From Candidatus Methylomirabilis sp. (GTDB lineage: Bacteria; Muiribacteriota; Ozemobacteria; Ozemobacterales; Ozemobacteraceae): a DNA stretch of 64,000 nucleotides. The notes under the pieces are model-generated. The model was not told the origin of the DNA. It worked only from the letters and a program-made list of their open reading frames with translations, and made no database searches. The stretch spans positions 45,129 to 109,128 of the forward strand of contig DYKG01000003.1 of assembly GCA_020722725.1 (NCBI GenBank). The letters are read 5' to 3'. Below are positions 1 through 64,000 of this stretch, in pieces; position 1 is the first letter of the stretch, and each line of letters starts with the position of its first letter. Position numbers and translations under genes: made by a program.

Positions 1-1786
1 GACCCATCTGAGTACCGCACCCACCTCAACGCTGCTGGCACGAATTGCTCAGACCAGCCAGGCCCCGATCAATCAACTGAAGAAAAAGGGATTGATTGTC
101 GAAGCAGAAGAACGGGTTATGCGTCAGGTGGCCGAAGACGAATATTATCATCGCCCGCCGGAGAGCATACCGGAACTCAGCAATGATCAAATAAATGTTT
201 TAAATGAGATTAAAGACTCTTATCAATCTGATCATCGACCAGTGCTGGTAAGAGGGGTGACCTGTTCAGGCAAAACCGAAGTATATCTTCGCTGGGTAGC
301 CGAAATTATCAATCAGAAAAAAACCGCTATCGTTCTGGTTCCTGAGATTTCTTTGACCCCGCAGATGATGAAAAGATTCAAAGACCGTTTCGGCACAAGA
401 GTTGCGATTCTTCACAGCCGCCTTTCGCCTGGAGAACGCTTCGATCAGTGGGAAAGCATTCGCAATGGAGACTGCCCCGTTGTTGTCGGCGCCAGATCTG
501 CTGTATTCGCACCGGTTCCCAGACTTGGCACAATTATTCTCGACGAGGAAGGCGAACCATCATTCAAGCAGGCAGATTCACCACGCTACCATGCCAGAGA
601 AGTGGCTAAGCGGCGCTGTGAGATAGAAAACGCCCTGTTGGTAATGGGTTCTGCCACTCCAACCATCGATTCTTTTTACCACTGCAAGACCGGCGAATTC
701 AGGTTAGTTGAAATGAATACCCGTATCAGCAACCGGCAACCGCCGAAAGTGAAAGTGGTCGATATGCGCTATGAGCTGGTTACCCGCAAGAACCGGTCGA
801 TTTTTTCCGGTGAGTTAAACTCGGCTATCAATTCGGCCCTGCAGAATCGTCAGCAGATCATTCTTTATCTGAACCGTCGTGGCTACAGCAGCTTCGTCTT
901 GTGCCGTGAATGCGGAGAAGCGATGGAGTGCTCAAAATGTCGGGTTTCACTGGTTTATCATGCGGGCAGTCAGATTCTGCGCTGCCATTATTGCGGAGAA
1001 ATGCAGGGTATTCCCAAAACCTGCCCCAGGTGCGGCAGTGCCACCATTAAATTTTTTGGAGCCGGCACTCAGCGAGTAGAAGCCGAGGCCCGCCGGTATT
1101 TTCCCGGAGCGCGGGTGGCGCGCCTGGATTCTGACACAGTTTCAACCAAAGGGAGCATGGAGCAGCTTCTCGACCGCTTCGGCAAGGGTGAGATCGATAT
1201 TCTTATCGGTACCCAGATGGTAGCAAAGGGGCTCGATTTTCCCAATGTTACGGTAGTAGGCATTCTTGCTGCCGATAGCCTTTTGCGAATTCCCGACTTT
1301 CGCTCTTCTGAGCGCAATTTTTCGCTGCTGGCACAGGTTTCAGGCCGTGCCGGCCGGGGTGAACACCCGGGCAACGTAATTCTGCAGACCTATTACCCAG
1401 ACCACCATTCAATACAGTATGCTCTGACTGAAGATTATCATGGGTTTTACCAGATAGAATCGGCGATGAGAAAAGAAGCGGTTTTTCCGCCTTTTACCGA
1501 ACTGGCTTCATTCATCGTTTCAGCAACCGATGTCGAAAAAGCGTTAGATACCGCACAGCGCCTTGCTCAGGCAATAAAAAGCCATCATTTGATAGACGAT
1601 ACCATGCTTTTTGGTCCGGCTCCTGCATCAATCGAACGTTTGAATGACCGCTACCGGTTTCAGCTGATGTTAAAAATGCCCGAACTCGACAAACTTACAG
1701 AGGTAGTCAGAACCGCACTGGCCGCGACAAAAAAACCGGGAGACACAAGAATCGGCGTAGATATCAACCCCTTTTTCATGCTCTAA
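1..1786 (+). CDS. priA: Primosomal protein N' (PriA replication-restart helicase), 5' end cut by the window edge
   Basis: The reading frame is open from base 2 with no stop before the TTG at 92. Helicase motif I (VTCSGKTEVY) and the DEEGE box are present. A Cys-rich zinc-binding cluster (CRECGEAMECSKC...CHYCGE...CPRCGS) and C-terminal helicase motifs (QVSGRAGRG) follow. By comparison with ~730-aa PriA, about 170 aa are missing upstream. Confidence 0.85.
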   Translation, partial: THLSTAPTSTLLARIAQTSQAPINQLKKKGLIVEAEERVMRQVAEDEYYHRPPESIPELSNDQINVLNEIKDSYQSDHRPVLVRGVTCSGKTEVYLRWVAEIINQKKTAIVLVPEISLTPQMMKRFKDRFGTRVAILHSRLSPGERFDQWESIRNGDCPVVVGARSAVFAPVPRLGTIILDEEGEPSFKQADSPRYHAREVAKRRCEIENALLVMGSATPTIDSFYHCKTGEFRLVEMNTRISNRQPPKVKVVDMRYELVTRKNRSIFSGELNSAINSALQNRQQIILYLNRRGYSSFVLCRECGEAMECSKCRVSLVYHAGSQILRCHYCGEMQGIPKTCPRCGSATIKFFGAGTQRVEAEARRYFPGARVARLDSDTVSTKGSMEQLLDRFGKGEIDILIGTQMVAKGLDFPNVTVVGILAADSLLRIPDFRSSERNFSLLAQVSGRAGRGEHPGNVILQTYYPDHHSIQYALTEDYHGFYQIESAMRKEAVFPPFTELASFIVSATDVEKALDTAQRLAQAIKSHHLIDDTMLFGPAPASIERLNDRYRFQLMLKMPELDKLTEVVRTALAATKKPGDTRIGVDINPFFML

Positions 1787-1796
1787 ATGCCCCTGG

Positions 1797-1825
1797 TTTA
1801 CAAAACTAACAGTATGTATTATCAT
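1797..1825 (+). promoter_or_regulatory. Candidate sigma70-type promoter for def-fmt (TTTACA-N17-TATCAT)
   Basis: -35 TTTACA at 1797-1802, a 17-nt spacer, then -10 TATCAT at 1820-1825. This sits about 30 nt upstream of the def start and just after the priA stop. Confidence 0.35.
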
Positions 1826-1854
1826 GAAACCATTGAATTTTGCTGGAGGGAACG

Positions 1855-2376
1855 ATGGTTTACCGAGTTTTGCATTATGGCGAAGAGCCATTAAGAAATG
1901 AATCTCAGCCGGTCGAAAAGATCGACAACGATATTCGCCGCCTGGTCGAAGATATGTTTGAAACCATGTATGCAAGCAATGGCGTTGGTCTGGCCGCCCC
2001 ACAAATCGGCAAGAACATTCGACTTGCAATCATCGACACGGGCGAAAATCCGCTGGTATTCATCAATCCAGAAATAGTTAAATCTTCCGGCAAAGAAATC
2101 TGCGATGAAGGCTGCCTTTCTTTTCCCGGTTTGAGTGAAAAGGTTCAACGCGCTACCCGCGTAGTGGCCCGGGCCACCAATCTTGAAGGCCAGAAATTTG
2201 AAATAGAAGCCGAAGGCCTGTTAGCCAGAGCCATTCAGCACGAGCTTGACCATCTTGATGGCGTTCTATTCATCGATCGTATTTCAAAAGCCCGTCGCCT
2301 GCAGATAAAGCATGACCTGGAACTGATTCAGGAAGGCCATTCACTACTTGAAGATGATGAGGAATCGGAATCATGA
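1855..2376 (+). CDS. def: Peptide deformylase
   Basis: The three PDF motifs are present: GVGLAAPQIG, EGCLSFPG and HELDHLDG. ATG 1855 is preceded by GGAGGG (1845-1850) with a 4-nt spacer. The ORF-track TTG at 1840 lies inside that RBS and was not used. Confidence 0.9.
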   Translation: MVYRVLHYGEEPLRNESQPVEKIDNDIRRLVEDMFETMYASNGVGLAAPQIGKNIRLAIIDTGENPLVFINPEIVKSSGKEICDEGCLSFPGLSEKVQRATRVVARATNLEGQKFEIEAEGLLARAIQHELDHLDGVLFIDRISKARRLQIKHDLELIQEGHSLLEDDEESES

Positions 2377-3332
2377 GTGAAAGAACCTACCGGGTTGTCT
2401 TCATGGGTTGCCCGGAGTTCGCCATTCCACCGCTGCAGGCTCTTTTAGTGGCACCAGATTTCAAGGTCGCCGCAGTTTACTGCATGCCTGACCGCCCCAA
2501 AGGCCGGGGAAAACTCTGTACTCCCACCCCGGTAAAAGAGTTTGCTCTCAAGCATGGGCTCGAGGTCAACAGCCCTGCTTCCTTTCGCAAATTTCCTGAA
2601 GAGATAGAAAAGCTGCAAAGCTACCAGCCCGATTTTCTGGTGGTAGTCGCATACGGGTTGATTTTACCCCAGGAAGTCCTTGATATTCCTGCGATTGCCC
2701 CAGTTAATGTCCATGCGTCGCTTCTTCCCGCCTACCGCGGCCCTTCACCGATCCATCACGCTCTGATCAACGGTGATCGGGTGACTGGCAACACCATCAT
2801 GCTGATGAACAGCAAAATGGATGAAGGGGACGTGCTTGCCGTCTCGAAAATTGAAATACACCCCGATGACAATCTTGAGAGCCTGCATGACAAACTGAGC
2901 CTCGATGGAGCCGGACTTTTAATACCCACGCTCAAAGGCTTTGCCGAAGGCCTAATCATACCCGTAACTCAAGACCATAGCAAAGCCTCTTACACTGGCA
3001 AAATAGGCCCGCAGACCGCCTGGCTTGATTTCAGCAGAAGCGCCGCTGCCTTATTGAACCTGATTCGCGCAATGAGCCCATTTCCGGGGGCCTGGTTCAA
3101 CGATGGTGAAGAACGAATCAAAGTTTTTAAGGCATCTGAGGGCCCACAAAATACCGGCAAACCGGGAACTGTGAAAATTGAGGATAATAAGATTCTGGTC
3201 GGCTGCGGCAATGATTCAAGCATTTATTTAAATGAACTGCAGCGGCCAGGCAAATCGCGTCTTGGTGCCGCAGAATTTCTCAGGGGCTACCAGTTTAAAA
3301 ACAACCCTATTGTCTATACAAAGACTTGTTGA
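2373..3332 (+). CDS. fmt: Methionyl-tRNA formyltransferase
   Basis: N-terminal VVFMGCPEFAIP and NVHASLLPAYRGPSPIHHALINGD are present. The gene overlaps the def stop in an ATGA junction, the classical def-fmt operon arrangement. Confidence 0.9.
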   Translation: MSERTYRVVFMGCPEFAIPPLQALLVAPDFKVAAVYCMPDRPKGRGKLCTPTPVKEFALKHGLEVNSPASFRKFPEEIEKLQSYQPDFLVVVAYGLILPQEVLDIPAIAPVNVHASLLPAYRGPSPIHHALINGDRVTGNTIMLMNSKMDEGDVLAVSKIEIHPDDNLESLHDKLSLDGAGLLIPTLKGFAEGLIIPVTQDHSKASYTGKIGPQTAWLDFSRSAAALLNLIRAMSPFPGAWFNDGEERIKVFKASEGPQNTGKPGTVKIEDNKILVGCGNDSSIYLNELQRPGKSRLGAAEFLRGYQFKNNPIVYTKTC

Positions 3333-3550
3333 AAAAATCAATTTTTTTAAACCGCTTCGACCGGCTAAGCTGGCTAGCGACCGAAAAATGCGGTAATTGA
3401 GCTTGTCGAAATGCCCGCGTTTGAAAAATAGTCAATGAGCTTTTATATAAAGGGCTTCCCAGGTAATTTTTGGGTAATGCTTGTCATCTGCTCCCAATCT
3501 GTGGTAAATAGGTTGTGAATAAATGAATGATCATTTAGAGGAGATCGATT

Positions 3551-4234
3551 TTGACGAAGAAACAAGCTCCACCACAGGCAACAATCAGAAGATTATCGGT
3601 CTATTTACGCTATTTGAGTGGCCTGGAAAATGATGGAGCAAAGGTTATTTCGTCCCAGGATCTAGCCGGATATCTCGCTCTAAACCCCGCCCAGGTGCGC
3701 AAGGATCTCGCTTATTTCGGAGAATTCGGCAAACGGGGTGTAGGCTATTCGGTAAAAAAACTGCGAGACCACATAATCAAGATTCTGGGTTTGCAGCAGG
3801 TAAGAAAAGTTGCAATAATTGGTGCGGGAGGCCGACTCGGCAGAGCTTTGGCACTTTACACCGGTTTTGAGAAGCGCAATTTTAAAGTTTCTGCCTTGTT
3901 CGACAATGACCCCAGGGTTATTGGAACCGTTCTGTCCGCTGATGCCGGCGAAATTTGCCCGATAGAAAATCTGCCGAGAATAGTCAAAGACCGCAACATT
4001 GAAATACTGATTTTAACGGTTCCGGCACAGGCGATTAAAGAGATTTACGATCTGATAATGCTTTCAGGTGTGCAGGCGGTATTGAATTTTGCTCCATTCA
4101 AGCTGATTTCCAATGAGAATGTAGTGGTAAACAATGTCGATCTTACCACCGAACTCGAATCATTGAGTTATCATCTGCGGCTTAAAGAGGCTGGCGAACC
4201 ACTTCCGACCACCGATTCAACAGAAGAAGAATAA
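3551..4234 (+). CDS. rex: Redox-sensing transcriptional repressor Rex
   Basis: Winged-helix N-terminus (RLSVYLRYL...DLAGYLALNPAQVRKDLAYFGEFGKRGVGY) plus a Rossmann-fold GAGGRLGRAL motif. TTG start with GAGGAG 8 nt upstream. Confidence 0.85.
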   Translation: MTKKQAPPQATIRRLSVYLRYLSGLENDGAKVISSQDLAGYLALNPAQVRKDLAYFGEFGKRGVGYSVKKLRDHIIKILGLQQVRKVAIIGAGGRLGRALALYTGFEKRNFKVSALFDNDPRVIGTVLSADAGEICPIENLPRIVKDRNIEILILTVPAQAIKEIYDLIMLSGVQAVLNFAPFKLISNENVVVNNVDLTTELESLSYHLRLKEAGEPLPTTDSTEEE

Positions 4235-4248
4235 GCATCAAGCCGTTC

Positions 4249-4279
4249 TTGACACAAATTCTCTGACGGTGCTATTTTT
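4249..4279 (+). promoter_or_regulatory. Weak candidate promoter ahead of the STAS gene (TTGACA ... TATTTT, 18-19 nt spacing)
   Basis: TTGACA at 4249-4254 and TATTTT at 4274-4279. The spacing is 1-2 nt longer than optimal. Confidence 0.2.
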
Positions 4280-4311
4280 ATTGACCAAGCATCTAAACCT
4301 CAGGAGTTTTC

Positions 4312-4677
4312 ATGAGTTTATCCATTCAGTCCCACCAGCATGAAAACGACACCAGTGTAATTGAAATTCACGGTGAAGTTACCTTTGAGAACTCTGATCA
4401 GTTCAAAGAAGAAATTGACCATTTGATTGAAAAAAATCAGGTTCGGCTGATTGTCAACCTGTCTGACCTTCAGTACATGAGTTCGGCCGGAATGGGTGTT
4501 CTGGTTCATGGTTTGAAAAGCAGTAGGGCAAAGGGTGGAGATCTGCGCCTGGTAAACCTTGGCCCCAAGATGCGAAGAGTTTTTCTGATTACTCAATTCA
4601 CGCATCAGTTCATGGTTTTCAACGATAATGATGAAGCAATAAAAAGCTTTAAAACAGACGAAAAGCAGGTGAGTTGA
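4312..4677 (+). CDS. Anti-sigma factor antagonist (STAS domain, SpoIIAA/RsbV-like)
   Basis: 121 aa with a STAS-domain signature including the conserved phospho-acceptor Ser context (DLQYMSSAGMGVLV). Confidence 0.8.
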   Translation: MSLSIQSHQHENDTSVIEIHGEVTFENSDQFKEEIDHLIEKNQVRLIVNLSDLQYMSSAGMGVLVHGLKSSRAKGGDLRLVNLGPKMRRVFLITQFTHQFMVFNDNDEAIKSFKTDEKQVS

Positions 4678-4834
4678 AATTCCACTTCCAGAAATCATTG
4701 CCGCAGTAAAGAAATACAACCCTGAAGCGGACTTTGACCGCATTGAAAAAGCCTACAAATTTGCCGAAGAGTGCCATAAAGACCAGTTTCGTGCATCGGG
4801 AGAGCCATATTTCCTTCATCCCGAATCGGTAGCG

Positions 4835-6880
4835 ATGATTGTTGCCGAAGAACTCAAGCTCGATTCAACTTCAATCTGCGCTGCGCTGCTTCATGACGTT
4901 ATTGAAGATACCAATGCAACTTTGGCGGACCTTCAGGAAATGTTTGGCGAAACGCTGGCGCAACTGGTCGAAGGCGTAACCAAGCTGAACAAGATGTTTT
5001 TCAGCTCAGCCACTGCGGCTCAGGCGGCCAACTTCAGAAAAATGCTGTTCGCCATGACCAACGATGTCAGAGTAATTCTGATCAAGCTTGCTGACCGCCT
5101 GCACAATATCAGAACCCTTCAGTTCCTGCCTCCGGTCAAGCAGAAATATGTAGCCCGCGAAACCCTGGAAATTTATGCCCCCCTCGCCCACCGCCTGGGT
5201 ATTAATAAGGTTAAGAGCGAACTTGAAGAGATTTCGTTCAGGTTTCTACAGCCGGAAAAAGCCCAGGAAATCAGCGATTTTCTGGCCAAAGCCGGTCTTG
5301 AGGGTGATCAGAAACTTAAAGCCGCCATGCAGCAGATTCAAAACCACCTGAAAGAGTTTCACATCAAAGCCGACGTTTCGGGGCGGCCAAAGCAGGCCTA
5401 TTCGATTTACAATAAATTGTTGAAATACAACACTGACCTTGCAGGACTCTATGATTTTCTTGGAATTCGCATCATTACTGCATCGGTCAAAGACTGCTAT
5501 GCCGCATTGGGCATGGTTCACAAATACTGGAGGCCGATTCCCGGGCGATTCAAGGATTACATTGCAGTTCCCAAGCCGAATATGTATCAATCGCTGCACA
5601 CTTCGGTAATCTTTGATGGAAGACCACTTGAGGTTCAAATCAGAACCGATGAAATGCATCGCATCGCCGAAGAAGGCATCGCTGCCCACTGGGATTACAA
5701 AGAAAGCTGCGGCAAAGACGCCACTCCTGACTATAAAGAAAAGCTTTCCTGGCTGCGCAACCTCATCGACTGGTATCAGGAAGTAAAAGACGCTTCTGAA
5801 TTCATGGAAACGGTGAAGGTTGAGCTGTTTCAGTATCATGTTTATGTTTTTACTCCCAAGGGTGAAGTAATTGAATTGCCCAACGGCAGCACACCCATCG
5901 ATTTTGCTTACGCAATTCATACTGATGTGGGTCATCGCTGCATGGGAGCCAAGGTCAACGGTCACATCGTTCCGCTTGAATACCGCCTGCAGAATGGTGA
6001 TATCGTTTCGATCATCACCAGTAAAAATCAGAAAGGCCCCAGCCGCGACTGGCTCAAGATTGTCGGTTCGGCCAGTGCCAGGCGCAAAATCAGAATCTGG
6101 CTTAAAAAAGAATTTCGCGAAGAATATATCGCCAGCGGCGAACGAGAGTTTCTTGAAACTTTCGCAAAGATGGGCGGCGACCGGGAAACAGAGAAAACTT
6201 TCAAAACAGCGGCTTTTACCGTGAAAGTTAAAGATCTTGGCTTTCCATCTCTTGAAGAGCTTTTTGCCGGCATCGGGGCTGGAGAAGTCAGGTCTCAGCA
6301 GGTTTTAGGAAAGCTTTTTCCTGACCTGGTTGTGAAATCGGTTCCCAAACCAAGCAAGCCGGCCCGTCGGGAAAAGCAGAAAAAGAGTAAAACCAAAGGT
6401 CCGCGCATCATCGTTGGTGGGCTTGAAGACACATTGATCAAGGTTTCACGCTGCTGCAATCCGATTCCCGGTGATGAAATCATGGGTTACATCACCCGTG
6501 GGCGGGGTGTAACCGTTCATAAAAAGGACTGCCCCAATACAAAAAATCTGCTGGCCGACTCGGAAAACCGCCTGATCGACGTGCACTGGGATATGGGAAT
6601 TGACGATGAGACAGAACCACACGGCGAATACCTGGCCAAAGTTCGCATCGAAACGACCGATCGCAAGGGCATGCTCAATTCAGTAACCAGCGTCATCGCC
6701 AATCAGGGGGTCAACATTCATTCGGCGACGGCCAAAACCACCAAACAGAAAACCGGCCTGCTCGATTTTTCTGTTGAAGTGCGCGACTCTAATTCTCTAG
6801 AAAGCTTGATAAGAGCCATTTCAAGGGTAATTGGCGTAACCAAAGTTTACCGTATCGACGGTCAGTCTGGTAAGAAATAA
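4835..6880 (+). CDS. rel: Bifunctional (p)ppGpp synthetase/hydrolase (RelA/SpoT family). The true start is probably near 4679.
   Basis: HD domain (HDVIEDT), synthetase core (RPIPGRFKDYIAVPKPNMYQSLHTSV), TGS and a C-terminal ACT-like region are present. N-terminal homology (AYKFAEECHKDQFRASGEPYFLHPESVA) continues for 54 codons upstream of ATG 4835, up to the stop of the STAS gene. That stretch contains no ATG/GTG/TTG. AGGTGA (4667-4672) followed by ATT 4679 is a possible non-canonical start. Confidence 0.9.
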   Translation: MIVAEELKLDSTSICAALLHDVIEDTNATLADLQEMFGETLAQLVEGVTKLNKMFFSSATAAQAANFRKMLFAMTNDVRVILIKLADRLHNIRTLQFLPPVKQKYVARETLEIYAPLAHRLGINKVKSELEEISFRFLQPEKAQEISDFLAKAGLEGDQKLKAAMQQIQNHLKEFHIKADVSGRPKQAYSIYNKLLKYNTDLAGLYDFLGIRIITASVKDCYAALGMVHKYWRPIPGRFKDYIAVPKPNMYQSLHTSVIFDGRPLEVQIRTDEMHRIAEEGIAAHWDYKESCGKDATPDYKEKLSWLRNLIDWYQEVKDASEFMETVKVELFQYHVYVFTPKGEVIELPNGSTPIDFAYAIHTDVGHRCMGAKVNGHIVPLEYRLQNGDIVSIITSKNQKGPSRDWLKIVGSASARRKIRIWLKKEFREEYIASGEREFLETFAKMGGDRETEKTFKTAAFTVKVKDLGFPSLEELFAGIGAGEVRSQQVLGKLFPDLVVKSVPKPSKPARREKQKKSKTKGPRIIVGGLEDTLIKVSRCCNPIPGDEIMGYITRGRGVTVHKKDCPNTKNLLADSENRLIDVHWDMGIDDETEPHGEYLAKVRIETTDRKGMLNSVTSVIANQGVNIHSATAKTTKQKTGLLDFSVEVRDSNSLESLIRAISRVIGVTKVYRIDGQSGKK

Positions 6881-6885
6881 CCCTG

Positions 6886-7812
6886 ATGTGTGCGGCGAGA
6901 AAGAAGACTGAAGCAGTAGAAATTGAAACAGTTGATTTAATCAGTCTTTTGACTATTCCCGGGCAGGATGGCATGTTTGAAGCTGAAATTGCGCTGCTTG
7001 AACCATGCGAAGAGATTGAAATGGAGCAGTCTGCCGTGCAGGCATCAGCTACAACTTCTTCAGCCTTTTCTTCTGGCAGACCAGACTCGTTGCATGCCAA
7101 AAAACCAGCTGAAAAAGCAAAACCGGTTGATCACAGCCTGGATACGCTAAGTGCTATAATGAAAAGGGCCCCCGCCCTGCCGGGCATAAACAGCAGATAT
7201 TCGTCTCCGCCAGGCGATGAAACGCCGATTTCTGATGATTCATTTGAGAAAATTGTTTCAGAAATTGCCCGATGTGAAAAATGTGAGCTGTGTAAAACCC
7301 GCAGATTCACCGTTCCTGGGGTCGGTAACCCCAACGCCCGGCTGGTATTCATTGGTGAAGCTCCTGGGGCAGACGAAGATGCCTGTGGCACACCCTTTGT
7401 TGGCCGCGCCGGGCAGCATCTCGACAAAATTTTGAAAGCTGCCGGGTTTGAACGCGAAAAGGTTTTTATATGTAACATTCTAAAGTGTCGGCCACCGGAG
7501 AACCGCAACCCGACCCTTGAAGAAATGCATCATTGCACACCCTTTCTCAGACGACAGCTAAACCTGATCAAGCCCTCACTGATTGCCTGTCTCGGCAACG
7601 TTGCCATCAGGTTCGTTATTGGTGCCGATACTCCAGGTGTCACAAAAATTCATGGTGAATGGTTCAATTCAATTTTCGGTCTGCCCGTCATGGCAATGTA
7701 CCACCCCTCATATCTGGTAAGAAGTGGATCAAGAGAGCGCGGCAGCCCCAACTGGCAGATGTGGCAAGACATTCAAAAGCTCAAAAAACGTTACGACGAA
7801 TCAGCGGGCTAA
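6886..7812 (+). CDS. Uracil-DNA glycosylase, family 4, with a ~125-aa acidic low-complexity N-terminal extension (or a mis-set start)
   Basis: C-terminal 180 aa match family-4 UDG: CEKCELC...[27 protein letters not shown]...[15 protein letters not shown]...HPSYLVRS...[13 protein letters not shown]. The preceding 125 aa are acidic, low complexity, with no recognisable domain. Confidence 0.75.
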
Positions 7813-7839
7813 TTTTATGAATTGAAGCAGGCTGCACTA

Positions 7840-7868
7840 TTGAACTTTCCCCGCAATCATGCTAAGAT
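7840..7868 (+). promoter_or_regulatory. Candidate promoter TTGAAC-N17-TAAGAT ending 7 nt before ATG 7876
   Basis: -35 at 7840-7845 and -10 at 7863-7868. There is no SD before 7876, so the mRNA may be leaderless. Confidence 0.3.
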
Positions 7869-7875
7869 CGCGGTT

Positions 7876-10800
7876 ATGAAGAACCTTCTGGCCATCTTTT
7901 TATTTCTCTGCCTGTGCATTTTTATAGGCTGCCTTGGGGTTGGCGGGGGCGGCAGCGGCAATCCGACCGGTTTGGTCAGCCTCAATACCCCGGCAATTCT
8001 GGCTGGAAGGGCTTATTTTGCTGACCGGCAACTCTATGGCAATATTCCTGTCTCTGCGGTAAATTCTGCCGGGCAGACTGCCGAAACAGTTCTGACCGAC
8101 TCTGCGGGTTATTTTGGCTTCACCCAACTCTCTCAGGGTCTTTACGATCTGGTTGCAGTAACCGGAGACAGCGAAGTCATCTTCAGTCGTGGGGTTCAGG
8201 TTGCCGGCAATACGCAAAAGCAGGTTAACGAAACCTCTCTTCTGGGCATTGTGGATGTAAAAATCTACAACATCGCCTCGACTTCTTTTGAAATTGAATT
8301 CAGATCGAATCGAGCCAGTCGAGCTTCGGTTGAATACGGCCCGGTTGGCGGTTTTCAGCAGGTTAAAACCATCGGTCAGGCTGGTGCAATATACCATCAG
8401 ACCAGGATCGACAACCTCAAACCATTGACCGATTATGAAGTCACGTTGTTTTTGACCGGTGATGACGGTCAGGATTTTGTCTACCGTGGTCTGTTCATGG
8501 CCACCACTCCCGAGCCCGGGCCCCAAAACCTTTCAGTAGCAATCAATGAGGGTGATTACGAAACCAAATATCAGAACGTAACATTGGATCTGGAAGCCGA
8601 TAACGCTACGCAAATGCGAATAAGTGAAACCTATGACATGGCCGAAGCAACCTGGGTAAGTTTTTCCCAGACCTACAGCTATTCATTTAAAACAACCACA
8701 GCGGGAACTCGACGAATCTACGTGCAATTTCGTGATGTTTCAGGAAATGTTACTGCTGTTCAATCTGACAGCATTCTTATGAACCTGACCGGTTACCTTG
8801 GAATCTGGATCAACGACGGGAGCGCGATAACCAACAATTCTGAAGCGGTTCTGAAAATCATGTTTCCCGGTGCAACTCATATGCAGCTGTCAAATTCAGC
8901 AGATTTTCTCAATTCATTCTGGGAAACTTACACTGAAAGCCGGCGCTGGAAATTCAGCAGCGGCGACGGCCTGAAAACGGTCTATTGCAGATTTCGCGGT
9001 GGCAAAGCGGATGAAAAAGAAAGTTTCAACGCCTCGATACTTTTAGACACTACTCCTCCTGAAGTAACGATGAAGATTAATGAAGGAAAAACGGTTACGG
9101 CAACAACTGCAGTAGCTCTAAGTTTCAGTTTTTCGACACCGCCGGTGCAGATGAAGATCACTAACACCGCAGCCCCGACTTCAACCATGGAATGGCTGAA
9201 TTTCAAAAGTTCATTGGATTGGGTTCTACCTGAAACCGATGGTGAAAAGACGGTTTATGGTCTTTTCAAAGATAGAGCGGGCAACGAATATGGGCCGGTA
9301 ACCGCTCTCATCACTCTTGATACCGTGGCCCCGACCGGAAATACGATTGATATCAGAGAAGGCGAAACCGCAGAGTCTGAAGTGGCATCATTCGCCTTGC
9401 TTGCCAGTCTTCCGGTTTATCTGCATTTTACTGCCGCAGACACCAGCACGTTCAAAGCACACTATGCTATAACACCGGCAACAACCACCGAGCCCATTTC
9501 TTTTACTGATGTTACAAGCCCGTTTGTAGCAGTTCCGCTCAGTTCAGACAAATTGCCGGTGGGCAAGCATAAAATATGGGTTCGATTCAGTGACCTTGCC
9601 GGAAACCTGGGATTTTTCCAGACTACCAGCATTGAAATTGACGGCCCCCAGATCATCATTTCTCCTGAAAGCGCAACCCTTACATCAGGGCGGGAGCAGC
9701 AGTTCAACGCCACAATCAAAAACATCGAAATGGCAGATGTTGGAAGCATCAGATGGCGGGTTATCACCGGCTCAGGAACTATAGACAATGACGGGCTTTT
9801 CACTGCCCCGGCACCGGTTTACGTTCCGTCTCAAACGGTTGTAAGGGCTGATTCAACACTTATTTCAACACTTTTTGCCTACTCCACCGTCAATCTGGCC
9901 ACTTCAGTTGAAATGCTTTTTCAGCAGCGGGACAGCAAATTCACCTATGATGCAATCAATGATCAGGTTGCCCCTGGCCAGAGTTTTAACGTTGCAGTAA
10001 AAATTCTCAACAGTACCCGGGCATTCGAAATTAGTCAACTGCCGGTTGCGGGTACCGTTTCTATCTCTGCCGGTGTCGCTGCTGATTTTGGCACAGTTGC
10101 GACATTAACCTACAACGCTCCCGCGGTTGCCCCAACGCAAAACCCAGTCACCATTGGCATCAGGTCTATTTCTGCCCCGACAACTGTTGCCGGAACCATG
10201 ACCCTGACTATTTCTACCGGCCCAAATCTAGTTTTAAGCCCGACCAGCGGTGACGCGCAAAGAAACAACCCGCTGACAATTTCTGCTACCGTCACCGGCA
10301 CCAGCGTAAATACGATGAACTGGGCAATCAGCCCGACAAATATGGGCAGTTTCGACCCCAACAACCCATCAGTCACTACCACGACTACGGTTTCGCCCCA
10401 TTCGGTAACCTTTTATGCCTCGTCTCCCGCCCGAATTCAGCAGGCATCAGTAACAGCGACCATCGATGGGGCAAGCAAAAGCACCATCATAACTGTTTAC
10501 CCGCCATTGCGCTTCACCATTGAGCCGCCGGCAACCTCTTCGATGCCGATCATTGCACCGATTACTTTCAAAGCCCAGGGTTTCGATTATCTTCTGGGAA
10601 CAGCCAGCGAAGCGGTAATATGGGAATTCAAAAACCTCAACCGCACCGATTACATGCCGGCAGATGGCAAAACCTTCATCGATCGCGGCTCTCTAACCAT
10701 AATAGACTCAACTACAGCAGAATATCGAAGACCGGCCAAGTTGCCGAGCGAGTCAGACGCCACTGCAGCCGATGCGGTTATTATCAGGGCAACCTCGGTG

Positions 10801-12363
10801 GCCGACCCACTGGCTTCATCTACAGCAATCGCATCGATCACTCCCAAGGTTGTGGTTGAAATTTATGATTCGATCGAAAAAGTCGCTTCGATCTCTCAAG
10901 CTGCCACGGTTGCCGAAGTTGGCAAGCTGCAGTTCTTTTCATCGGTCACTCCTACGGTTATCGGCAACACATCAGTAAGCTGGACGGTTAACGGAACTAC
11001 CGATTCAGAGCAGTATGGCTCAATTGACGCCAATGGTCTTTACACGGCTCCTGATGAAATCTTCGTAAATGAAGTCACAGTTAGAGCTTCTTCAAATTAC
11101 GATCCAACTGCCTATGCAGAAGTAATGGTTCAATTGAGTGACTTCTGGTTACCCAAGCGCAACAATATGTATGATTCGATTACCGGTGAGGTAATGCCGA
11201 TCAATACTATTATGGTCAACCCCTTTACCGCGAGCGGCACTGATTTTACGGTTTATGCAGGCACCAGCGGCTATGGTGTCTGGAAATCGACATTTTCAGA
11301 CCTTCCAGGCAATACGACCGGTGGCGATTGGAGCGGCATTGCCGGCCTTTTTAATACGGCAAAACAGACTGACGGCAAATTTTTTGTCAGCCACCTGGCA
11401 ATATCAGCTAATCAGAAAGTTTATGCCGGAACTATCAATGGAATTTACTTCATCGACGCGAATACTGATTCTTCATTGCTGCTAACTTTCTCTGGTGGAC
11501 CAGAAACCACGCTGCCCAATGAAAACTTTCTTAAACTTGCCTTTGACGCAACCGATCCGCGAATCCTATTCACAACAACACCAAATGGTGTATATAAAAT
11601 TACTTTAAACAGCAGTAATCCAGACCAGTTCGATTCTATTTTAAAAGTTTTGAACACTACCGACGAATACAGGGTATTAGAAGGACGCCCCAATGGTTCA
11701 GGTGGCTCGGTTGTAGCGTTTGGTGATACCGACCAGGTAAATCCAATCAATGCCATACTCAAAACCATTGCGTATGATGAATACCTTGACCGGCTTTACG
11801 CTGGTGGTGAGGGCGGTGTATTTCTTTATCTGCTGCGAACTGATCAGTCCAATCTTCAGACAATATCTCCAGCCACAGCTTTCAGAGGACCGGCACCGGC
11901 GACCGACACTTGGCAACTCGCACTTATTTATGATTTGACACCTAATCAACCGTTACCAAGTCAGCAGCCACGATTACCCCAGACTTCACCTCCTCTTGAT
12001 ATTGCGATTGACGTAGTGAATAGAAATACCATCTGGGCAGCAACGGTAGCGGGCGTTTATCGTTCGGTTGACAATGGTGTTAGCTGGGCTGCACGCCCAT
12101 TTACCTCTGGCAGTATAGTAAATACCAGAACCATAATAGTTGACCCGACAAACACCATAAATGTACTGGCAGGCAGCGAAGATGGCCTTTATCGCTCAAC
12201 TAATGCCGGTGGAACCTGGAAACGCATACGCAGCGGTCTGGGCAATCACAAAACGATTACCTGCCTGACTCAGGCTTCAGGTCTTGCCGGCGCCCGCCGC
12301 AAAGTCTGGGTTGGCACCGCCGGTGGCGTCTTCATGGGCAAACAATCTCTCGATCTGGAATAA
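7876..12363 (+). CDS. Giant surface lipoprotein with CarboxypepD_reg-like, Fn3/Ig-like and C-terminal BNR (Asp-box) beta-propeller modules
   Basis: The N-terminus from ATG 7876 is a lipoprotein signal (MKNLLAIFLFLCLCIFIGC) followed by a Gly run (GVGGGGSG). The ORF track starts at TTG 7822. The central part shows repeated beta-sandwich pattern. Asp-box repeats sit at the C-terminus (RSVDNGVSW, YRSTNAGGTW). Confidence 0.7.
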   Translation: MKNLLAIFLFLCLCIFIGCLGVGGGGSGNPTGLVSLNTPAILAGRAYFADRQLYGNIPVSAVNSAGQTAETVLTDSAGYFGFTQLSQGLYDLVAVTGDSEVIFSRGVQVAGNTQKQVNETSLLGIVDVKIYNIASTSFEIEFRSNRASRASVEYGPVGGFQQVKTIGQAGAIYHQTRIDNLKPLTDYEVTLFLTGDDGQDFVYRGLFMATTPEPGPQNLSVAINEGDYETKYQNVTLDLEADNATQMRISETYDMAEATWVSFSQTYSYSFKTTTAGTRRIYVQFRDVSGNVTAVQSDSILMNLTGYLGIWINDGSAITNNSEAVLKIMFPGATHMQLSNSADFLNSFWETYTESRRWKFSSGDGLKTVYCRFRGGKADEKESFNASILLDTTPPEVTMKINEGKTVTATTAVALSFSFSTPPVQMKITNTAAPTSTMEWLNFKSSLDWVLPETDGEKTVYGLFKDRAGNEYGPVTALITLDTVAPTGNTIDIREGETAESEVASFALLASLPVYLHFTAADTSTFKAHYAITPATTTEPISFTDVTSPFVAVPLSSDKLPVGKHKIWVRFSDLAGNLGFFQTTSIEIDGPQIIISPESATLTSGREQQFNATIKNIEMADVGSIRWRVITGSGTIDNDGLFTAPAPVYVPSQTVVRADSTLISTLFAYSTVNLATSVEMLFQQRDSKFTYDAINDQVAPGQSFNVAVKILNSTRAFEISQLPVAGTVSISAGVAADFGTVATLTYNAPAVAPTQNPVTIGIRSISAPTTVAGTMTLTISTGPNLVLSPTSGDAQRNNPLTISATVTGTSVNTMNWAISPTNMGSFDPNNPSVTTTTTVSPHSVTFYASSPARIQQASVTATIDGASKSTIITVYPPLRFTIEPPATSSMPIIAPITFKAQGFDYLLGTASEAVIWEFKNLNRTDYMPADGKTFIDRGSLTIIDSTTAEYRRPAKLPSESDATAADAVIIRATSVADPLASSTAIASITPKVVVEIYDSIEKVASISQAATVAEVGKLQFFSSVTPTVIGNTSVSWTVNGTTDSEQYGSIDANGLYTAPDEIFVNEVTVRASSNYDPTAYAEVMVQLSDFWLPKRNNMYDSITGEVMPINTIMVNPFTASGTDFTVYAGTSGYGVWKSTFSDLPGNTTGGDWSGIAGLFNTAKQTDGKFFVSHLAISANQKVYAGTINGIYFIDANTDSSLLLTFSGGPETTLPNENFLKLAFDATDPRILFTTTPNGVYKITLNSSNPDQFDSILKVLNTTDEYRVLEGRPNGSGGSVVAFGDTDQVNPINAILKTIAYDEYLDRLYAGGEGGVFLYLLRTDQSNLQTISPATAFRGPAPATDTWQLALIYDLTPNQPLPSQQPRLPQTSPPLDIAIDVVNRNTIWAATVAGVYRSVDNGVSWAARPFTSGSIVNTRTIIVDPTNTINVLAGSEDGLYRSTNAGGTWKRIRSGLGNHKTITCLTQASGLAGARRKVWVGTAGGVFMGKQSLDLE

Positions 12364-12502
12364 TACCAACTTAATTCGTTCGTGACACTACGATTTAAAG
12401 CGGGCCGACGCGAAGGTCGACCCCTACGAATATTTCTTCTGTGATTCGTATGACAAATCAATCTGATTTGGGCAAGTTCTGGAAACCACTTTTCATTACA
12501 AC

Positions 12503-15500
12503 TTACCATGCGCCGGTTCTGAATCTGATGATGTAGTTATTCGTGCGGTCAGTGACATAAAGGTCATTTTGAATAATGGCAATACCGTAAGGCTCGGTAA
12601 ATTCACCGCGATCGATGCCGTTGCCGTTTTTTCCAAATGAATAAATCAAATTACCGCTTGAATTGATTACATGAACCCTTGGAGTCCCGGCAGTCTGATC
12701 AGTCACGTATGTGTTACCAGTGGAACTGTAAGCAAAATTCGTCGGGTTGTTAACCGTCTGAGAAAGCCAGCTGGCCACCGAATTCAAATCGTTGCCGAAC
12801 CTCAGTACCTTATCGTTACCATATTCAGAAACTCCAAGAGTGGTGGCATTGATCAGATTAATGTCACGAGGCGTGCTTAAAGCCTGAGATTCACTAAAGA
12901 AAACCCCATTGGTAATATCTAGTTTTTTGATGCGGTTATTGTCGGTATCTGCGACATAAATTGCATTGGCATCGACGCAGAATCCAAATGGATTTTTGAA
13001 CTGAGTTGAAAGGTTGCCATCGGGAATATAATAGTTTCTGATTGAAGAATGCAAGGTGCCAGTATCCCAGCTCTGAATTCGGTAATTTCCGCCGGAAAGG
13101 TTGCCGAGACTGTATAAGGTCGTGCCAGTATATGAAATATCCAGGTAAGAATGAGTCTGGGAAGCAACAGCAGTCTCAGTAGCAATTGAGGGAAAATCAC
13201 CAATTGTGGTTAATCCGGCGGTAAGACGATTCAATTTAACGATTCGTGAATTACCCGGATCAATAACGAAAGCCGCATTATTGCCAAATCCTAATATAGC
13301 CGTTGGCCCGCTCAGGGTTCCTGGCCCAAAGGGGGCACCGCCAAGCGGAGTGAAAGTATTGTAACCTTCCGAATCCCAGATCCAGAAAGTAAAGCTAGCG
13401 GTTGAAATCTGGTTGTATTCATCCTGAACCTGAACCGTGTAAGTGTAACTGCCGGGCGTTTCAAAGTTGCGGGTCAGGGTTGCCACATTGCCAAGCAGCA
13501 CTGCGCCTTCATACCAGTTGATTTTCGCCGGGGCAATAATGTCGGTGTCTTCTTCCTGAGCGGTTACGCTGAAGGTAACCTGCATACCAGGGCTTGCAAG
13601 ATGAATGGGAATATAATTCGAAGGCAGCGGGTATTCTGGCCCGTCGGCAAATTTTGCCGGAGAGCTGATGAAGGGTTTTGAAATAAACGTTGGAAGTTTG
13701 TCGATGAGCACCTGAATAGTAGATGACCTGGCGGTATTCTGGGTATCAGTGCCTATGTAAGTAATAGTCTGAACACCACGGGTGAGGGCTGAAGTATTCA
13801 AAGTCGGGCCGCCGCCGAATGACGTGGTGCCTTCCGGCCACCACCAGTCGGTGGGAATCAATGCGGTCAAATCAGGAGTGCCGGTGAAAGAAATCGTTGC
13901 ACCAGTGTCGAATCTGGTGCCAGAAGCGGGGGCAGTTATGGAAGGCACCCCGATACCGACCTGAATAGTGTAAGTTGCGCTGTTGAAAGTGCCGAGATCG
14001 TCGAGACCACCCAGCGAGATGTTGATGGTTCCGGTGGGGAGTTCGGCGACGGTTCCGGCAAAGCTGTTGGTGCCACTCTTGTAGAGAGCGCTGTTTTTAT
14101 ACCAGCGAAGCGATGCCACGGGGATGGCAAAACCACCAGAATCTGTGCCAGAGCCGCTGAAATTGATATTCTGCCCGCCGAAATACTTGCCATTATTATC
14201 TGGATCGATAATCGTAAAAGTGGGTGGGTCATTTATCACAATCTGAATGGTTTTCGATTTCGATAATCCGGCCGAATCGGTTCCAATGTAGGTGATAGTC
14301 TTGAGCCCGCGGGTCGGGAAGGCATAGGAAATATTTGCGCCGCTTCCCATGAGAGTTACGTTATCAAGATACCAATTCATGGTAAGCGGGCCACCCGAAT
14401 CAGGGCTACCGGTGAAATTTACATTTGCACCGATAGCAAATCTGGTTCCTGAAGCCGGGCTTGAGATGGTCGGGTGGCTGACACCCACTTCGATGGTATA
14501 GGTTGCACCGCCATAAGCGTTGAATTCGTCTTTAACCTGCAGGCCAATATCTCTGGTGCCGGTGGGCATTTCGGCAACCGTGGCGGTGAAAGCATCGACA
14601 CCGGATTTAAAATTGGTGGTATCGCGGAACCATTTGAAATTGGCGGCGGCAATTGCGCCACCACCTGAATCGGTGCCGGTTCCCGAGAAACTGAGGGTCT
14701 GGTAACCAAAATATCTGCCATTATTGGCGGGTAAAGCAATGGCGGCTGCCGGTGCGTTGTTAAGCACTATCTGAATGCTGCCTGACCTGGTAGTGCCAGC
14801 ATCGTCGGTGCCGCGATAGGTCAAAGTCTGCAGACCGCGAGGCAGAGTGGCAATCGAAGCGTTGGGTCCGGCACCAAACACGGCAGCCCCTTCCACCCAA
14901 TACCATTCGGTGCTTATCACCCCGGTCAGATCAGGGGAACCGGTCAGAGCGATGTTGCTGCCAAGAGCATAGCGGGTTCCAGAGGCTGGACTGCTAACCG
15001 AAGGATGGCTGATTCCCACTTCAATCGTGTGGGTTGCACCATTGTAAGTGCCCAGATTATCTTTGGTCTGCAGACCGATCTGCAGAGTGCCGGTAGGCAG
15101 ATCAGCTACCGAAGCCGAAAAATTGGCGAAACCATTTTTGAAATTGGTTCCGTCTCTGAACCATTTAAAAGTCGAAGTATCGACGGCTGAGCCGCCTGAA
15201 TCGGTGCTGCTGCCCGAAAACGCCAGAGTCTGACCACCAAAGTAGTTGCCATTGTTAACCGGAGTTGCGATGCTCACCGTCTGCGGGTTATTGAGAACAA
15301 CCTGAATGGCACCGGATCTGGTGGTTCCGGCGCTGTCGGTGCCTCGGTAGCTGAGAGTGTGCAGACCCCTGGGCAATGTTGCGATTGAGGCATTGGGTCC
15401 GGCGCCGAAAACGGCGGTTCCCTGGGTCCAGTACCATTCTGTGGGTATCAGCCCGGTCAGATCGGGGAAACCGGTCAGCGCAACATTACTGCCCAGAGCG

Positions 15501-18500
15501 TATCTGGTGCCTGAAGCGGGCCCGGTGATCTGCGGCACGTCGATGCCAGTCTGAATCGTGTTGGTAACTGTGCCGGTGGTGCCGAAGGAATCGGTGCCGT
15601 CGAGTCTGACGTTAACCGTGCCAGTGCCAAGCTCGGCGATGGTGGCTGAAAAATTTGCAACAGAGTTTCGCCAGGAAGAACCGTCACGATACCATTTAAA
15701 AGTGCTGGTCAAAATCGGTGAACCGCCCAGATCGACACCCGAACCCGATACGCTCAGTATCTGACCGCCGAAATATTTGCCGTTGTTTACCGGGGCAGCA
15801 ATGGTCATGGTCGGGGTTTCGTTGATCAGTATCTGAATATCCTTGCGGCTCAGCAGACCGGCGCTGTCAGTGCCGATATAAGAAATGGTCTTAACCCCTC
15901 GGGTTGCAAAGCTGTAAGTCAGGTTAGCCCCGTTGCCAAGCAGAGTTTCGCCGGCCTTGCCATAATCGAAATACCAGTACATGGTAATCGGTGCCGTCGT
16001 ATCCGGGGTTCCGGTGAAGTTTATATTGGCACCGATGCTGTAAGTCGAGCCTGACGCTGGGGATATGATGTCGGCAAGCGGATGACCGTAGAAAATATCG
16101 TGGGTTCCGGTGCCAGTGGTGCCGTATTGGTCAACACCGGCTGCATCGATGGTGTGCCAGCCCACGGTCAGGTCACCGGCATTAACGGTTGCAGGTGATC
16201 CGGTGTCAAACAGGGCTCCATCAATATACCATTTGAAAGTCGAGGCATTGATTGGCGGGTTTGGTGCGATCGCTTCGATTCCAGACCCTGCCAGATTGAA
16301 CGAAGCCCCGGCAAAAATCACCGCATCAGAAACACCATCGGCAGGCGGGGTGAAAGTAATGGTCGGCGAATCGTTCATCAGAATCTGAACGCTGAAAGAG
16401 CTGCAATAACCGGCACTGTCGGTGCCCAGATAAGTGATGGTGTTGAGACCGGCAGGAATGGTGCTGGTATTGAAGCTGGCCGCATTGCTCATATACACCG
16501 GCGCTCCGCCATTTGAGCGGTACCACTGCATATCGATCGGGGCCAGAGTTGCAGGAGAACCGGCAAATGCCACATTTGAGCCAATCGGGAAAGTTGAACC
16601 CGACGCGGGCGCGGTGATCTGAGCCAGGGTTACGCCGTAATAAATGCTGTTGGTTATGTCACTGCTTACACCAAGAGAGTTTTGTGCTTCAACTTTGATC
16701 TGGTGCAGGCCGACACTGAGATCACCAACATTGACCTGAACCGGCGAGCCGCTTCTGAATGCTGCAGTTTCGCTGTCGCGATACCATTTGGCCGTAGCTT
16801 CAACGACATCCCCGCCAACTGTCAGGTTGAAAGGTTGCCCGACAAAAAGTCGCGAGCCATTTCCGGGAGTGAAGTTAATCGCAGGACTGTTGCTGACGAT
16901 TACCCGGATAGTCGCAGAGCTAACCACCCCGGCCGAATCGGTTCCAATATAGGTTATAAAATGATTGCCATTAGGAATGATGGCATTGAGCGTAGTACCA
17001 TTGCCAAGCAGGGTCGAGCCAACCGTGTTATAATCGAGCCACCACTGCATGGTAATCGGACCAGTGGTGTCGGGAGTGCCGGTAAAGCTGTACATGGTAG
17101 ATTCAGGAATTACCGTATCGTTGAGCGGTGAACTTATGCTGGCGTTGGCGACTCCGAGATAGATGCTCTTGATTTCTTTGCCAACGGCGTTGATAGAATT
17201 GGTTCCACGCAGCTCAACCTGTCTTAGCCCTGGCCCAACCGCAGAAACCATTGCCGGATCGACAGTGAATACAGAGAAAGAGGCCAATCTCTGAGTATTA
17301 TCGATATACCAGGCCATACGGTTTGCAGGAATGGGCAAACCGGTCAGGGTGTCAGTTCCAACCCCGTAGAAAATAACATTTTTGCCGGCAAAGAAGGCTG
17401 TGCCCGCTCCAGGTGAAAAATCCATGGTGGGAAACTGACCAATGCTGAGATTTATACTGTCAGAGCTGATAAAACCTGTGCTGTCGGTACCAAAGTAAGA
17501 GATATTGTAATAACCGTCAGGCAGCGAATTGGTGCTGACATTGGCCCCTTCGCCGATCGGCGTGGCCCCAGGCTGGCCGTAATTGGCCCACCACTGCATG
17601 GTAATCGGCCCAATACTGTCGGGAACGCCTGAAAAATTAATGGTAGTGCCCGAAGTAAACGTCGAATCATTGGCGGGCGAATTGATCTGAGACATGGTGA
17701 TGCCGCTTCTGATGGTATGAGTCCGAGTAGCGAGGGTGCCATATGGCCCAACGGCCTCAAGTGCTATCTGATAAGTGCCTGGTGCCATCTGATTGAGCAG
17801 GAAGCCTTGGGAAACCGTGAAGACACTGCCAGTTCTCCAGAAACCGCCGTCAATATACCACCGCAGCCTGGTATCAGGAATCACGTTGTTGTCTGTATCA
17901 ATGGCATTGCCGTTAAAAGTAATATTATGGCCGGCAAAAATGCAGGCTCCATCGGCCGGAGTGTAAGTGACAATAGGCGGGCGCTCGACAACGATTCCAA
18001 TCGTCGCCGAACCAACAAAGCCCTGACTGTCGGTACCACGATAACTTACCCGATAAGCACCGTTTGGCGGAGAATAAGTTACATTCTGGCCGCTGCCAAA
18101 GCTATTGGGGTCTTCATTCAGGAACCATGCAAGATTGAGGGTTCCGGTTGAGTTGGGGGTTGCAGCAAAATTGATGCTGGTACCCGGGTCAAATCTAGTG
18201 CCGCTCGCCGGGCTGGTTATAACCGGAAGCTGCCACCCGACTTCAATGGCATGGGTCGGACTATCGGCCTGGCCCAACTTGCTTTCACCCTGAACTCTGA
18301 CCCGATATGTTCCCGGAACCAATGAATTAGAGGCAATTACAAAACTTTCACCGGTCTGCCAGATGGCTGGCTGATTATTCAAATACCATTCGAATTTGGT
18401 CACATCAAGGACACTGCCATCAGAATCGGTTCCGCTGGCCAGAAAACTGATCGAATTTCCGGCAAAAATTACACTGCGATCGGTGGGCAAAAAGGTAATG

Positions 18501-20365
18501 CGCGCCGGCAAATCATACCAGATGATTATGCTGCTCGAACCGGCCAATCCTGCTGAATCTAATGCAGTCAGGCGTATTTCATGGCGGCCTGAGCTGAGTA
18601 TGGGCACCACAAGGCTGGTTCCCGAGCCGAGATAGCCATCGATATCAGAGCTCCAGACAATTCTGGCAGCATCGGTAATCAACCCGTCTTCATAATCGTT
18701 GACCACTCCGATAAAATTGATGGTCGAATTGGCGAGAAAGCTGGCATTATCAGCAGGAGCAGTAATTACGCAAACAGGTTTTGCGTTGACTATCGCAATT
18801 TCTTTGGTAGCAGTGCCGATTACGCCTTCGTTGTCGAGACATTGCAAAGCTACAGAATAGCTGCCTGCCTGGCTGAAAGAGTAAGTAAATGAGGCTGTTC
18901 CAGTCTTTTGCATGATGAAATCTGCTGTACCTGTTGCCAGAAACCAGGTCATGCGTTCAGCAGGAATAGCGGTGTTTAAATAATCGCGGCCGCTGCCGAA
19001 AAACTCGATCAGCCCGGGTTCGAAACTGGTGCCGACCGGACGTTCAATCAGAGTCAGAGGTGAAGCGGTCACTTTTACAACTATCTGCTTCTGAGCCGCA
19101 CCGATGCCATCATCAGCCACCACTGTAATATTAGTCGTTAGAGATTCTCCCAGGCCTAATGCCGGCGAGCGCCAGATCATGGTTTTCTGATCCTGACCTG
19201 AAACGATGGTGCCAAGATCGGCGGTCCAGGCGTAAGTCAGATTCAGCCCGGCAGGGAAATCTGGAACTGCTTCAAATTGAGCAAAAGAATCGCCGGGAAT
19301 CTGAAGTGTAGCAGTACCAATAATTTCTACCCGGCGATTGACCGGCTGAACCGCTATGCCATCGGGAAAAGTCACAACCCCTGATGCCACGACGACATCA
19401 AGGCGAGCAGAAGAAGTCAGGCGCGGGTAAGCGAAACCGTCTTCGCGCGCGGAATAGAAAATGGTTGCCGAGGCGTTTTCCGATGGAATTGCCCAATCGG
19501 CGTAGGTATCAGATTTGTAGGAAAAAGTGCTGACCGTGGTCTGCCAGTCGATTGCCAGAGGTTCTCTTTCGGGGTCATAGGCGGCACCGGTCAGACGCAG
19601 AAAAGCGGAACCGTTGGCCGGACTATCGTCAACCGACAGGCTTACTTGGGGAGCCTGATTGGTGATACCGGCCGTAGGAAGCGTTACCCCGACAATCGCC
19701 AGATTATCTTCCCTGAAAGAGGTTGTAGTAAGCACGATTTGCGTCTGTGAAAGATCTTTATCAGCCGGCGGTTCTATTTTGATAGTGCCCATGGCACCTG
19801 TCGGCATGTCGGGCGAAACGTAGTAACCGCCTTCGTCGAGGGCAAACTCTTCGCCCCAGAGCTTGATTTTGCAGCGACCCACCGGATTACCCTGCAGATC
19901 TTTGACCAGAAGCCGCATTTTGATATTCGCCAGATCTTTTTCATACAAATATATGTTTTGCCGCTTTTCCATTGCTTCAGAGCTTACATTCAACTGTTCG
20001 GTTCTGACTTTGAATATCCGCCCGGAAAGCGAAGTCATTCTGGCAATAATCCGGTAATTTCCAGGTGGAACATTGTCGAAGGTAAAATTGCCCTGATCGT
20101 CAGCGCGGGTCGTCATGCCGGGCATTTCTTCAAGAAAAAGGCAAGAATCGATAAATAACCGATTGCTTCTATTGTTTTCAGGGCGCAGCGATGTTACCGT
20201 CGAATCGGTTACAATCGTACCAAAAATACGGCCATTAACCAGTGCAGGACCAACGGGGCTCAAGCCTGTTCCAGCGCCAGAACCTCCGCCGCCGCCACCA
20301 CCACCACCACAGCCGATGAAGATCAATAACCCGATCAGGCAGGCAATGAAAATACGCAGCGCCAT
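12503..20365 (-). CDS. Giant (~2,620 aa) surface lipoprotein: lipobox, Gly9, CarboxypepD_reg-like domain, ~25 tandem Ig-like domains and a C-terminal NHL-repeat beta-propeller
   Basis: A single uninterrupted ORF. The probable start is ATG 20365 (MALRIFIACLIGLLIFIGC, lipobox), whereas the ORF track used TTG 20401. GCGGGGGGGGGSGAG follows the lipobox. DDQGNFTFDNVPPGNYRI is CarboxypepD_reg-like. Two Ig-like domain types (ISSPASGTR...WY...GTDSAG and P..NNG.YFGGQ...F.WYRDG) alternate through the body. NHL blades (YVADTDNNRIKKLD, YVTDRTNNYIIRF) form the C-terminus. Confidence 0.8.
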   Translation of the reverse strand: MALRIFIACLIGLLIFIGCGGGGGGGGGSGAGTGLSPVGPALVNGRIFGTIVTDSTVTSLRPENNRSNRLFIDSCLFLEEMPGMTTRADDQGNFTFDNVPPGNYRIIARMTSLSGRIFKVRTEQLNVSSEAMEKRQNIYLYEKDLANIKMRLLVKDLQGNPVGRCKIKLWGEEFALDEGGYYVSPDMPTGAMGTIKIEPPADKDLSQTQIVLTTTSFREDNLAIVGVTLPTAGITNQAPQVSLSVDDSPANGSAFLRLTGAAYDPEREPLAIDWQTTVSTFSYKSDTYADWAIPSENASATIFYSAREDGFAYPRLTSSARLDVVVASGVVTFPDGIAVQPVNRRVEIIGTATLQIPGDSFAQFEAVPDFPAGLNLTYAWTADLGTIVSGQDQKTMIWRSPALGLGESLTTNITVVADDGIGAAQKQIVVKVTASPLTLIERPVGTSFEPGLIEFFGSGRDYLNTAIPAERMTWFLATGTADFIMQKTGTASFTYSFSQAGSYSVALQCLDNEGVIGTATKEIAIVNAKPVCVITAPADNASFLANSTINFIGVVNDYEDGLITDAARIVWSSDIDGYLGSGTSLVVPILSSGRHEIRLTALDSAGLAGSSSIIIWYDLPARITFLPTDRSVIFAGNSISFLASGTDSDGSVLDVTKFEWYLNNQPAIWQTGESFVIASNSLVPGTYRVRVQGESKLGQADSPTHAIEVGWQLPVITSPASGTRFDPGTSINFAATPNSTGTLNLAWFLNEDPNSFGSGQNVTYSPPNGAYRVSYRGTDSQGFVGSATIGIVVERPPIVTYTPADGACIFAGHNITFNGNAIDTDNNVIPDTRLRWYIDGGFWRTGSVFTVSQGFLLNQMAPGTYQIALEAVGPYGTLATRTHTIRSGITMSQINSPANDSTFTSGTTINFSGVPDSIGPITMQWWANYGQPGATPIGEGANVSTNSLPDGYYNISYFGTDSTGFISSDSINLSIGQFPTMDFSPGAGTAFFAGKNVIFYGVGTDTLTGLPIPANRMAWYIDNTQRLASFSVFTVDPAMVSAVGPGLRQVELRGTNSINAVGKEIKSIYLGVANASISSPLNDTVIPESTMYSFTGTPDTTGPITMQWWLDYNTVGSTLLGNGTTLNAIIPNGNHFITYIGTDSAGVVSSATIRVIVSNSPAINFTPGNGSRLFVGQPFNLTVGGDVVEATAKWYRDSETAAFRSGSPVQVNVGDLSVGLHQIKVEAQNSLGVSSDITNSIYYGVTLAQITAPASGSTFPIGSNVAFAGSPATLAPIDMQWYRSNGGAPVYMSNAASFNTSTIPAGLNTITYLGTDSAGYCSSFSVQILMNDSPTITFTPPADGVSDAVIFAGASFNLAGSGIEAIAPNPPINASTFKWYIDGALFDTGSPATVNAGDLTVGWHTIDAAGVDQYGTTGTGTHDIFYGHPLADIISPASGSTYSIGANINFTGTPDTTAPITMYWYFDYGKAGETLLGNGANLTYSFATRGVKTISYIGTDSAGLLSRKDIQILINETPTMTIAAPVNNGKYFGGQILSVSGSGVDLGGSPILTSTFKWYRDGSSWRNSVANFSATIAELGTGTVNVRLDGTDSFGTTGTVTNTIQTGIDVPQITGPASGTRYALGSNVALTGFPDLTGLIPTEWYWTQGTAVFGAGPNASIATLPRGLHTLSYRGTDSAGTTRSGAIQVVLNNPQTVSIATPVNNGNYFGGQTLAFSGSSTDSGGSAVDTSTFKWFRDGTNFKNGFANFSASVADLPTGTLQIGLQTKDNLGTYNGATHTIEVGISHPSVSSPASGTRYALGSNIALTGSPDLTGVISTEWYWVEGAAVFGAGPNASIATLPRGLQTLTYRGTDDAGTTRSGSIQIVLNNAPAAAIALPANNGRYFGYQTLSFSGTGTDSGGGAIAAANFKWFRDTTNFKSGVDAFTATVAEMPTGTRDIGLQVKDEFNAYGGATYTIEVGVSHPTISSPASGTRFAIGANVNFTGSPDSGGPLTMNWYLDNVTLMGSGANISYAFPTRGLKTITYIGTDSAGLSKSKTIQIVINDPPTFTIIDPDNNGKYFGGQNINFSGSGTDSGGFAIPVASLRWYKNSALYKSGTNSFAGTVAELPTGTINISLGGLDDLGTFNSATYTIQVGIGVPSITAPASGTRFDTGATISFTGTPDLTALIPTDWWWPEGTTSFGGGPTLNTSALTRGVQTITYIGTDTQNTARSSTIQVLIDKLPTFISKPFISSPAKFADGPEYPLPSNYIPIHLASPGMQVTFSVTAQEEDTDIIAPAKINWYEGAVLLGNVATLTRNFETPGSYTYTVQVQDEYNQISTASFTFWIWDSEGYNTFTPLGGAPFGPGTLSGPTAILGFGNNAAFVIDPGNSRIVKLNRLTAGLTTIGDFPSIATETAVASQTHSYLDISYTGTTLYSLGNLSGGNYRIQSWDTGTLHSSIRNYYIPDGNLSTQFKNPFGFCVDANAIYVADTDNNRIKKLDITNGVFFSESQALSTPRDINLINATTLGVSEYGNDKVLRFGNDLNSVASWLSQTVNNPTNFAYSSTGNTYVTDQTAGTPRVHVINSSGNLIYSFGKNGNGIDRGEFTEPYGIAIIQNDLYVTDRTNNYIIRFRTGAW
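13650..17400 (-). repeat. Intragenic tandem repeat array, about 531-bp (177-codon) period, each unit encoding a pair of Ig-like domains
   Basis: Shadow ORFs on the opposite strand recur at 528-531-bp offsets (14474 vs 15005; 14520 vs 15048) and at 1575 bp = 3 units (13782 vs 15357). Adjacent protein units are up to ~90% identical, while the DNA differs at most synonymous sites. Confidence 0.6.
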
Positions 20366-20418
20366 TCTTTCATGATACCCTGTAGAGAACAGACTAAGCA
20401 ATAGCCGCGCGAGAAAGG

Positions 20419-22635
20419 TTAAAAATTATTGAATTCTTCTTCGGGCACGGCGCTGTCCTGCCAGTTGATGATGGTGAAACCGGCCAGCGGATAAGGCGGG
20501 AAATAGTCGCCACCGCCGCTTACATAAGTCGAATCGTAAACATTGCGTCGCACAACTGACTGGTCATCGCGCAGTGAACCACTAAGATAGGTTTTGGCAG
20601 TGCGATTGCGCAGGTGAATCATCGAGCCGTGGTGGCGCAGAATAAAGCGATTGTTTTTGTCAATGAAAGGCAGGCTCTTCATTTGCGGGCTTTGAATATT
20701 GCCGATTTCGTTGCGCACTTTGGTCGGCATGTTTCCGTTGCTCCAGCGGGCATTGAGCTCGGCAGAATCGATCAGCATGGCGTTTACCGTCATCTCAGGT
20801 ATTTTAAAACCGGTTTTCGGGTATTTCATCGCCAGCTTGAAAAGCCGGTCGGCAGCATTCCATGGGCCCAAAGCCGGGTCAGGTTCGTTATCTTCAATCT
20901 CTTTCTGTGCCTGCTCAAGAATTGAATCGATAATCTTGTCACGGGCACCGGCGAGTATTACTCCGGTCATGTAGGCACGGCCCGCGATTCCCTCGATGAT
21001 TGCAACCCGCTTTAAATCACTTTTCAGGCAGAAGCGCACCTTGTATTCTTCAGGTTTGGAAGAGTAATTAAGATAGTCGCGCAGCTTTTTCAGAGCGGGG
21101 TGAGCAGCGATGCCCGCCATGGTTACCGGAATGATTTCCGGCGGAGTTTTTGGCAATGCTGCCAGAGCATTGATAACGTGAAAATTCAATGCCGTCATGG
21201 GCAAACGCTTGTCTGATGAGGTAGTACTCATTTTCGGCGGAAAAACGGTTGCCCCGAGAACCACCGGGTTAAGCTCATCACCGCCGAGTGCCATGGCAAT
21301 TTCATAATCGATCAGGGTCTTCAATTCATTACGCAGAAAATTCAAGGGTTGCGAATAGTCGAACCAGATGCGGCCCATCGATATGACCATAACCCCGTTT
21401 TTATCGGTGCCGTTACGCGGGTCTTTGGTGTAATCCTTGAAGCCCGGTGTGTAATTCTGGGGATTTTCGTGGTTTTGATTGAAATCGCCGGCAATGTAAA
21501 CGTCTTTTTCACAGAAAATCGTCAGACTTTTCCAGGGCGGGCAGCCCCAGATGCGCAGTGGCACTTCTGAATAAAGCAGCACCTTGTCTTCGACATTTTT
21601 GAATTCCCAGCCGAAAAACAGATCGTAAACCACCTCATCGGCCCGCTCGGGATTGCGCCATTTCGACTCTGAAAATCCTTTGAACCCGCAATTGGCTCGA
21701 AGAAATTCAGGCCTTGGCTTTTGCGCGTTTTTCCAGTATGCCGGGTTCAATGGCGGCAATTTCTGCGGTTTTGCACCATGATAGCCATCCTGGAAGTAAT
21801 AATCGATGACCGTATCACCGGACTTTCTCTCGAACTGCCCGAAAGAATCAGGGTCTGAAGAATCGTTGCCTTTTTTGATCGTGACCCGTGGCCCATTGTT
21901 GAATTCGACCTGAACCGATGACTCGGCCTTTATATGGCCGGGCGTAGAAATCTTTTCGGTTTTCAGAAACTCAAGACCACGATCAAATGGGCCGCGCTGG
22001 CTGAAAATCACAAGTTCATGCCCGTAAAGACGTCCTGACCTTGCTTCCCCAGGAATAATTCTGTATGGCCCATAGCCTCCGGTATCGAGAACCTGCCCGT
22101 CGTAGAAGAGGAAGTTTCCTGGCAGAATCTTTTCAATCACCGTGGAAATCTTACGGCAGGCTCCCTCTACCTTTCCTACAGCTTCAAGCAGAAAGTAGCG
22201 ATGTGATTCATCTACAGTTTCAGTATCAAGGCTGTTCCTGGCCCCTATCAGTTTAACTCTTACCCTGAACTCGCCGTTAAGTTTCATTTCTGGAAGATCG
22301 ACCCGCCCCGAATAAGTTCCCCGGTCGTTCCGGTCGAGCTTAAGCTGCTTGAAACTCTTCAGAAAAAGGTATTTGTGAGGGGCCGGTGACGACCATTTTT
22401 CACTGGGAATATAGGGGTTGCCATGGGTGACAAACTGGTAATCGGCTTTCATCTCTGCCAGCACGCAATGCAGACCTGTTTCGGCGACACACAGTGCCAG
22501 ATAATCACGGGCTGATTTTGACAGAAGATTTATCTGGCCGCGCTGAAAATTAAGCACTGCACCGCCGAGAATACCCAGAACGAGGCATACCATCAGCAGA
22601 ACGATCAGAGCCTGCCCGCTTCTGAAGCCGATCAT
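20419..22635 (-). CDS. GspK/PilX-like minor pseudopilin with a large (~700 aa) C-terminal extension
   Basis: The N-terminus MIGFRSGQALIVLLMVCLVLGILGG resembles GspK (R-G-x-A-L-x-x-V-L with a hydrophobic helix and no Glu at +5). The start overlaps the upstream pseudopilin gene in an ATGA junction. The gene is 17/53 nt upstream of the giant gene on the same strand. Confidence 0.55.
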   Translation of the reverse strand: MIGFRSGQALIVLLMVCLVLGILGGAVLNFQRGQINLLSKSARDYLALCVAETGLHCVLAEMKADYQFVTHGNPYIPSEKWSSPAPHKYLFLKSFKQLKLDRNDRGTYSGRVDLPEMKLNGEFRVRVKLIGARNSLDTETVDESHRYFLLEAVGKVEGACRKISTVIEKILPGNFLFYDGQVLDTGGYGPYRIIPGEARSGRLYGHELVIFSQRGPFDRGLEFLKTEKISTPGHIKAESSVQVEFNNGPRVTIKKGNDSSDPDSFGQFERKSGDTVIDYYFQDGYHGAKPQKLPPLNPAYWKNAQKPRPEFLRANCGFKGFSESKWRNPERADEVVYDLFFGWEFKNVEDKVLLYSEVPLRIWGCPPWKSLTIFCEKDVYIAGDFNQNHENPQNYTPGFKDYTKDPRNGTDKNGVMVISMGRIWFDYSQPLNFLRNELKTLIDYEIAMALGGDELNPVVLGATVFPPKMSTTSSDKRLPMTALNFHVINALAALPKTPPEIIPVTMAGIAAHPALKKLRDYLNYSSKPEEYKVRFCLKSDLKRVAIIEGIAGRAYMTGVILAGARDKIIDSILEQAQKEIEDNEPDPALGPWNAADRLFKLAMKYPKTGFKIPEMTVNAMLIDSAELNARWSNGNMPTKVRNEIGNIQSPQMKSLPFIDKNNRFILRHHGSMIHLRNRTAKTYLSGSLRDDQSVVRRNVYDSTYVSGGGDYFPPYPLAGFTIINWQDSAVPEEEFNNF

Positions 22636-23339
22636 GGATGAACTCCGTTCAATTTTCCTCTTATCGAAAAACAGGTGCGAACCTGGTGAACAGCATCGTC
22701 TTCTTTGTTCTTATCGTTGTTCTTTCTTACAAACGTTGCTCTGACATGGACAAGGTAGGGTCCGGTTCCATCAAGTTCATACGGGTCAAAATTAAGCAGA
22801 TTTTTAAAAGGCAGGCCGGAAGCAAAACCGGTAAGTGAAACCGGCTTTCTGTTAGTCGTATAAATCAGCATTTCTTTGATGCCTTCACAGATTTTTTTTC
22901 GATGTTTTTTTTTGTTTCCGGGAATGTTTGATTTGACCAGGCGATAAAGGTCGCTGGTACCATCGTCACATTTTTCAAGCGAATATTCAATTATTTCTTC
23001 ACGCAGAAAACCCGGATCAGGTGGCTTCAGGGCGAAATCAAAAAACTGTTGTCTTAAAGAACAGACCTTGCCCTCATTGGTCGCCATAAGCTGTGGGACA
23101 GTCTGACGATTGGTCTGCCGAGGAAAATCGAGCCAGGCTGAATTTCGAATGTCGTTGCCAAGATGGGCAAAAAATCGGCGGGCATTCTCGTTGACGCCGA
23201 TGTGTTCCAGGGCTGTTTTAATCTGCCGGACTTCGGCAAAAAACAGCCTATAAACCGCCAGCATAAGCACAGAAAACAAAGCAGCGGCAATTATTACTTC
23301 AAAAAGAGTAATAGCATTGCGTTTGTTTGAAATTTTCAT
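22632..23339 (-). CDS. Minor pseudopilin (PilW/GspJ-like) with a prepilin-type N-terminal domain
   Basis: Prepilin leader and helix MKISNKRNA|ITLFEVIIAAALFSVLMLAV, with Glu at +5 and Ala instead of Gly at -1. Confidence 0.6.
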   Translation of the reverse strand: MKISNKRNAITLFEVIIAAALFSVLMLAVYRLFFAEVRQIKTALEHIGVNENARRFFAHLGNDIRNSAWLDFPRQTNRQTVPQLMATNEGKVCSLRQQFFDFALKPPDPGFLREEIIEYSLEKCDDGTSDLYRLVKSNIPGNKKKHRKKICEGIKEMLIYTTNRKPVSLTGFASGLPFKNLLNFDPYELDGTGPYLVHVRATFVRKNNDKNKEDDAVHQVRTCFSIRGKLNGVHP

Positions 23340-23346
23340 TTGATTT

Positions 23347-23835
23347 TTACCACAGATCGCAATGGGCGGTTACCGTTTCAAAAACAACCGATTTGCCATC
23401 AACACCGGATTTCCACTCAACCCTGACCTTGACCAGCTTCAGCCCAGATTCGACATCGGGATTATCAGAAGGAACCTCTTCAACGTTGATTGTGCGACGA
23501 TACTTCACTCCGCCGATCTCTATCACAGGCACAAAACCGTCACCATTTTTTACGTCATACGGGTTCTCGGACGAATGAAAATCTGCTATCAGGGTATTTT
23601 TTCGACCATCGCGGTCAACCCCGATTTCTCGGCCACGAGCGGCTCTAATCGCTTCAATTGCCTGGTTTGTCAGGAAAATTGCATTTTCATAATTTCTGAC
23701 TTTTGCCACTCCGGTAAAACTGCTCGAAATTGTCCAGCCGATAATAAAAACTACAACCATCAGCAATCCAGCAATGATGATTTCCACAAAAGTCATCGCT
23801 TTTCGATTTTCTGTATTCATAGCCTTTCTGCGCAT
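23347..23835 (-). CDS. Minor pseudopilin (GspH/I or PilV-like) with a prepilin-type N-terminal domain
   Basis: N-terminus ...NRKA|MTFVEIIIAGLLMVVVFI with Glu at +5. The first gene of the minus-strand pilin operon. The true start may be Met6 (23820). Confidence 0.55.
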   Translation of the reverse strand: MRRKAMNTENRKAMTFVEIIIAGLLMVVVFIIGWTISSSFTGVAKVRNYENAIFLTNQAIEAIRAARGREIGVDRDGRKNTLIADFHSSENPYDVKNGDGFVPVIEIGGVKYRRTINVEEVPSDNPDVESGLKLVKVRVEWKSGVDGKSVVFETVTAHCDLW

Positions 23836-23903
23836 TCAAGAGAACCTTAATTTTGTATCAGGCGCTTCTGCCCTGAATTTTATCACAAAAAACTTTTGAA
23901 TAA

Positions 23904-23946
23904 GCAGAAAAAAATTAAGCCCTGCAGCCGAATTCGACTACAGGGC
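23904..23946 (-). terminator. Rho-independent terminator downstream of the 23963-25734 secreted-protein gene pair
   Basis: Stem GCCCTGCAG/CTACAGGGC (23919-23927 / 23938-23946, 8 of 9 bp) followed on the minus strand by TTAATTTTTTTCT. Confidence 0.5.
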
Positions 23947-23962
23947 CATTTGAAAACGCCAA

Positions 23963-24949
23963 TCAGAAAATATCTTGCGGGTTGAGCCCGGCTTCCATTA
24001 TTACCATGTCTGGTGTCCGGCCGGTTCCATCGCGAAGATCCTGGGTTTCGGGGCCATCGACGATTTCTTTAACGAATTTCGGGTCGAGACAGGGGTTTTC
24101 CTGGTTCGAATTGGGAGGATTGGGAGCATCGCCAGTGGGAACCCAGACGAAATCGGGGTGATTCCTGCTTGAAGAACCGGTCCACTCGCCCTCGATAATA
24201 TTGCCATTACCATCGAGAAAAAGGTTATAGGTATAGGTAGTGCTGAACCATTTTGTACCGAGAAAATCAGGTTTAACTCCATCGTCGGCGTAATAAACCG
24301 TGGTTTTAACCTTGAGTTTGGAATCATCGAACCATCCGGTTGACCAGCTTGATTCGAATTTGAACATGGGGAAATTCCAGACCTGGTTGTCCCACGAAGT
24401 GTCGCAGATCATGGCGCTCTTACCAGATGCAATATATTCCATTAGCAATCGGTGAAATTCATCGGGATAAATATCATCGGGGTCATCATTGCTTTTGCCC
24501 CAGTTACGATTGCCGTAGAATTTACAGTAGGTATTCATGTAAAGTTCTGACAGAATAGCCTTCTGGTCTGAGGTTTCAAAAACGATTCCGTTTCTAACAT
24601 GTTTTTTTCTTGGTTCGGGGGTAAGCATCGATGCAGCTGACCAGCCATTGCAATGGCCTTCCCAGTTTTCGGCATTGGGATTGTAATGGGCGTTGCGCGG
24701 ATTGCTTTCCCAAGCATGAGCGCCAGGGTTTTTACCGGTGCGGCTCTGAACGAAGGCATCATAGCGTTCGAGTGGCGATGGACTGTGACCCGGCCAGCCT
24801 TTAACCATGAATCCTTTTTTACGTGACCACCAGTCACCAGACCATGGAGCCGGCTTGATTTCACCGGATGCGGAACCATCATCAGCAGCAACTGCAACTA
24901 ATGGAGAAAATAACGACAGCACTAAAACAATTAACAGAGTCTTATTCAT
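23963..24949 (-). CDS. Secreted hypothetical protein (signal peptide) with a Cys-containing motif reminiscent of thiol-hydrolase active sites
   Basis: Signal peptide MNKTLLIVLVLSLFSPLVAVAADDG. The motif WEGHCNGWSAASM loosely resembles the papain-type CGSCWAFS region. A His-containing stretch (NHPDFVWVP) lies downstream. Trp-rich, with no other recognisable domain. Confidence 0.35.
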   Translation of the reverse strand: MNKTLLIVLVLSLFSPLVAVAADDGSASGEIKPAPWSGDWWSRKKGFMVKGWPGHSPSPLERYDAFVQSRTGKNPGAHAWESNPRNAHYNPNAENWEGHCNGWSAASMLTPEPRKKHVRNGIVFETSDQKAILSELYMNTYCKFYGNRNWGKSNDDPDDIYPDEFHRLLMEYIASGKSAMICDTSWDNQVWNFPMFKFESSWSTGWFDDSKLKVKTTVYYADDGVKPDFLGTKWFSTTYTYNLFLDGNGNIIEGEWTGSSSRNHPDFVWVPTGDAPNPPNSNQENPCLDPKFVKEIVDGPETQDLRDGTGRTPDMVIMEAGLNPQDIF

Positions 24950-25734
24950 CAGTCATTGCCTCCGTTCTGGTTGTTCTGACCGGCATTTTTCGGCAGCAGC
25001 AGGCGAATTTTGCGAGCAACGCTTTCAGAGCGCAAAGCCCAGGGTGAGCCTTCCTGCCACAGCTGCATCAGACTGGTATTTGATCGTGGTTCAGCGAGTT
25101 CAACCTGAAAATTCCGGCTGTTTGAGCGATAAGCATTGAAAGTATCAGCAAACTGCTTTTCAGGAGCTTTGTTTTTCTGGGCGACGGTTCGCTTGAAAGA
25201 AAGGTTACCTACTTTGGTAACCCGGCTGAAGCTCTGGGCCACCGGTTCACTGCGATAGGCATTGAATCCATCGGCATTCTGTATGGCGGCATCAGATCGA
25301 ACCAACGGAAAAACCGGAAGATCGTAGGGAACCAGAGTATCTTCCGCCAGCAATGGCTGGGGGTTCATCGGATCAAGGTCTCTTTCGCTGCTCTTAACAC
25401 CTTCATTCGTCGGGTAAATATCGATAACGCGAATTGGCCGAAGATCATCGACTGCCAGCCACAGAACCGCCTGAACTTTCATCGAAACATTGCGCGGAAA
25501 AACATGAATAACATAGCAGTTTTGATCGGCAATGGCCTTGATGGCCCTGACTTTGAACACCCATTGAATAGGGGGCATCCAGACTTCACCTGGCAAACGC
25601 ATATCGCGGTATGAAGCTTCGAGAAGCCAATGATCGCCCACATTCCATTTCGGCACAAAACCCTCAGCCGCGCTTAACGGGCTGGAACACAGCAGCACAA
25701 CCGCCATCACCAATCCAGGAATCCAGTTTCGCAT
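24949..25734 (-). CDS. Secreted hypothetical protein with an internal duplicated FNAYRS motif
   Basis: Signal peptide MRNWIPGLVMAVVLLCSSPLSAAEG. The stop shares the nucleotide that begins the downstream gene (operon). No recognisable domain. Confidence 0.4.
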   Translation of the reverse strand: MRNWIPGLVMAVVLLCSSPLSAAEGFVPKWNVGDHWLLEASYRDMRLPGEVWMPPIQWVFKVRAIKAIADQNCYVIHVFPRNVSMKVQAVLWLAVDDLRPIRVIDIYPTNEGVKSSERDLDPMNPQPLLAEDTLVPYDLPVFPLVRSDAAIQNADGFNAYRSEPVAQSFSRVTKVGNLSFKRTVAQKNKAPEKQFADTFNAYRSNSRNFQVELAEPRSNTSLMQLWQEGSPWALRSESVARKIRLLLPKNAGQNNQNGGND

Positions 25735-25832
25735 TTTCTACCTCCGAACGGAGAATCGTACAGTAAGTTTACTCACAAAAAAGCAATGCGTCAATTATCA
25801 ACCATAAGGTAAGATTGGCTAAAATAAAAGAA

Positions 25833-25906
25833 CGCACCTACCTGGACTCGAACCAGGGGCACCAGGATTAGGAATCCTGTGCTCTATCCACCTGAGCTAT
25901 AGGTGC
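25833..25906 (-). tRNA. tRNA-Arg (anticodon CCU)
   Basis: Minus-strand sequence GCACCTA-TA-GCTC-AGGTGGATA-GAGC-A-CAGGA-TTCCTAA-TCCTG-GTGCC-CCTGG-TTCGAGT-CCAGG-TAGGTGC-G. All four stems are Watson-Crick. The anticodon loop has U33 and A37. T-loop TTCGAGT. No CCA is encoded. Confidence 0.85.
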
Positions 25907-25919
25907 AGCTAACTTCTTG

Positions 25920-25948
25920 ATTCTACTAATTTTTTCTGGCAAAATCAA
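25920..25948 (-). promoter_or_regulatory. tRNA-Arg promoter (TTGATT-N17-TAGAAT)
   Basis: On the minus strand, -35 TTGATT (25948-25943) and -10 TAGAAT (25925-25920) with a 17-nt spacer. The -10 ends 13 nt before the tRNA 5' end. Confidence 0.45.
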
Positions 25949-25992
25949 GTCGAAAACATTATGCTTTCAAAAACAGCTGAAAGGTTAAGATC

Positions 25993-26559
25993 ATGAAAAA
26001 GTTGCATCTGATGCTGGCTTTCTGCCTGCTGGCGGTTTTCAGTGCCGGCGTTCATGCCATAGATACCGGGAAACTGCTCACCAACCAATGTCGTGCCAAT
26101 CTGAAAATGCTCAATGAGGCGACCGAGAAGTTTCTCAAGGAAAATGAATCGTCGCTGCCGGCCTGGAGTCCTTATAAAAGCGTCAAAGAAATGCTGCTCG
26201 AAATAAAATATCTGCCCAAAGACCCGGAGCCTCCGACCAAGGATTGCAAATATTTTCTGGTGAGCACGAGTTCTCGTGATTATCAATGGTATTGCGATGT
26301 TCATGGGCTTATCGATGGTGATAAATCAATAACTTTCGATTACCACGAACATAAGTTCACGGCTAAAACCAGCTCAAGATACATGAATGTGAGAAAATAC
26401 AAAGATCATGTTCAGAACCTGCTGCGCTGGACTGATTACAAACCAACCCCGATCGAGAAGCTGAAATATCAGTATAACAAAAACCCAACCACTACCATTG
26501 CTCTGGTTGTTTTTGGGGTAATTGCGCTTTTTTTAATTTACCGAAACGTTATTCAATAA
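25993..26559 (+). CDS. Hypothetical type-I membrane protein (Sec signal peptide plus C-terminal TM anchor) with a pilin-like CxxNLKxLxxAxE motif
   Basis: MKKLHLMLAFCLLAVFSAGVHA signal peptide and a C-terminal TM (TTIALVVFGVIALFLIY). TNQCRANLKMLNEATEKFL resembles the conserved region of type IV pilins and pseudopilins. RBS AAGGTTAAGATCATG. Preferred over the overlapping minus-strand ORF 25945-26304. Confidence 0.5.
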   Translation: MKKLHLMLAFCLLAVFSAGVHAIDTGKLLTNQCRANLKMLNEATEKFLKENESSLPAWSPYKSVKEMLLEIKYLPKDPEPPTKDCKYFLVSTSSRDYQWYCDVHGLIDGDKSITFDYHEHKFTAKTSSRYMNVRKYKDHVQNLLRWTDYKPTPIEKLKYQYNKNPTTTIALVVFGVIALFLIYRNVIQ

Positions 26560-26561
26560 AA

Positions 26562-27278
26562 TTATTTCAGAATTTCATCAAGGGGCAAACCTGACTCCAC
26601 GGAAAGACGGTCGATCATCTGTTCGACCCAATAGCCTGAATGGCCAAGCCTGCGGGCTTTCATCAGGTTGATTATGGCCCGACCTTTCTGCGATTCCTGA
26701 GCCCAGGCCATCGCCAGGAGCACGTAGGGCCAGCCGCTCTGATGATTTTTGCCTTCAAGCATCTCAATGGTTTTTTCCGGCTGATGCAATGATATGTGAA
26801 TGGCAGCAAGATCATAGATCAGTAACTGATTGACAGGATTGAGATGCCAGGCAAGGCTTAATTCTTCGAAAGCATCGAGATAAGCTCCGCGACCGGCGAG
26901 AATCAACCCCAGAGCATGGTGTGCATCAGAATCAGACGGGCTGTCGGAAACCGCCTGCCTGGCAAAAAATTCGGCGGTATCGAAATCTTCTTCAGTACTT
27001 TCACCCAGCAGTGAAAGGTTGTAATAAATCCGCCCCATCTCAAGGGTAGTAAATGGATTTGCCCCGGAAAGGCTGATCATATTCTCATAATGCTTCCAGG
27101 CCTGGCGCAGCAATTCTTTATTTCCGAGTCTTATTCCTTCATCAATCAATTGTTGCGGATCAATAACCGGGATTCCGCCCTCAATGATGGTAACCGGCAT
27201 GGAATGTGCCTGAGAAAAGGCCAGCAACATGCAGAAACATACCTGAATCAATTTTGCTTTGTTGATAGACATTATCAT
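26562..27278 (-). CDS. Secreted TPR-repeat protein
   Basis: Signal peptide MIMSINKAKLIQVCFCMLLAFSQAHS, then TPR-like helical repeats (W/A/Y patterns). Confidence 0.5.
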   Translation of the reverse strand: MIMSINKAKLIQVCFCMLLAFSQAHSMPVTIIEGGIPVIDPQQLIDEGIRLGNKELLRQAWKHYENMISLSGANPFTTLEMGRIYYNLSLLGESTEEDFDTAEFFARQAVSDSPSDSDAHHALGLILAGRGAYLDAFEELSLAWHLNPVNQLLIYDLAAIHISLHQPEKTIEMLEGKNHQSGWPYVLLAMAWAQESQKGRAIINLMKARRLGHSGYWVEQMIDRLSVESGLPLDEILK

Positions 27279-27345
27279 CCCCCTGATGTTATAAAATACA
27301 TTTAACTAATTCGTATCATGCTGCGGGAATGAAATCCAGAAAAAT

Positions 27346-30300
27346 ATGAACAACGATATAACAGACAAATCTTACAGCTCAGTTCTGCACAAGCCTTCGT
27401 TGTGGCTTTTTCTTTTTGTTTTTTTCGCTGTTCTGCCGGTTTTAATTTACTTTTCCTGCTATGAACTGTTTATCGAAAACGAGTTCACAACCAGCCGGGA
27501 AAAACTTACCCAATATTATCAGAGAGAACTCACTGCTTTTAGAAATCGAGCAACCAACCGCAATATTTTTCTTCAACTTCTGCAAAGTTACCGTGACAAC
27601 TGCCGAAAAAACATACCAGACAAGCCAAATGACAATTCTATTCATCTGACCGAACTTTTGGCTGAACTCCCCTCCAATACCAGTCTGATCAGCTGGAACA
27701 ACAATGGTGAAATTGTTGCAGGCTTTACCCGCATTCACCCATCAGAGAAAATAAGCGAAATCCAGGTCAGACGTTTTGTCGACCTGCTCAATGAATCATA
27801 TTCAGACTTTAACAGTGGAATTGATCTGCAGACATTGCAGCAGACAAGAGATTATGAACTGAAAAACCGGCCTTTTTTCAGCAGTATAAAGCCTCTGATC
27901 GGGCTGAATTTTCCTGCCACCCGCCTTTTTACTCGGCGAAACAGCCTTGAATACGTCACCGATGACCGTTCTGAGGTATTCTTCTTCTGGGATTACTACA
28001 ACGCCAAAGACAACTCGCAGGGCGGTTTTGCCGCAATCATACCTCGACAGAACCTGCCGGCAACCTTCGCTCTTTCGCGGGTTCTTGAAAAAGATCCGAG
28101 TGCCAACCCCGAATTTACCAATGGCCTGTTGGACTCAGCCACGGGAAAAACCAAGCTTTCGTTTCCGCAATTGCAGACAGTAGCAGAAAAGATGATTGCC
28201 GGCTGCCGCAATGATGTGGTTAACCCATACAGCGCGAACGACTGGGTCATTTTTATGCAACCGGTCGCCGAAAGCTCATCGGCCAATCTTTTCAACATGT
28301 TCTCTACCCGCTCTTTGAGAGAAAGCTATGAAAGTTCGATTAAAAGCAGCCAGCTGGTCTGTATTATAATTTTAATTGCCCTCGGGTTTCTGTTTTTCTT
28401 CTTTTTTCGGGTCACTCGTGACCGAGGGCTGTCATTGCGGAAAAAGCTTGTGTGGCTTTTTATTTTATGTATGCAGCTGCCGGTTTCAATTCTTATTTTT
28501 CTGGGCATTCATTTCTCGCTCAGCAAAGAGAGACTTTTAAGCATTGAAGCAGATAGAAAATTGATCGAACTGGTAAGAAAAATTGATTATTCTGCCCAGG
28601 ATCACTACCGATCGCTAACTTCATGGCTGAAAACCCTGCGCGACCTTCCGGAATTAAAGGCGGTCGATAAAGAAAAACTGCACCGAACATTTTATGATTT
28701 TGCCCACAACAACCAGCTGCAGAGTTTTTATCTGGTTGGCATCGACGGCAGCATCGAATTTGACATTGAAAACCTTGAATCAGAGCAGTCAAATCGCCTG
28801 TTCATGAGAGAACTTGGAGTAAAAATCCTTGCAGGCTATGGACAGTCAGAAGAATCGGTCGACAGCGAATCAGTATCGGAAGGATTTCTGGATCAGGTCA
28901 TCACCCGCAAAGGGCAATTGCATCAGATTTTATGGCCGGGTTCCGGTGCGAAAAAATTGATATTCAGCGATGTTGCGAATACTGACAGCGGGCGACCGAT
29001 GGCTTTAATTGCCGTTCTTGACAAACTAACCGTTGACCGTGGCTATCTGAAACAGGCGATTACCAACCAGTATCGCAGCAACCCTGACCATGAAATTCTA
29101 ATTATCAACAGCGAAGATATTTCCGACACCATTCCAAAGCTGTCGCCAACATTCAAAGCGAATCTTTTGCCAATGCTGACTACGGCCAGAATTTCCAGCA
29201 GCATTGAAACAGATCGTATTACCGATGAAAACGACACAATGCTGGTTGCACTCGGCCAGGGTTCCAATATTCCCGATTTTCTCATCGGTGCGCAGGCCAA
29301 TTGGGCAAAAATCATGGAATCGATAAGATATATGTATTTTCTGGTTTCAATCGGCCTGTTTTTCAGCCTGGCCGCTTCAACCTTCATGATTACCGTACTG
29401 CTGCGCGAATTTCTAACACCCATTTCGGTTCTTTCATCCGGGGCAAAATCAATCATCGGCGGCAATCTGGATCTCAATCTGCCGGTATTTGCCCGTGACG
29501 AACTGGGTGAACTTTCTGAGACCTTCAATTTCATGACCCGCCGCCTGAAAAATCGCCTAACCGAGCTGACGGTGCTTTACAACATGACTCAGAAAGCGTC
29601 TACTTCACATAACCAGCGCGAAGTATTCAGTCTGGCAGCCGAGAATCTGGTCAAGCACCTGCACGGTCAAAGCTTCGGCACCGCCTGGATCAACGAAGGC
29701 GAGGGTGAAGAATCGGTTTACCTTGCCGACCATTGTGAAGAAAGTTTTGAAAATGCGGTTCAGTCAGTAGTAAGGAACGCTTTGAGAACCTACAAAATTC
29801 AGCTTGCATTTTCAGAAGCAATTCACAAGCACATTCTGGGCATTCCTCTTTATTTCGAAGAAAAGAAGTTTGGAGCGGTTTACCTGCTGTTTGACGAAGA
29901 TAGATTCAAAAATTCAAGTGGTTTTTCTGAAGATGAAAAGAGTTTCATGGAAACCCTGCGCCATCACCTGTCACTGATCATCGAAAAACAAAGACTTTTC
30001 GAGCAGGCGATCACCGACGGGCTGACCAAACTCTATGTAAGAAGGTTTTTTCTGGCTACTCTTGAGAAAGAGCTTTCCAGATCAAAGCGTTATCAGCTTG
30101 ATGTGGCGGTTCTGCTAATCGACATCGACCATTTTAAAAAATTCAACGACAACTTTGGGCACCAGGCCGGCGACATGGTTCTGCGTGAAACCGCCCAGCG
30201 CCTGACCGAATGCATCAGGTCGGTAGATACCCCCGGGCGATATGGCGGAGAAGAAATGGTTATTCTTTTGCCGCAGACTAATATTAAAGAGGCATTCGTC

Positions 30301-30507
30301 GTCGCCGATCGCATCAAAAAAGCGGTTGAAGGCGCTGAATACAATTACCGCGATTCGGTAATGAGGGTAACAGTATCGATAGGGGTCAGCGCTTTGCATG
30401 GACGCCAGATAACGGTTGAAGAAATTATTGAAGAAGCCGACCGGGCTCTTTACGTTGCCAAGGATAAAGGCAGGAATCAGGTTCGCATTGCCCCGGAAGC
30501 CATGTAG
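27346..30507 (+). CDS. Membrane sensor diguanylate cyclase (large extracytoplasmic domain, HAMP, GGDEF with a GGEEM active-site variant)
   Basis: TM segments are present. The HAMP region is LLREFLTPISVLSSGAKSIIGGNLDLNLPVFARDELGELSETFNFM. The GGDEF domain includes ITDGLTKLYVRRFF, DIDHFKKFNDNFGHQAGD and RYGGEEMVILLPQT. Confidence 0.8.
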   Translation: MNNDITDKSYSSVLHKPSLWLFLFVFFAVLPVLIYFSCYELFIENEFTTSREKLTQYYQRELTAFRNRATNRNIFLQLLQSYRDNCRKNIPDKPNDNSIHLTELLAELPSNTSLISWNNNGEIVAGFTRIHPSEKISEIQVRRFVDLLNESYSDFNSGIDLQTLQQTRDYELKNRPFFSSIKPLIGLNFPATRLFTRRNSLEYVTDDRSEVFFFWDYYNAKDNSQGGFAAIIPRQNLPATFALSRVLEKDPSANPEFTNGLLDSATGKTKLSFPQLQTVAEKMIAGCRNDVVNPYSANDWVIFMQPVAESSSANLFNMFSTRSLRESYESSIKSSQLVCIIILIALGFLFFFFFRVTRDRGLSLRKKLVWLFILCMQLPVSILIFLGIHFSLSKERLLSIEADRKLIELVRKIDYSAQDHYRSLTSWLKTLRDLPELKAVDKEKLHRTFYDFAHNNQLQSFYLVGIDGSIEFDIENLESEQSNRLFMRELGVKILAGYGQSEESVDSESVSEGFLDQVITRKGQLHQILWPGSGAKKLIFSDVANTDSGRPMALIAVLDKLTVDRGYLKQAITNQYRSNPDHEILIINSEDISDTIPKLSPTFKANLLPMLTTARISSSIETDRITDENDTMLVALGQGSNIPDFLIGAQANWAKIMESIRYMYFLVSIGLFFSLAASTFMITVLLREFLTPISVLSSGAKSIIGGNLDLNLPVFARDELGELSETFNFMTRRLKNRLTELTVLYNMTQKASTSHNQREVFSLAAENLVKHLHGQSFGTAWINEGEGEESVYLADHCEESFENAVQSVVRNALRTYKIQLAFSEAIHKHILGIPLYFEEKKFGAVYLLFDEDRFKNSSGFSEDEKSFMETLRHHLSLIIEKQRLFEQAITDGLTKLYVRRFFLATLEKELSRSKRYQLDVAVLLIDIDHFKKFNDNFGHQAGDMVLRETAQRLTECIRSVDTPGRYGGEEMVILLPQTNIKEAFVVADRIKKAVEGAEYNYRDSVMRVTVSIGVSALHGRQITVEEIIEEADRALYVAKDKGRNQVRIAPEAM

Positions 30508-30524
30508 GATACCCATATTAGCAA

Positions 30525-31100
30525 ATGATTTTTTTAAAAAAACAATTGATTGGAATTTCAAAAGGATTCACCCTTGTGGAAATTCTGATTGTTCTTTTTC
30601 TGGTCGGACTTCTTGCTTTGCCTTTTACCAACATGTTCATTTTCGGGGTGCAGGGCAGTCATGACAATTCAGAACACGTGCTCGCCTACAACCTGGCCAG
30701 GGAAAAAGTGGAAGAGATTCGCGGACTGCCATTCGAAATGGTCAAATCCGATTATGAGAATTTTCGCGAGGTGTTTCAAGACCGCCCCGATTTTGACGAA
30801 GCATATTATAAAGAAGAATCTTTTGAAAACTTTTTTTCAGACGTTTTTACCGACAAGGCTCTCGTCGATGACAAGCTTAAAACAAGCTTTACCAGACTGA
30901 AACTCCTTTATCCCAAATGTTATTTGAAAAATCTGAAAACCTACCCTGAAGATTATCGGTTCTTCAGGCGCGTAGTTGTGGTTAAGAAAATTTCAGAATC
31001 CGCAATGCCTTCCAAGCTGAAAAAAATTACGGTGCTGGTCTTTGAAAAAGACGGAAAAAAAATTGCCGAACTAAATACCATGGTGGGTGAACACAAATGA
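30525..31100 (+). CDS. Pseudopilin (GspI/PilV-like) with a canonical prepilin N-terminus
   Basis: ...ISKG|FTLVEILIVLFLVGLLALPF, with Gly at -1 and Glu at +5. Confidence 0.6.
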   Translation: MIFLKKQLIGISKGFTLVEILIVLFLVGLLALPFTNMFIFGVQGSHDNSEHVLAYNLAREKVEEIRGLPFEMVKSDYENFREVFQDRPDFDEAYYKEESFENFFSDVFTDKALVDDKLKTSFTRLKLLYPKCYLKNLKTYPEDYRFFRRVVVVKKISESAMPSKLKKITVLVFEKDGKKIAELNTMVGEHK

Positions 31101-31723
31101 AAATTCATCAACCCCAAAATGCCTTTACCCTGGTTGAGCTGCTTCTGGGCATGTCTCTTACGATTCTGGTTGGCGGGGTTCTTTACCTGATGCAATCAAC
31201 CGGAATGTCATCGGTTAAAAAGGGCACCACACAGCTGCTGCTGACCTCCGAGATCCGTAACAACATGGAGCGCATGGTGGCCGATATTCGCAACAGTAAA
31301 GAAGTGCTCGAAATTAAACCTGATATGATCAAATTACGAGTTTACAAATATGAACCAGAAAAACCTGAACCGGGTGAAGACGCTCTGGTTACCGTTACAT
31401 ACGAACTGGAGAAAATCGGTCGCCAGACCGTCATGTGGCGAACCGAAAATCGTGAAAATCCGCTTAAGCTAATGGCAATAGAAGAAATCAACGATAAGAT
31501 GTTTTTTCCCTTTTTCGAGTTTTACGACAAGGCCTCACCTACCGGCTGGTCATACTACCCTTACGACATGGTTTCCAATGATTCCGGGCAAAGAAAGCTG
31601 ATCAGCCTGATTCAAATCCGACTGAGTTTCAGGCAACAGACTGAATCGGCAGAACTGGTCACCTCTGCCAACCTCAGGCCTGCGACCTCGAGAATTCGCC
31701 AGCCCAGCTGGAAATCCAGGTAA
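31097..31723 (+). CDS. Pseudopilin (GspJ/PilW-like) with a prepilin-type N-terminus
   Basis: MKIHQPQNA|FTLVELLLGMSLTILVGGVLYL, with Ala at -1 and Glu at +5. Overlaps both neighbours by 1-4 nt. Confidence 0.6.
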   Translation: MKIHQPQNAFTLVELLLGMSLTILVGGVLYLMQSTGMSSVKKGTTQLLLTSEIRNNMERMVADIRNSKEVLEIKPDMIKLRVYKYEPEKPEPGEDALVTVTYELEKIGRQTVMWRTENRENPLKLMAIEEINDKMFFPFFEFYDKASPTGWSYYPYDMVSNDSGQRKLISLIQIRLSFRQQTESAELVTSANLRPATSRIRQPSWKSR

Positions 31724-33801
31724 TGTCAATTCCTCTGATTTTTTGTGGCCTGGCAATAATCATTCAAATGATTCTGGGGCTGCTGGTCTTGGTCAGAGAC
31801 TACAGACGCAGCGCCAATATAATCTTCAGCATTCAACTTTTTTTATTTACTCTCTGGAGCATAGCCGAGATAAATCTTCTTATCAGAGGAACCAGCGTTG
31901 AAGCGGTAAAAATGCTGATGGTTCCAGGCATTCTGCTGAGCTATTTTTTCTGCATTTTCAGTGCAGTTTTTCCGGAATTTCAGAAGGATTCGATTATTCT
32001 GAAAAGCCGTCTGAACCAATTTCTGTTTTTTCTTCCCGCCGGGTTTCTTTTATGGTTGTTATGGTCTGATAAGCTGATCAGCGAGTTTTCAGCAATTCCT
32101 CACGGTTTTACCATCAGCTTTGGCCAATATGAATTTCTCGCCAAAGGCATCATTATCGCTTATCTGCTTTTTTCGCTGTTCACCCTTTCCAGCAGCAGAA
32201 AAAAAGCAGAAAACAAAATGCAGATTCGGCGCCTGCGCTACACATTCACCGCAATGCTTCTTCCCATTGCTGCGGGATCATTGATACTTGCGGTTGGCAA
32301 AGTGATAATCGGCGGCAATTCAGCCTATGCCTTTGGCATTTTCCCGCTTTTAAGCATAATCATGAGTTTGATTCTCAGCTATACCATGCTGAAATACAAC
32401 CTGATGGAAATAGACCTGATGTTTTCGATAGGTCTGGTTTACACTCTTCTGACCGCGATCCTGGCCGGAGTAATGGAATTGATGCAGGAATTGATGCAGG
32501 AGTTATTGAAAATTTCAGATTTCTGGACCAAGCTGGTTTCGGTTTTACTGATTGCCGCAGTTTTCTCACCATTGAAAGAGCTTCTGATCAAACTGGTCAA
32601 CCACTTTTTTGGCCGGCAGACCTTTGATTCTGCAAGCGTCATGCAGCATATTCTTGCAGAAATGCGGCACTGCCCGAACCCCGAAAAAATGATGCAGCGC
32701 CTGCTTCAGGAGCTTAAACTGGTTATCGATTTCTCTTCGGGGCAGGTAATACTATCAGACGGAGTTAAGGTCAGTCATGAGAGTGAAAATTGTCATGAAC
32801 TCTACAGTACTTTTGATTTCAACGCTGTTCCTGGAGATATAAACGATATTGAAACCGCCCAGGATTACATGAGAAACGTGAATTTGTCTGAATCAGCGCA
32901 AAAGCTCGGTGAGTTAAAAGAAAAGGGCATCAGGAATTTTTTCAGACTGGCAACCGCAACCCAGAACTACGGTTTGATGCTGCTGGGAACGAAAACCACC
33001 AGAGTGCCGTATACTGAGACCGAAATAAATCTGGTTGACGGAATCTGTCGAGAAATTCCTTTTCTGCTGGAAAACCTGCGAATGATCGAGCGCCTGATCA
33101 AACAAGACCGCAGCGTTCAGGAAATAGAAATGGCAAGAAAAATGCTGCGCGCCATTTCTGCTGACGGCGAGATCCTTGAACTGGGAAATTTCAGCTTTGC
33201 CCGTTTTTCGACGCTCAGCGAAGAGATAAAGGGTGACCTGATCGATTATCGTCCGGGCGAGATGGGTTTTATGGGGATTTATGATGCCTTTCACCATGGA
33301 ATTCAGGCGGTTCTTACACTGAATTTGCTCTTTGCGGCCTTTCGGCCCGGAGATTCGCCAGAGGCGATGCTGGAAAAGGCGAATCTGGTTCTTCTGCATT
33401 TCAGAGAGCAGCAGCTGAATTCGGCTGTCACTCTTTTGCAGGCTGCAGAAAACCATTTAAAGGTTTTTTCAGCCGGCAACCCATCACCCATATTGATAAC
33501 ACCGGGCAATGCCACTTATCTTCTGAGCACGAACGGGCAGCCCCTTGGTCTGACCGAAAAGACCGACTGCCTTCGCTGCCAGTTCTGCCCAAAGAAGCAC
33601 GAATTGCTGCTCATCTCTACCAACGGTCTGTTCAAGGCTTTCACGAATATTGCCGGCATCAGCCTTGAAAGCTATTTAAGATCAGAAAGTTTTGCCAATA
33701 TCGAAGACTGTCGTGATAAAATTGTGGCCAGACTTGGCAAACAAATTTACTCGGGTTTTTCTGACGATATAACATTCTTAGTTGCAGGATTAAAACAATG
33801 A
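31723..33801 (+). CDS. Polytopic membrane protein (7TM-type N-terminal domain) fused to a C-terminal SpoIIE/PP2C-like phosphatase domain
   Basis: The first ~290 aa contain about seven hydrophobic segments. The C-terminal domain ends with the SpoIIE-family signature ...DDITFLVAGLK and has an YDAFHHGIQA metal-site-like region. Confidence 0.55.
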   Translation: MSIPLIFCGLAIIIQMILGLLVLVRDYRRSANIIFSIQLFLFTLWSIAEINLLIRGTSVEAVKMLMVPGILLSYFFCIFSAVFPEFQKDSIILKSRLNQFLFFLPAGFLLWLLWSDKLISEFSAIPHGFTISFGQYEFLAKGIIIAYLLFSLFTLSSSRKKAENKMQIRRLRYTFTAMLLPIAAGSLILAVGKVIIGGNSAYAFGIFPLLSIIMSLILSYTMLKYNLMEIDLMFSIGLVYTLLTAILAGVMELMQELMQELLKISDFWTKLVSVLLIAAVFSPLKELLIKLVNHFFGRQTFDSASVMQHILAEMRHCPNPEKMMQRLLQELKLVIDFSSGQVILSDGVKVSHESENCHELYSTFDFNAVPGDINDIETAQDYMRNVNLSESAQKLGELKEKGIRNFFRLATATQNYGLMLLGTKTTRVPYTETEINLVDGICREIPFLLENLRMIERLIKQDRSVQEIEMARKMLRAISADGEILELGNFSFARFSTLSEEIKGDLIDYRPGEMGFMGIYDAFHHGIQAVLTLNLLFAAFRPGDSPEAMLEKANLVLLHFREQQLNSAVTLLQAAENHLKVFSAGNPSPILITPGNATYLLSTNGQPLGLTEKTDCLRCQFCPKKHELLLISTNGLFKAFTNIAGISLESYLRSESFANIEDCRDKIVARLGKQIYSGFSDDITFLVAGLKQ

Positions 33802-34895
33802 TTTCATCAAGAAGAAACAGCAGATCGATCTCTCTGGGGCCGGTTAAAATCGGCGGGATGGCGCCAATTACGGTGCAGACCATGACCAAAACAGATACCC
33901 GTGACATAGAAACAACCATCGACGAGATCAAACGGCTTGCCAGTGCCGGCTGCGACATTATCAGATCGGCAGTGCCCGATATGCAGGCTGCCCAGGCCCT
34001 GAAAAGCATTTGCAACGCAATTCCCATTCCACTCATCGCTGACATTCATTTCGACCACCATCTGGCACTCGAAGCGATAAAAAGCGGAGTTCACGGTCTG
34101 CGTATCAACCCCGGCAATATCAGGTCTGAAGAAAAAGTTAAAGAAGTCGTCGCGGCCGCAAAAGACCGGCAGATCCCCATACGGGTCGGGGTCAACGCCG
34201 GCTCTCTCGACCCGGAAATAAAACAGCGATATGGCGGGGTTACCGCCCAGGGTCTCGCTGAATCGGCGTTGAACGAAGTCAGGCGCCTCGAAAGATATGG
34301 TTTCGAGCACATAAAAATTGCGGTGAAAGCCTTTGACATCTTTACCATGACCGAAGCGGTCAAAATCGTCGCCAATGCCTGTCCCTACCCGCTTCATCTC
34401 GGGGTAACCGAATCGGGGCTGCCTGACGAAGGCATCGTAAGATCTTCGATCGGTATCGGAGCTTTATTGATGCAGGGTATCGGCGATACCATAAGGGTTT
34501 CGCTGACCGGCGATTCAGCCGATGAAATCATTACCGGCATCAGAATTCTCAAAACCCTCGGACTTCGCGAATCGGGGCCAGTCATTGTAAGTTGCCCGAC
34601 CTGCGGGCGCTGTCAGATCCCCTTGCAGGAAATTGCCCGCGAAGTCAGCCGCCGCCTGAGCCAATTTGCCGAGCCGATTCAAGTCGCAGTAATGGGTTGC
34701 GGGGTAAACGGGCCGGGTGAAGCTCAACAGGCTGATTTCGGCATTGCCGGCGGTCGCGAAACCGGCCTGATCTTCAAAAAGGGAAAAATTGTCGCCACTC
34801 TGCCTTCCGAACAACTGGTTGACGGCCTGATTAGAGAAATTGAAAAAAGTTTTGCTGACCGCGAAACAGGAGGTAAACGCAATGAAAAAATTTGA
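33798..34895 (+). CDS. ispG: 4-hydroxy-3-methylbut-2-en-1-yl diphosphate synthase (IspG/GcpE)
   Basis: KIGGMAPITVQTMTKTDTRD, GCDIIRSAVPD, VSCPTCGRC and VAVMGCGVNGPGEA are present. ATGA overlap with the upstream gene. Confidence 0.9.
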   Translation: MISSRRNSRSISLGPVKIGGMAPITVQTMTKTDTRDIETTIDEIKRLASAGCDIIRSAVPDMQAAQALKSICNAIPIPLIADIHFDHHLALEAIKSGVHGLRINPGNIRSEEKVKEVVAAAKDRQIPIRVGVNAGSLDPEIKQRYGGVTAQGLAESALNEVRRLERYGFEHIKIAVKAFDIFTMTEAVKIVANACPYPLHLGVTESGLPDEGIVRSSIGIGALLMQGIGDTIRVSLTGDSADEIITGIRILKTLGLRESGPVIVSCPTCGRCQIPLQEIAREVSRRLSQFAEPIQVAVMGCGVNGPGEAQQADFGIAGGRETGLIFKKGKIVATLPSEQLVDGLIREIEKSFADRETGGKRNEKI

Positions 34896-36750
34896 AAATA
34901 AAACCGGGTTTGCTTTTCTCACCGGAATTCTCTGCCTGATTGCGGTCATCGCCCAGGGACAGATAACTGATTCCACCATCAGATTCAGCACTCCAAACCT
35001 TAATCTGGTTTTTCAACCGCCCCTGCGATCGGGGTTCAATTCAGAGCACCCTCTTGAGATAGAACTGCCGCAACTCAATCTGGCAGTAAATCTGTTTGAG
35101 AATTATATGCAATACCTTCTGAAGCTGCAGAAAATCGCGACCGGAACAACTTTGCAGATGATCTATGCGCCCGGCCAGTCTTCAGAAAGCTGGGATGAAA
35201 ACCCCAACCTGATCAAACTCAGTGATACCGGCATGAATCAGATCCTGCAAAAGGTAAACCGGTTTCTCGCCGACAAAAACACTACCGATGCCGCATACCT
35301 GCTTGACAATGCCGAATCGCTGCTGAAAATTCCTGACAATTTCAGCCGACGCACTTGTGAAGTCGCCGAAAAGATTGAACTTGCCAACCTTTCCTCTTTC
35401 ATCGACAGTCTCGAACCTGATTGCGACATGGCGATTGCCGATGCCGGCCTGGTTTTTGTGACCCGCCCTCATAAAAACGGCAACCGCATCCTTCGTTTTT
35501 CAGAACAGAACAACGTATGCAGCGGCAGCATCATGCTTGAACCTGGAAAGGCCTGGTATTCAGGATTACGACCCGACAAAAAAGGCCAGTATCTCGCATT
35601 TACCGAAGGAAACGAGCCAATGCTGATCAAATTGGGTAAATCTGAACCGGTCAAGTTTTTTCCCCAGCGAAAAACCCTGCTGATGGCCATGGAGTGGTCG
35701 CCAAAAAAGCCGGTGCTTGCCGGAATGGTGCTCGACCTCGATACCCAGGAGCGCCTGTTTTTTGTATATGACGCAGAAAAACAGAAGATGGTTGACCTGG
35801 CCGGAATCGAGAATCTTAAAGCCAATTACCTGTATGCCCACCCTTTCTGGTCGCCAGACGGCAATCGCCTTATCATGACCACCGGGCGGCAGATAAACCT
35901 CATCGATTTAACCGAGTATCGGGTTTACCCTGGTATTACCAGCCTTCCCAACGAGATTTCTGAGCTTATCTGGTCTGGCGACAACAATTCTTTTGCTGTT
36001 GTTGAAATAATCGGCCAGGCAAGAAGCAAAACGGTTTTTGACGACTACGATCTACGCAAATCTGTGCTGCATCGATTCAGAATCAACAAGGACTTCAGTG
36101 TTACCGAAGACCATGCCCAGAGCATTGATTCACGCAACAGCATCAAACTTTTGAGCTTCTGGACCAATGATCGGGTACTGTATCTTGAGGGCCACCTGAT
36201 CAGCAAAAAGCTCAACACTCCATTCTGGGATCTGAGCAAATCGTTTACCGCTTACCTGACGCCAGCCCCGACTCAATCCATATCACGTGAAGATTCGGCA
36301 AAAGTAAAAAAATCCGAGCCAACTGCACTGCCGATGAAATACCTTTATGTTTTCCGAAACCTGGACGGCAAGTTCAACAATGTTTATGATGCCGGCTTTG
36401 CTCATACCAACCATGTTTATTCTGAAGATTTCTATAATCTCTGGTTCATCGGCCTGCGACGACCTGATGAACTCGAGGCCAGTCATGGCTCTTTCAATCT
36501 CAGAGCATCGCCTTATCCATTCCCTGAAAAAAACCAATTCGTCTTCGTGGATTACCCATCGGCCAAGATGAAAAAATTCTGCCGGTTCCTTGAAGATTAC
36601 AGTCTGCGATTTCTTAGAATCACCGCTGATTGCAGCAATCTGTATTTTCTCGCAAATTTCTGCGGTCCACTCAACGTCTGGGAAGGTAGTCTGGACTCCA
36701 TTGTCAACGGGCTGACCGCCACATCTGAACCGACCGAAAGTCAGAATTGA
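34882..36750 (+). CDS. Secreted hypothetical protein, probably a TolB-like beta-propeller
   Basis: ATG 34882 is preceded by GGAGG. Signal peptide MKKFENKTGFAFLTGILCLIAVIAQG. Repeated WSPDGNRL/WSGDNNSF motifs. The ORF-track start 34840 would overlap ispG by 56 nt. Confidence 0.45.
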   Translation: MKKFENKTGFAFLTGILCLIAVIAQGQITDSTIRFSTPNLNLVFQPPLRSGFNSEHPLEIELPQLNLAVNLFENYMQYLLKLQKIATGTTLQMIYAPGQSSESWDENPNLIKLSDTGMNQILQKVNRFLADKNTTDAAYLLDNAESLLKIPDNFSRRTCEVAEKIELANLSSFIDSLEPDCDMAIADAGLVFVTRPHKNGNRILRFSEQNNVCSGSIMLEPGKAWYSGLRPDKKGQYLAFTEGNEPMLIKLGKSEPVKFFPQRKTLLMAMEWSPKKPVLAGMVLDLDTQERLFFVYDAEKQKMVDLAGIENLKANYLYAHPFWSPDGNRLIMTTGRQINLIDLTEYRVYPGITSLPNEISELIWSGDNNSFAVVEIIGQARSKTVFDDYDLRKSVLHRFRINKDFSVTEDHAQSIDSRNSIKLLSFWTNDRVLYLEGHLISKKLNTPFWDLSKSFTAYLTPAPTQSISREDSAKVKKSEPTALPMKYLYVFRNLDGKFNNVYDAGFAHTNHVYSEDFYNLWFIGLRRPDELEASHGSFNLRASPYPFPEKNQFVFVDYPSAKMKKFCRFLEDYSLRFLRITADCSNLYFLANFCGPLNVWEGSLDSIVNGLTATSEPTESQN

Positions 36751-36864
36751 ATCTGCAGGTCTTTAATCGACAGCAATCTTGATTCGCAAACGAAAGACAA
36801 TGCTTGCCTGAAACCAAGTTTTTTCATATACTGGTTCGACCCAAAATTTAAGGGGGGAAAGAGA

Positions 36865-38472
36865 ATGAAAAAACTGTCTGTGATGTTTGTGTGTTTTTTA
36901 CTGCTGGCAAACTGTGTACAGGGCGCAGGTAAAACGGTAATTTATGATGACAGGCATGGCCAGACTGCCGGCAACGCTGACTGGATCCCGGCCGGGGCCT
37001 ACTCAGAGATGGTTGACATGCTCAAAGCCAACGGCTTTGAAATTGAAATGCTCAGCAAAGTTGCAGCAGATGGCAAGTTTACTGCCGAACTGCTTGAAAA
37101 ATACAATGCAATAATTCTTGCCGAGCCCAATAATCCGTATTCAGAAAATGAACAGAAAGCCTTCGTCGATTTCGTTCGCAACGGCGGCGGAGCTTTTCTG
37201 GTAGGCGACCATGGAAATGCTGACCGTGACAATGATGGCTGGGACGCGGTTCTCGCTCTCAATACCTTCTGTCCGAAATTTGGCTTCAAATTCAATGGCG
37301 ACATGCTTTACGAAGCACCGCTTTCAGGAAAAGCCAATACCGATCATCCGGCCATGTTCGGGGTACGCGGAGTTGGAGCCTGGGCAGGCTCAACCTTCTC
37401 GATCGTTGAGGCTGAAGATGCGAAGGCTGTAGGGCTTATCGACAGCCGTTTCAAAAAAGCTCCGTTCGTTGTTGCCGCCGAATTAGGCGCAGGCAGAGTG
37501 GTTGCGATCGGCGACAGCTCTCCTTTCGATGACGGAACCGGCAGTGGCGGACATAACAAGCTGCATGACAGCTACGATTCTTTCATGTATTCGCACCCAC
37601 AGCTAGCTTACAATGCGATGGTCTGGGTATGCGGCAGCAACCCTGACAAGCGCATTCCTTCAAGAAAAGTAGCCTTTTTCAATGAAGCCCGGGCCGAAAA
37701 TCGCAGTCACAATATTCTGATCGACGCGGCTCATGGAAATGCCGCATCAGACAAAATGGAAACCTTTGAGCGCCACATGCACAAAAATGGTTTCAAGGTT
37801 TTTTATACTTTGAACCTGATCAAGCCTGAAATGCTTGAAAACTTCGGCACTCTCATTGTTCCAGACCCCTCGCTTCGCTATATTGACTCTGAAACCAGTT
37901 CAATTGCCGAGTGGTTCAACCGCGGCGGCAACCTGATCATCGGCGGATCATGGGATTCTTCGAAGCTGCGCGGAACCGAAACGATCAATTCCATTCTCAA
38001 GGGGCTGGGCTCAGTGATGAAGCTCAATGACGATCAGGTCTGGGATAACACCAACAAAACCAACAAGCCCTGGGGTGTTCTGGCGCACGTGCTCAAAAAA
38101 GGGCACCCGGTTACCCAGGGAGTTAAAACCGTTATCACCTGGGGCACCTGTTCACTGATCGACCGCAACAACAATCCCCTGACCGAAGCTGCCGGCGTAG
38201 AAATTATGATTACCGGAGATGATGACAGTTTCAACAAAGACGGTCACACCAGGTATCCGGCGGTTATTTACCCCAAAGGCATGCCTATTCCTGTAATGGC
38301 CATCGAGAAAATCGTGAACGGCACCCTGGTTCTGATTGGCTGTTGCAACTTTACCGACTACCAGTATCCCGACAGCGACATAAACATGGCACAACCGGGA
38401 CCATCTCCGTTTGAACATGAAACTCCGGCTATTTACGACAATCTGATGAAATATCTGACTCCGAGAAAATAA
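36865..38472 (+). CDS. Secreted protein with two GATase1-like (ThuA-like) repeats, function unknown
   Basis: Signal peptide MKKLSVMFVCFLLLANCVQG. Two homologous halves: ...IILAEPNNPYSENEQKAFVDFVRNGGGAFLVGDHGNAD and ...LIVPDPSLRYIDSETSSIAEWFNRGGNLIIGGSWD. RBS AAGGGGGGAAAGAGAATG. Confidence 0.3.
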   Translation: MKKLSVMFVCFLLLANCVQGAGKTVIYDDRHGQTAGNADWIPAGAYSEMVDMLKANGFEIEMLSKVAADGKFTAELLEKYNAIILAEPNNPYSENEQKAFVDFVRNGGGAFLVGDHGNADRDNDGWDAVLALNTFCPKFGFKFNGDMLYEAPLSGKANTDHPAMFGVRGVGAWAGSTFSIVEAEDAKAVGLIDSRFKKAPFVVAAELGAGRVVAIGDSSPFDDGTGSGGHNKLHDSYDSFMYSHPQLAYNAMVWVCGSNPDKRIPSRKVAFFNEARAENRSHNILIDAAHGNAASDKMETFERHMHKNGFKVFYTLNLIKPEMLENFGTLIVPDPSLRYIDSETSSIAEWFNRGGNLIIGGSWDSSKLRGTETINSILKGLGSVMKLNDDQVWDNTNKTNKPWGVLAHVLKKGHPVTQGVKTVITWGTCSLIDRNNNPLTEAAGVEIMITGDDDSFNKDGHTRYPAVIYPKGMPIPVMAIEKIVNGTLVLIGCCNFTDYQYPDSDINMAQPGPSPFEHETPAIYDNLMKYLTPRK

Positions 38473-38481
38473 AACTGACAG

Positions 38482-38522
38482 ATTCGCTGCCGGTATTATT
38501 GCCGGCAGCGAATAATTTTTTA
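38482..38522 (+). terminator. Strong rho-independent terminator
   Basis: Perfect 12-bp stem ATTCGCTGCCGG / CCGGCAGCGAAT (38482-38493 / 38502-38513) with an 8-nt loop, followed by AATTTTTTA. Confidence 0.75.
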
Positions 38523-38550
38523 AACAAATTTTTGACTTCAGGAACAAGCA

Positions 38551-39429
38551 ATGGCTAACAAACACAATAAAGACTGGGGTGCATATCTTTACCTGTTACC
38601 CGTAGTCGTAATTCTGGTCACCTTCCATGTGCTGCCGATTTTTTATTCTCTGATCGTCAGCTTTTATGATTGGGACCTGATTGGGAAACCAGAGTATATC
38701 GGAACAGGTAATTATTCGAGACTGTTCGATGATCCGATGTTTTACAAATCGATCTGGAACACGATCTATTATGCAATTATCAGCGTCCCCCTCTCGATTT
38801 TCTGTTCGCTGGGCATTGCTCTGCTGTTGAATAACCCGATATCCGGGATCGGAATTTACCGCACAATTTATTTCATTCCGGTAATCACTTCGATAAACGC
38901 AGTTGCCATTGTGTGGAATTTTATCTACAACCCCGATTTCGGCTTGTTGAACAAGATTCTCGCAGTTTTTGCAATTGAACCGCGAACCTGGCTGCAAGAC
39001 CCTTTCTGGGCTATGCCCTGCATCATTTTCATGAGTGTCTGGAAAGGCCTTGGCTACAACGTAATCATTTTTCTTGCCGGCCTGCAGAACATTCCCAGGC
39101 ATCTTTATGAAGCGGCTCGCATCGATGGCGCAAGCCGCTGGCAGCAGTTTCGTCACATCACCTGGCCATTGCTGACGCCGACGACCTATTTTATTTTTGT
39201 CATCTCAAGCATCGGTTCATTTCAGGTTTTCGCGCAGGTTTACATGATGACCCCGCGAGGCGGGCCGCTGAAAAGCACGATGGTCATCGTTTATTATCTC
39301 TATCGCAAAGCTTTTGAACAGTTTGAATTCGGCTATGCCCTGGCGGCGGCTTTCATTCTCTTCATCATTACTTTCAGCGTGACTCTTTTCAACAAGCTTT
39401 ATCTTGAAAAGAAAGTTCATTACTCATGA
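38551..39429 (+). CDS. Carbohydrate ABC transporter permease (MalF/UgpA-type)
   Basis: Six TM segments. The EAA loop is IFLAGLQNIPRHLYEAARIDGASRWQQFRHITWPLL. Confidence 0.8.
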   Translation: MANKHNKDWGAYLYLLPVVVILVTFHVLPIFYSLIVSFYDWDLIGKPEYIGTGNYSRLFDDPMFYKSIWNTIYYAIISVPLSIFCSLGIALLLNNPISGIGIYRTIYFIPVITSINAVAIVWNFIYNPDFGLLNKILAVFAIEPRTWLQDPFWAMPCIIFMSVWKGLGYNVIIFLAGLQNIPRHLYEAARIDGASRWQQFRHITWPLLTPTTYFIFVISSIGSFQVFAQVYMMTPRGGPLKSTMVIVYYLYRKAFEQFEFGYALAAAFILFIITFSVTLFNKLYLEKKVHYS

Positions 39430-39439
39430 GGACGCAGCC

Positions 39440-40438
39440 ATGATAAAAGTTAAACACCCCGAGCATATTGCAATTCATATTCTGTTGATAATCGGCTCGA
39501 TTTTCATGCTGTTTCCCTTCGTCTGGATGATCACCACCTCGGTTAAAGGTGAAGATGAAATTCTCAACAGCAGCAAATCGATTGTAATCCTTCCCGACAG
39601 CCTGCGCCCTGACTTCCTCAACTCAGACGAAGACCGCCAACGCATCGCCAGGAGAGAAGAACGTGAAAAAGCCTATTACGAAGAAATGGCCAGGCCCGTC
39701 GAACAACGCAACTCAAGAGTCAAAAAACCGTTTAACTTTTTTGACAATTACCGCGAAGCCTGGACCGCCCAGCAGGGCAGCGGCAAAGACCCGTGGTATC
39801 TGCAGCCTTTTGGCAGGTATTTTCTCAACACTCTGTTTGTTACCATAACAGTAACAGCAGGATCTCTGTTTTTCGCCTCAATGTCAGCCTACGCCTTCGC
39901 TTTTTTCAAATTTCCGTTTAAAGACACCATCTTTATGATGATGCTTGGCACGATGATGATTCCTCAGCAGGCCCTGTTGATTCCGAACTATATTTTTCTG
40001 GCTAAATTAGACTGGATCAACACCTACATGGCTCTAATAGTTCCATGGCTGGCCTCGGCCTATTCAGTGTTCTTTCTGCGCCAGTTCTTTCTGCAGCTGC
40101 CAAAAGACCTTTTCGAAGCTGCAACCATTGATGGCTGTAGTCGGTTCCAGTTTTATTACAAGGTAGTTCTGCCATTGAGCAAACCGCCGATGGTAACTCT
40201 TGGCATATTCTCTTTTCTGGCCAACTGGAACAGTTTCGTCTGGCCGTTGATCGTAACCAACGACACCAATATGCGGGTTATTCAGGTCGGATTGAGTTAT
40301 TTTTCCAGTGAAGCGGGAACCAAATGGGGCCCGTTGATGGCAGCATCGACCTTCACCATTCTGCCGCTGGTTATCATGTATTTTCTGGCCCAGAAACAGT
40401 TCGTTGAGTCGCAGGCCACCACTGGTATGAAGGAGTAA
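39440..40438 (+). CDS. Carbohydrate ABC transporter permease (MalG/UgpE-type) with a charged insertion in the first loop
   Basis: EAATIDGCSRFQFYYKVVLPLSKPPMV. The start is moved to ATG 39440 (MIKVKHPEH...) because the ORF-track start 39404 overlaps the upstream permease. There is an insertion RIARREEREKAYYEEMARPVEQRNSRVKK. Confidence 0.75.
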   Translation: MIKVKHPEHIAIHILLIIGSIFMLFPFVWMITTSVKGEDEILNSSKSIVILPDSLRPDFLNSDEDRQRIARREEREKAYYEEMARPVEQRNSRVKKPFNFFDNYREAWTAQQGSGKDPWYLQPFGRYFLNTLFVTITVTAGSLFFASMSAYAFAFFKFPFKDTIFMMMLGTMMIPQQALLIPNYIFLAKLDWINTYMALIVPWLASAYSVFFLRQFFLQLPKDLFEAATIDGCSRFQFYYKVVLPLSKPPMVTLGIFSFLANWNSFVWPLIVTNDTNMRVIQVGLSYFSSEAGTKWGPLMAASTFTILPLVIMYFLAQKQFVESQATTGMKE

Positions 40439-40440
40439 TT

Positions 40441-41835
40441 ATGCGAATATTTCTAATAGGCGTTTTAATTACCTGGTTGATTATTGTCGGTTTCATCATA
40501 AAGGGAGATCGGGAAGCTGCAGGGCTCAGCCAGCAGCAACCTGGTACCGACAAGGTTCAGATCGTTTTCTGGCATGCGATGGGCGGCCCGCTGGGTCGGG
40601 TGATGACAGACCTCATCGACCGTTACAACAAAAGCCAGAACAGTTATTTCATCAAGGCAGTCGGCATGGGCAGCTACGATACCCTGGCCAAAAAGATCCT
40701 TGCATCTCTGGTTGCCCATGAAGCGCCTGACATTGCTCAAAACTATGAAACTCTGACCAAAAAATTCATCAAACACCACAAGATTGTCTGCCTCGACGAT
40801 CTGATTGCTTCTGAAAGCGAAGATATCAAAGACGACATCATTCCGGTTCTACTCGAAAACAACACTTTCGACGGCAAGCTTTATTCGTTTCCATTCAACA
40901 AAAGTGTGCCGGTTCTCTATTACAACAAAGATATTTTCAAACGCGTCGGGCTCGACCCGGAAAAACCACCGGAAACACTGGAGCAACTGGCCGAATATGC
41001 CCGCAAAATCACGCAGTATCACCAGACCACACCCGGGGCCGATACCAGCGTTTATGGTTACGGCAACAGCAAAGCCAATGTCTGGGGCTATCTGAACCGT
41101 ATTCTTCAATTTGGCGGCAAGATCGTCAATGATGAAGGCAACAAATCGCATTTTGATGAAGAAGCTGCGGTAAACGCTCTGCTTTCACTGCAAACCATGC
41201 TTTTCGAAGAAATTGCCAAAGAAGGCCAGGGATTCGATCATCAGAACGATTTCATTGCCGGCAAATGCGCGATAATCGAAAGCAGTATCGTGAGCAAAGT
41301 GTACATGGAAGAAAGCCTGAATTTTGAATTCGGCGTTGCGCCTTTACCAGGGCAGAAAACAAAAGGGGTTATCCTGTCGGGAACCAACATCAACATTTTT
41401 AACAATGGCGATCCCCGCAAAGTTGCCGGAGCCTGGGATTTTATCAAATGGTTTACTTCAACCGAAATCAGCGCTGAATGGAGCATTCGCACCACTTATA
41501 TGCCCGTGCGCAAGTCTTCACTAAAAAGCGAATATTTCATCAATGCCCAGGCCCGCGACCCGAACCTCAAAGCTCCTTACGTGCAGCTCGATTATTGCCA
41601 TTTTGAGCCACGACTTACCTGCTGGTTCGAGGTTCGCGATCTGATGGCCGACCATCTTGAGCGTGCAAGTATTGAAATTATCAAAATGAAAGACGAATAC
41701 CGCATCGGGAAACCTGAAGGCTGGCAGTTCAAGGCCGAGCAGGATACCAGATCTCTATTACTTGAAACAATCAAAAGACAATGTGAGGAAATGGCCATAG
41801 ATGTCAATGCAATACTCAGACATAATACCGACTAA
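40441..41835 (+). CDS. Extracellular solute-binding protein (family 1, sugar) with an N-terminal TM anchor
   Basis: MRIFLIGVLITWLIIVGFIIKG anchor, then VQIVFWHAMGGP...YNKS..., typical of sugar-binding proteins. Unusual order: it follows the two permeases, and no ATPase gene is adjacent. Confidence 0.75.
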   Translation: MRIFLIGVLITWLIIVGFIIKGDREAAGLSQQQPGTDKVQIVFWHAMGGPLGRVMTDLIDRYNKSQNSYFIKAVGMGSYDTLAKKILASLVAHEAPDIAQNYETLTKKFIKHHKIVCLDDLIASESEDIKDDIIPVLLENNTFDGKLYSFPFNKSVPVLYYNKDIFKRVGLDPEKPPETLEQLAEYARKITQYHQTTPGADTSVYGYGNSKANVWGYLNRILQFGGKIVNDEGNKSHFDEEAAVNALLSLQTMLFEEIAKEGQGFDHQNDFIAGKCAIIESSIVSKVYMEESLNFEFGVAPLPGQKTKGVILSGTNINIFNNGDPRKVAGAWDFIKWFTSTEISAEWSIRTTYMPVRKSSLKSEYFINAQARDPNLKAPYVQLDYCHFEPRLTCWFEVRDLMADHLERASIEIIKMKDEYRIGKPEGWQFKAEQDTRSLLLETIKRQCEEMAIDVNAILRHNTD

Positions 41836-42832
41836 CCTTCAGCAGGATCTCGATCGAATAATCGAGCGCATAAAAACAAGTTCATCGATACTGGTGGCTT
41901 CGCACCTAAGGCCTGATGGCGATGCCATCGGCTCTCTTTCAGGCCTGGTAAAATCTTTGCGCAAAGCGGGTAAAAAGGTTGATGCGGCGCTGCTTGACGG
42001 CATACCTGAAAGATTCGCTTTCGTTTTTCCTGATCAGCAGGTAATTCAGAACGTCAGCATTGATTCAACTCATGACATGATCATCATTCTTGACTCAGGC
42101 GACGATACCAGAACCGGAATAACCTATAATCGTGCCCCAATTAAGACTACGCTGGTCAATATTGATCATCACGCGAGCAATACGAATTTCGGTGATCTGA
42201 ATTACGTTGACACCGGAGCCTCATCAACCTGCGAAATAATAGCCGGACTGATCAATCGGGCCGGGCTGCCACTCGATGCAGATGTGGCTTTCAGCTTGCT
42301 TCTTGGTCTTATAACCGATTCACGGTCTTTTCAGAATGAGGGAATTCGGCATACGGCTCATCTTTCTGCCGCCATGCTGCTGAAAACCGGGGTTGACAGC
42401 ACTCCGATTCTCAATGCTCTCAATGGGGGGCGCAGTGAAGAAGACCTTCGAGTTCAGGGCTTTGGCCTGAGCCACTTCAAACTTGAATGCAACCGGGCAC
42501 TCGCGACTCTGGTGATCAAACAATCAGACCTGCAGAAATTAAATGCACAGATCGGCAATATCTTCGGCAGTGGAATTTTCAACATTCTAACCAGCATGAA
42601 AAACACTCTCGCAAGCGTAGTTATCTTTGAACGTGAAGATGGTATGGCTTTTTGCGAATTTCGGTCCCGTGGCGGCATTGACGTCAAGGAAGTGGCGGTT
42701 GCAATGGGCGGTGGCGGTCATGTTCCGGCATCGGGGTGCAGCCGCAATGCCCCCGTTGACGAAGTGGCTTCAGAAGCTATCAGTCGTATGATTCAGCAGG
42801 TCAGCAGAAGCATCGAGGGACTGCAGATGTGA
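41801..42832 (+). CDS. DHH/DHHA1 phosphoesterase (NrnA-like), paralog 1
   Basis: ASHLRPDGDAIGS, DHHASN and a GGGH motif near the C-terminus. Overlaps the end of the binding-protein gene by 35 nt. Confidence 0.7.
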   Translation: MSMQYSDIIPTNLQQDLDRIIERIKTSSSILVASHLRPDGDAIGSLSGLVKSLRKAGKKVDAALLDGIPERFAFVFPDQQVIQNVSIDSTHDMIIILDSGDDTRTGITYNRAPIKTTLVNIDHHASNTNFGDLNYVDTGASSTCEIIAGLINRAGLPLDADVAFSLLLGLITDSRSFQNEGIRHTAHLSAAMLLKTGVDSTPILNALNGGRSEEDLRVQGFGLSHFKLECNRALATLVIKQSDLQKLNAQIGNIFGSGIFNILTSMKNTLASVVIFEREDGMAFCEFRSRGGIDVKEVAVAMGGGGHVPASGCSRNAPVDEVASEAISRMIQQVSRSIEGLQM

Positions 42833-43941
42833 ATATAGTTGCTGCATTAGCGTTTATTCTGCTGATGGTTCAGCCGGTTTTTTCACAGGAAACCGGAAAG
42901 GCACAGTTTACCCTGGAGTTCAACGGAATCGGAGAAGTTATTCTTGAACAGCATCTGTTCGAAAATGGCAGCCAGGAAAACACCCAGCTGGTATTGCAAC
43001 GACTAGGCGGAATGCGTGAAATAATCGACACAGTTGAGGGTCTTCTGCCGGCAGATTTACGAAAATTTGATCTGGATGCGGATTCATCTCCGGAAATTAT
43101 TGCACTGCTGAGGCACCCTGACTGTATCGATGTCATGCCATACATTTATCGGCTTCAGAAAACTTTTGTCAGAGCCTACCCTGATGCAGAAAACCCTGAT
43201 GCTTCCGGGCTGATCTGTAAAGAAATCGTTTTAACCGCAGATGAAAAAAATCCCCTGCTTTGCGCCAAGAATATCGTGTCATTTCATGATTTTGGCCCAC
43301 CGTACCTTTATCAGCTCGAATTTTATCGTTTTACCCGTCAGGGGCTGGAAATTTTCAACCGCACCTTCAGTGAAGGTGACCATTTTAACATTCTTATGAA
43401 TCGCGGTGCCGTGGCATTTAATGAGACAAAATATCTTGAAGCCATTGAATTTTACGAGCAGGCGGTTTCTTCTTCTACCGGAGAAATCACTACTAAAGCC
43501 TTTATCGAATCGCTTTTCAACATGGCAGAGGCAAGAAAATTAAGCAAAGATTTTAAAATTTCACTTGAACTTTTTCAGAAAATCGTTCTGGAATTTGGGC
43601 AAAATCATAGAACTGATGCTGCGCAAAAGGAAATAGAGTTGATTTCGACCGGTCTGGAAAAGCCTGAAATTCTCTCATACCTTATCGATGCAACAATCAT
43701 GTTAAACAGCAATAAATGGGAAGAGGCTCTTGCTCTGGTTGAAAACCGGCCAGCCGGTGCATTGGAAGATCATTTTCTTTTTATTAAAGCCGAGATTCTG
43801 ACCGCACAAAACCGTATCGACGAAGCGATTAAGGTTTTCAATGAGTTAAAAACCAGATTTCCCGAAAGCATGCTGCTTGAAGAAGTCGATCAAATGTTAG
43901 AAGACATGCAGGGCGACCCCGAAGAGTCAGAGGGATTGTAA
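42829..43941 (+). CDS. Secreted hypothetical protein with a TPR-like helical C-terminal half
   Basis: Signal peptide MNIVAALAFILLMVQPVFSQE. TPR-like segments (YLEAIEFYEQA..., WEEALALVEN...). ATGA-type overlap with the preceding gene. Confidence 0.4.
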   Translation: MNIVAALAFILLMVQPVFSQETGKAQFTLEFNGIGEVILEQHLFENGSQENTQLVLQRLGGMREIIDTVEGLLPADLRKFDLDADSSPEIIALLRHPDCIDVMPYIYRLQKTFVRAYPDAENPDASGLICKEIVLTADEKNPLLCAKNIVSFHDFGPPYLYQLEFYRFTRQGLEIFNRTFSEGDHFNILMNRGAVAFNETKYLEAIEFYEQAVSSSTGEITTKAFIESLFNMAEARKLSKDFKISLELFQKIVLEFGQNHRTDAAQKEIELISTGLEKPEILSYLIDATIMLNSNKWEEALALVENRPAGALEDHFLFIKAEILTAQNRIDEAIKVFNELKTRFPESMLLEEVDQMLEDMQGDPEESEGL

Positions 43942-45221
43942 TGGCCAGGGAAAGCAAGAAGAAAAAAAAATGGCAGGTCGAAAAAGAAGGCATGTCGCCT
44001 CTGCAGAAAGGCTTGATAATCGCCATAGTTTCGTTTATCCCGTTTTTCTTTTTCATTTTGTTGCCAGTTCTTGCCAGAGACCATTTCGTAAAGAATCTCA
44101 AAATTCCCCCGGATATTTTTCTTAGCCCACCTCAGGAAATCAGCCTGGTCAAAACTGCTGATGTGGGTAAAACATTCAAAATTCGCATCAATGGCGTTGA
44201 ATTCAAGATACCGGTAGCTTTTACCCCGGTAAAAATAGGCTCGAATTTTATTGAACTGGCATCAGGGGCAAGGCGTCTTTCTCAGACCATTTCCATCGTC
44301 AGCCTTATCGAACCCCGAAAGATCGACTACACCAGTACTGGTTTTGCCGGCTGGTTCATGCCCGAATCAGTTCTAGCCTTTATGCAGACCATTCTTCGGG
44401 CAACCTGGCATCCGGTTCGCCTGATGTTCAAAGCCCAGTTTTTTGCCAGCGAAGGAATTGCCAGCCGAATATTTGAAGCCAGATGGGATGCACATCATCG
44501 CGGATTCATTTTTCCCACTCCCGGGCAGAGCGGCTACATCGGTAGAGTGTTTTGCACCAACGGCCCGGGGTATTTTGAATTTTCAATGCGCGATCAGGTT
44601 AATCCGGTATCTTTGCAGCAATGGGTTAACCTGGCGATGAAGATCAAGCCCCCGGCCGTTGAAGATCAAACACAAGATCCATTTGTTCCCGCCTTTTTCA
44701 ATCTGGAAATGATGCAAAAACAGGCTTCACAGCCCGAACATCAGGTTGAAGTTTTAAGTCGAGCCATCAACGAGTTTTTCCGCACTGAAAAGGCAATGTG
44801 GCTGATTCCTGTCGCACTGGTAATGCGCGAAAGAGGCTACAACTCCCAGGTAATCGATCTTCACCGGCGTTATCTAAACGCATTTCCCATCGGTTCACCT
44901 CTCAAGGAAACCTGGAACAGCATTCTTGATCAGACGGTCGGCAATACCCTCAAGCTTGAAATCGATACTAAATTGCAAAAAAAAGAGCTGAGAATTTTCT
45001 GCAAAAACCTCACAGAAAAACAGATTGGCAAAATTCTGGTAAAAATTATCGTCAAATACCCCGGCAGCCCTGAAAAAAGCTTTATAGCAACTCTTCTACA
45101 GAATGAAAGACTCTACGAACTGCAGGAAAAAGAATTAATGGCCATCGCACCGGCAGATGTTCCGCTCGCAGAAGCCGAATCCATCGATTACCGCATAATG
45201 CAGATCGACTTTATCGATTAA
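43941..45221 (+). CDS. Hypothetical membrane-anchored protein (Lys-rich N-terminus, single TM)
   Basis: MARESKKKKKWQVEKEG... then TM LIIAIVSFIPFFFFILLPVLA. No recognisable domain. Confidence 0.4.
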   Translation: MARESKKKKKWQVEKEGMSPLQKGLIIAIVSFIPFFFFILLPVLARDHFVKNLKIPPDIFLSPPQEISLVKTADVGKTFKIRINGVEFKIPVAFTPVKIGSNFIELASGARRLSQTISIVSLIEPRKIDYTSTGFAGWFMPESVLAFMQTILRATWHPVRLMFKAQFFASEGIASRIFEARWDAHHRGFIFPTPGQSGYIGRVFCTNGPGYFEFSMRDQVNPVSLQQWVNLAMKIKPPAVEDQTQDPFVPAFFNLEMMQKQASQPEHQVEVLSRAINEFFRTEKAMWLIPVALVMRERGYNSQVIDLHRRYLNAFPIGSPLKETWNSILDQTVGNTLKLEIDTKLQKKELRIFCKNLTEKQIGKILVKIIVKYPGSPEKSFIATLLQNERLYELQEKELMAIAPADVPLAEAESIDYRIMQIDFID

Positions 45222-46369
45222 CCGACAGGATGCAGTTGACCAAGAATAACCGGTCGTTTTGCCCCGGTTGCAGAGATAATATTGGCAGGTCTGCCCCTGA
45301 CAAAAGCATTACCCAGGGCGGCAAAAGCCATGGCTTCGCGAGCCATGACCGGCACACCGAATTCATCTGAAGTTGATACTTCACATTTTCCCTGCAGCTT
45401 TACCGCAAGTCGTCTCATCATTTCAAGATTTAAAGCACCGCCACCGGCGACAATCAAAGAGGCGGGAAATTTTACCCCAAGCCGGGGATCAATTATCGCA
45501 TCGACAATACTGCAACAGCTTATCTCAAGAAAGGTGGAAATTTTTTCAGCCAGACCGGCATCAGAAGAGAACCCCGGCAACACCTCAAGCATTCTGACTT
45601 TACCAAATTTCTCTCGACCGGTAGACTTGGGTGGAAGAATTGAAAAATATGGGTCTCTAAGGAATTCTTTGACCATCTTATGATCGGGCATGGCAGAGGC
45701 AGCCAGCTGACCATCACGATCATAATGCTCTTTGCCACCGGTTTCCTGTTCAATCAGACTATCCATCATCATGTTACCCGGGCCGGTGTCAAAGGCAGAA
45801 ACCACCTTAACATCGCCATTTTCCGACCGCAAAAAAGTTATGTTGGCTATCCCTCCAACATTCAAAACAATCCGGTCCGAAGAAAGATCGTGACCGAAAA
45901 AACACGCATCGGCAAAGGGAACCAGCGGGGCCCCCTGCCCTTCTGCCGCCATATCTGCTTCACGAAAATTACAGATCACCGGAATTCCGGTCTGCTGAGC
46001 AAGTAAAGAGCCATTAAGCAGCTGCAACGAGCCGCTTACCTGGTAACCATCCCATTTTTCCGCCTGCGGAACATGCAGAATCGTCTGGCCATGGGCAGCA
46101 ATATAGTCTGGCCTCTCTCTGCCCCCGGAAAAAAAATCGCGGCAAGCCTCAGAATACAGATGGGCAACATAACTATGGCCAAGAAGAGCGTCTTGAAGCG
46201 ACGGCTGTCCCATCAGGCGATGGATTCTATCGCGCACTGATGTGGAGAAAGGCCAGCCCGCATGCCAGAGCAATGAAAAAGATCCATCTTCACCAAATTC
46301 GACCAGAGCACCGTCAATGCCATCACCACTGGTACCGCTCATCATTCCGAGAACCTTGAGATTTTTCAT
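45218..46369 (-). CDS. anmK: Anhydro-N-acetylmuramic acid kinase
   Basis: N-terminus MKNLKVLGMMSGTSGDGIDGALVEF and overall AnmK-family pattern (GGGA..N). 383 aa. Confidence 0.85.
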   Translation of the reverse strand: MKNLKVLGMMSGTSGDGIDGALVEFGEDGSFSLLWHAGWPFSTSVRDRIHRLMGQPSLQDALLGHSYVAHLYSEACRDFFSGGRERPDYIAAHGQTILHVPQAEKWDGYQVSGSLQLLNGSLLAQQTGIPVICNFREADMAAEGQGAPLVPFADACFFGHDLSSDRIVLNVGGIANITFLRSENGDVKVVSAFDTGPGNMMMDSLIEQETGGKEHYDRDGQLAASAMPDHKMVKEFLRDPYFSILPPKSTGREKFGKVRMLEVLPGFSSDAGLAEKISTFLEISCCSIVDAIIDPRLGVKFPASLIVAGGGALNLEMMRRLAVKLQGKCEVSTSDEFGVPVMAREAMAFAALGNAFVRGRPANIISATGAKRPVILGQLHPVG

Positions 46370-46429
46370 AATATTTTTTGCCGAGGGCGCAACTCCTTAA
46401 ATGATCATTAATCTGCAAACCGGTCATTT

Positions 46430-46458
46430 TTGCTTAATCAAATCGATTGTGCTATTCT
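46430..46458 (+). promoter_or_regulatory. recA promoter candidate (TTGCTT-N17-TATTCT)
   Basis: -35 at 46430-46435 and -10 at 46453-46458, upstream of the RBS AGGAGG (46474-46479). The ORF-track TTG start at 46430 is the -35 element. Confidence 0.4.
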
Positions 46459-46486
46459 AGCAGAAATTGATACAGGAGGCACTTCG

Positions 46487-47539
46487 GTGGCTGAAACAAA
46501 CAACGAAAAACAAAAATCACTCGAAATTGCGATTGCAAGCATTGAAAAACAATTTGGAAAAGGCGCAGTCATGCGGCTTGGCAGCTCAAGACACCTGCAG
46601 GTCGAAGCGATTCCAACCGGTTCACTCTCTCTTGATTACGCGCTTGGTGTAGGTGGTGTGCCTCGTGGCCGCGTTGTTGAAATTTTTGGCCCGGAATCAT
46701 CTGGGAAAACTACGCTGACCCTTCATATTGTCGCCCAGGCCCAGAAGGCCGGCGGACAGGCTGCATTCATCGACGTGGAACACGCCCTCGACCCTGCATA
46801 TGCAAAGAAGCTTGGTGTTGACATTGACAATCTGCTGATTGCACAGCCCAGCAGCGGTGAAGAAGCTCTTGAAATTACAGAAATGCTGGTAAGAAGCAAT
46901 GCCATCGACTGCATAATCATCGACTCGGTAGCCGCGCTGACCAGCAAGGCTGAAATCGATGGCGATATGGGCGACACAACCGTTGGCATGCAGGCCCGCC
47001 TCATGTCTCAGGCAATGCGCAAACTCACCCCGGTTGTCAGCAAATCGAAGACCGTCTGTATTTTCATCAACCAGATTCGCGAAAAGATCGGGGTAATGTT
47101 TGGAAATCCAGAAACAACCCCGGGCGGTCGCGCACTGAAATTCTTCTCTTCGGTTCGTCTCGACATTCGCAAAAAAGACCAGATCAAAGAAGGCGAAGAC
47201 CCGGTCGGTTACGTTGCCGAAGTAAAGGTGGTCAAGAATAAAGTTGCGCCACCATTCAAGAAAGGAAAATTCGATATCATGTACGGCACCGGCATTTCGA
47301 CCGAAGGCGAAATTCTTGAAATCGCCGAATCGGCTAATATCATCAACAAATCAGGCGCATGGTATTCATACGGTGATATCAGAATCGGCCAGGGCCGTGA
47401 AAATTCAAAACAATTTTTTAAAGATAATCCTGACATTTTTGCCGAAATCATCATCAAGGTAAAAAAAGCCCTTGGAATGATTGAAGATAAAGCAGTAGAG
47501 CCTGCTGCAGACGAAAAGAAAAAAGCTTCCAAAAAATAA
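46487..47539 (+). CDS. recA: Recombinase RecA
   Basis: GTG 46487 sits 7 nt after AGGAGG. N-terminus [32 protein letters not shown]. Walker [21 protein letters not shown]. No intein: the length (351 aa) is normal. Confidence 0.92.
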
Positions 47540-47557
47540 TTCAGTATTTTGCTGAAC

Positions 47558-47601
47558 CTGTCTCAAACTTCTGTTTTTCAGTCTTTTGAGACAGCTTTTT
47601 A
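47558..47601 (+). terminator. Rho-independent terminator after recA
   Basis: Perfect 10-bp stem CTGTCTCAAA / TTTGAGACAG (47558-47567 / 47585-47594) followed by CTTTTTA. The loop is 17 nt. Confidence 0.6.
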
Positions 47602-47617
47602 CTGCCGGGAGATTTTT

Positions 47618-50500
47618 TTGTTTAAGCCGGAAGATTTGTTCAAAAACGCCATTCTCTTTCTGCTGCTTGTTCTGCTGCCGATTGCCTCAAGCCTTTTCAC
47701 GGTTACGGAAGTTCTTGACGGGCTGTCAGCCACCAGCCGCGAAGAAATACTTGAAAAGCTGACAAACCGTTGTGGGGTTATTGGTGCCAGAGTTCACACA
47801 GAAGCTTTTTTCAAACCAATTTTTAATATTATGGTTCGGCGTTTCTTTGAATATGGCGAGAACGATGGTGAAAAGCTCAGCAAACTTGGTCGCGAATACA
47901 ACAAGCAGGCCGGAGTAACCATCGAATCTTTTGCTTTCAACTCAAAATCAGAGCTGATCAAAAGCGATTTTTCTTCGCCAGAACTGTGTGATGTGATTAT
48001 CTTTTTCTGGGAAGAAATCAACGGCCTGGATCACACAAGATTTTATGACCAGGTAAAACCCGCGATGCAGAAATATTTCGGTCGGGATTTTCATCCGCGA
48101 AAGATAAAAAAATTACGCAACCGGATTTTTACTTTTGTGGCGGGCAATCAGCCAGGCATGATTTTTTACTCGCTTAAGCGTGAAGCTGATAGAGAAGGGT
48201 TCAGAGGCCTGTTTCTGATTGTTAGAAATCTGCCTAATCATATAGATATTTTAAATAAATCAATGGCAAGCACAGAATTCAAAGATACAGGTCTTGCGAT
48301 GATAAGCAATGGCACAGACAAACAGATTATAAGCTCAAATCTTGACGCGAAAAAGGTTCGGGAAATTGAGCTGGAGATGATGAAAGACAATATCAATGTC
48401 ATTGAAAAATACGGCCAAATCTGGAAATTAACCAATTTCAGCGATTTTTCTATCATGGCAGCCGGGTCTTTTGATAAAAATATTTTTGAAATTCTCAGAA
48501 AAATTGCCATTTTGATCTCAGTCTTTTTTACGGTTCTCGGCGGCGCCGTCATTATTCGAAGCCGGATTTCATCAGCCAGAATCCGGATTTCCATCAGACT
48601 GAAGCTGATTGCGGTATTTCTTTTTGCCGTCTATTTGCCGCTGATAGGGCTTTTTCATTTGAGCTTCAAAGGTCTGCAGAACCGTCGTCAGGTTTTGGAA
48701 AACGAGGCCAGAAAAGCAATGCTCGACACCCTTTACCAGATTGACTCGGATTTTATGGCGAAAGAAGCAGAGATAAAAGCAATTTTTGACCGGGTTTTTC
48801 ATGACCGCACCTGGCAGTCCAGGCTATCTAAAGACTGGGCAGAAAACGATTGTATGATGAGAACGGTTGCCGGGGTAAACGTTGAAGGCGAAAGTTTTTT
48901 CAACTGGCTTGAGATTAGAAACACCGATCTTGAGCAGATTTTTTGCACCGCACGCGGCGAAGCAAACAATCGTATCAAAGATCTGAACCGGGTTATGGCA
49001 CAAATTTCCCTCGAAAAATTTGCGCCCGAAAATGTAAGTCAGGTGGGCAAAAAAATGCGCCAGTCTGACTTTCTGATCAGAAGTATTATGGAAAACCCGG
49101 TGCTCGGCTTCAGTCATTATTTTGAAAGTCCTGGTGAACTGGTCGAGATGGAATTTGAAGGTGCATTTCTCTACTGGTACTGGAATTATTACAAAAACCC
49201 GGTCGGCAATGTTGTTTTTTTCTCAAGCAATACCAAAGCCCAGTTCAACGCGGTAAATTATCTTGAAAAGAAACTTCTTGAAAGGTTTCATTTTGGCAAT
49301 TCCCAGCTTGAACTGGTTTCTTATCATCCTTCCGAACAAAAATGGGTTCCATCGGGAAAGGATATTCACAGTGCAATAGAAATGCTTATAAGAATAGGCA
49401 TTATCAATCAACGAATCACGTCAACAAAAATTGAAATTGACGGGCAGGTTTACCTGGCAACCTGCTTTCCCGGCATTAAAATCAGGGATGTTTTCATCGC
49501 CTGCCTCTACCCCATCGCCGAAATCAACTCAAGAATTGATTTGATGCGTCACCAGATTTATTTCGGCATGTTTCTCATTCTTCTGGTTGCTGTCTTAACC
49601 GGCCTGCTGCTCACCAGAACTTTTCTGCAGCCAGTCGGAGAATTAAACACAGGTTTGAATGCCCTGCGAAAAAGAGAAACGGAATTTCGCGTTAATATCG
49701 GGAATAATGATGAATTTGGCAGCCTTGGCGAAACTTTTAATCAGATGATGGTTGAAGTGAGTGAAATGCTGCTTGCCGGAGCGGTTCAACAATGTCTGAT
49801 TCCCACCGACCCGCCTCAGTTTGAAGGCTACGAGCTTATTCTTCACAACCAGATGGCTACCGACGTCGGGGGCGATTATGCCGACGCTTTTGCCCTGCCT
49901 GACAACCGCTTTCTTCTCGTAATGGGCGACGTTACCGGCCACGGAGTCAGTTCGTCAATTCTGACGGCAATGGTTAAAGCTCTGATTTTCAGGTTTTCTC
50001 AGCGCCACCAGGATCTCAGCCTGATCATGCGCGATCTCAGTCACATGATCTTCGATCTTCTGCATCATCGAAAGTTGATGACATTTTGCGCCATAATCAT
50101 TGAGCAGAACACGGGTAATTACATGCTCGCCAATGCCGGGCACCCGTTTCCGATGATCTGCAACCCTAATGGCAGCTCCCGAACAATCGAGCACAATTCC
50201 CTGCCGCTGGGGGTTTCAAAAAAAAGAAGTTCTTACTCGACAACCTCTGGAACCATCGAACCCGGCGAAGTTCTTATTCTTTATACCGATGGTATCGCCG
50301 AAGCCACCAATTCAAAAGGTCAGATGTTCGGTTTCGACCGGGTAAGAAATATTGTCGGGGAAAACTGCCACCAAAGCGGCAAAGCGATTAAAGAAGAACT
50401 GCTTAATCAGTTCTGGTCGCATTATACCGAGAAGCATCTCGATGATGATCTCACGTTTATTATTCTCAAACGATTGTCTGATCACGCTTTAGAACAATGA
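47618..50500 (+). CDS. Membrane-bound SpoIIE-type PP2C phosphatase with HAMP domain and a large N-terminal sensor region
   Basis: HAMP (LLTRTFLQPVGELNTGLNALRKRETEFRVNIGNNDEFGSLGETFNQMM). PP2C motifs GDVTGHGVSSSILTAMVKA and ...DDDLTFIILKR. The start is moved to TTG 47618 (MFKPEDLFKNAILFLLLVLLPIASSLF, a signal anchor) because the ORF-track start 47549 overlaps the recA terminator. Confidence 0.7.
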   Translation: MFKPEDLFKNAILFLLLVLLPIASSLFTVTEVLDGLSATSREEILEKLTNRCGVIGARVHTEAFFKPIFNIMVRRFFEYGENDGEKLSKLGREYNKQAGVTIESFAFNSKSELIKSDFSSPELCDVIIFFWEEINGLDHTRFYDQVKPAMQKYFGRDFHPRKIKKLRNRIFTFVAGNQPGMIFYSLKREADREGFRGLFLIVRNLPNHIDILNKSMASTEFKDTGLAMISNGTDKQIISSNLDAKKVREIELEMMKDNINVIEKYGQIWKLTNFSDFSIMAAGSFDKNIFEILRKIAILISVFFTVLGGAVIIRSRISSARIRISIRLKLIAVFLFAVYLPLIGLFHLSFKGLQNRRQVLENEARKAMLDTLYQIDSDFMAKEAEIKAIFDRVFHDRTWQSRLSKDWAENDCMMRTVAGVNVEGESFFNWLEIRNTDLEQIFCTARGEANNRIKDLNRVMAQISLEKFAPENVSQVGKKMRQSDFLIRSIMENPVLGFSHYFESPGELVEMEFEGAFLYWYWNYYKNPVGNVVFFSSNTKAQFNAVNYLEKKLLERFHFGNSQLELVSYHPSEQKWVPSGKDIHSAIEMLIRIGIINQRITSTKIEIDGQVYLATCFPGIKIRDVFIACLYPIAEINSRIDLMRHQIYFGMFLILLVAVLTGLLLTRTFLQPVGELNTGLNALRKRETEFRVNIGNNDEFGSLGETFNQMMVEVSEMLLAGAVQQCLIPTDPPQFEGYELILHNQMATDVGGDYADAFALPDNRFLLVMGDVTGHGVSSSILTAMVKALIFRFSQRHQDLSLIMRDLSHMIFDLLHHRKLMTFCAIIIEQNTGNYMLANAGHPFPMICNPNGSSRTIEHNSLPLGVSKKRSSYSTTSGTIEPGEVLILYTDGIAEATNSKGQMFGFDRVRNIVGENCHQSGKAIKEELLNQFWSHYTEKHLDDDLTFIILKRLSDHALEQ

Positions 50501-53300
50501 TGGTTAAATCGTCATCGGGTTCGGCCTCGCCCAACCATTGATCGTAGCATTTAACCAGACCGGCAAGAATCTCCTGAGCCGAGTCATTAGCCATGGCTTT
50601 CAGGTTTTCCTTGAACTGATCATAGCCATACATTTCATCGGCTTTGTTTTTCACTTCGATCAGGCCGTCGGTATAAAAGACGGCGGTGTCACAAGGGGCG
50701 ATCTGATAATAATTCAGATTGAGATTTCGCAGCTTTTTCGTGGCACCGATCGGCAGGTGCACAGCAGAAAACTCCTCTATTTCGCCTGCTCCTGAGACCT
50801 TGACAGGAAAATTATGCCCGGCATTGGCGCAGCAGATCTCGCCGCTTTCGCAATGCAGAATTGCAGCAAAGAGGGTGATCATCTTGCGCGCCGGCGGAAT
50901 TTTGAAATAGGTATGAATAGTCAAATTCAAGTCGGCAAAAAGCTCAACCAGAGAGCGTTGCTCTTTCAGGCTCTGATAAACGATCGCTTTTGCCATTGCC
51001 ATAACCAGTGCTGAGCTGACCCCGTGGCCGGTAACATCGCCGACCAGCAGACAGACTCTTTCATCATCGAGTTTATGCAGATCGAAATAATCTCCGCCGA
51101 CATCTGAAGCCATGCGGTTGACGAAAGCCACTGAATAGCCCTTGATGGGCGGAAATTCAGACGGCAGAAGCGATTCCTGAACATCACGGGCCAACTGCAT
51201 TTCCTTCAAATCTTCAATCATATGATTGAAACTGACCGAAAGATCACCAAACTCATCATTTTGACGGGTTTTGATGCGAAAATCCGCATCGCGACGCTTA
51301 ATCGCCAGAACTCCTTCAGACAGTTGACGAATCGGTTCCAGAAATGTGTTTGAAAGAATATTACCGGTCAGCAGTGCTACCAGAAGAAAAGCAAACATGC
51401 TCAATGAAAGCAGTTTTCTGATACGAGACAGATCTTGATCGACAATCTCTTTTGGAAAGAAAGTGAAAAAACTGTAATCGCGTGCATATTTACCCTTCTG
51501 GCCGGTCAACAGATAAGCACGACCGTTTATTTCCATTTCAGTATCGAGTGGTTTGTCGGTAAACTTCAGACGCTCAGAAAACTTGATCAGGTATGGGTTT
51601 CTTACCGGTCGTGACGGATACCACTCGCCACTGGCATTATGTAGTGCAAGAGTAATATAAGGAGCCTCATGGGGGCTTTTAAATATTTCTTTTAAACGAA
51701 CTTTTACCAGTCTTCTTACCAGAATTGAAGCTGATTGAACCGCAAAAATGTAAACTTTTTCGGCCTTTAGATTGTCGATTATCTGCCAGAAAATCAACAA
51801 AGGCACCGGGCCAAACTGATGCGGATGAATTTCTCCAGGGCGGTCGAATAGAAAGAACATGCCACCTTCCGGAGCTTTAACCACCATGCTGATAATCGGG
51901 TCAACCGAATCTCCAAGATTGGTTCCCAGGGCGGTATCAATGCAAAATCGGCTGAACGCTTCTGAAACCTCGCGCATGCCCTCGAAAAACAACTCGTTAA
52001 CCTGGTTAAAAGTAACTTTTCCATTTATATCACGCACTTCGACCGTTACCAGCTCATTACTGGCAACCTTCGGCTTCAAGGCTTCCCTGATCTGGCGATG
52101 GTCACCGGTAGCAATGACGGGCAACAGCCGTTTCATTTCCGGCTGGTAGACTTCTCCTACCCGACTGAATGATTCGTCGAGCTTAAAAAGCCTCTGCCTG
52201 GAAGTGCTGGCAATTCTGGCAATCAAAGTTTGTTCGCGGTCTGAATAATACTGGTAACCGAGAAAAAGAAAACCCATCAAAGGCATAAAAATCGCTGTAA
52301 CAAACAGAACACTTAATTTAAATCTGATTGGCAGACGCAGGTCGCGAAACTTCATAGAAACTATCAGCGCAATACCGACCAGCATAATAATGGAAAAGAA
52401 CAGGACGAGATACATCTGCCGAAAAAAGGTTTCAGAGTATTTCGCGGCAACCGCCACCCAGCCGTCCTGAAGTTTTCTACTGATCCAAAGCACATCATCA
52501 ACCAGATAAAAAGGCTGATTCATTAAAACAAGCCGGTTTTTGATTTCCTGAGAGTAATCTTGGGCAACCGGAAGTCTGCCAAAATCAATTCGGTGCGAAT
52601 CAGCAACTTCGGCAAAGGCATTCATGAAATCGTTGTTTCGCTTTTTTTGAAGATCTATTCTGTATGAAAGCTCCGGAAGATTCCAGAACACCATGATAAT
52701 GCCGGCTTTATTTACCGTTCTACTCCGGTTCCAATAAACAAAGCCTTTCTGGTGTTTAACCATGATCTGCAGCAGACCATCTTTTTTCTCGAGCAGCTGT
52801 GCAACCTTGAATTCTTCGCCGAGCAAAGATTTTACCGGTTTTCGGATCTTTTTGAAAAGTTCACTCTGTTTTTCAGAATCTGCCTGAATCAGCTCCCATA
52901 GCCGCATCGAAACATATCTTGACCTGAGTTTCACCTGCTCTGGAGTTATCAGGCGGCCATCGTCACCAAACAGGTAAATATCGAAGTCGCATGGAAAGAA
53001 TTTCTTCAGACGATCGATATAATTTTTGATCCGACCCGGTTCCTTGTGAGAATGCCTCAGACTAAGCCAGGCTCCGCGTGCTATTCTGGCAAGAAAAATC
53101 TGGTTGTCAACATCGCAGGCGAACTGGGTAAGCCTGGTTTCGAGATCCTGGCGGGCAGCCGCAAAAGCCTGACGCTGCTCAAAGTCAATCGCATTGATTC
53201 CGAGGACCAGGGTAATGATTGCCGGCAGCAGCACAAACAGGGCAAAAGATGCGATTAACCCCGACAACCTGCCACGATTGGCATCGCCATAATTAATCAT
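50466..53300 (-). CDS. Membrane-bound SpoIIE-type PP2C phosphatase with HAMP domain (paralog of the previous gene, tail to tail)
   Basis: HAMP (LEPIRQLSEGVLAIKRRDADFRIKTRQNDEFGDLSVSFNHMIEDL). GDVTGHGVSSALVMAMAKA and ...DDDLTIIVLKR. The 3' end overlaps the 3' end of the plus-strand paralog by 35 bp. Confidence 0.7.
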   Translation of the reverse strand: MINYGDANRGRLSGLIASFALFVLLPAIITLVLGINAIDFEQRQAFAAARQDLETRLTQFACDVDNQIFLARIARGAWLSLRHSHKEPGRIKNYIDRLKKFFPCDFDIYLFGDDGRLITPEQVKLRSRYVSMRLWELIQADSEKQSELFKKIRKPVKSLLGEEFKVAQLLEKKDGLLQIMVKHQKGFVYWNRSRTVNKAGIIMVFWNLPELSYRIDLQKKRNNDFMNAFAEVADSHRIDFGRLPVAQDYSQEIKNRLVLMNQPFYLVDDVLWISRKLQDGWVAVAAKYSETFFRQMYLVLFFSIIMLVGIALIVSMKFRDLRLPIRFKLSVLFVTAIFMPLMGFLFLGYQYYSDREQTLIARIASTSRQRLFKLDESFSRVGEVYQPEMKRLLPVIATGDHRQIREALKPKVASNELVTVEVRDINGKVTFNQVNELFFEGMREVSEAFSRFCIDTALGTNLGDSVDPIISMVVKAPEGGMFFLFDRPGEIHPHQFGPVPLLIFWQIIDNLKAEKVYIFAVQSASILVRRLVKVRLKEIFKSPHEAPYITLALHNASGEWYPSRPVRNPYLIKFSERLKFTDKPLDTEMEINGRAYLLTGQKGKYARDYSFFTFFPKEIVDQDLSRIRKLLSLSMFAFLLVALLTGNILSNTFLEPIRQLSEGVLAIKRRDADFRIKTRQNDEFGDLSVSFNHMIEDLKEMQLARDVQESLLPSEFPPIKGYSVAFVNRMASDVGGDYFDLHKLDDERVCLLVGDVTGHGVSSALVMAMAKAIVYQSLKEQRSLVELFADLNLTIHTYFKIPPARKMITLFAAILHCESGEICCANAGHNFPVKVSGAGEIEEFSAVHLPIGATKKLRNLNLNYYQIAPCDTAVFYTDGLIEVKNKADEMYGYDQFKENLKAMANDSAQEILAGLVKCYDQWLGEAEPDDDLTIIVLKRDQTIV

Positions 53301-53384
53301 GGTTGCCTGCCCGCCTTCATTATTGTATCATCCATTCTTCCGTAAAGATTATTACTTTCCCGGTAAAAGGACAAGCCAAAGCAG

Positions 53385-53981
53385 ATGGGATTTATCAAAA
53401 AACTTTATAACTGGGTTCTTTCGTGGGCCGAAACCTCCTATGCAATTCCGGCACTTTTCATGCTTGCTTTTGCTGAGTCGAGCTTTTTTCCCATTCCACC
53501 AGACGTTTTACTGATTGCTATGGCCCTCTCCAGACCGGAAAGTTCACTATGGTATTCGACAATTTGCACGGCCGGTTCAGTTTTCGGTGCCATGGGCGGT
53601 TATATTATCGGCTATGCTTTCTGGCAGGCGGTTGGCACCTATTTCTTTCTTTACGTGCCTGGCTTTACCGAAGAACTGTTCAACAAGGTCTGTCAATCTT
53701 ATGAAGAAAATTCGGTTTTTATCATTTTTACCGCAGCCTTCACCCCAATACCATACAAGGTATTCACTATTACTGCCGGGGTCTCGAAAATTTCGCTGCT
53801 GCCATTCCTGCTCGCTTCAATTTTCGGGCGCGGTGCCCGTTTTTACCTGCTCGGCATATTGTTTCGCAAATTTGGCCAGCAGGCCAGGGAATTTATCGAA
53901 AAATACTTCAACCTGCTAACCCTGCTGGTTGTAATAATTTATTTCCTGGCTTTCTATCTGGTTCCGGTTATTTTCAAATAG
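53385..53981 (+). CDS. YqaA/DedA-type (SNARE-associated/VTT domain) membrane protein
   Basis: LAFAESSFFPIPPDVLLIAMA motif. Four or five TM segments. 198 aa. Confidence 0.6.
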   Translation: MGFIKKLYNWVLSWAETSYAIPALFMLAFAESSFFPIPPDVLLIAMALSRPESSLWYSTICTAGSVFGAMGGYIIGYAFWQAVGTYFFLYVPGFTEELFNKVCQSYEENSVFIIFTAAFTPIPYKVFTITAGVSKISLLPFLLASIFGRGARFYLLGILFRKFGQQAREFIEKYFNLLTLLVVIIYFLAFYLVPVIFK

Positions 53982-55625
53982 TTATTTAACCATATCGTCG
54001 AGCCAGATAAGTCGGTAATTGATGAACGGTTGCCCCATCGGACCGAGGGTTATGCCATTAACCTGCGGCTGCCGCAAAAGATGGGTGGTATAGAAGTAAA
54101 GAAACACCCATGGAGCCTCGTCAACAATAAGCCTTTCAGCCTGGCGGTACAGCCCCACCCTTTTTTCGTTCTCGGTTTCAAACCGGGCCTGATCAAGCAA
54201 TTTATCAAGTTCAGGATTGTTCAGGCCAGGGAAATTGTAGCTATGACCGATATTGCTCGAATGGAAAAGTGTGTAGAGAAAGCTGTCGGGATCGGGGTAA
54301 TCTACTGTCCAGCCCATGCGGAAAAAAGCAGCCTCGCCAGACTCGACCGACTGAAGATGCGGGCCAAAATCAAGTTCACGAATGCGGCATTTAATGCCAA
54401 TATCACCAAAGTTGGCAAGAATGAATTCGCCGATTCTGGTGTGAATGACGTCTTTGTTATACTGCAGCTCGATTTCGGGAAAGCCCTTCCCATTTGGAAA
54501 ACCTGCCTGTGCCAGAAGTTCTCGGGCCTTTTGCGGGTCATACCCATAGCCTTCCAGCTTCGGGTCAAACCCGGTTATTCCGGGAGGCAGCACTCCATTG
54601 GCGATTCGGGCTCGGTCGTTCAGAACAAGCTGTACGATAACCTGCCGGTCGATGGCAAAATTAAGTGCCTGGCGCACCAGTTTGCTATCGAACGGGGGCT
54701 TTTTCATGTTCATCCCAAGATAATTTGTTCCCCAACGGCTGGTTTCGAGTAACAGCGGGGCAAGTTCTGAATTCTGCTTAACATTCCTGTATTCTGAATC
54801 AGGCACATCGACATGCATCAATTCACCTTTGCGAAACATTTCAAAACGGGCGGCTTCGTCGGCAACCACAAGAAATTCAATACGGTCAAGCCAGGGTCTT
54901 TTTCGGTAATAACGATCGTTTGCAGTGAGAATCAAAGAGTCTTTCTGCCGTCCTGACCAGGTAAATGGACCGGTTCCGACGGGGTTCGTGCTTAAATCAC
55001 CGCTCGCAACATCTTCCCTGGCCACTATAAAGGCATTACACATGCCCAGCAACGAAACAAACGGCGCGAAGGGTTTTTCAAGCTCAAACTTAACGGTAAA
55101 GCTCGAAACTGCTGTTACGCCAGGCAGGCTCTCTGTTTTTTCTGCGGCATAATCGGCTGCGCCTTTGATAACATTAAAAAAAGCTCCCTGATGATCCTTT
55201 TCTGATTTTAACAACCGGTTGAAGGTATAAACCACATCTTCTGCCGTAAGAATTCTTCCACCATTTGCGGTTGGCTTACCGCCGGAAAAAGCATGAAAAT
55301 GGACATCTTCACGAAGCTTGAACAGGTAAACCAGCTTGTCTTGGCTGATTTCCCAGCTTTCGGCAATAGCAGGCGCCGGTCTTGCATTCTCATCAAATTC
55401 GATCAGGCCGTCGTAAAGCTGACGACAAACTTCATGAGAGTTAGAATCTTTTATCAATGCGGGGTCTAGAACAATATACGAATCGGCAAAAGCCCGACGA
55501 TAAACGCCGCCCTGCTTTGGCACGACGACTTTTGCTACGGGAGTTTCTACAGAAGAGTTTGAGCATCCGGCTTGAAAAAGAGAGATAGCCAGCAAAAAAA
55601 ACATCATTCGGCGAAAAAACATCAT
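53982..55625 (-). CDS. Solute-binding protein family 5 (OppA/DppA-like peptide/nickel binding lipoprotein), orphan with no adjacent permease or ATPase
   Basis: SBP_bac_5 pattern (GGVYRRAFADSYIVLDPALIKDSNSHEV...LYDGLIEFDENARPAPAIAESWEISQD). The probable start is Met29 (MMFFRRMMFFLLAISLFQAGC, lipoprotein signal). The ORF track extends to 55709. Confidence 0.7.
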   Translation of the reverse strand: MMFFRRMMFFLLAISLFQAGCSNSSVETPVAKVVVPKQGGVYRRAFADSYIVLDPALIKDSNSHEVCRQLYDGLIEFDENARPAPAIAESWEISQDKLVYLFKLREDVHFHAFSGGKPTANGGRILTAEDVVYTFNRLLKSEKDHQGAFFNVIKGAADYAAEKTESLPGVTAVSSFTVKFELEKPFAPFVSLLGMCNAFIVAREDVASGDLSTNPVGTGPFTWSGRQKDSLILTANDRYYRKRPWLDRIEFLVVADEAARFEMFRKGELMHVDVPDSEYRNVKQNSELAPLLLETSRWGTNYLGMNMKKPPFDSKLVRQALNFAIDRQVIVQLVLNDRARIANGVLPPGITGFDPKLEGYGYDPQKARELLAQAGFPNGKGFPEIELQYNKDVIHTRIGEFILANFGDIGIKCRIRELDFGPHLQSVESGEAAFFRMGWTVDYPDPDSFLYTLFHSSNIGHSYNFPGLNNPELDKLLDQARFETENEKRVGLYRQAERLIVDEAPWVFLYFYTTHLLRQPQVNGITLGPMGQPFINYRLIWLDDMVK

Positions 55626-55744
55626 TATACTTCTCAAAAACTGCAATGGCAGAATGATAACATGTGCAGAGCAATTGACCAAATTTAAACCGCTTCGATC
55701 GTCAGACAATTATTTTTCAATTACCACAACGGGTTTTTCGCCAC

Positions 55745-55773
55745 TTGATTTTAGAAAGATTTAGTGCTAAAAT
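55745..55773 (+). promoter_or_regulatory. Promoter of the rimP-nusA-infB operon (TTGATT-N17-TAAAAT)
   Basis: -35 at 55745-55750, an exact 17-nt spacer, -10 at 55768-55773. A ~100-nt leader follows, containing the hairpin CCGCTtttagAGCGG plus a T-run (55821-55850). Confidence 0.5.
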
Positions 55774-55872
55774 TTGCGCTCAATAAGCTTAGGCAAAATT
55801 AAAAGCTAATTCAACCGAAACCGCTTTTAGAGCGGATTTTGTTGTTTTTATCAAGAACAGGAGAAACGGGCA

Positions 55873-56352
55873 ATGACCGAAGCGCATGCAGCTATGCTGG
55901 CCGGCGTGAAAGATTTTGTCCTGCAGAATTTTCCTGAATACGAAATCTATGACGTCACTTTCAAGCCGTTCAACCGTTCTATGCTGCTCGAAGTATTTAT
56001 TGACAGCCCGGAAGGAGTTACGGTTAAAGATTGTGAAAAGGTTTCGCGGGCCCTGAGCGACCACCTTGACGAAACGGATCTCATCCACTGTACCTACACC
56101 CTGGAAGTATCTTCGCCGGGCGTTGAGCGATTGTTCAAACGCCAGGTCGATTTTGAGCGCCATGTTGGCAAGCTGGTAAAGTGGACACTGGTAAACGAAG
56201 GCCGCAAAGAGGTTTTTCGGGCCAGACTTCAGGAGTTCAGCCCCGAAAAAATTGTAGTCCGATCAGAGAAGGGGCTCCGGGAATTCCCTTTGTCAGTGGT
56301 TAAAGAAGCACATGCAGTTTTGGAATTCCCACCCAGGATGAACCGGGGATAA
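55873..56352 (+). CDS. rimP: Ribosome maturation factor RimP
   Basis: Position immediately upstream of nusA, length 159 aa, and motifs LLEVFIDSPEGVTVKDCEKVSRALSDHLD...LEVSSPG. Confidence 0.85.
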   Translation: MTEAHAAMLAGVKDFVLQNFPEYEIYDVTFKPFNRSMLLEVFIDSPEGVTVKDCEKVSRALSDHLDETDLIHCTYTLEVSSPGVERLFKRQVDFERHVGKLVKWTLVNEGRKEVFRARLQEFSPEKIVVRSEKGLREFPLSVVKEAHAVLEFPPRMNRG

Positions 56353-56366
56353 GGGGAGGTAAAAAA

Positions 56367-57440
56367 ATGGCTAAAACGAGTTTAATCGAAGCATTGAAAG
56401 AAGTTATCGGTGAAAAAAACATACCAATGTCGGTTCTGGTCAAGGCGATAGAAGAAGCACTGGTGGTTGCCTATCGAAAAAATTTCGATTCCGATGAGGA
56501 TGTTATTGTTCGCCTTGATGAGGAAACCGGTGATTTCAAGGTAATATCAAGACGCACCGTAATTGCCGGTGATGATCTTGACGACCCCGACAAGCAATAT
56601 ACTCTCGAAGAAGCCCAGGAAATCGACCCCGAAGCAGAACCAGGCGATGTTGTCGAAGAAGACGTTACACCGCCCTCCTTTGGCCGTATTGCCGCCCAGA
56701 CCGCCCGTCAGGTGGTCAGCCAGAAACTCAAGGATGCCGAACGCAACATGGTATTCGAAGAGTATCAGAGCCGGGTTGGCCAGGTTCTGACCGGCAAGGT
56801 TCAGCGGGTTGAACGCCAGCATGTATTTGTTGAATTTGCCAACACCGAAGCGGTTCTGCCACCTCGCGAGCAGATTCCCGGCGAAGTATTCCGCACCAAC
56901 GACCGAATCAAATGCTATGTTTCTGAAGTAAAGCCGACCCCCAAAGGTCCACAGATAATTCTTTCGCGCAGTTCTTCAAAGTTTGTCGAAATTCTCTTCG
57001 AACAGGCCGTTCCAGAAATCCCTGATGGCCTGGTTAAGATAAAATCTTCATCACGAGAAGCAGGACTGCGTGTAAAAATTGCGGTTGCCACCTCAGACAA
57101 CCGTGTTGACCCGGTCGGTGCCTGCGTCGGCCTTAAAGGCAGTCGCATCAAGGGTATTGTTGATGAACTGAATGGTGAAAAAATCGATATCGTCCGATAC
57201 AGTGACGATCCGGTTGAATATGTCACAAATGCACTGAGTCCAGCCAAGATTCAATCGGTAAAGGTTTCAGAAGATGGAAGTTATGCTCTCGCGATTGTAG
57301 CACAGAGCCAACTGTCTCTCGCCATCGGCAAGGAAGGTCAGAATGTAAAACTGGCTTCCAAGCTAACCGGAATAAAAATCGACATCAAAACTGAAAAAGA
57401 CATTGAAAACATGGCTTCAGACAAACACACGGAAGATTGA
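56367..57440 (+). CDS. nusA: Transcription termination/antitermination factor NusA (short form, no C-terminal acidic repeats)
   Basis: N-terminal domain, S1 domain and two KH domains (GACVGLKGSRIKGIVDELNGEKIDIV). RBS GGGGAGG. Confidence 0.9.
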   Translation: MAKTSLIEALKEVIGEKNIPMSVLVKAIEEALVVAYRKNFDSDEDVIVRLDEETGDFKVISRRTVIAGDDLDDPDKQYTLEEAQEIDPEAEPGDVVEEDVTPPSFGRIAAQTARQVVSQKLKDAERNMVFEEYQSRVGQVLTGKVQRVERQHVFVEFANTEAVLPPREQIPGEVFRTNDRIKCYVSEVKPTPKGPQIILSRSSSKFVEILFEQAVPEIPDGLVKIKSSSREAGLRVKIAVATSDNRVDPVGACVGLKGSRIKGIVDELNGEKIDIVRYSDDPVEYVTNALSPAKIQSVKVSEDGSYALAIVAQSQLSLAIGKEGQNVKLASKLTGIKIDIKTEKDIENMASDKHTED

Positions 57441-57457
57441 CATCGCGGAGGTAATGG

Positions 57458-59878
57458 ATGGGTATAAGACTACACGAAGTAAGCAAACAGTATGATTTAA
57501 GCAATAAAGAAGTAGCCGATATTCTCGGTAAGCTGGGCTATGAAGTTAAAGCTCATCAATTTTCAGCAGTAAGCGACGAAATGCTCGAAGCACTTGAGAA
57601 ACATTTCCGAAAATCTGAACCGGCAAAAGCTGAAAAACCTCAGACAAAACCCAAACCAGCTGAATCCGTTGAATTTAAAAAAGAACCGGAAAAAAAGAAG
57701 CCCGAAACTGCTGCTGTACCTCCGTCGAAGCCAGCGGTAGCCGTTTCTGAAAAGGCACCCACTCCACCGGAAAAACTTGAACGTGAACTTGAGCGTGAAC
57801 GTGAACGTGAGCGCGAAAGAGAACGTGAAAGAGCAAAAGCAGTTCTGCTTGCTGAAGAAGAAAGAATCAAAGCAGAAAAGAAAAAGCCTGGCCCCAAGCC
57901 TGTTCGTGTTGAGGAAGAAGAAGAAGTTGAAGTCAACAAGCAGATTACTATTATAAAAACTGCGCCTCCAAAGAAAGAAATCCCAACAGCGAAAAAGAAA
58001 AAGGGCAAAAACAAGAGAGCCCATTTTTCGAAAAAGGTTCAAGCCGAAATGCGCGAAGCAGAGCGTCAAACAGAAGCAATTCTCGATCGTCACGGCCGAC
58101 CGGTTCAGTTTGAAGATGAAGAAGATGACAATGCTCTTCCCAAGCTGACGGTTCCCACTGACATCACCGTAACCCAGCTTGCCAAATATCTTGAAACAGA
58201 CGCGATCGCCCTGATCAAATCCCTTTTCTCGATGGGCGTAGTTGCCAGCCTTAACCAGCGCCTCGAGCCCGAGCACATTCAGCTCATGGGCCAGGAATAC
58301 GGCAAAGAAATAGTGTTTGCCGAAGATGTAATTGAATTTGATGAAACCCCGGATCGGGAAGAAGATCTGGCCACCAGACCCCCGGTTGTAACCATCATGG
58401 GTCACGTTGACCATGGCAAGACTTCGCTGCTCGACTTCATTCGCAAGGCACATGTTGCCGACAAGGAAGTGGGTGGCATTACCCAGCATATCGGTGCCTA
58501 TCAGGTCAAGCAGGGCAATGGCGTCATTACCTTTATCGACACCCCTGGTCATGAGGCGTTTACCGCAATGAGAGCCCAGGGTGCTCTGGTGACCGATATT
58601 GCCATTCTGGTCGTGGCCGCTGATGACGGGGTTCAGCCTCAGACCATCGAAGCAATTCACCACGCCCAGGCCGCCAATGTTCCGATTATCGTTGCGATCA
58701 ACAAAATTGATAAACACGAAGCCAACCCCGAAAGCATCAAGCAGCAGCTGATGAAACACAATCTGGTTGCTGAAGAATGGGGCGGGCAGGTCACCATGGT
58801 CAAGGTCTCAGCCAAGACCGGCCAGGGAATCGATGAACTTCTTGAAATGATCATTCTACAGGCCGAAATGATGGAACTCAAAGCCAACCCCAATCGACCG
58901 GCACAGGGCACGATCATCGAAGCCCGCCTCGACAAGGGAATGGGTCCCATCGCCACCGCCTTGATTCAGAATGGGCGCGTCAGACCAGGCGACAACATTA
59001 TCTGCGGCACCAGCTTCGGCAGAGTAAAAGCTCTGATCAACGATGCCGGAGCCAGGGTTCGTGAAGCCGGCCCCGCCTTTCCGGTTGCCGTATTAGGCTT
59101 GAATGAAGTTCCCAAAGTCGGCGACAAACTTGCTGTAGTTGAAAGCGCAAAATTTGCCCGCTACGTCGGCGAATTGCGCCAGAAGAAAGCCCGCGAAGAA
59201 CGGCTTTCACGCGAAAACCGCATCAAACTTGCCGACCTGTTCAAACAGGTTACCGAAGGCCAGACCAAAGACCTCAACATTATCATCAAAGCCGATGTTC
59301 AGGGCTCATGCGGCGCATTGAAAGACACCCTCGAAAGATTGAGCACCGACGAAGTCAAGGTTAACGTCATTCACACCGGTGTCGGCGGCATAACCGAAGC
59401 CGACGTCAATCTGGCTGCCGCCAGCAATGCAATCATCATCGGGTTCCATGTCAGACCGATGACCGGCGTTGATGAAGCCGCCAAGGATGAAGACGTTGAA
59501 ATCAAGGTTTTCAAGATCATTTACGATGCCATTGACGCGATCAAGCTTGCGCTCAAAGGCATGTATGACCCGATTTACGAAGAAGAAGTGCTTGGCCGTG
59601 CCGAAGTGCGCAAAGTCTATCGTATCACCGGCGTCGGTTCGATCTGCGGCTCTTACGTTACCAATGGCCTGGTGAACCGCCAGGCATCGGTGCGCATCGT
59701 CAGAGACGGCATTGATATCTATGAAGGCAAAATTCACTCTTTGAAACGCTTTAAAGATGATGTCAGAGAAGTGCATCAGGGCTATGAATGCGGCATCAGC
59801 GTCGAGAACTTCAATGACATCAAAGACGGCGATATTCTCGAATTCTTCCAGATGAAGGAAGTCGAAAGAGAAATCTGA
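57458..59878 (+). CDS. infB: Translation initiation factor IF-2
   Basis: G-domain motifs GHVDHGKTSLLD, DTPGHEAF and NKID. Low-complexity N-terminal region with an (ER)n run. Confidence 0.95.
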   Translation: MGIRLHEVSKQYDLSNKEVADILGKLGYEVKAHQFSAVSDEMLEALEKHFRKSEPAKAEKPQTKPKPAESVEFKKEPEKKKPETAAVPPSKPAVAVSEKAPTPPEKLERELERERERERERERERAKAVLLAEEERIKAEKKKPGPKPVRVEEEEEVEVNKQITIIKTAPPKKEIPTAKKKKGKNKRAHFSKKVQAEMREAERQTEAILDRHGRPVQFEDEEDDNALPKLTVPTDITVTQLAKYLETDAIALIKSLFSMGVVASLNQRLEPEHIQLMGQEYGKEIVFAEDVIEFDETPDREEDLATRPPVVTIMGHVDHGKTSLLDFIRKAHVADKEVGGITQHIGAYQVKQGNGVITFIDTPGHEAFTAMRAQGALVTDIAILVVAADDGVQPQTIEAIHHAQAANVPIIVAINKIDKHEANPESIKQQLMKHNLVAEEWGGQVTMVKVSAKTGQGIDELLEMIILQAEMMELKANPNRPAQGTIIEARLDKGMGPIATALIQNGRVRPGDNIICGTSFGRVKALINDAGARVREAGPAFPVAVLGLNEVPKVGDKLAVVESAKFARYVGELRQKKAREERLSRENRIKLADLFKQVTEGQTKDLNIIIKADVQGSCGALKDTLERLSTDEVKVNVIHTGVGGITEADVNLAAASNAIIIGFHVRPMTGVDEAAKDEDVEIKVFKIIYDAIDAIKLALKGMYDPIYEEEVLGRAEVRKVYRITGVGSICGSYVTNGLVNRQASVRIVRDGIDIYEGKIHSLKRFKDDVREVHQGYECGISVENFNDIKDGDILEFFQMKEVEREI

Positions 59879-59885
59879 GCCGGCC

Positions 59886-60173
59886 ATGAGCATGATTGTC
59901 GCCATCGGCACCTTTGAATTGCATTTTCCTGAGGTTCACACCCTCAAGGAAAAGCGTCAGGTTCTCAGGTGCCTGCTTGACCGGGTTAAGGCCAGGTTCA
60001 ACGCTTCGATTGCCGAGGTTGACCACAACGATCTCTGGCAGCGCAGCACAATCGGAGTTGCTCTTGTGGCCAATGACCGCACACTGCTCGCCAAAATGGC
60101 GGGACGCATTGAAGAGATTCTGGCAGATCATGCTCAGGTCGAAATCAAGGATTATTATTGGGATTACGTATGA
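59886..60173 (+). CDS. DUF503 (YlxP-like) protein conserved between infB and rbfA
   Basis: 95 aa with the typical position and sequence pattern (FELHFPEVHTLKEKRQVL...). Confidence 0.75.
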   Translation: MSMIVAIGTFELHFPEVHTLKEKRQVLRCLLDRVKARFNASIAEVDHNDLWQRSTIGVALVANDRTLLAKMAGRIEEILADHAQVEIKDYYWDYV

Positions 60174-60514
60174 CCAGACGACAGGAAAAAGCACAGTCAC
60201 TTATTCTTCGCGAACTATCAGATTTGATCAACCGTAAAGTCCAGGATCCGAGAGTGCGCGGAGTTCATATCGTTTCGGTCGATATCAGCCCCGATTTTCA
60301 TCTGGCCCGGGTGTTTTTCAGCACCCTGAGCCAAGATCAAAACCCTGATGAAGTTCAGAAAGGCCTCGATTCTGCCAAGGCTTTTCTTCGACGCGAACTC
60401 AAAAAAGTAATTGAATTACGGGTTATTCCCGAGCTTGCCTTCAATTTCGATCCGTCGATACGCGAAGGCGATCAAATGCTCAATCTACTGCGTAAAATCA
60501 ATAAAGACAATTAA
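60170..60514 (+). CDS. rbfA: Ribosome-binding factor A
   Basis: RELSDLINRKVQDPRV, KH-like fold pattern. ATG 60170 overlaps the DUF503 stop (ATGA). The ORF-track TTG 60158 was not used. Confidence 0.85.
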   Translation: MTRRQEKAQSLILRELSDLINRKVQDPRVRGVHIVSVDISPDFHLARVFFSTLSQDQNPDEVQKGLDSAKAFLRRELKKVIELRVIPELAFNFDPSIREGDQMLNLLRKINKDN

Positions 60515-60535
60515 TCGAATCATGGAAATAATCTG

Positions 60536-61531
60536 ATGTATTTTAAATGGCCGAGCCCGGAGTATGATGAGCAGGCCGCTGCCATTGCCCGCATGCTCGA
60601 TCAGGCAAAGAATGTTTTCTGTATTGCCCACCCGTTTTCAGACGGCGATGCACTTGGTTCGCAGCTGGCGTTGTATCATTTCTGCAAAGCCCACCAGAAA
60701 AATTGCTGGTGCCTGAGTTTTGACCCGCTGCCCGAACAGATATCCTGGCTGGAAGGCAGTGACCGCCTGGTTTCTGAACTGCCCGCCGACGTTGATTTCG
60801 ACCTGGCATTTTTGATGGAAACCACCGATTCCAGGCGCATGGGTGACCGAGTCAGCTTTTTTGAGCGGGCCAAAACCACGGTACACCTTGACCACCACGT
60901 TGAAGTGATCGGTCTTGGCAAGATAAACCTGCTTGACGACAAGGCTTCGTCAACCTGCGAAATTCTCTACAATGTTTTCGAAAAAACCGGTAAATCGCTC
61001 AGCCAGGCTTGCTGTGCCGCGCTGTATGTAGGCATCATGACCGACACGGGCAATTTCCGCTACAACAATTCGACTCCCAGGGCTCATGACATTGTGGCAC
61101 GACTGATTGAAAATGGCCTGACCGTCGATGAAATCTACAAAAAAGTTTACGAAACCACCAATTATAACAGTGTTATCATTCATGGCCTTGCCATGTCTCG
61201 AACCGCGCAGCACTGCGGCGGCAAACTGGTAACCAGCTGGTTGAAGCTCGATGATTTTTCCCGTATCGGCGCAACCGAGGTCGATGCCGATGGCTGTATC
61301 AGGCATTTGAGCTGCATAAAGGGAATTGAGGTGGCAATTCTGTTCAAAGAAGTCGAAGGCAACAAAGTTAAAATCAGCTTCAGATCGACCGGCAAAATCG
61401 ACGTAATGGAAATCAGCCGACGCATGCATGGCGGCGGGCATAGACTGGCTGCCGGCGCCCAGGTTGACGGCGAACTTGAGCCGGTGATGCAGCAGATTAT
61501 CACCATGGTATCATCGGTGCTGGAGAGTTGA
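60536..61531 (+). CDS. nrnA: Bifunctional oligoribonuclease/pAp phosphatase NrnA (DHH/DHHA1), paralog 2 at the canonical rbfA-truB position
   Basis: IAHPFSDGDALGS, DHH motif, GGGH near the C-terminus. Confidence 0.8.
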   Translation: MYFKWPSPEYDEQAAAIARMLDQAKNVFCIAHPFSDGDALGSQLALYHFCKAHQKNCWCLSFDPLPEQISWLEGSDRLVSELPADVDFDLAFLMETTDSRRMGDRVSFFERAKTTVHLDHHVEVIGLGKINLLDDKASSTCEILYNVFEKTGKSLSQACCAALYVGIMTDTGNFRYNNSTPRAHDIVARLIENGLTVDEIYKKVYETTNYNSVIIHGLAMSRTAQHCGGKLVTSWLKLDDFSRIGATEVDADGCIRHLSCIKGIEVAILFKEVEGNKVKISFRSTGKIDVMEISRRMHGGGHRLAAGAQVDGELEPVMQQIITMVSSVLES

Positions 61532-62490
61532 AAATGACAGACGGCCTGCTTGTCGTTTACAAACCCATCGGCCTTTCTTCTCACGATGTGATCGACAAAA
61601 TTCGGCGAATTTACCGGATAAAATGCGGTCATGCCGGCACCCTCGACCCGATGGCCCAGGGCGTATTGCTGGTTTTTACCGGCAAAGCGCTGAAGTTGAT
61701 CAATTTCATAACTCCCGATCACCTCGATAAAACCTATTTAATGAAAGTTTCGCTCGGCGCAACCACCGACACTTACGATGCCACCGGGCAAATCACCTCT
61801 GCCGCCGAACAGCCCGCAGACTTCACCAGCGACGCACTGATTGCCGAACTTCGCAACTTCGTCGGCTCGTATGACCAGGTTCCGCCGGCATTTTCAGCAA
61901 TCAAAGTCGGCGGCAAACGTGCTTATGCTCTGGCCCGCGCCGGAGAAGAAGTAAAACTTTCGAGCCGCAAAGTTCATGTAACCTCTATTCGCCTGGTTCA
62001 GGACTACCATGACGGTCAGAGGCGCAACCTGGTTCTGCGGGTTCATTGCTCGCGCGGCACTTATGTACGCTCAATCGCCCATGATCTTGGCCAGAAGCTT
62101 GGTTGTGGCGGATATCTTTCTTATCTGCTGCGTGAGCGTGTCGGCAAATGGCCTTTCAATCAAGCTTTTCCATTCTGGAAAATCGAAAAGGGCATAGATT
62201 TTACCGATTCGCCTGCGTTTGTCGAGTTCTCGCATATTCTGCCCTTTCCCCGCCTGCACTTGAGTGAAGAGGCTGAAGCCAAGGTAAAGAATGGTCTTTC
62301 GATCGGTTTTAAAGACATCAGCAAAGTCGAAGGCGAAGCCCTCGATACCGAAGATGCGGGCAAAGTTCAGATTATTTCTACAACCGGCCGAGTGATGGCA
62401 ATTTACGAGCCGCGCCGCAAACCTGATAAAACGGGTAAACCGCAGGTTCGGCTGGTTCCGGTACGGGTGTTTCCTGAAGATGAAGCTTAA
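61528..62490 (+). CDS. truB: tRNA pseudouridine(55) synthase TruB
   Basis: GLLVVYKPIGLSSHDVIDKIRR...GHAGTLDPMAQGVLLV, with the catalytic Asp context. PUA-like C-terminus. Confidence 0.9.
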   Translation: MKMTDGLLVVYKPIGLSSHDVIDKIRRIYRIKCGHAGTLDPMAQGVLLVFTGKALKLINFITPDHLDKTYLMKVSLGATTDTYDATGQITSAAEQPADFTSDALIAELRNFVGSYDQVPPAFSAIKVGGKRAYALARAGEEVKLSSRKVHVTSIRLVQDYHDGQRRNLVLRVHCSRGTYVRSIAHDLGQKLGCGGYLSYLLRERVGKWPFNQAFPFWKIEKGIDFTDSPAFVEFSHILPFPRLHLSEEAEAKVKNGLSIGFKDISKVEGEALDTEDAGKVQIISTTGRVMAIYEPRRKPDKTGKPQVRLVPVRVFPEDEA

Positions 62491-63412
62491 GAATCTTCTA
62501 TCCGGAAATCTTCAGATCGGGCCATGCATTCTTGGCATCGGCACCTTTGATGGCGTACATCTCGGACATCGCGCTCTGATTGAAAAAATCATCGCCAAAG
62601 CCCGAAGATGCTCTTTGCCGGCAGTGATATTCACTTTTGACCACTCGCCCCGCAAGTTTCTCAGCCCTGAAATTTTCAAGGGCTACCTGACAACCCCTGA
62701 AGAAAAATTCAGTCTGTTGCTCGGTACCGGCATAGATTATGTGGTTTTTCGGCCATTCGACGAGGTTTTTGCCCGAGTTTCAGATCAGCGGTTTGTCGAA
62801 GATATAATTTGCGCCAACCTTGATGCCCGCACCACCTTCGTCGGCTTCAATTTCTTTTTTGGCGCGGGACGCAGCGGCACTGCCGAGCGACTGGCCGGCC
62901 TGCTGCGCAGTAATGGGCGAGAGTGCGACGTAATCGACCCGGTGAAAATCGATGGCGAAGTGGTAAGCAGCTCAATCATTCGCGAAGCAGTAGCTGCCGG
63001 TGATTTTGTCAGAGCCAACCGCTTTCTCGGCCGCGAATCTTCTTTTTCAGGCGAAGTGGTGCATGGCGATCACCGGGGCCGCGAAATGGGCTACCCGACT
63101 GCCAACCTGCAACTCGAGCAGAGTGAAAAGATTCTGCCGCCCAACGGTGTTTATGCCTGTTTCGCCGACACCCCGCACGGCAGCCATTACGCCATTGTGA
63201 ATGTCGGTTTCAGACCAACTTTCAACCGCTCAAATCATCTGCTTGAAGCTCATCTTCTCGAATTCAACCATGACCTGTATCACCGCACCATACGAATTCG
63301 CTTCGTAAAAAGAATCAGAGAAGAAAAAAAGTTTCCCGACATGGAAAGCCTGTGCCAGCAGATTCGCCTCGACCAGGCCGCCGCCGAGATGATTCTGGCT
63401 CAACCCATCTGA
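62480..63412 (+). CDS. ribF: Bifunctional riboflavin kinase / FMN adenylyltransferase RibF
   Basis: LGIGTFDGVHLGHRALI (nucleotidyltransferase) and C-terminal riboflavin-kinase motifs (GYPTANL..., NVGFRPTF). Confidence 0.9.
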   Translation: MKLKNLLSGNLQIGPCILGIGTFDGVHLGHRALIEKIIAKARRCSLPAVIFTFDHSPRKFLSPEIFKGYLTTPEEKFSLLLGTGIDYVVFRPFDEVFARVSDQRFVEDIICANLDARTTFVGFNFFFGAGRSGTAERLAGLLRSNGRECDVIDPVKIDGEVVSSSIIREAVAAGDFVRANRFLGRESSFSGEVVHGDHRGREMGYPTANLQLEQSEKILPPNGVYACFADTPHGSHYAIVNVGFRPTFNRSNHLLEAHLLEFNHDLYHRTIRIRFVKRIREEKKFPDMESLCQQIRLDQAAAEMILAQPI

Positions 63413-64000
63413 TCGGGTTCTTCTTTGATTAAAAACGTTTCAGCTATGCTGGCAATGGCTCGGGCTCGATGGCCAGCAGTCATATTAAGGTGAGTACCGT
63501 CTGCTATTGAAATTATCAGCTTTTTCACCGAACTTACTGCGTCATATCCGGCCTGCACCGCTTCTTTGGGAGCAATAAGATCGTGGGTGCCGTAGATCAT
63601 GCAAACCGGCGTGGTTATTTTATGAAAGGTCTGCAGATAATCAAGCTCGCCGGTGCGATCGGTGAATTTGCGCTTTTTCAGCCACGTCAGTGTCTGCAGA
63701 AAGGTTTCGACCGGCACGTTCACCGCAACGGTTTTGATCAGATAGCGAAAAAGATTTAGATCGGCAAGCCGATTGCGGTTCGTTACCGGAGTTGCAGTGG
63801 TAAGGCAGGCGCAGAGAACCCGCCCCAGAACCTTTATGGGAACAGTGCGATAGCCGGTCAGTGCCGAAATTCTAACCCAGGTTCGCAATAATGGCGGATA
63901 AAGAGGTATCAGACCGTATTTGAACGGCGAAGCTGCGGTGATTACCGCCGGTGCGTCAATGATGCCAGCTGCCTGCGCGGCCATGGAAAGCATTCCGCCC
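63400..64000 (-). CDS. Alpha/beta-hydrolase fold protein, C-terminal part only (gene continues past the window end)
   Basis: The translated fragment carries the C-terminal catalytic Asp/His region of alpha/beta hydrolases (...YGTHDLIAPKE...GHRARAI). The N-terminal nucleophile elbow lies beyond 64000. Confidence 0.5.
   Translation of the reverse strand, partial: GGMLSMAAQAAGIIDAPAVITAASPFKYGLIPLYPPLLRTWVRISALTGYRTVPIKVLGRVLCACLTTATPVTNRNRLADLNLFRYLIKTVAVNVPVETFLQTLTWLKKRKFTDRTGELDYLQTFHKITTPVCMIYGTHDLIAPKEAVQAGYDAVSSVKKLIISIADGTHLNMTAGHRARAIASIAETFLIKEEPDQMG

Follow-up and report, generated by a model that had tools for sequence, protein, structure and literature searches.

A putative minor-pilin tip operon of Riflebacteria with a predicted ComZ-type β-solenoid subunit and a variable giant-lipoprotein neighbor

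INTRODUCTION

PilY1/PilC proteins carry an ordinary Sec signal and commonly, though not universally, an N-terminal vWA-like domain. PulA and SslE are surface lipoproteins that are exported by the T2SS and encoded beside their secretion genes. In the FimU-PilV-PilW-PilX-PilY1 arrangement of Pseudomonas and Myxococcus, the minor-pilin genes precede, on the same strand, the gene for a very large protein that ends in a β-propeller. The tip complex of the T2SS is built from GspI-GspJ-GspK (PDB 3CI0, 5VTM and 2RET), with sizes increasing from I to J to K; K lacks Glu+5, and GspK (approximately 330 aa) has an α-helical insert only. A β-solenoid within a pilin has been described for ComZ of Thermus thermophilus, which was studied with the minor pilins PilA1-PilA3 (PDB 6QVI) and which binds both DNA and the adjacent minor pilin (PMC6561018). 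β-Solenoid PilX subunits, together with several minor-pilin sets per genome, are known from cyanobacteria, and the solenoid has been proposed to take over the "plug" role of PilY1 (bioRxiv 10.64898/2026.02.12.705559). These cyanobacterial PilX proteins (two core minor-pilin sets) sometimes carry extra domains of unknown function.

Here, we describe a probable tip-pilin locus of this already known type from one genome of the Riflebacteria (Rifleibacteriota, family Ozemobacteraceae). The analyzed stretch of DNA, referred to as the window, comprises 64 kb. A first-pass annotation had proposed that minor pilins present a giant PilY1-like adhesin in this locus. Our results favor a different assignment of roles, in which a tip-type pilin with a predicted β-solenoid takes the place of PilY1 and the giant protein is a neighbor of the operon.

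RESULTS

The locus consists of three tightly packed genes, p162, p235 and p738 (named after the length of their products and together called the trio), and a giant lipoprotein gene. The following features were located in the window.

23918..23947, minus strand: terminator-like hairpin (13-bp stem, 8 GC pairs, T-run) separating p162 from the TGase_elicitor gene that lies upstream
23347..23835, minus strand: p162 gene, 162 aa; the start is possibly not 23835 but the ATG at 23820
22632..23339, minus strand: p235 gene, 235 aa
20419..22635, minus strand: p738 gene, 738 aa
20366..20418, minus strand: p738/giant spacer of 53 nt, without a terminator-like or promoter-like site
12503..20365, minus strand: giant lipoprotein gene, 2,620 aa from ATG or 2,632 aa from an upstream TTG
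7822..12363, plus strand: second giant lipoprotein gene, approximately 1,500 aa, convergent with the first
30525-31723, plus strand: second prepilin pair
25832-25907: tRNA-Arg(CCT), the sole Rfam match

The four co-directional minus-strand genes and their tight junctions were found as previously annotated: a 7-nt gap separates p162 from p235, p235 and p738 overlap by 4 nt (ATGA), and a 53-nt gap follows p738. An independent gene call also gave 2,620 aa for the giant protein. A terminator within the 53-nt spacer would have spoken for separate transcription; none was found there, so the giant gene may be co-transcribed with the trio. Judged from its sequence, the hairpin upstream of p162 appears to mark the 5′ boundary of the trio transcription unit. 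A pattern search for σ54 promoters (−24/−12) upstream of p162 and of the giant gene gave no site, and no riboswitch was found by the Rfam search. The 64-kb window contained no identifiable assembly ATPase, platform, secretin, major pilin or prepilin peptidase gene; the first four had already been reported missing. Neither gspC-F, L, M and D nor comEA/comEC were present near the trio. Elsewhere in the phylum, an A24 peptidase, a secretin and a Tad locus were found in a related metagenome-assembled genome (L003), and a T2SSE ATPase was found in another genome (L084). The second prepilin pair, the second giant gene and the hairpin (23947-23918) had gone unmentioned in the first-pass annotation.

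The leader and mature N termini of p162 (...RKA/MTFVE, with the slash marking the boundary) and p235 (...RNA/ITLFE) are of the prepilin type. G or A at position −1 and Glu+5 were invariant in alignments of both families (n = 51 for p162 and n = 52 for p235). The Pfam model N_methyl (PF07963) matched p235 at 5.9e-5 and 37 of the 51 members of the p162 family, the p162 copy of the window not being among them. Searches of both profiles against the PDB returned pilin N termini only, at weak E values of 0.04 to 0.2; for p162, these were the best matches obtained. The AF2 model of p235 (pLDDT of 81.9) showed a helix at residues 12 to 66 followed by an antiparallel sheet, and its best PDB match in Foldseek was EpsJ (2ret_F; prob 0.99, E of 0.02), followed by type IV pilins, all at weak E values of 0.02 to 0.9. 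A homolog with 92% identity to p235 is named "PilW family protein" by NCBI. A Tad-type pseudopilin identity was rejected, because TadE matches were absent from the trio. Thus, the prepilin-type N termini claimed for both proteins were confirmed by their families, and the pilin fold of p235 by its model. By these motifs, p162 and p235 would be genuine prepilins. The model identifies p235 as a predicted GspJ/PilW-like minor pilin, and p162, from its motif, its size and its place in the gene order, would take the GspI/PilV position.

The N terminus of p738 (RSG/QALIV) lacks Glu+5. Among its homologs, Gly−1 was found in 81 of 86, and position +5 was always V, I or A and never Glu. No direct match of p738 to Pfam T2SSK, Pfam PilX_N or NCBIfam GspK was obtained; the family profile, at residues 4 to 80, matched proteins that Pfam independently assigns to PilX_N (2e-9 to 3e-11), some of them also carrying DUF7305. 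Nothing was found when this profile was searched against PDB sequences. The structure model, which is of high confidence, displayed a GspK-like pilin domain with a large insert forming a β-solenoid like that of ice-binding proteins. Two methods both ranked ComZ first among the structural matches, ahead of ice-binding solenoids and then GspK/XcpX; tapirin-like adhesins were also among the matches. The same pattern of ice-binding solenoids and GspK/XcpX has been reported for ComZ itself (PMC6561018). The ComZ-like β-solenoid spans residues ~175 to 426 and is followed by a helical domain (~431 to 604) and further C-terminal strands. The ~740-aa family is restricted to Riflebacteria, belongs to no Pfam family and is annotated as "hypothetical proteins." We therefore assign p738 on structural grounds as a predicted GspK/PilX-class capping minor pilin, in agreement with the first-pass annotation. 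The ~700-aa extension, which had been called unexplained and part of an undescribed architecture, is according to the model a ComZ-type β-solenoid of a kind known from Thermus ComZ and cyanobacterial PilX.

The giant protein starts with MALRIFIACLIGLLIFIGC followed by nine glycines, and its lipobox reads LIFIGC followed by GGGGGGGGG. The Cys and the poly-Gly stretch are kept in all orthologs and also in the second giant family, which bears out the lipobox and Gly9 linker noted before. Predicted lipidation would anchor the protein in the membrane. The CarboxypepD_reg-like domain that had been proposed is present as a match, but a weak one (27 bits against a cutoff of 32.3 bits). Ig-like matches include Big_7, BiPBP_C and PKD, and a motif spacing of 173 to 185 aa corresponds to ~10 two-domain units; the previous count of about 25 Ig-like domains thus becomes roughly 20 to 25. 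The NHL propeller predicted for the C terminus was recovered clearly: the last 300 aa form a six-blade NHL propeller by their similarity to the PDB entries Pizza, TRIM71 and PknD (E of 9e-19 to 1e-6, spanning residues ~295 to 463 of the last 465), and Pfam NHL matched at 4e-7. Neither the PilY1/PilC propeller (Pfam PF05567, no match at an E value of ≤0.1) nor a vWA domain (no Pfam match) was detected. A homolog search with the N-terminal 460 aa returned nothing, probably because the poly-Gly stretch swamped candidate selection. The giant protein evolves faster than p738 (e.g., 58% versus 86% identity in L005).

The second giant protein repeats the N-terminal design of the first (..IFIGC, a Gly-rich stretch and a CarboxypepD_reg-like region), and a C-terminal BNR/sortilin-like propeller is weakly indicated. 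No significant similarity between the two proteins was found beyond the lipobox/Gly-linker design, and a shared docking module was rejected on this basis. In 8 other genomes, a member of this second family holds the slot directly after p738.

Across Riflebacteria, the order p162-p235-p738 was found in all 62 informative loci, of which 38 were orthologous and 24 paralogous. The trio is present in 2 or 3 paralogous copies per genome, and the paralogous trios are stand-alone three-gene operons. The gene content downstream of p738 was variable. Among the orthologous loci, p738 is followed by the giant gene in 12, by an unrelated giant lipoprotein gene in 8, and by genes for a sensor kinase and a σ54 regulator in 14. 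Taken together, a giant lipoprotein of one or the other family lies directly downstream of p738 at 20 of the 38 orthologous loci, all from one clade, and is absent there from 18; none of the 24 paralogous trios is followed by a giant gene. Two loci have a giant ortholog approximately 5 kb from p738. Of the four-gene synteny that was to be checked, the trio recurs without exception, whereas the giant gene is not its constant partner. A metagenome scan seeded with the giant protein found the trio directly upstream in 5/5 informative loci. However, synteny in the giant-bearing clade extends over the entire ~25-kb region, so that the adjacency of giant and trio, taken alone, is weak evidence. In relatives, the p738/giant spacer measures 54 to 480 nt, with promoter-like sites in one locus (L035). 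The coding strand of the long spacers carries no terminators, so independent transcription of the giant gene is neither shown nor excluded by them. Given the 53-nt spacer, the missing terminator and the 5/5 giant-seeded loci, a functional link between giant and trio is possible in this clade.

DISCUSSION

The three genes likely form the operon for the core minor pilins of a type IV filament, with p738 at its tip, and the giant protein is likely neither a pilus subunit nor a PilY1 analogue. From the motifs, predicted folds and synteny described above, we infer the following assembly, tip location and function. A prepilin peptidase would cleave p162, p235 and p738, whose N-terminal helices would then pack together to form a heterotrimeric cap; this cap would prime filament assembly by a T4P- or T2SS-type machine encoded elsewhere. 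Since p738 lacks Glu+5, it could sit only at the very tip. Its ComZ-like β-solenoid and helical domain would project from there and may serve as plug and ligand-binding head, with DNA, a polysaccharide or a surface as candidate ligand. p738 would thereby fill the role held by PilY1 in Proteobacteria. The giant protein is probably a cell-surface adhesin and a lineage-specific downstream neighbor of the trio; as a fast-evolving protein, it would occupy a variable "giant lipoprotein" slot beside the operon in one clade.

As in GspI-GspJ-GspK, the gene order and the size increase are kept and the third protein lacks Glu+5; by fold, p235 resembles EpsJ and p738 resembles GspK/XcpX. Unlike in the T2SS, no other gsp genes are adjacent, the Pfam and NCBIfam GspJ/K models gave no significant scores, and p738 carries far more than the α-helical insert of GspK. 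Compared to Thermus ComZ, p738 is ~200 aa longer, has an extra helical domain of ~175 aa, shares an identity of only ~10 to 13%, and is encoded in an I-J-K cassette with 2 or 3 copies per genome. It shares with cyanobacterial PilX the missing Glu5, the bulky solenoid and the several core minor-pilin sets per genome; however, it belongs to another phylum, no sequence family link is detectable, and the Riflebacteria cassette has only three genes, lacks a FimU/GspH-like gene and in one clade adjoins a giant gene.

The previous reading, by which minor pilins present the giant protein at the pilus tip through its C-terminal propeller as an equivalent of PilY1, is highly improbable. It draws on the position of the giant gene, which lies on the same strand as p738 with no terminator in the 53-nt spacer, and on its propeller end, as in Pseudomonas and Myxococcus. 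At 20 of the 38 orthologous loci, the gene next to p738 encodes a giant lipoprotein, the second giant family possibly ends in a propeller too, and the trio lies upstream in all giant-seeded loci. However, the propeller is of the NHL type, there is no PilY1/PilC propeller or vWA match, and the conserved lipobox, a feature that PilY1 lacks, would tether the N terminus to a membrane, which fits poorly with display at the tip of a dynamic filament. The giant gene is missing after p738 in most trio loci (18/38 orthologous and 24/24 paralogous), it is interchangeable with an unrelated protein, and its adjacency weighs little within the syntenic ~25-kb region. A ComZ-type tip head is already present on p738, which more plausibly holds a PilY1-like function itself. 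Thus, the GspI/J/K (PilV/W/X) logic claimed for the operon stands, while the filling of the PilY1 position by the giant protein does not. Quite unlikely, too, is a T2SS-type periplasmic pseudopilus with the trio as its cap, which would push the giant Gly-linker lipoproteins, and perhaps the secreted TGase_elicitor-like protein, to the cell surface as cargo, much as the T2SS exports PulA and SslE. Such a system would agree with the GspI/J/K gene logic, with the fold matches to EpsJ, GspK and XcpX, with the signal peptides or lipoboxes of the cargo-like neighbors, and with the different giant lipoproteins that alternate after p738; a bulky tip subunit would be no obstacle if the pseudopilus stays periplasmic. 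Like PulA and SslE, the giants are large lipoproteins encoded next to pseudopilin-type genes; unlike these, they combine Ig repeats with a propeller and have no recognized enzyme domain. The gspC-F, L, M and D genes are not nearby, the best structural match of p738 is a T4P competence pilin and not GspK, and paralogous trios as well as Ozemobacter-type loci have no adjoining cargo genes; minor pilins alone do not distinguish T2SS from T4P.

Within the preferred reading of p738 as a tip pilin, the trio might form the tip of a competence pilus with p738 as DNA receptor, a variant that we regard as unlikely. ComZ tops the structural matches by two methods, and it binds DNA and partners with the adjacent minor pilin (PMC6561018). 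At ~10 to 13% identity, however, the DNA-binding lysines are not mappable to p738, and cyanobacteria employ this solenoid design in their motility and EPS pili (bioRxiv 10.64898/2026.02.12.705559). Tapirin-like adhesins also match p738, comEA/comEC are not nearby, and of the 2 or 3 trios in each genome, probably no more than one is dedicated to DNA uptake. It is likewise doubtful, but conceivable, that in one clade the slot after p738 is dedicated to giant Gly-linker lipoproteins with a distal β-propeller, which a trio-primed filament would deploy, present or pull, either as T2SS-like cargo or as pilus-coupled adhesins. Two unrelated giant families, whose proteins we put at ~100 nm, alternate in this slot. 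If true, this would be a coupling of filament and giant adhesin that has not been described so far.

The practical gain is modest, consisting of an improved annotation and a head that is a candidate for adhesion or DNA uptake. The presence of a giant gene downstream of minor-pilin genes does not in itself speak for a PilY1-like tip adhesin, and annotations of this kind call for caution. The Riflebacteria-restricted ~740-aa "hypothetical proteins," encoded in 2 or 3 copies per genome, receive a structural and functional annotation, and the ComZ/β-solenoid-PilX tip type, so far reported from Thermus and cyanobacteria, would extend to an uncultured phylum. These results support the view that solenoid-bearing PilX proteins constitute a widespread alternative to PilY1.

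Gene organization of the region

Four consecutive ORFs lie on the minus strand: three minor-pilin genes (p162, p235, and p738, named for the lengths of their products and together called the trio) and the gene for a giant lipoprotein (the giant). The p162 and p235 genes are 7 nt apart, p235 overlaps p738 by ATGA, and 53 nt separate p738 from the giant. An independent gene call for a public contig yielded the same four products, confirming the packed co-directional arrangement described in the first-pass annotation. The ATG start of the giant was confirmed by its N terminus, MALR(I/L)F.., which is conserved among orthologs. Going by the organisms named for its homologs, the window belongs to Candidatus Riflebacteria (Rifleibacteriota, Ozemobacteraceae).

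Features of the region
25832-25907, minus strand: tRNA-Arg(CCT), directly upstream of the 261-aa gene and heading the minus-strand block
24949-25734, minus strand: secreted protein, 261 aa, no family, preceding the 328-aa gene
23963-24949, minus strand: secreted protein, 328 aa, "transglutaminase elicitor" (TGase) family (PF16683, 1e-26)
23947-23918, minus strand: strong terminator-like hairpin (stem of 13 bp followed by a T-run) between the 261-aa/TGase pair and p162
23835-23347, minus strand: p162, ORF of 162 aa
23339-22632, minus strand: p235, ORF of 235 aa
22635-20419, minus strand: p738, ORF of 738 aa
20365-12503, minus strand: giant, ORF of 2620 aa counted from the ATG
7822-12363, plus strand: another giant lipoprotein (about 1500 aa), transcribed convergently with the first giant

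Neither a terminator-like nor a promoter-like site was found in the 53-nt spacer between p738 and the giant. A Pfam scan of all larger ORFs in the window identified no assembly ATPase, platform protein, secretin, or prepilin peptidase, in agreement with the earlier view that the pilus machinery is encoded elsewhere. The tRNA was the sole Rfam match in the window.

p162 and p235 are prepilins

The leaders of p162 (...RKA|MTFVE) and p235 (...RNA|ITLFE) are of the prepilin type, as had been proposed: in alignments of 51 p162 and 52 p235 homologs drawn from related loci, Glu at +5 is invariant and position -1 is G or A. Pfam N_methyl is passed by p235 and matches 37/51 p162-family members, the p162 of the window not being among them. 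Profiles of both families hit only pilin N termini among PDB sequences (geopilin, PilA, and MshA), with weak E values. The AlphaFold prediction for p235, made from 70 sequences (pLDDT 81.9), has a pilin-like fold, with a helix at residues 12-66 followed by an antiparallel sheet; its top PDB match was EpsJ (2ret_F, prob 0.99, E 0.02), followed by type IV pilins, and a 92%-identical homolog carries the NCBI label "PilW family protein." The motif, size, and position of p162 suggest that its role is GspI/PilV-like.

A second, I-J-like prepilin pair without a K-like partner is also present on the plus strand of the window. It comprises 30525-31100 (191 aa, ..KGFTLVE) and 31097-31723 (208 aa, ..NAFTLVE), which profile comparison links to the p162 (prob 91%) and p235 (prob 95.6%) families, respectively. 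The pair is flanked on one side by the gene for a HAMP-GAF-GGDEF protein (27346-30507) and on the other by that for a SpoIIE phosphatase (31723-33801), and this four-gene block is syntenic across many Riflebacteria loci. The window holds three large membrane-sensor SpoIIE (PP2C-type) phosphatases (31723-33801, plus; 47549-50500, plus; 50466-53300, minus). HAMP domains are present in two of these, and related loci have a comparable HAMP-SpoIIE gene.

p738 resembles the tip pilin ComZ

The capping subunits GspK and PilX are recognized by a leader Gly that is not followed by Glu at +5. The N terminus of p738 consists of basic residues, Gly, and then (Q/S)(A/G)(Y/L/I)(I/L)(V/I); among its homologs, the Gly is present in 81/86 and Glu at +5 in none, which bears out the GspK/PilX-like start noted earlier. 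No matches of p738 to Pfam or NCBIfam, or of its profile to PDB sequences, were obtained. A confident AlphaFold model was built from the 86 homologs (pLDDT 90.8, pTM 0.87). In it, residues 6-64 form a helix and about 98-170 a sheet; many short strands in succession cover about 175-426, a helical domain spans about 431-604, and further strands occupy 614-729.

Structure comparison of the p738 model (match, score)
Thermus thermophilus ComZ (6qvi; 256 residues aligned): 14.2
Ice-binding beta-solenoids: 10.6-12.1
Tapirin-type adhesin domains: 8.0-8.8
S. sanguinis minor pilin PilA: 8.8
GspK: 7.9
XcpX: 6.8
GspI/EpsI/XcpV: ~5.5

The only significant Foldseek matches were three ComZ chains (E 9e-6 to 8e-5). 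ComZ is a GspK-like pilin domain with an inserted ice-binding-protein-like solenoid of about 380 residues; it binds DNA and the neighboring minor pilin PilA2, and its authors argue that the pilus tip is the only position that fits (PMC6561018). The pattern of structural matches reported there for ComZ is the same as that of p738. Judged by its model, p738 is thus a ComZ-type tip pilin. Since the model matches ComZ, ice-binding solenoids, and GspK, the ~700-aa extension, which does exist but had been called unexplained, is explained at the level of predicted fold as a solenoid head of known type plus an uncharacterized helical domain.

A search of 1.84 billion representative proteins with the p738-family profile gave ~60 clusters at E<1e-30, with lengths of 690-935 aa; the named matches in the preceding searches were all Riflebacteria MAGs except for a few odd labels. 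Beyond these clusters, weak N-terminal matches (residues 4-80) reached proteins independently assigned to PilX_N by Pfam, several of which also carry DUF7305.

The trio alone is the conserved unit

A scan of one genome per species gave 79 loci with p738 relatives, and gene order was counted where at least 1.4 kb of upstream flank was available. The order p162-p235-p738 was found in 38/38 orthologous loci (46-97% identity) and in 24/24 paralogous loci (about 28-33% identity; one, L066, judged by eye), with two or three trios in single MAGs. Paralogous trios stand alone as three-gene operons, after which comes either a gene on the opposite strand or one for a GGDEF protein. The TGase gene, usually accompanied by the 261-aa gene in orthologous loci, precedes the trio in 31 of the 33 orthologous loci whose upstream flank was long enough, and in 0/24 paralogous ones.

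Genes directly after orthologous p738 (38 loci)
HisKA sensor kinase plus sigma54-dependent response regulator: 14
Giant homolog: 12
Homolog of the second giant lipoprotein (7822-12363): 8
Something else: 4

The expected four-gene synteny was therefore recovered for the trio, but the giant directly follows p738 in only 12 loci. The kinase/regulator pair starts 2-31 nt after p738 in several loci, and in two the giant lies ~5 kb farther on, past the two-component system. A metagenome scan seeded with the giant N-terminal region yielded six loci. All five with upstream flank carried the trio directly upstream of the giant; in these, the whole ~25-kb neighborhood is collinear with the window, so what the adjacency shows is synteny across the clade and not a specific coupling. 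Sequence divergence is also much faster in the giant than in p738 (58% versus 86% identity in L005, 50% versus 76% in L035, and 32% versus 57% in L018). The conserved unit is the trio, not the trio plus giant.

The kinase/regulator pair, reminiscent of PilS/PilR, is found in Ozemobacter-type genomes (L001, 12264-15175; L003, 12569-15501; and 12 further loci); no homolog of it is present in the window. Some MAGs have the giant gene that follows p738 broken into two ORFs (L010, 12356-13630, 424 aa then more; L014, 12229-21171, 769 plus 2208 aa), which points to frameshifts or assembly errors in a repeat-rich gene or to real pseudogenization. Beside the paralogous trio of L083 (chromosome OZ223236.1, 12283-21281), the opposite strand encodes a polysaccharide deacetylase, Hfq, and 981-aa TPR, 345-aa VWA, and 1047-aa Tubulin_2 (PF13809) proteins; about nine further loci repeat this size pattern (~350/~990/~347/~1050 aa) beside their paralogous trio.

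The giant lipoproteins

The giant begins with MALRIFIACLIGLLIFIGC and nine glycines, a lipobox plus linker conserved in all orthologs, and ends in a true NHL propeller (matched by Pizza, TRIM71, and PknD in the PDB at E down to 9e-19), both as first described. Of the domains proposed between them, the Ig-like ones (Big_7, BiPBP_C, PKD, and HYR) hold, forming about ten two-domain units of ~180 aa each; the CarboxypepD_reg-like match, which lies between the linker and these units, is weak (27 bits, under the cutoff). The 7822-12363 protein shows the same N-terminal design (..IFIGC lipobox, Gly-rich linker, CarboxypepD_reg-like), beyond which no similarity to the giant was found; it possibly ends in a BNR/sortilin-like propeller, to which its C terminus is weakly matched (Pfam E about 0.009-0.017; PDB, 1.3e-3). 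Orientation of this family differs among genomes, 8 others having it directly after p738. Both giants appear to belong to a class of surface proteins that is common in Riflebacteria, anchored in the membrane, and quick to evolve.

Role of the trio

Prepilin motifs, a largest subunit without Glu5, predicted folds, and strict gene order indicate that the trio most likely forms a core minor-pilin priming and cap complex following GspI-J-K/PilV-W-X logic. The first-pass annotation had instead placed the giant in the PilY1 position as a candidate pilus-presented adhesin. Adjacency to the trio, the C-terminal propeller, and the lack of a terminator after p738 fit that reading, but the giant is lipid anchored, matches neither the PilY1/PilC propeller nor vWA, is inconsistently linked to the trio, and is interchangeable with an unrelated protein. 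We consider tip presentation very unlikely, and a filament-displayed giant adhesin module is unsupported as a conserved architecture. The lipoproteins PulA and SslE are precedents for cargo of type II secretion, and a T2SS-like pseudopilus exporting the giants would suit both the lipobox and the alternation of giants; with no gsp machinery nearby and most trio loci outside its reach, this explanation is unlikely. A filament-coupled slot for giant lipoproteins in one clade is likewise rather doubtful. One of the paralogous trios might conceivably supply a DNA receptor dedicated to competence, as ComZ is, a reading whose sole support is the modeled fold similarity.

For the priming and cap complex, the established behavior of these families suggests that a prepilin peptidase would cleave the trio proteins, which would trimerize through their N-terminal helices and prime a filament built by machinery encoded elsewhere; the p738 solenoid/helical head would be exposed at its tip, serving both as a plug and for binding. 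Type IV filament machinery occurs in related MAGs. Locus L084 encodes a T2SSE ATPase, and L003 carries a Tad-type pilus locus (1-5016) with genes for an A24 prepilin peptidase, RcpC, a secretin, and a CpaE-like ATPase and with two TadE genes. It is encoded on the strand opposite to the 261-aa/TGase/trio block and lies immediately upstream of that block. Secretins and prepilin peptidases therefore exist in the phylum.

As a sequence family, the trio is new and had no earlier annotation; the kind of system to which it belongs, a minor-pilin tip complex with a ComZ/solenoid-PilX head, is known. The trio differs from known complexes in the extra helical domain of p738, a compact I-J-K cassette without an H-like gene, 2-3 copies per genome, and, at the orthologous locus, the conserved upstream secreted-protein pair. 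It shares its design with cyanobacterial minor-pilin sets, several of which per genome prime specialized pili and whose PilX, a beta-solenoid sometimes with extra unknown domains, is proposed to replace PilY1 (bioRxiv 10.64898/2026.02.12.705559). On that reading, the PilY1-like role here would be that of p738 and not of the giant.
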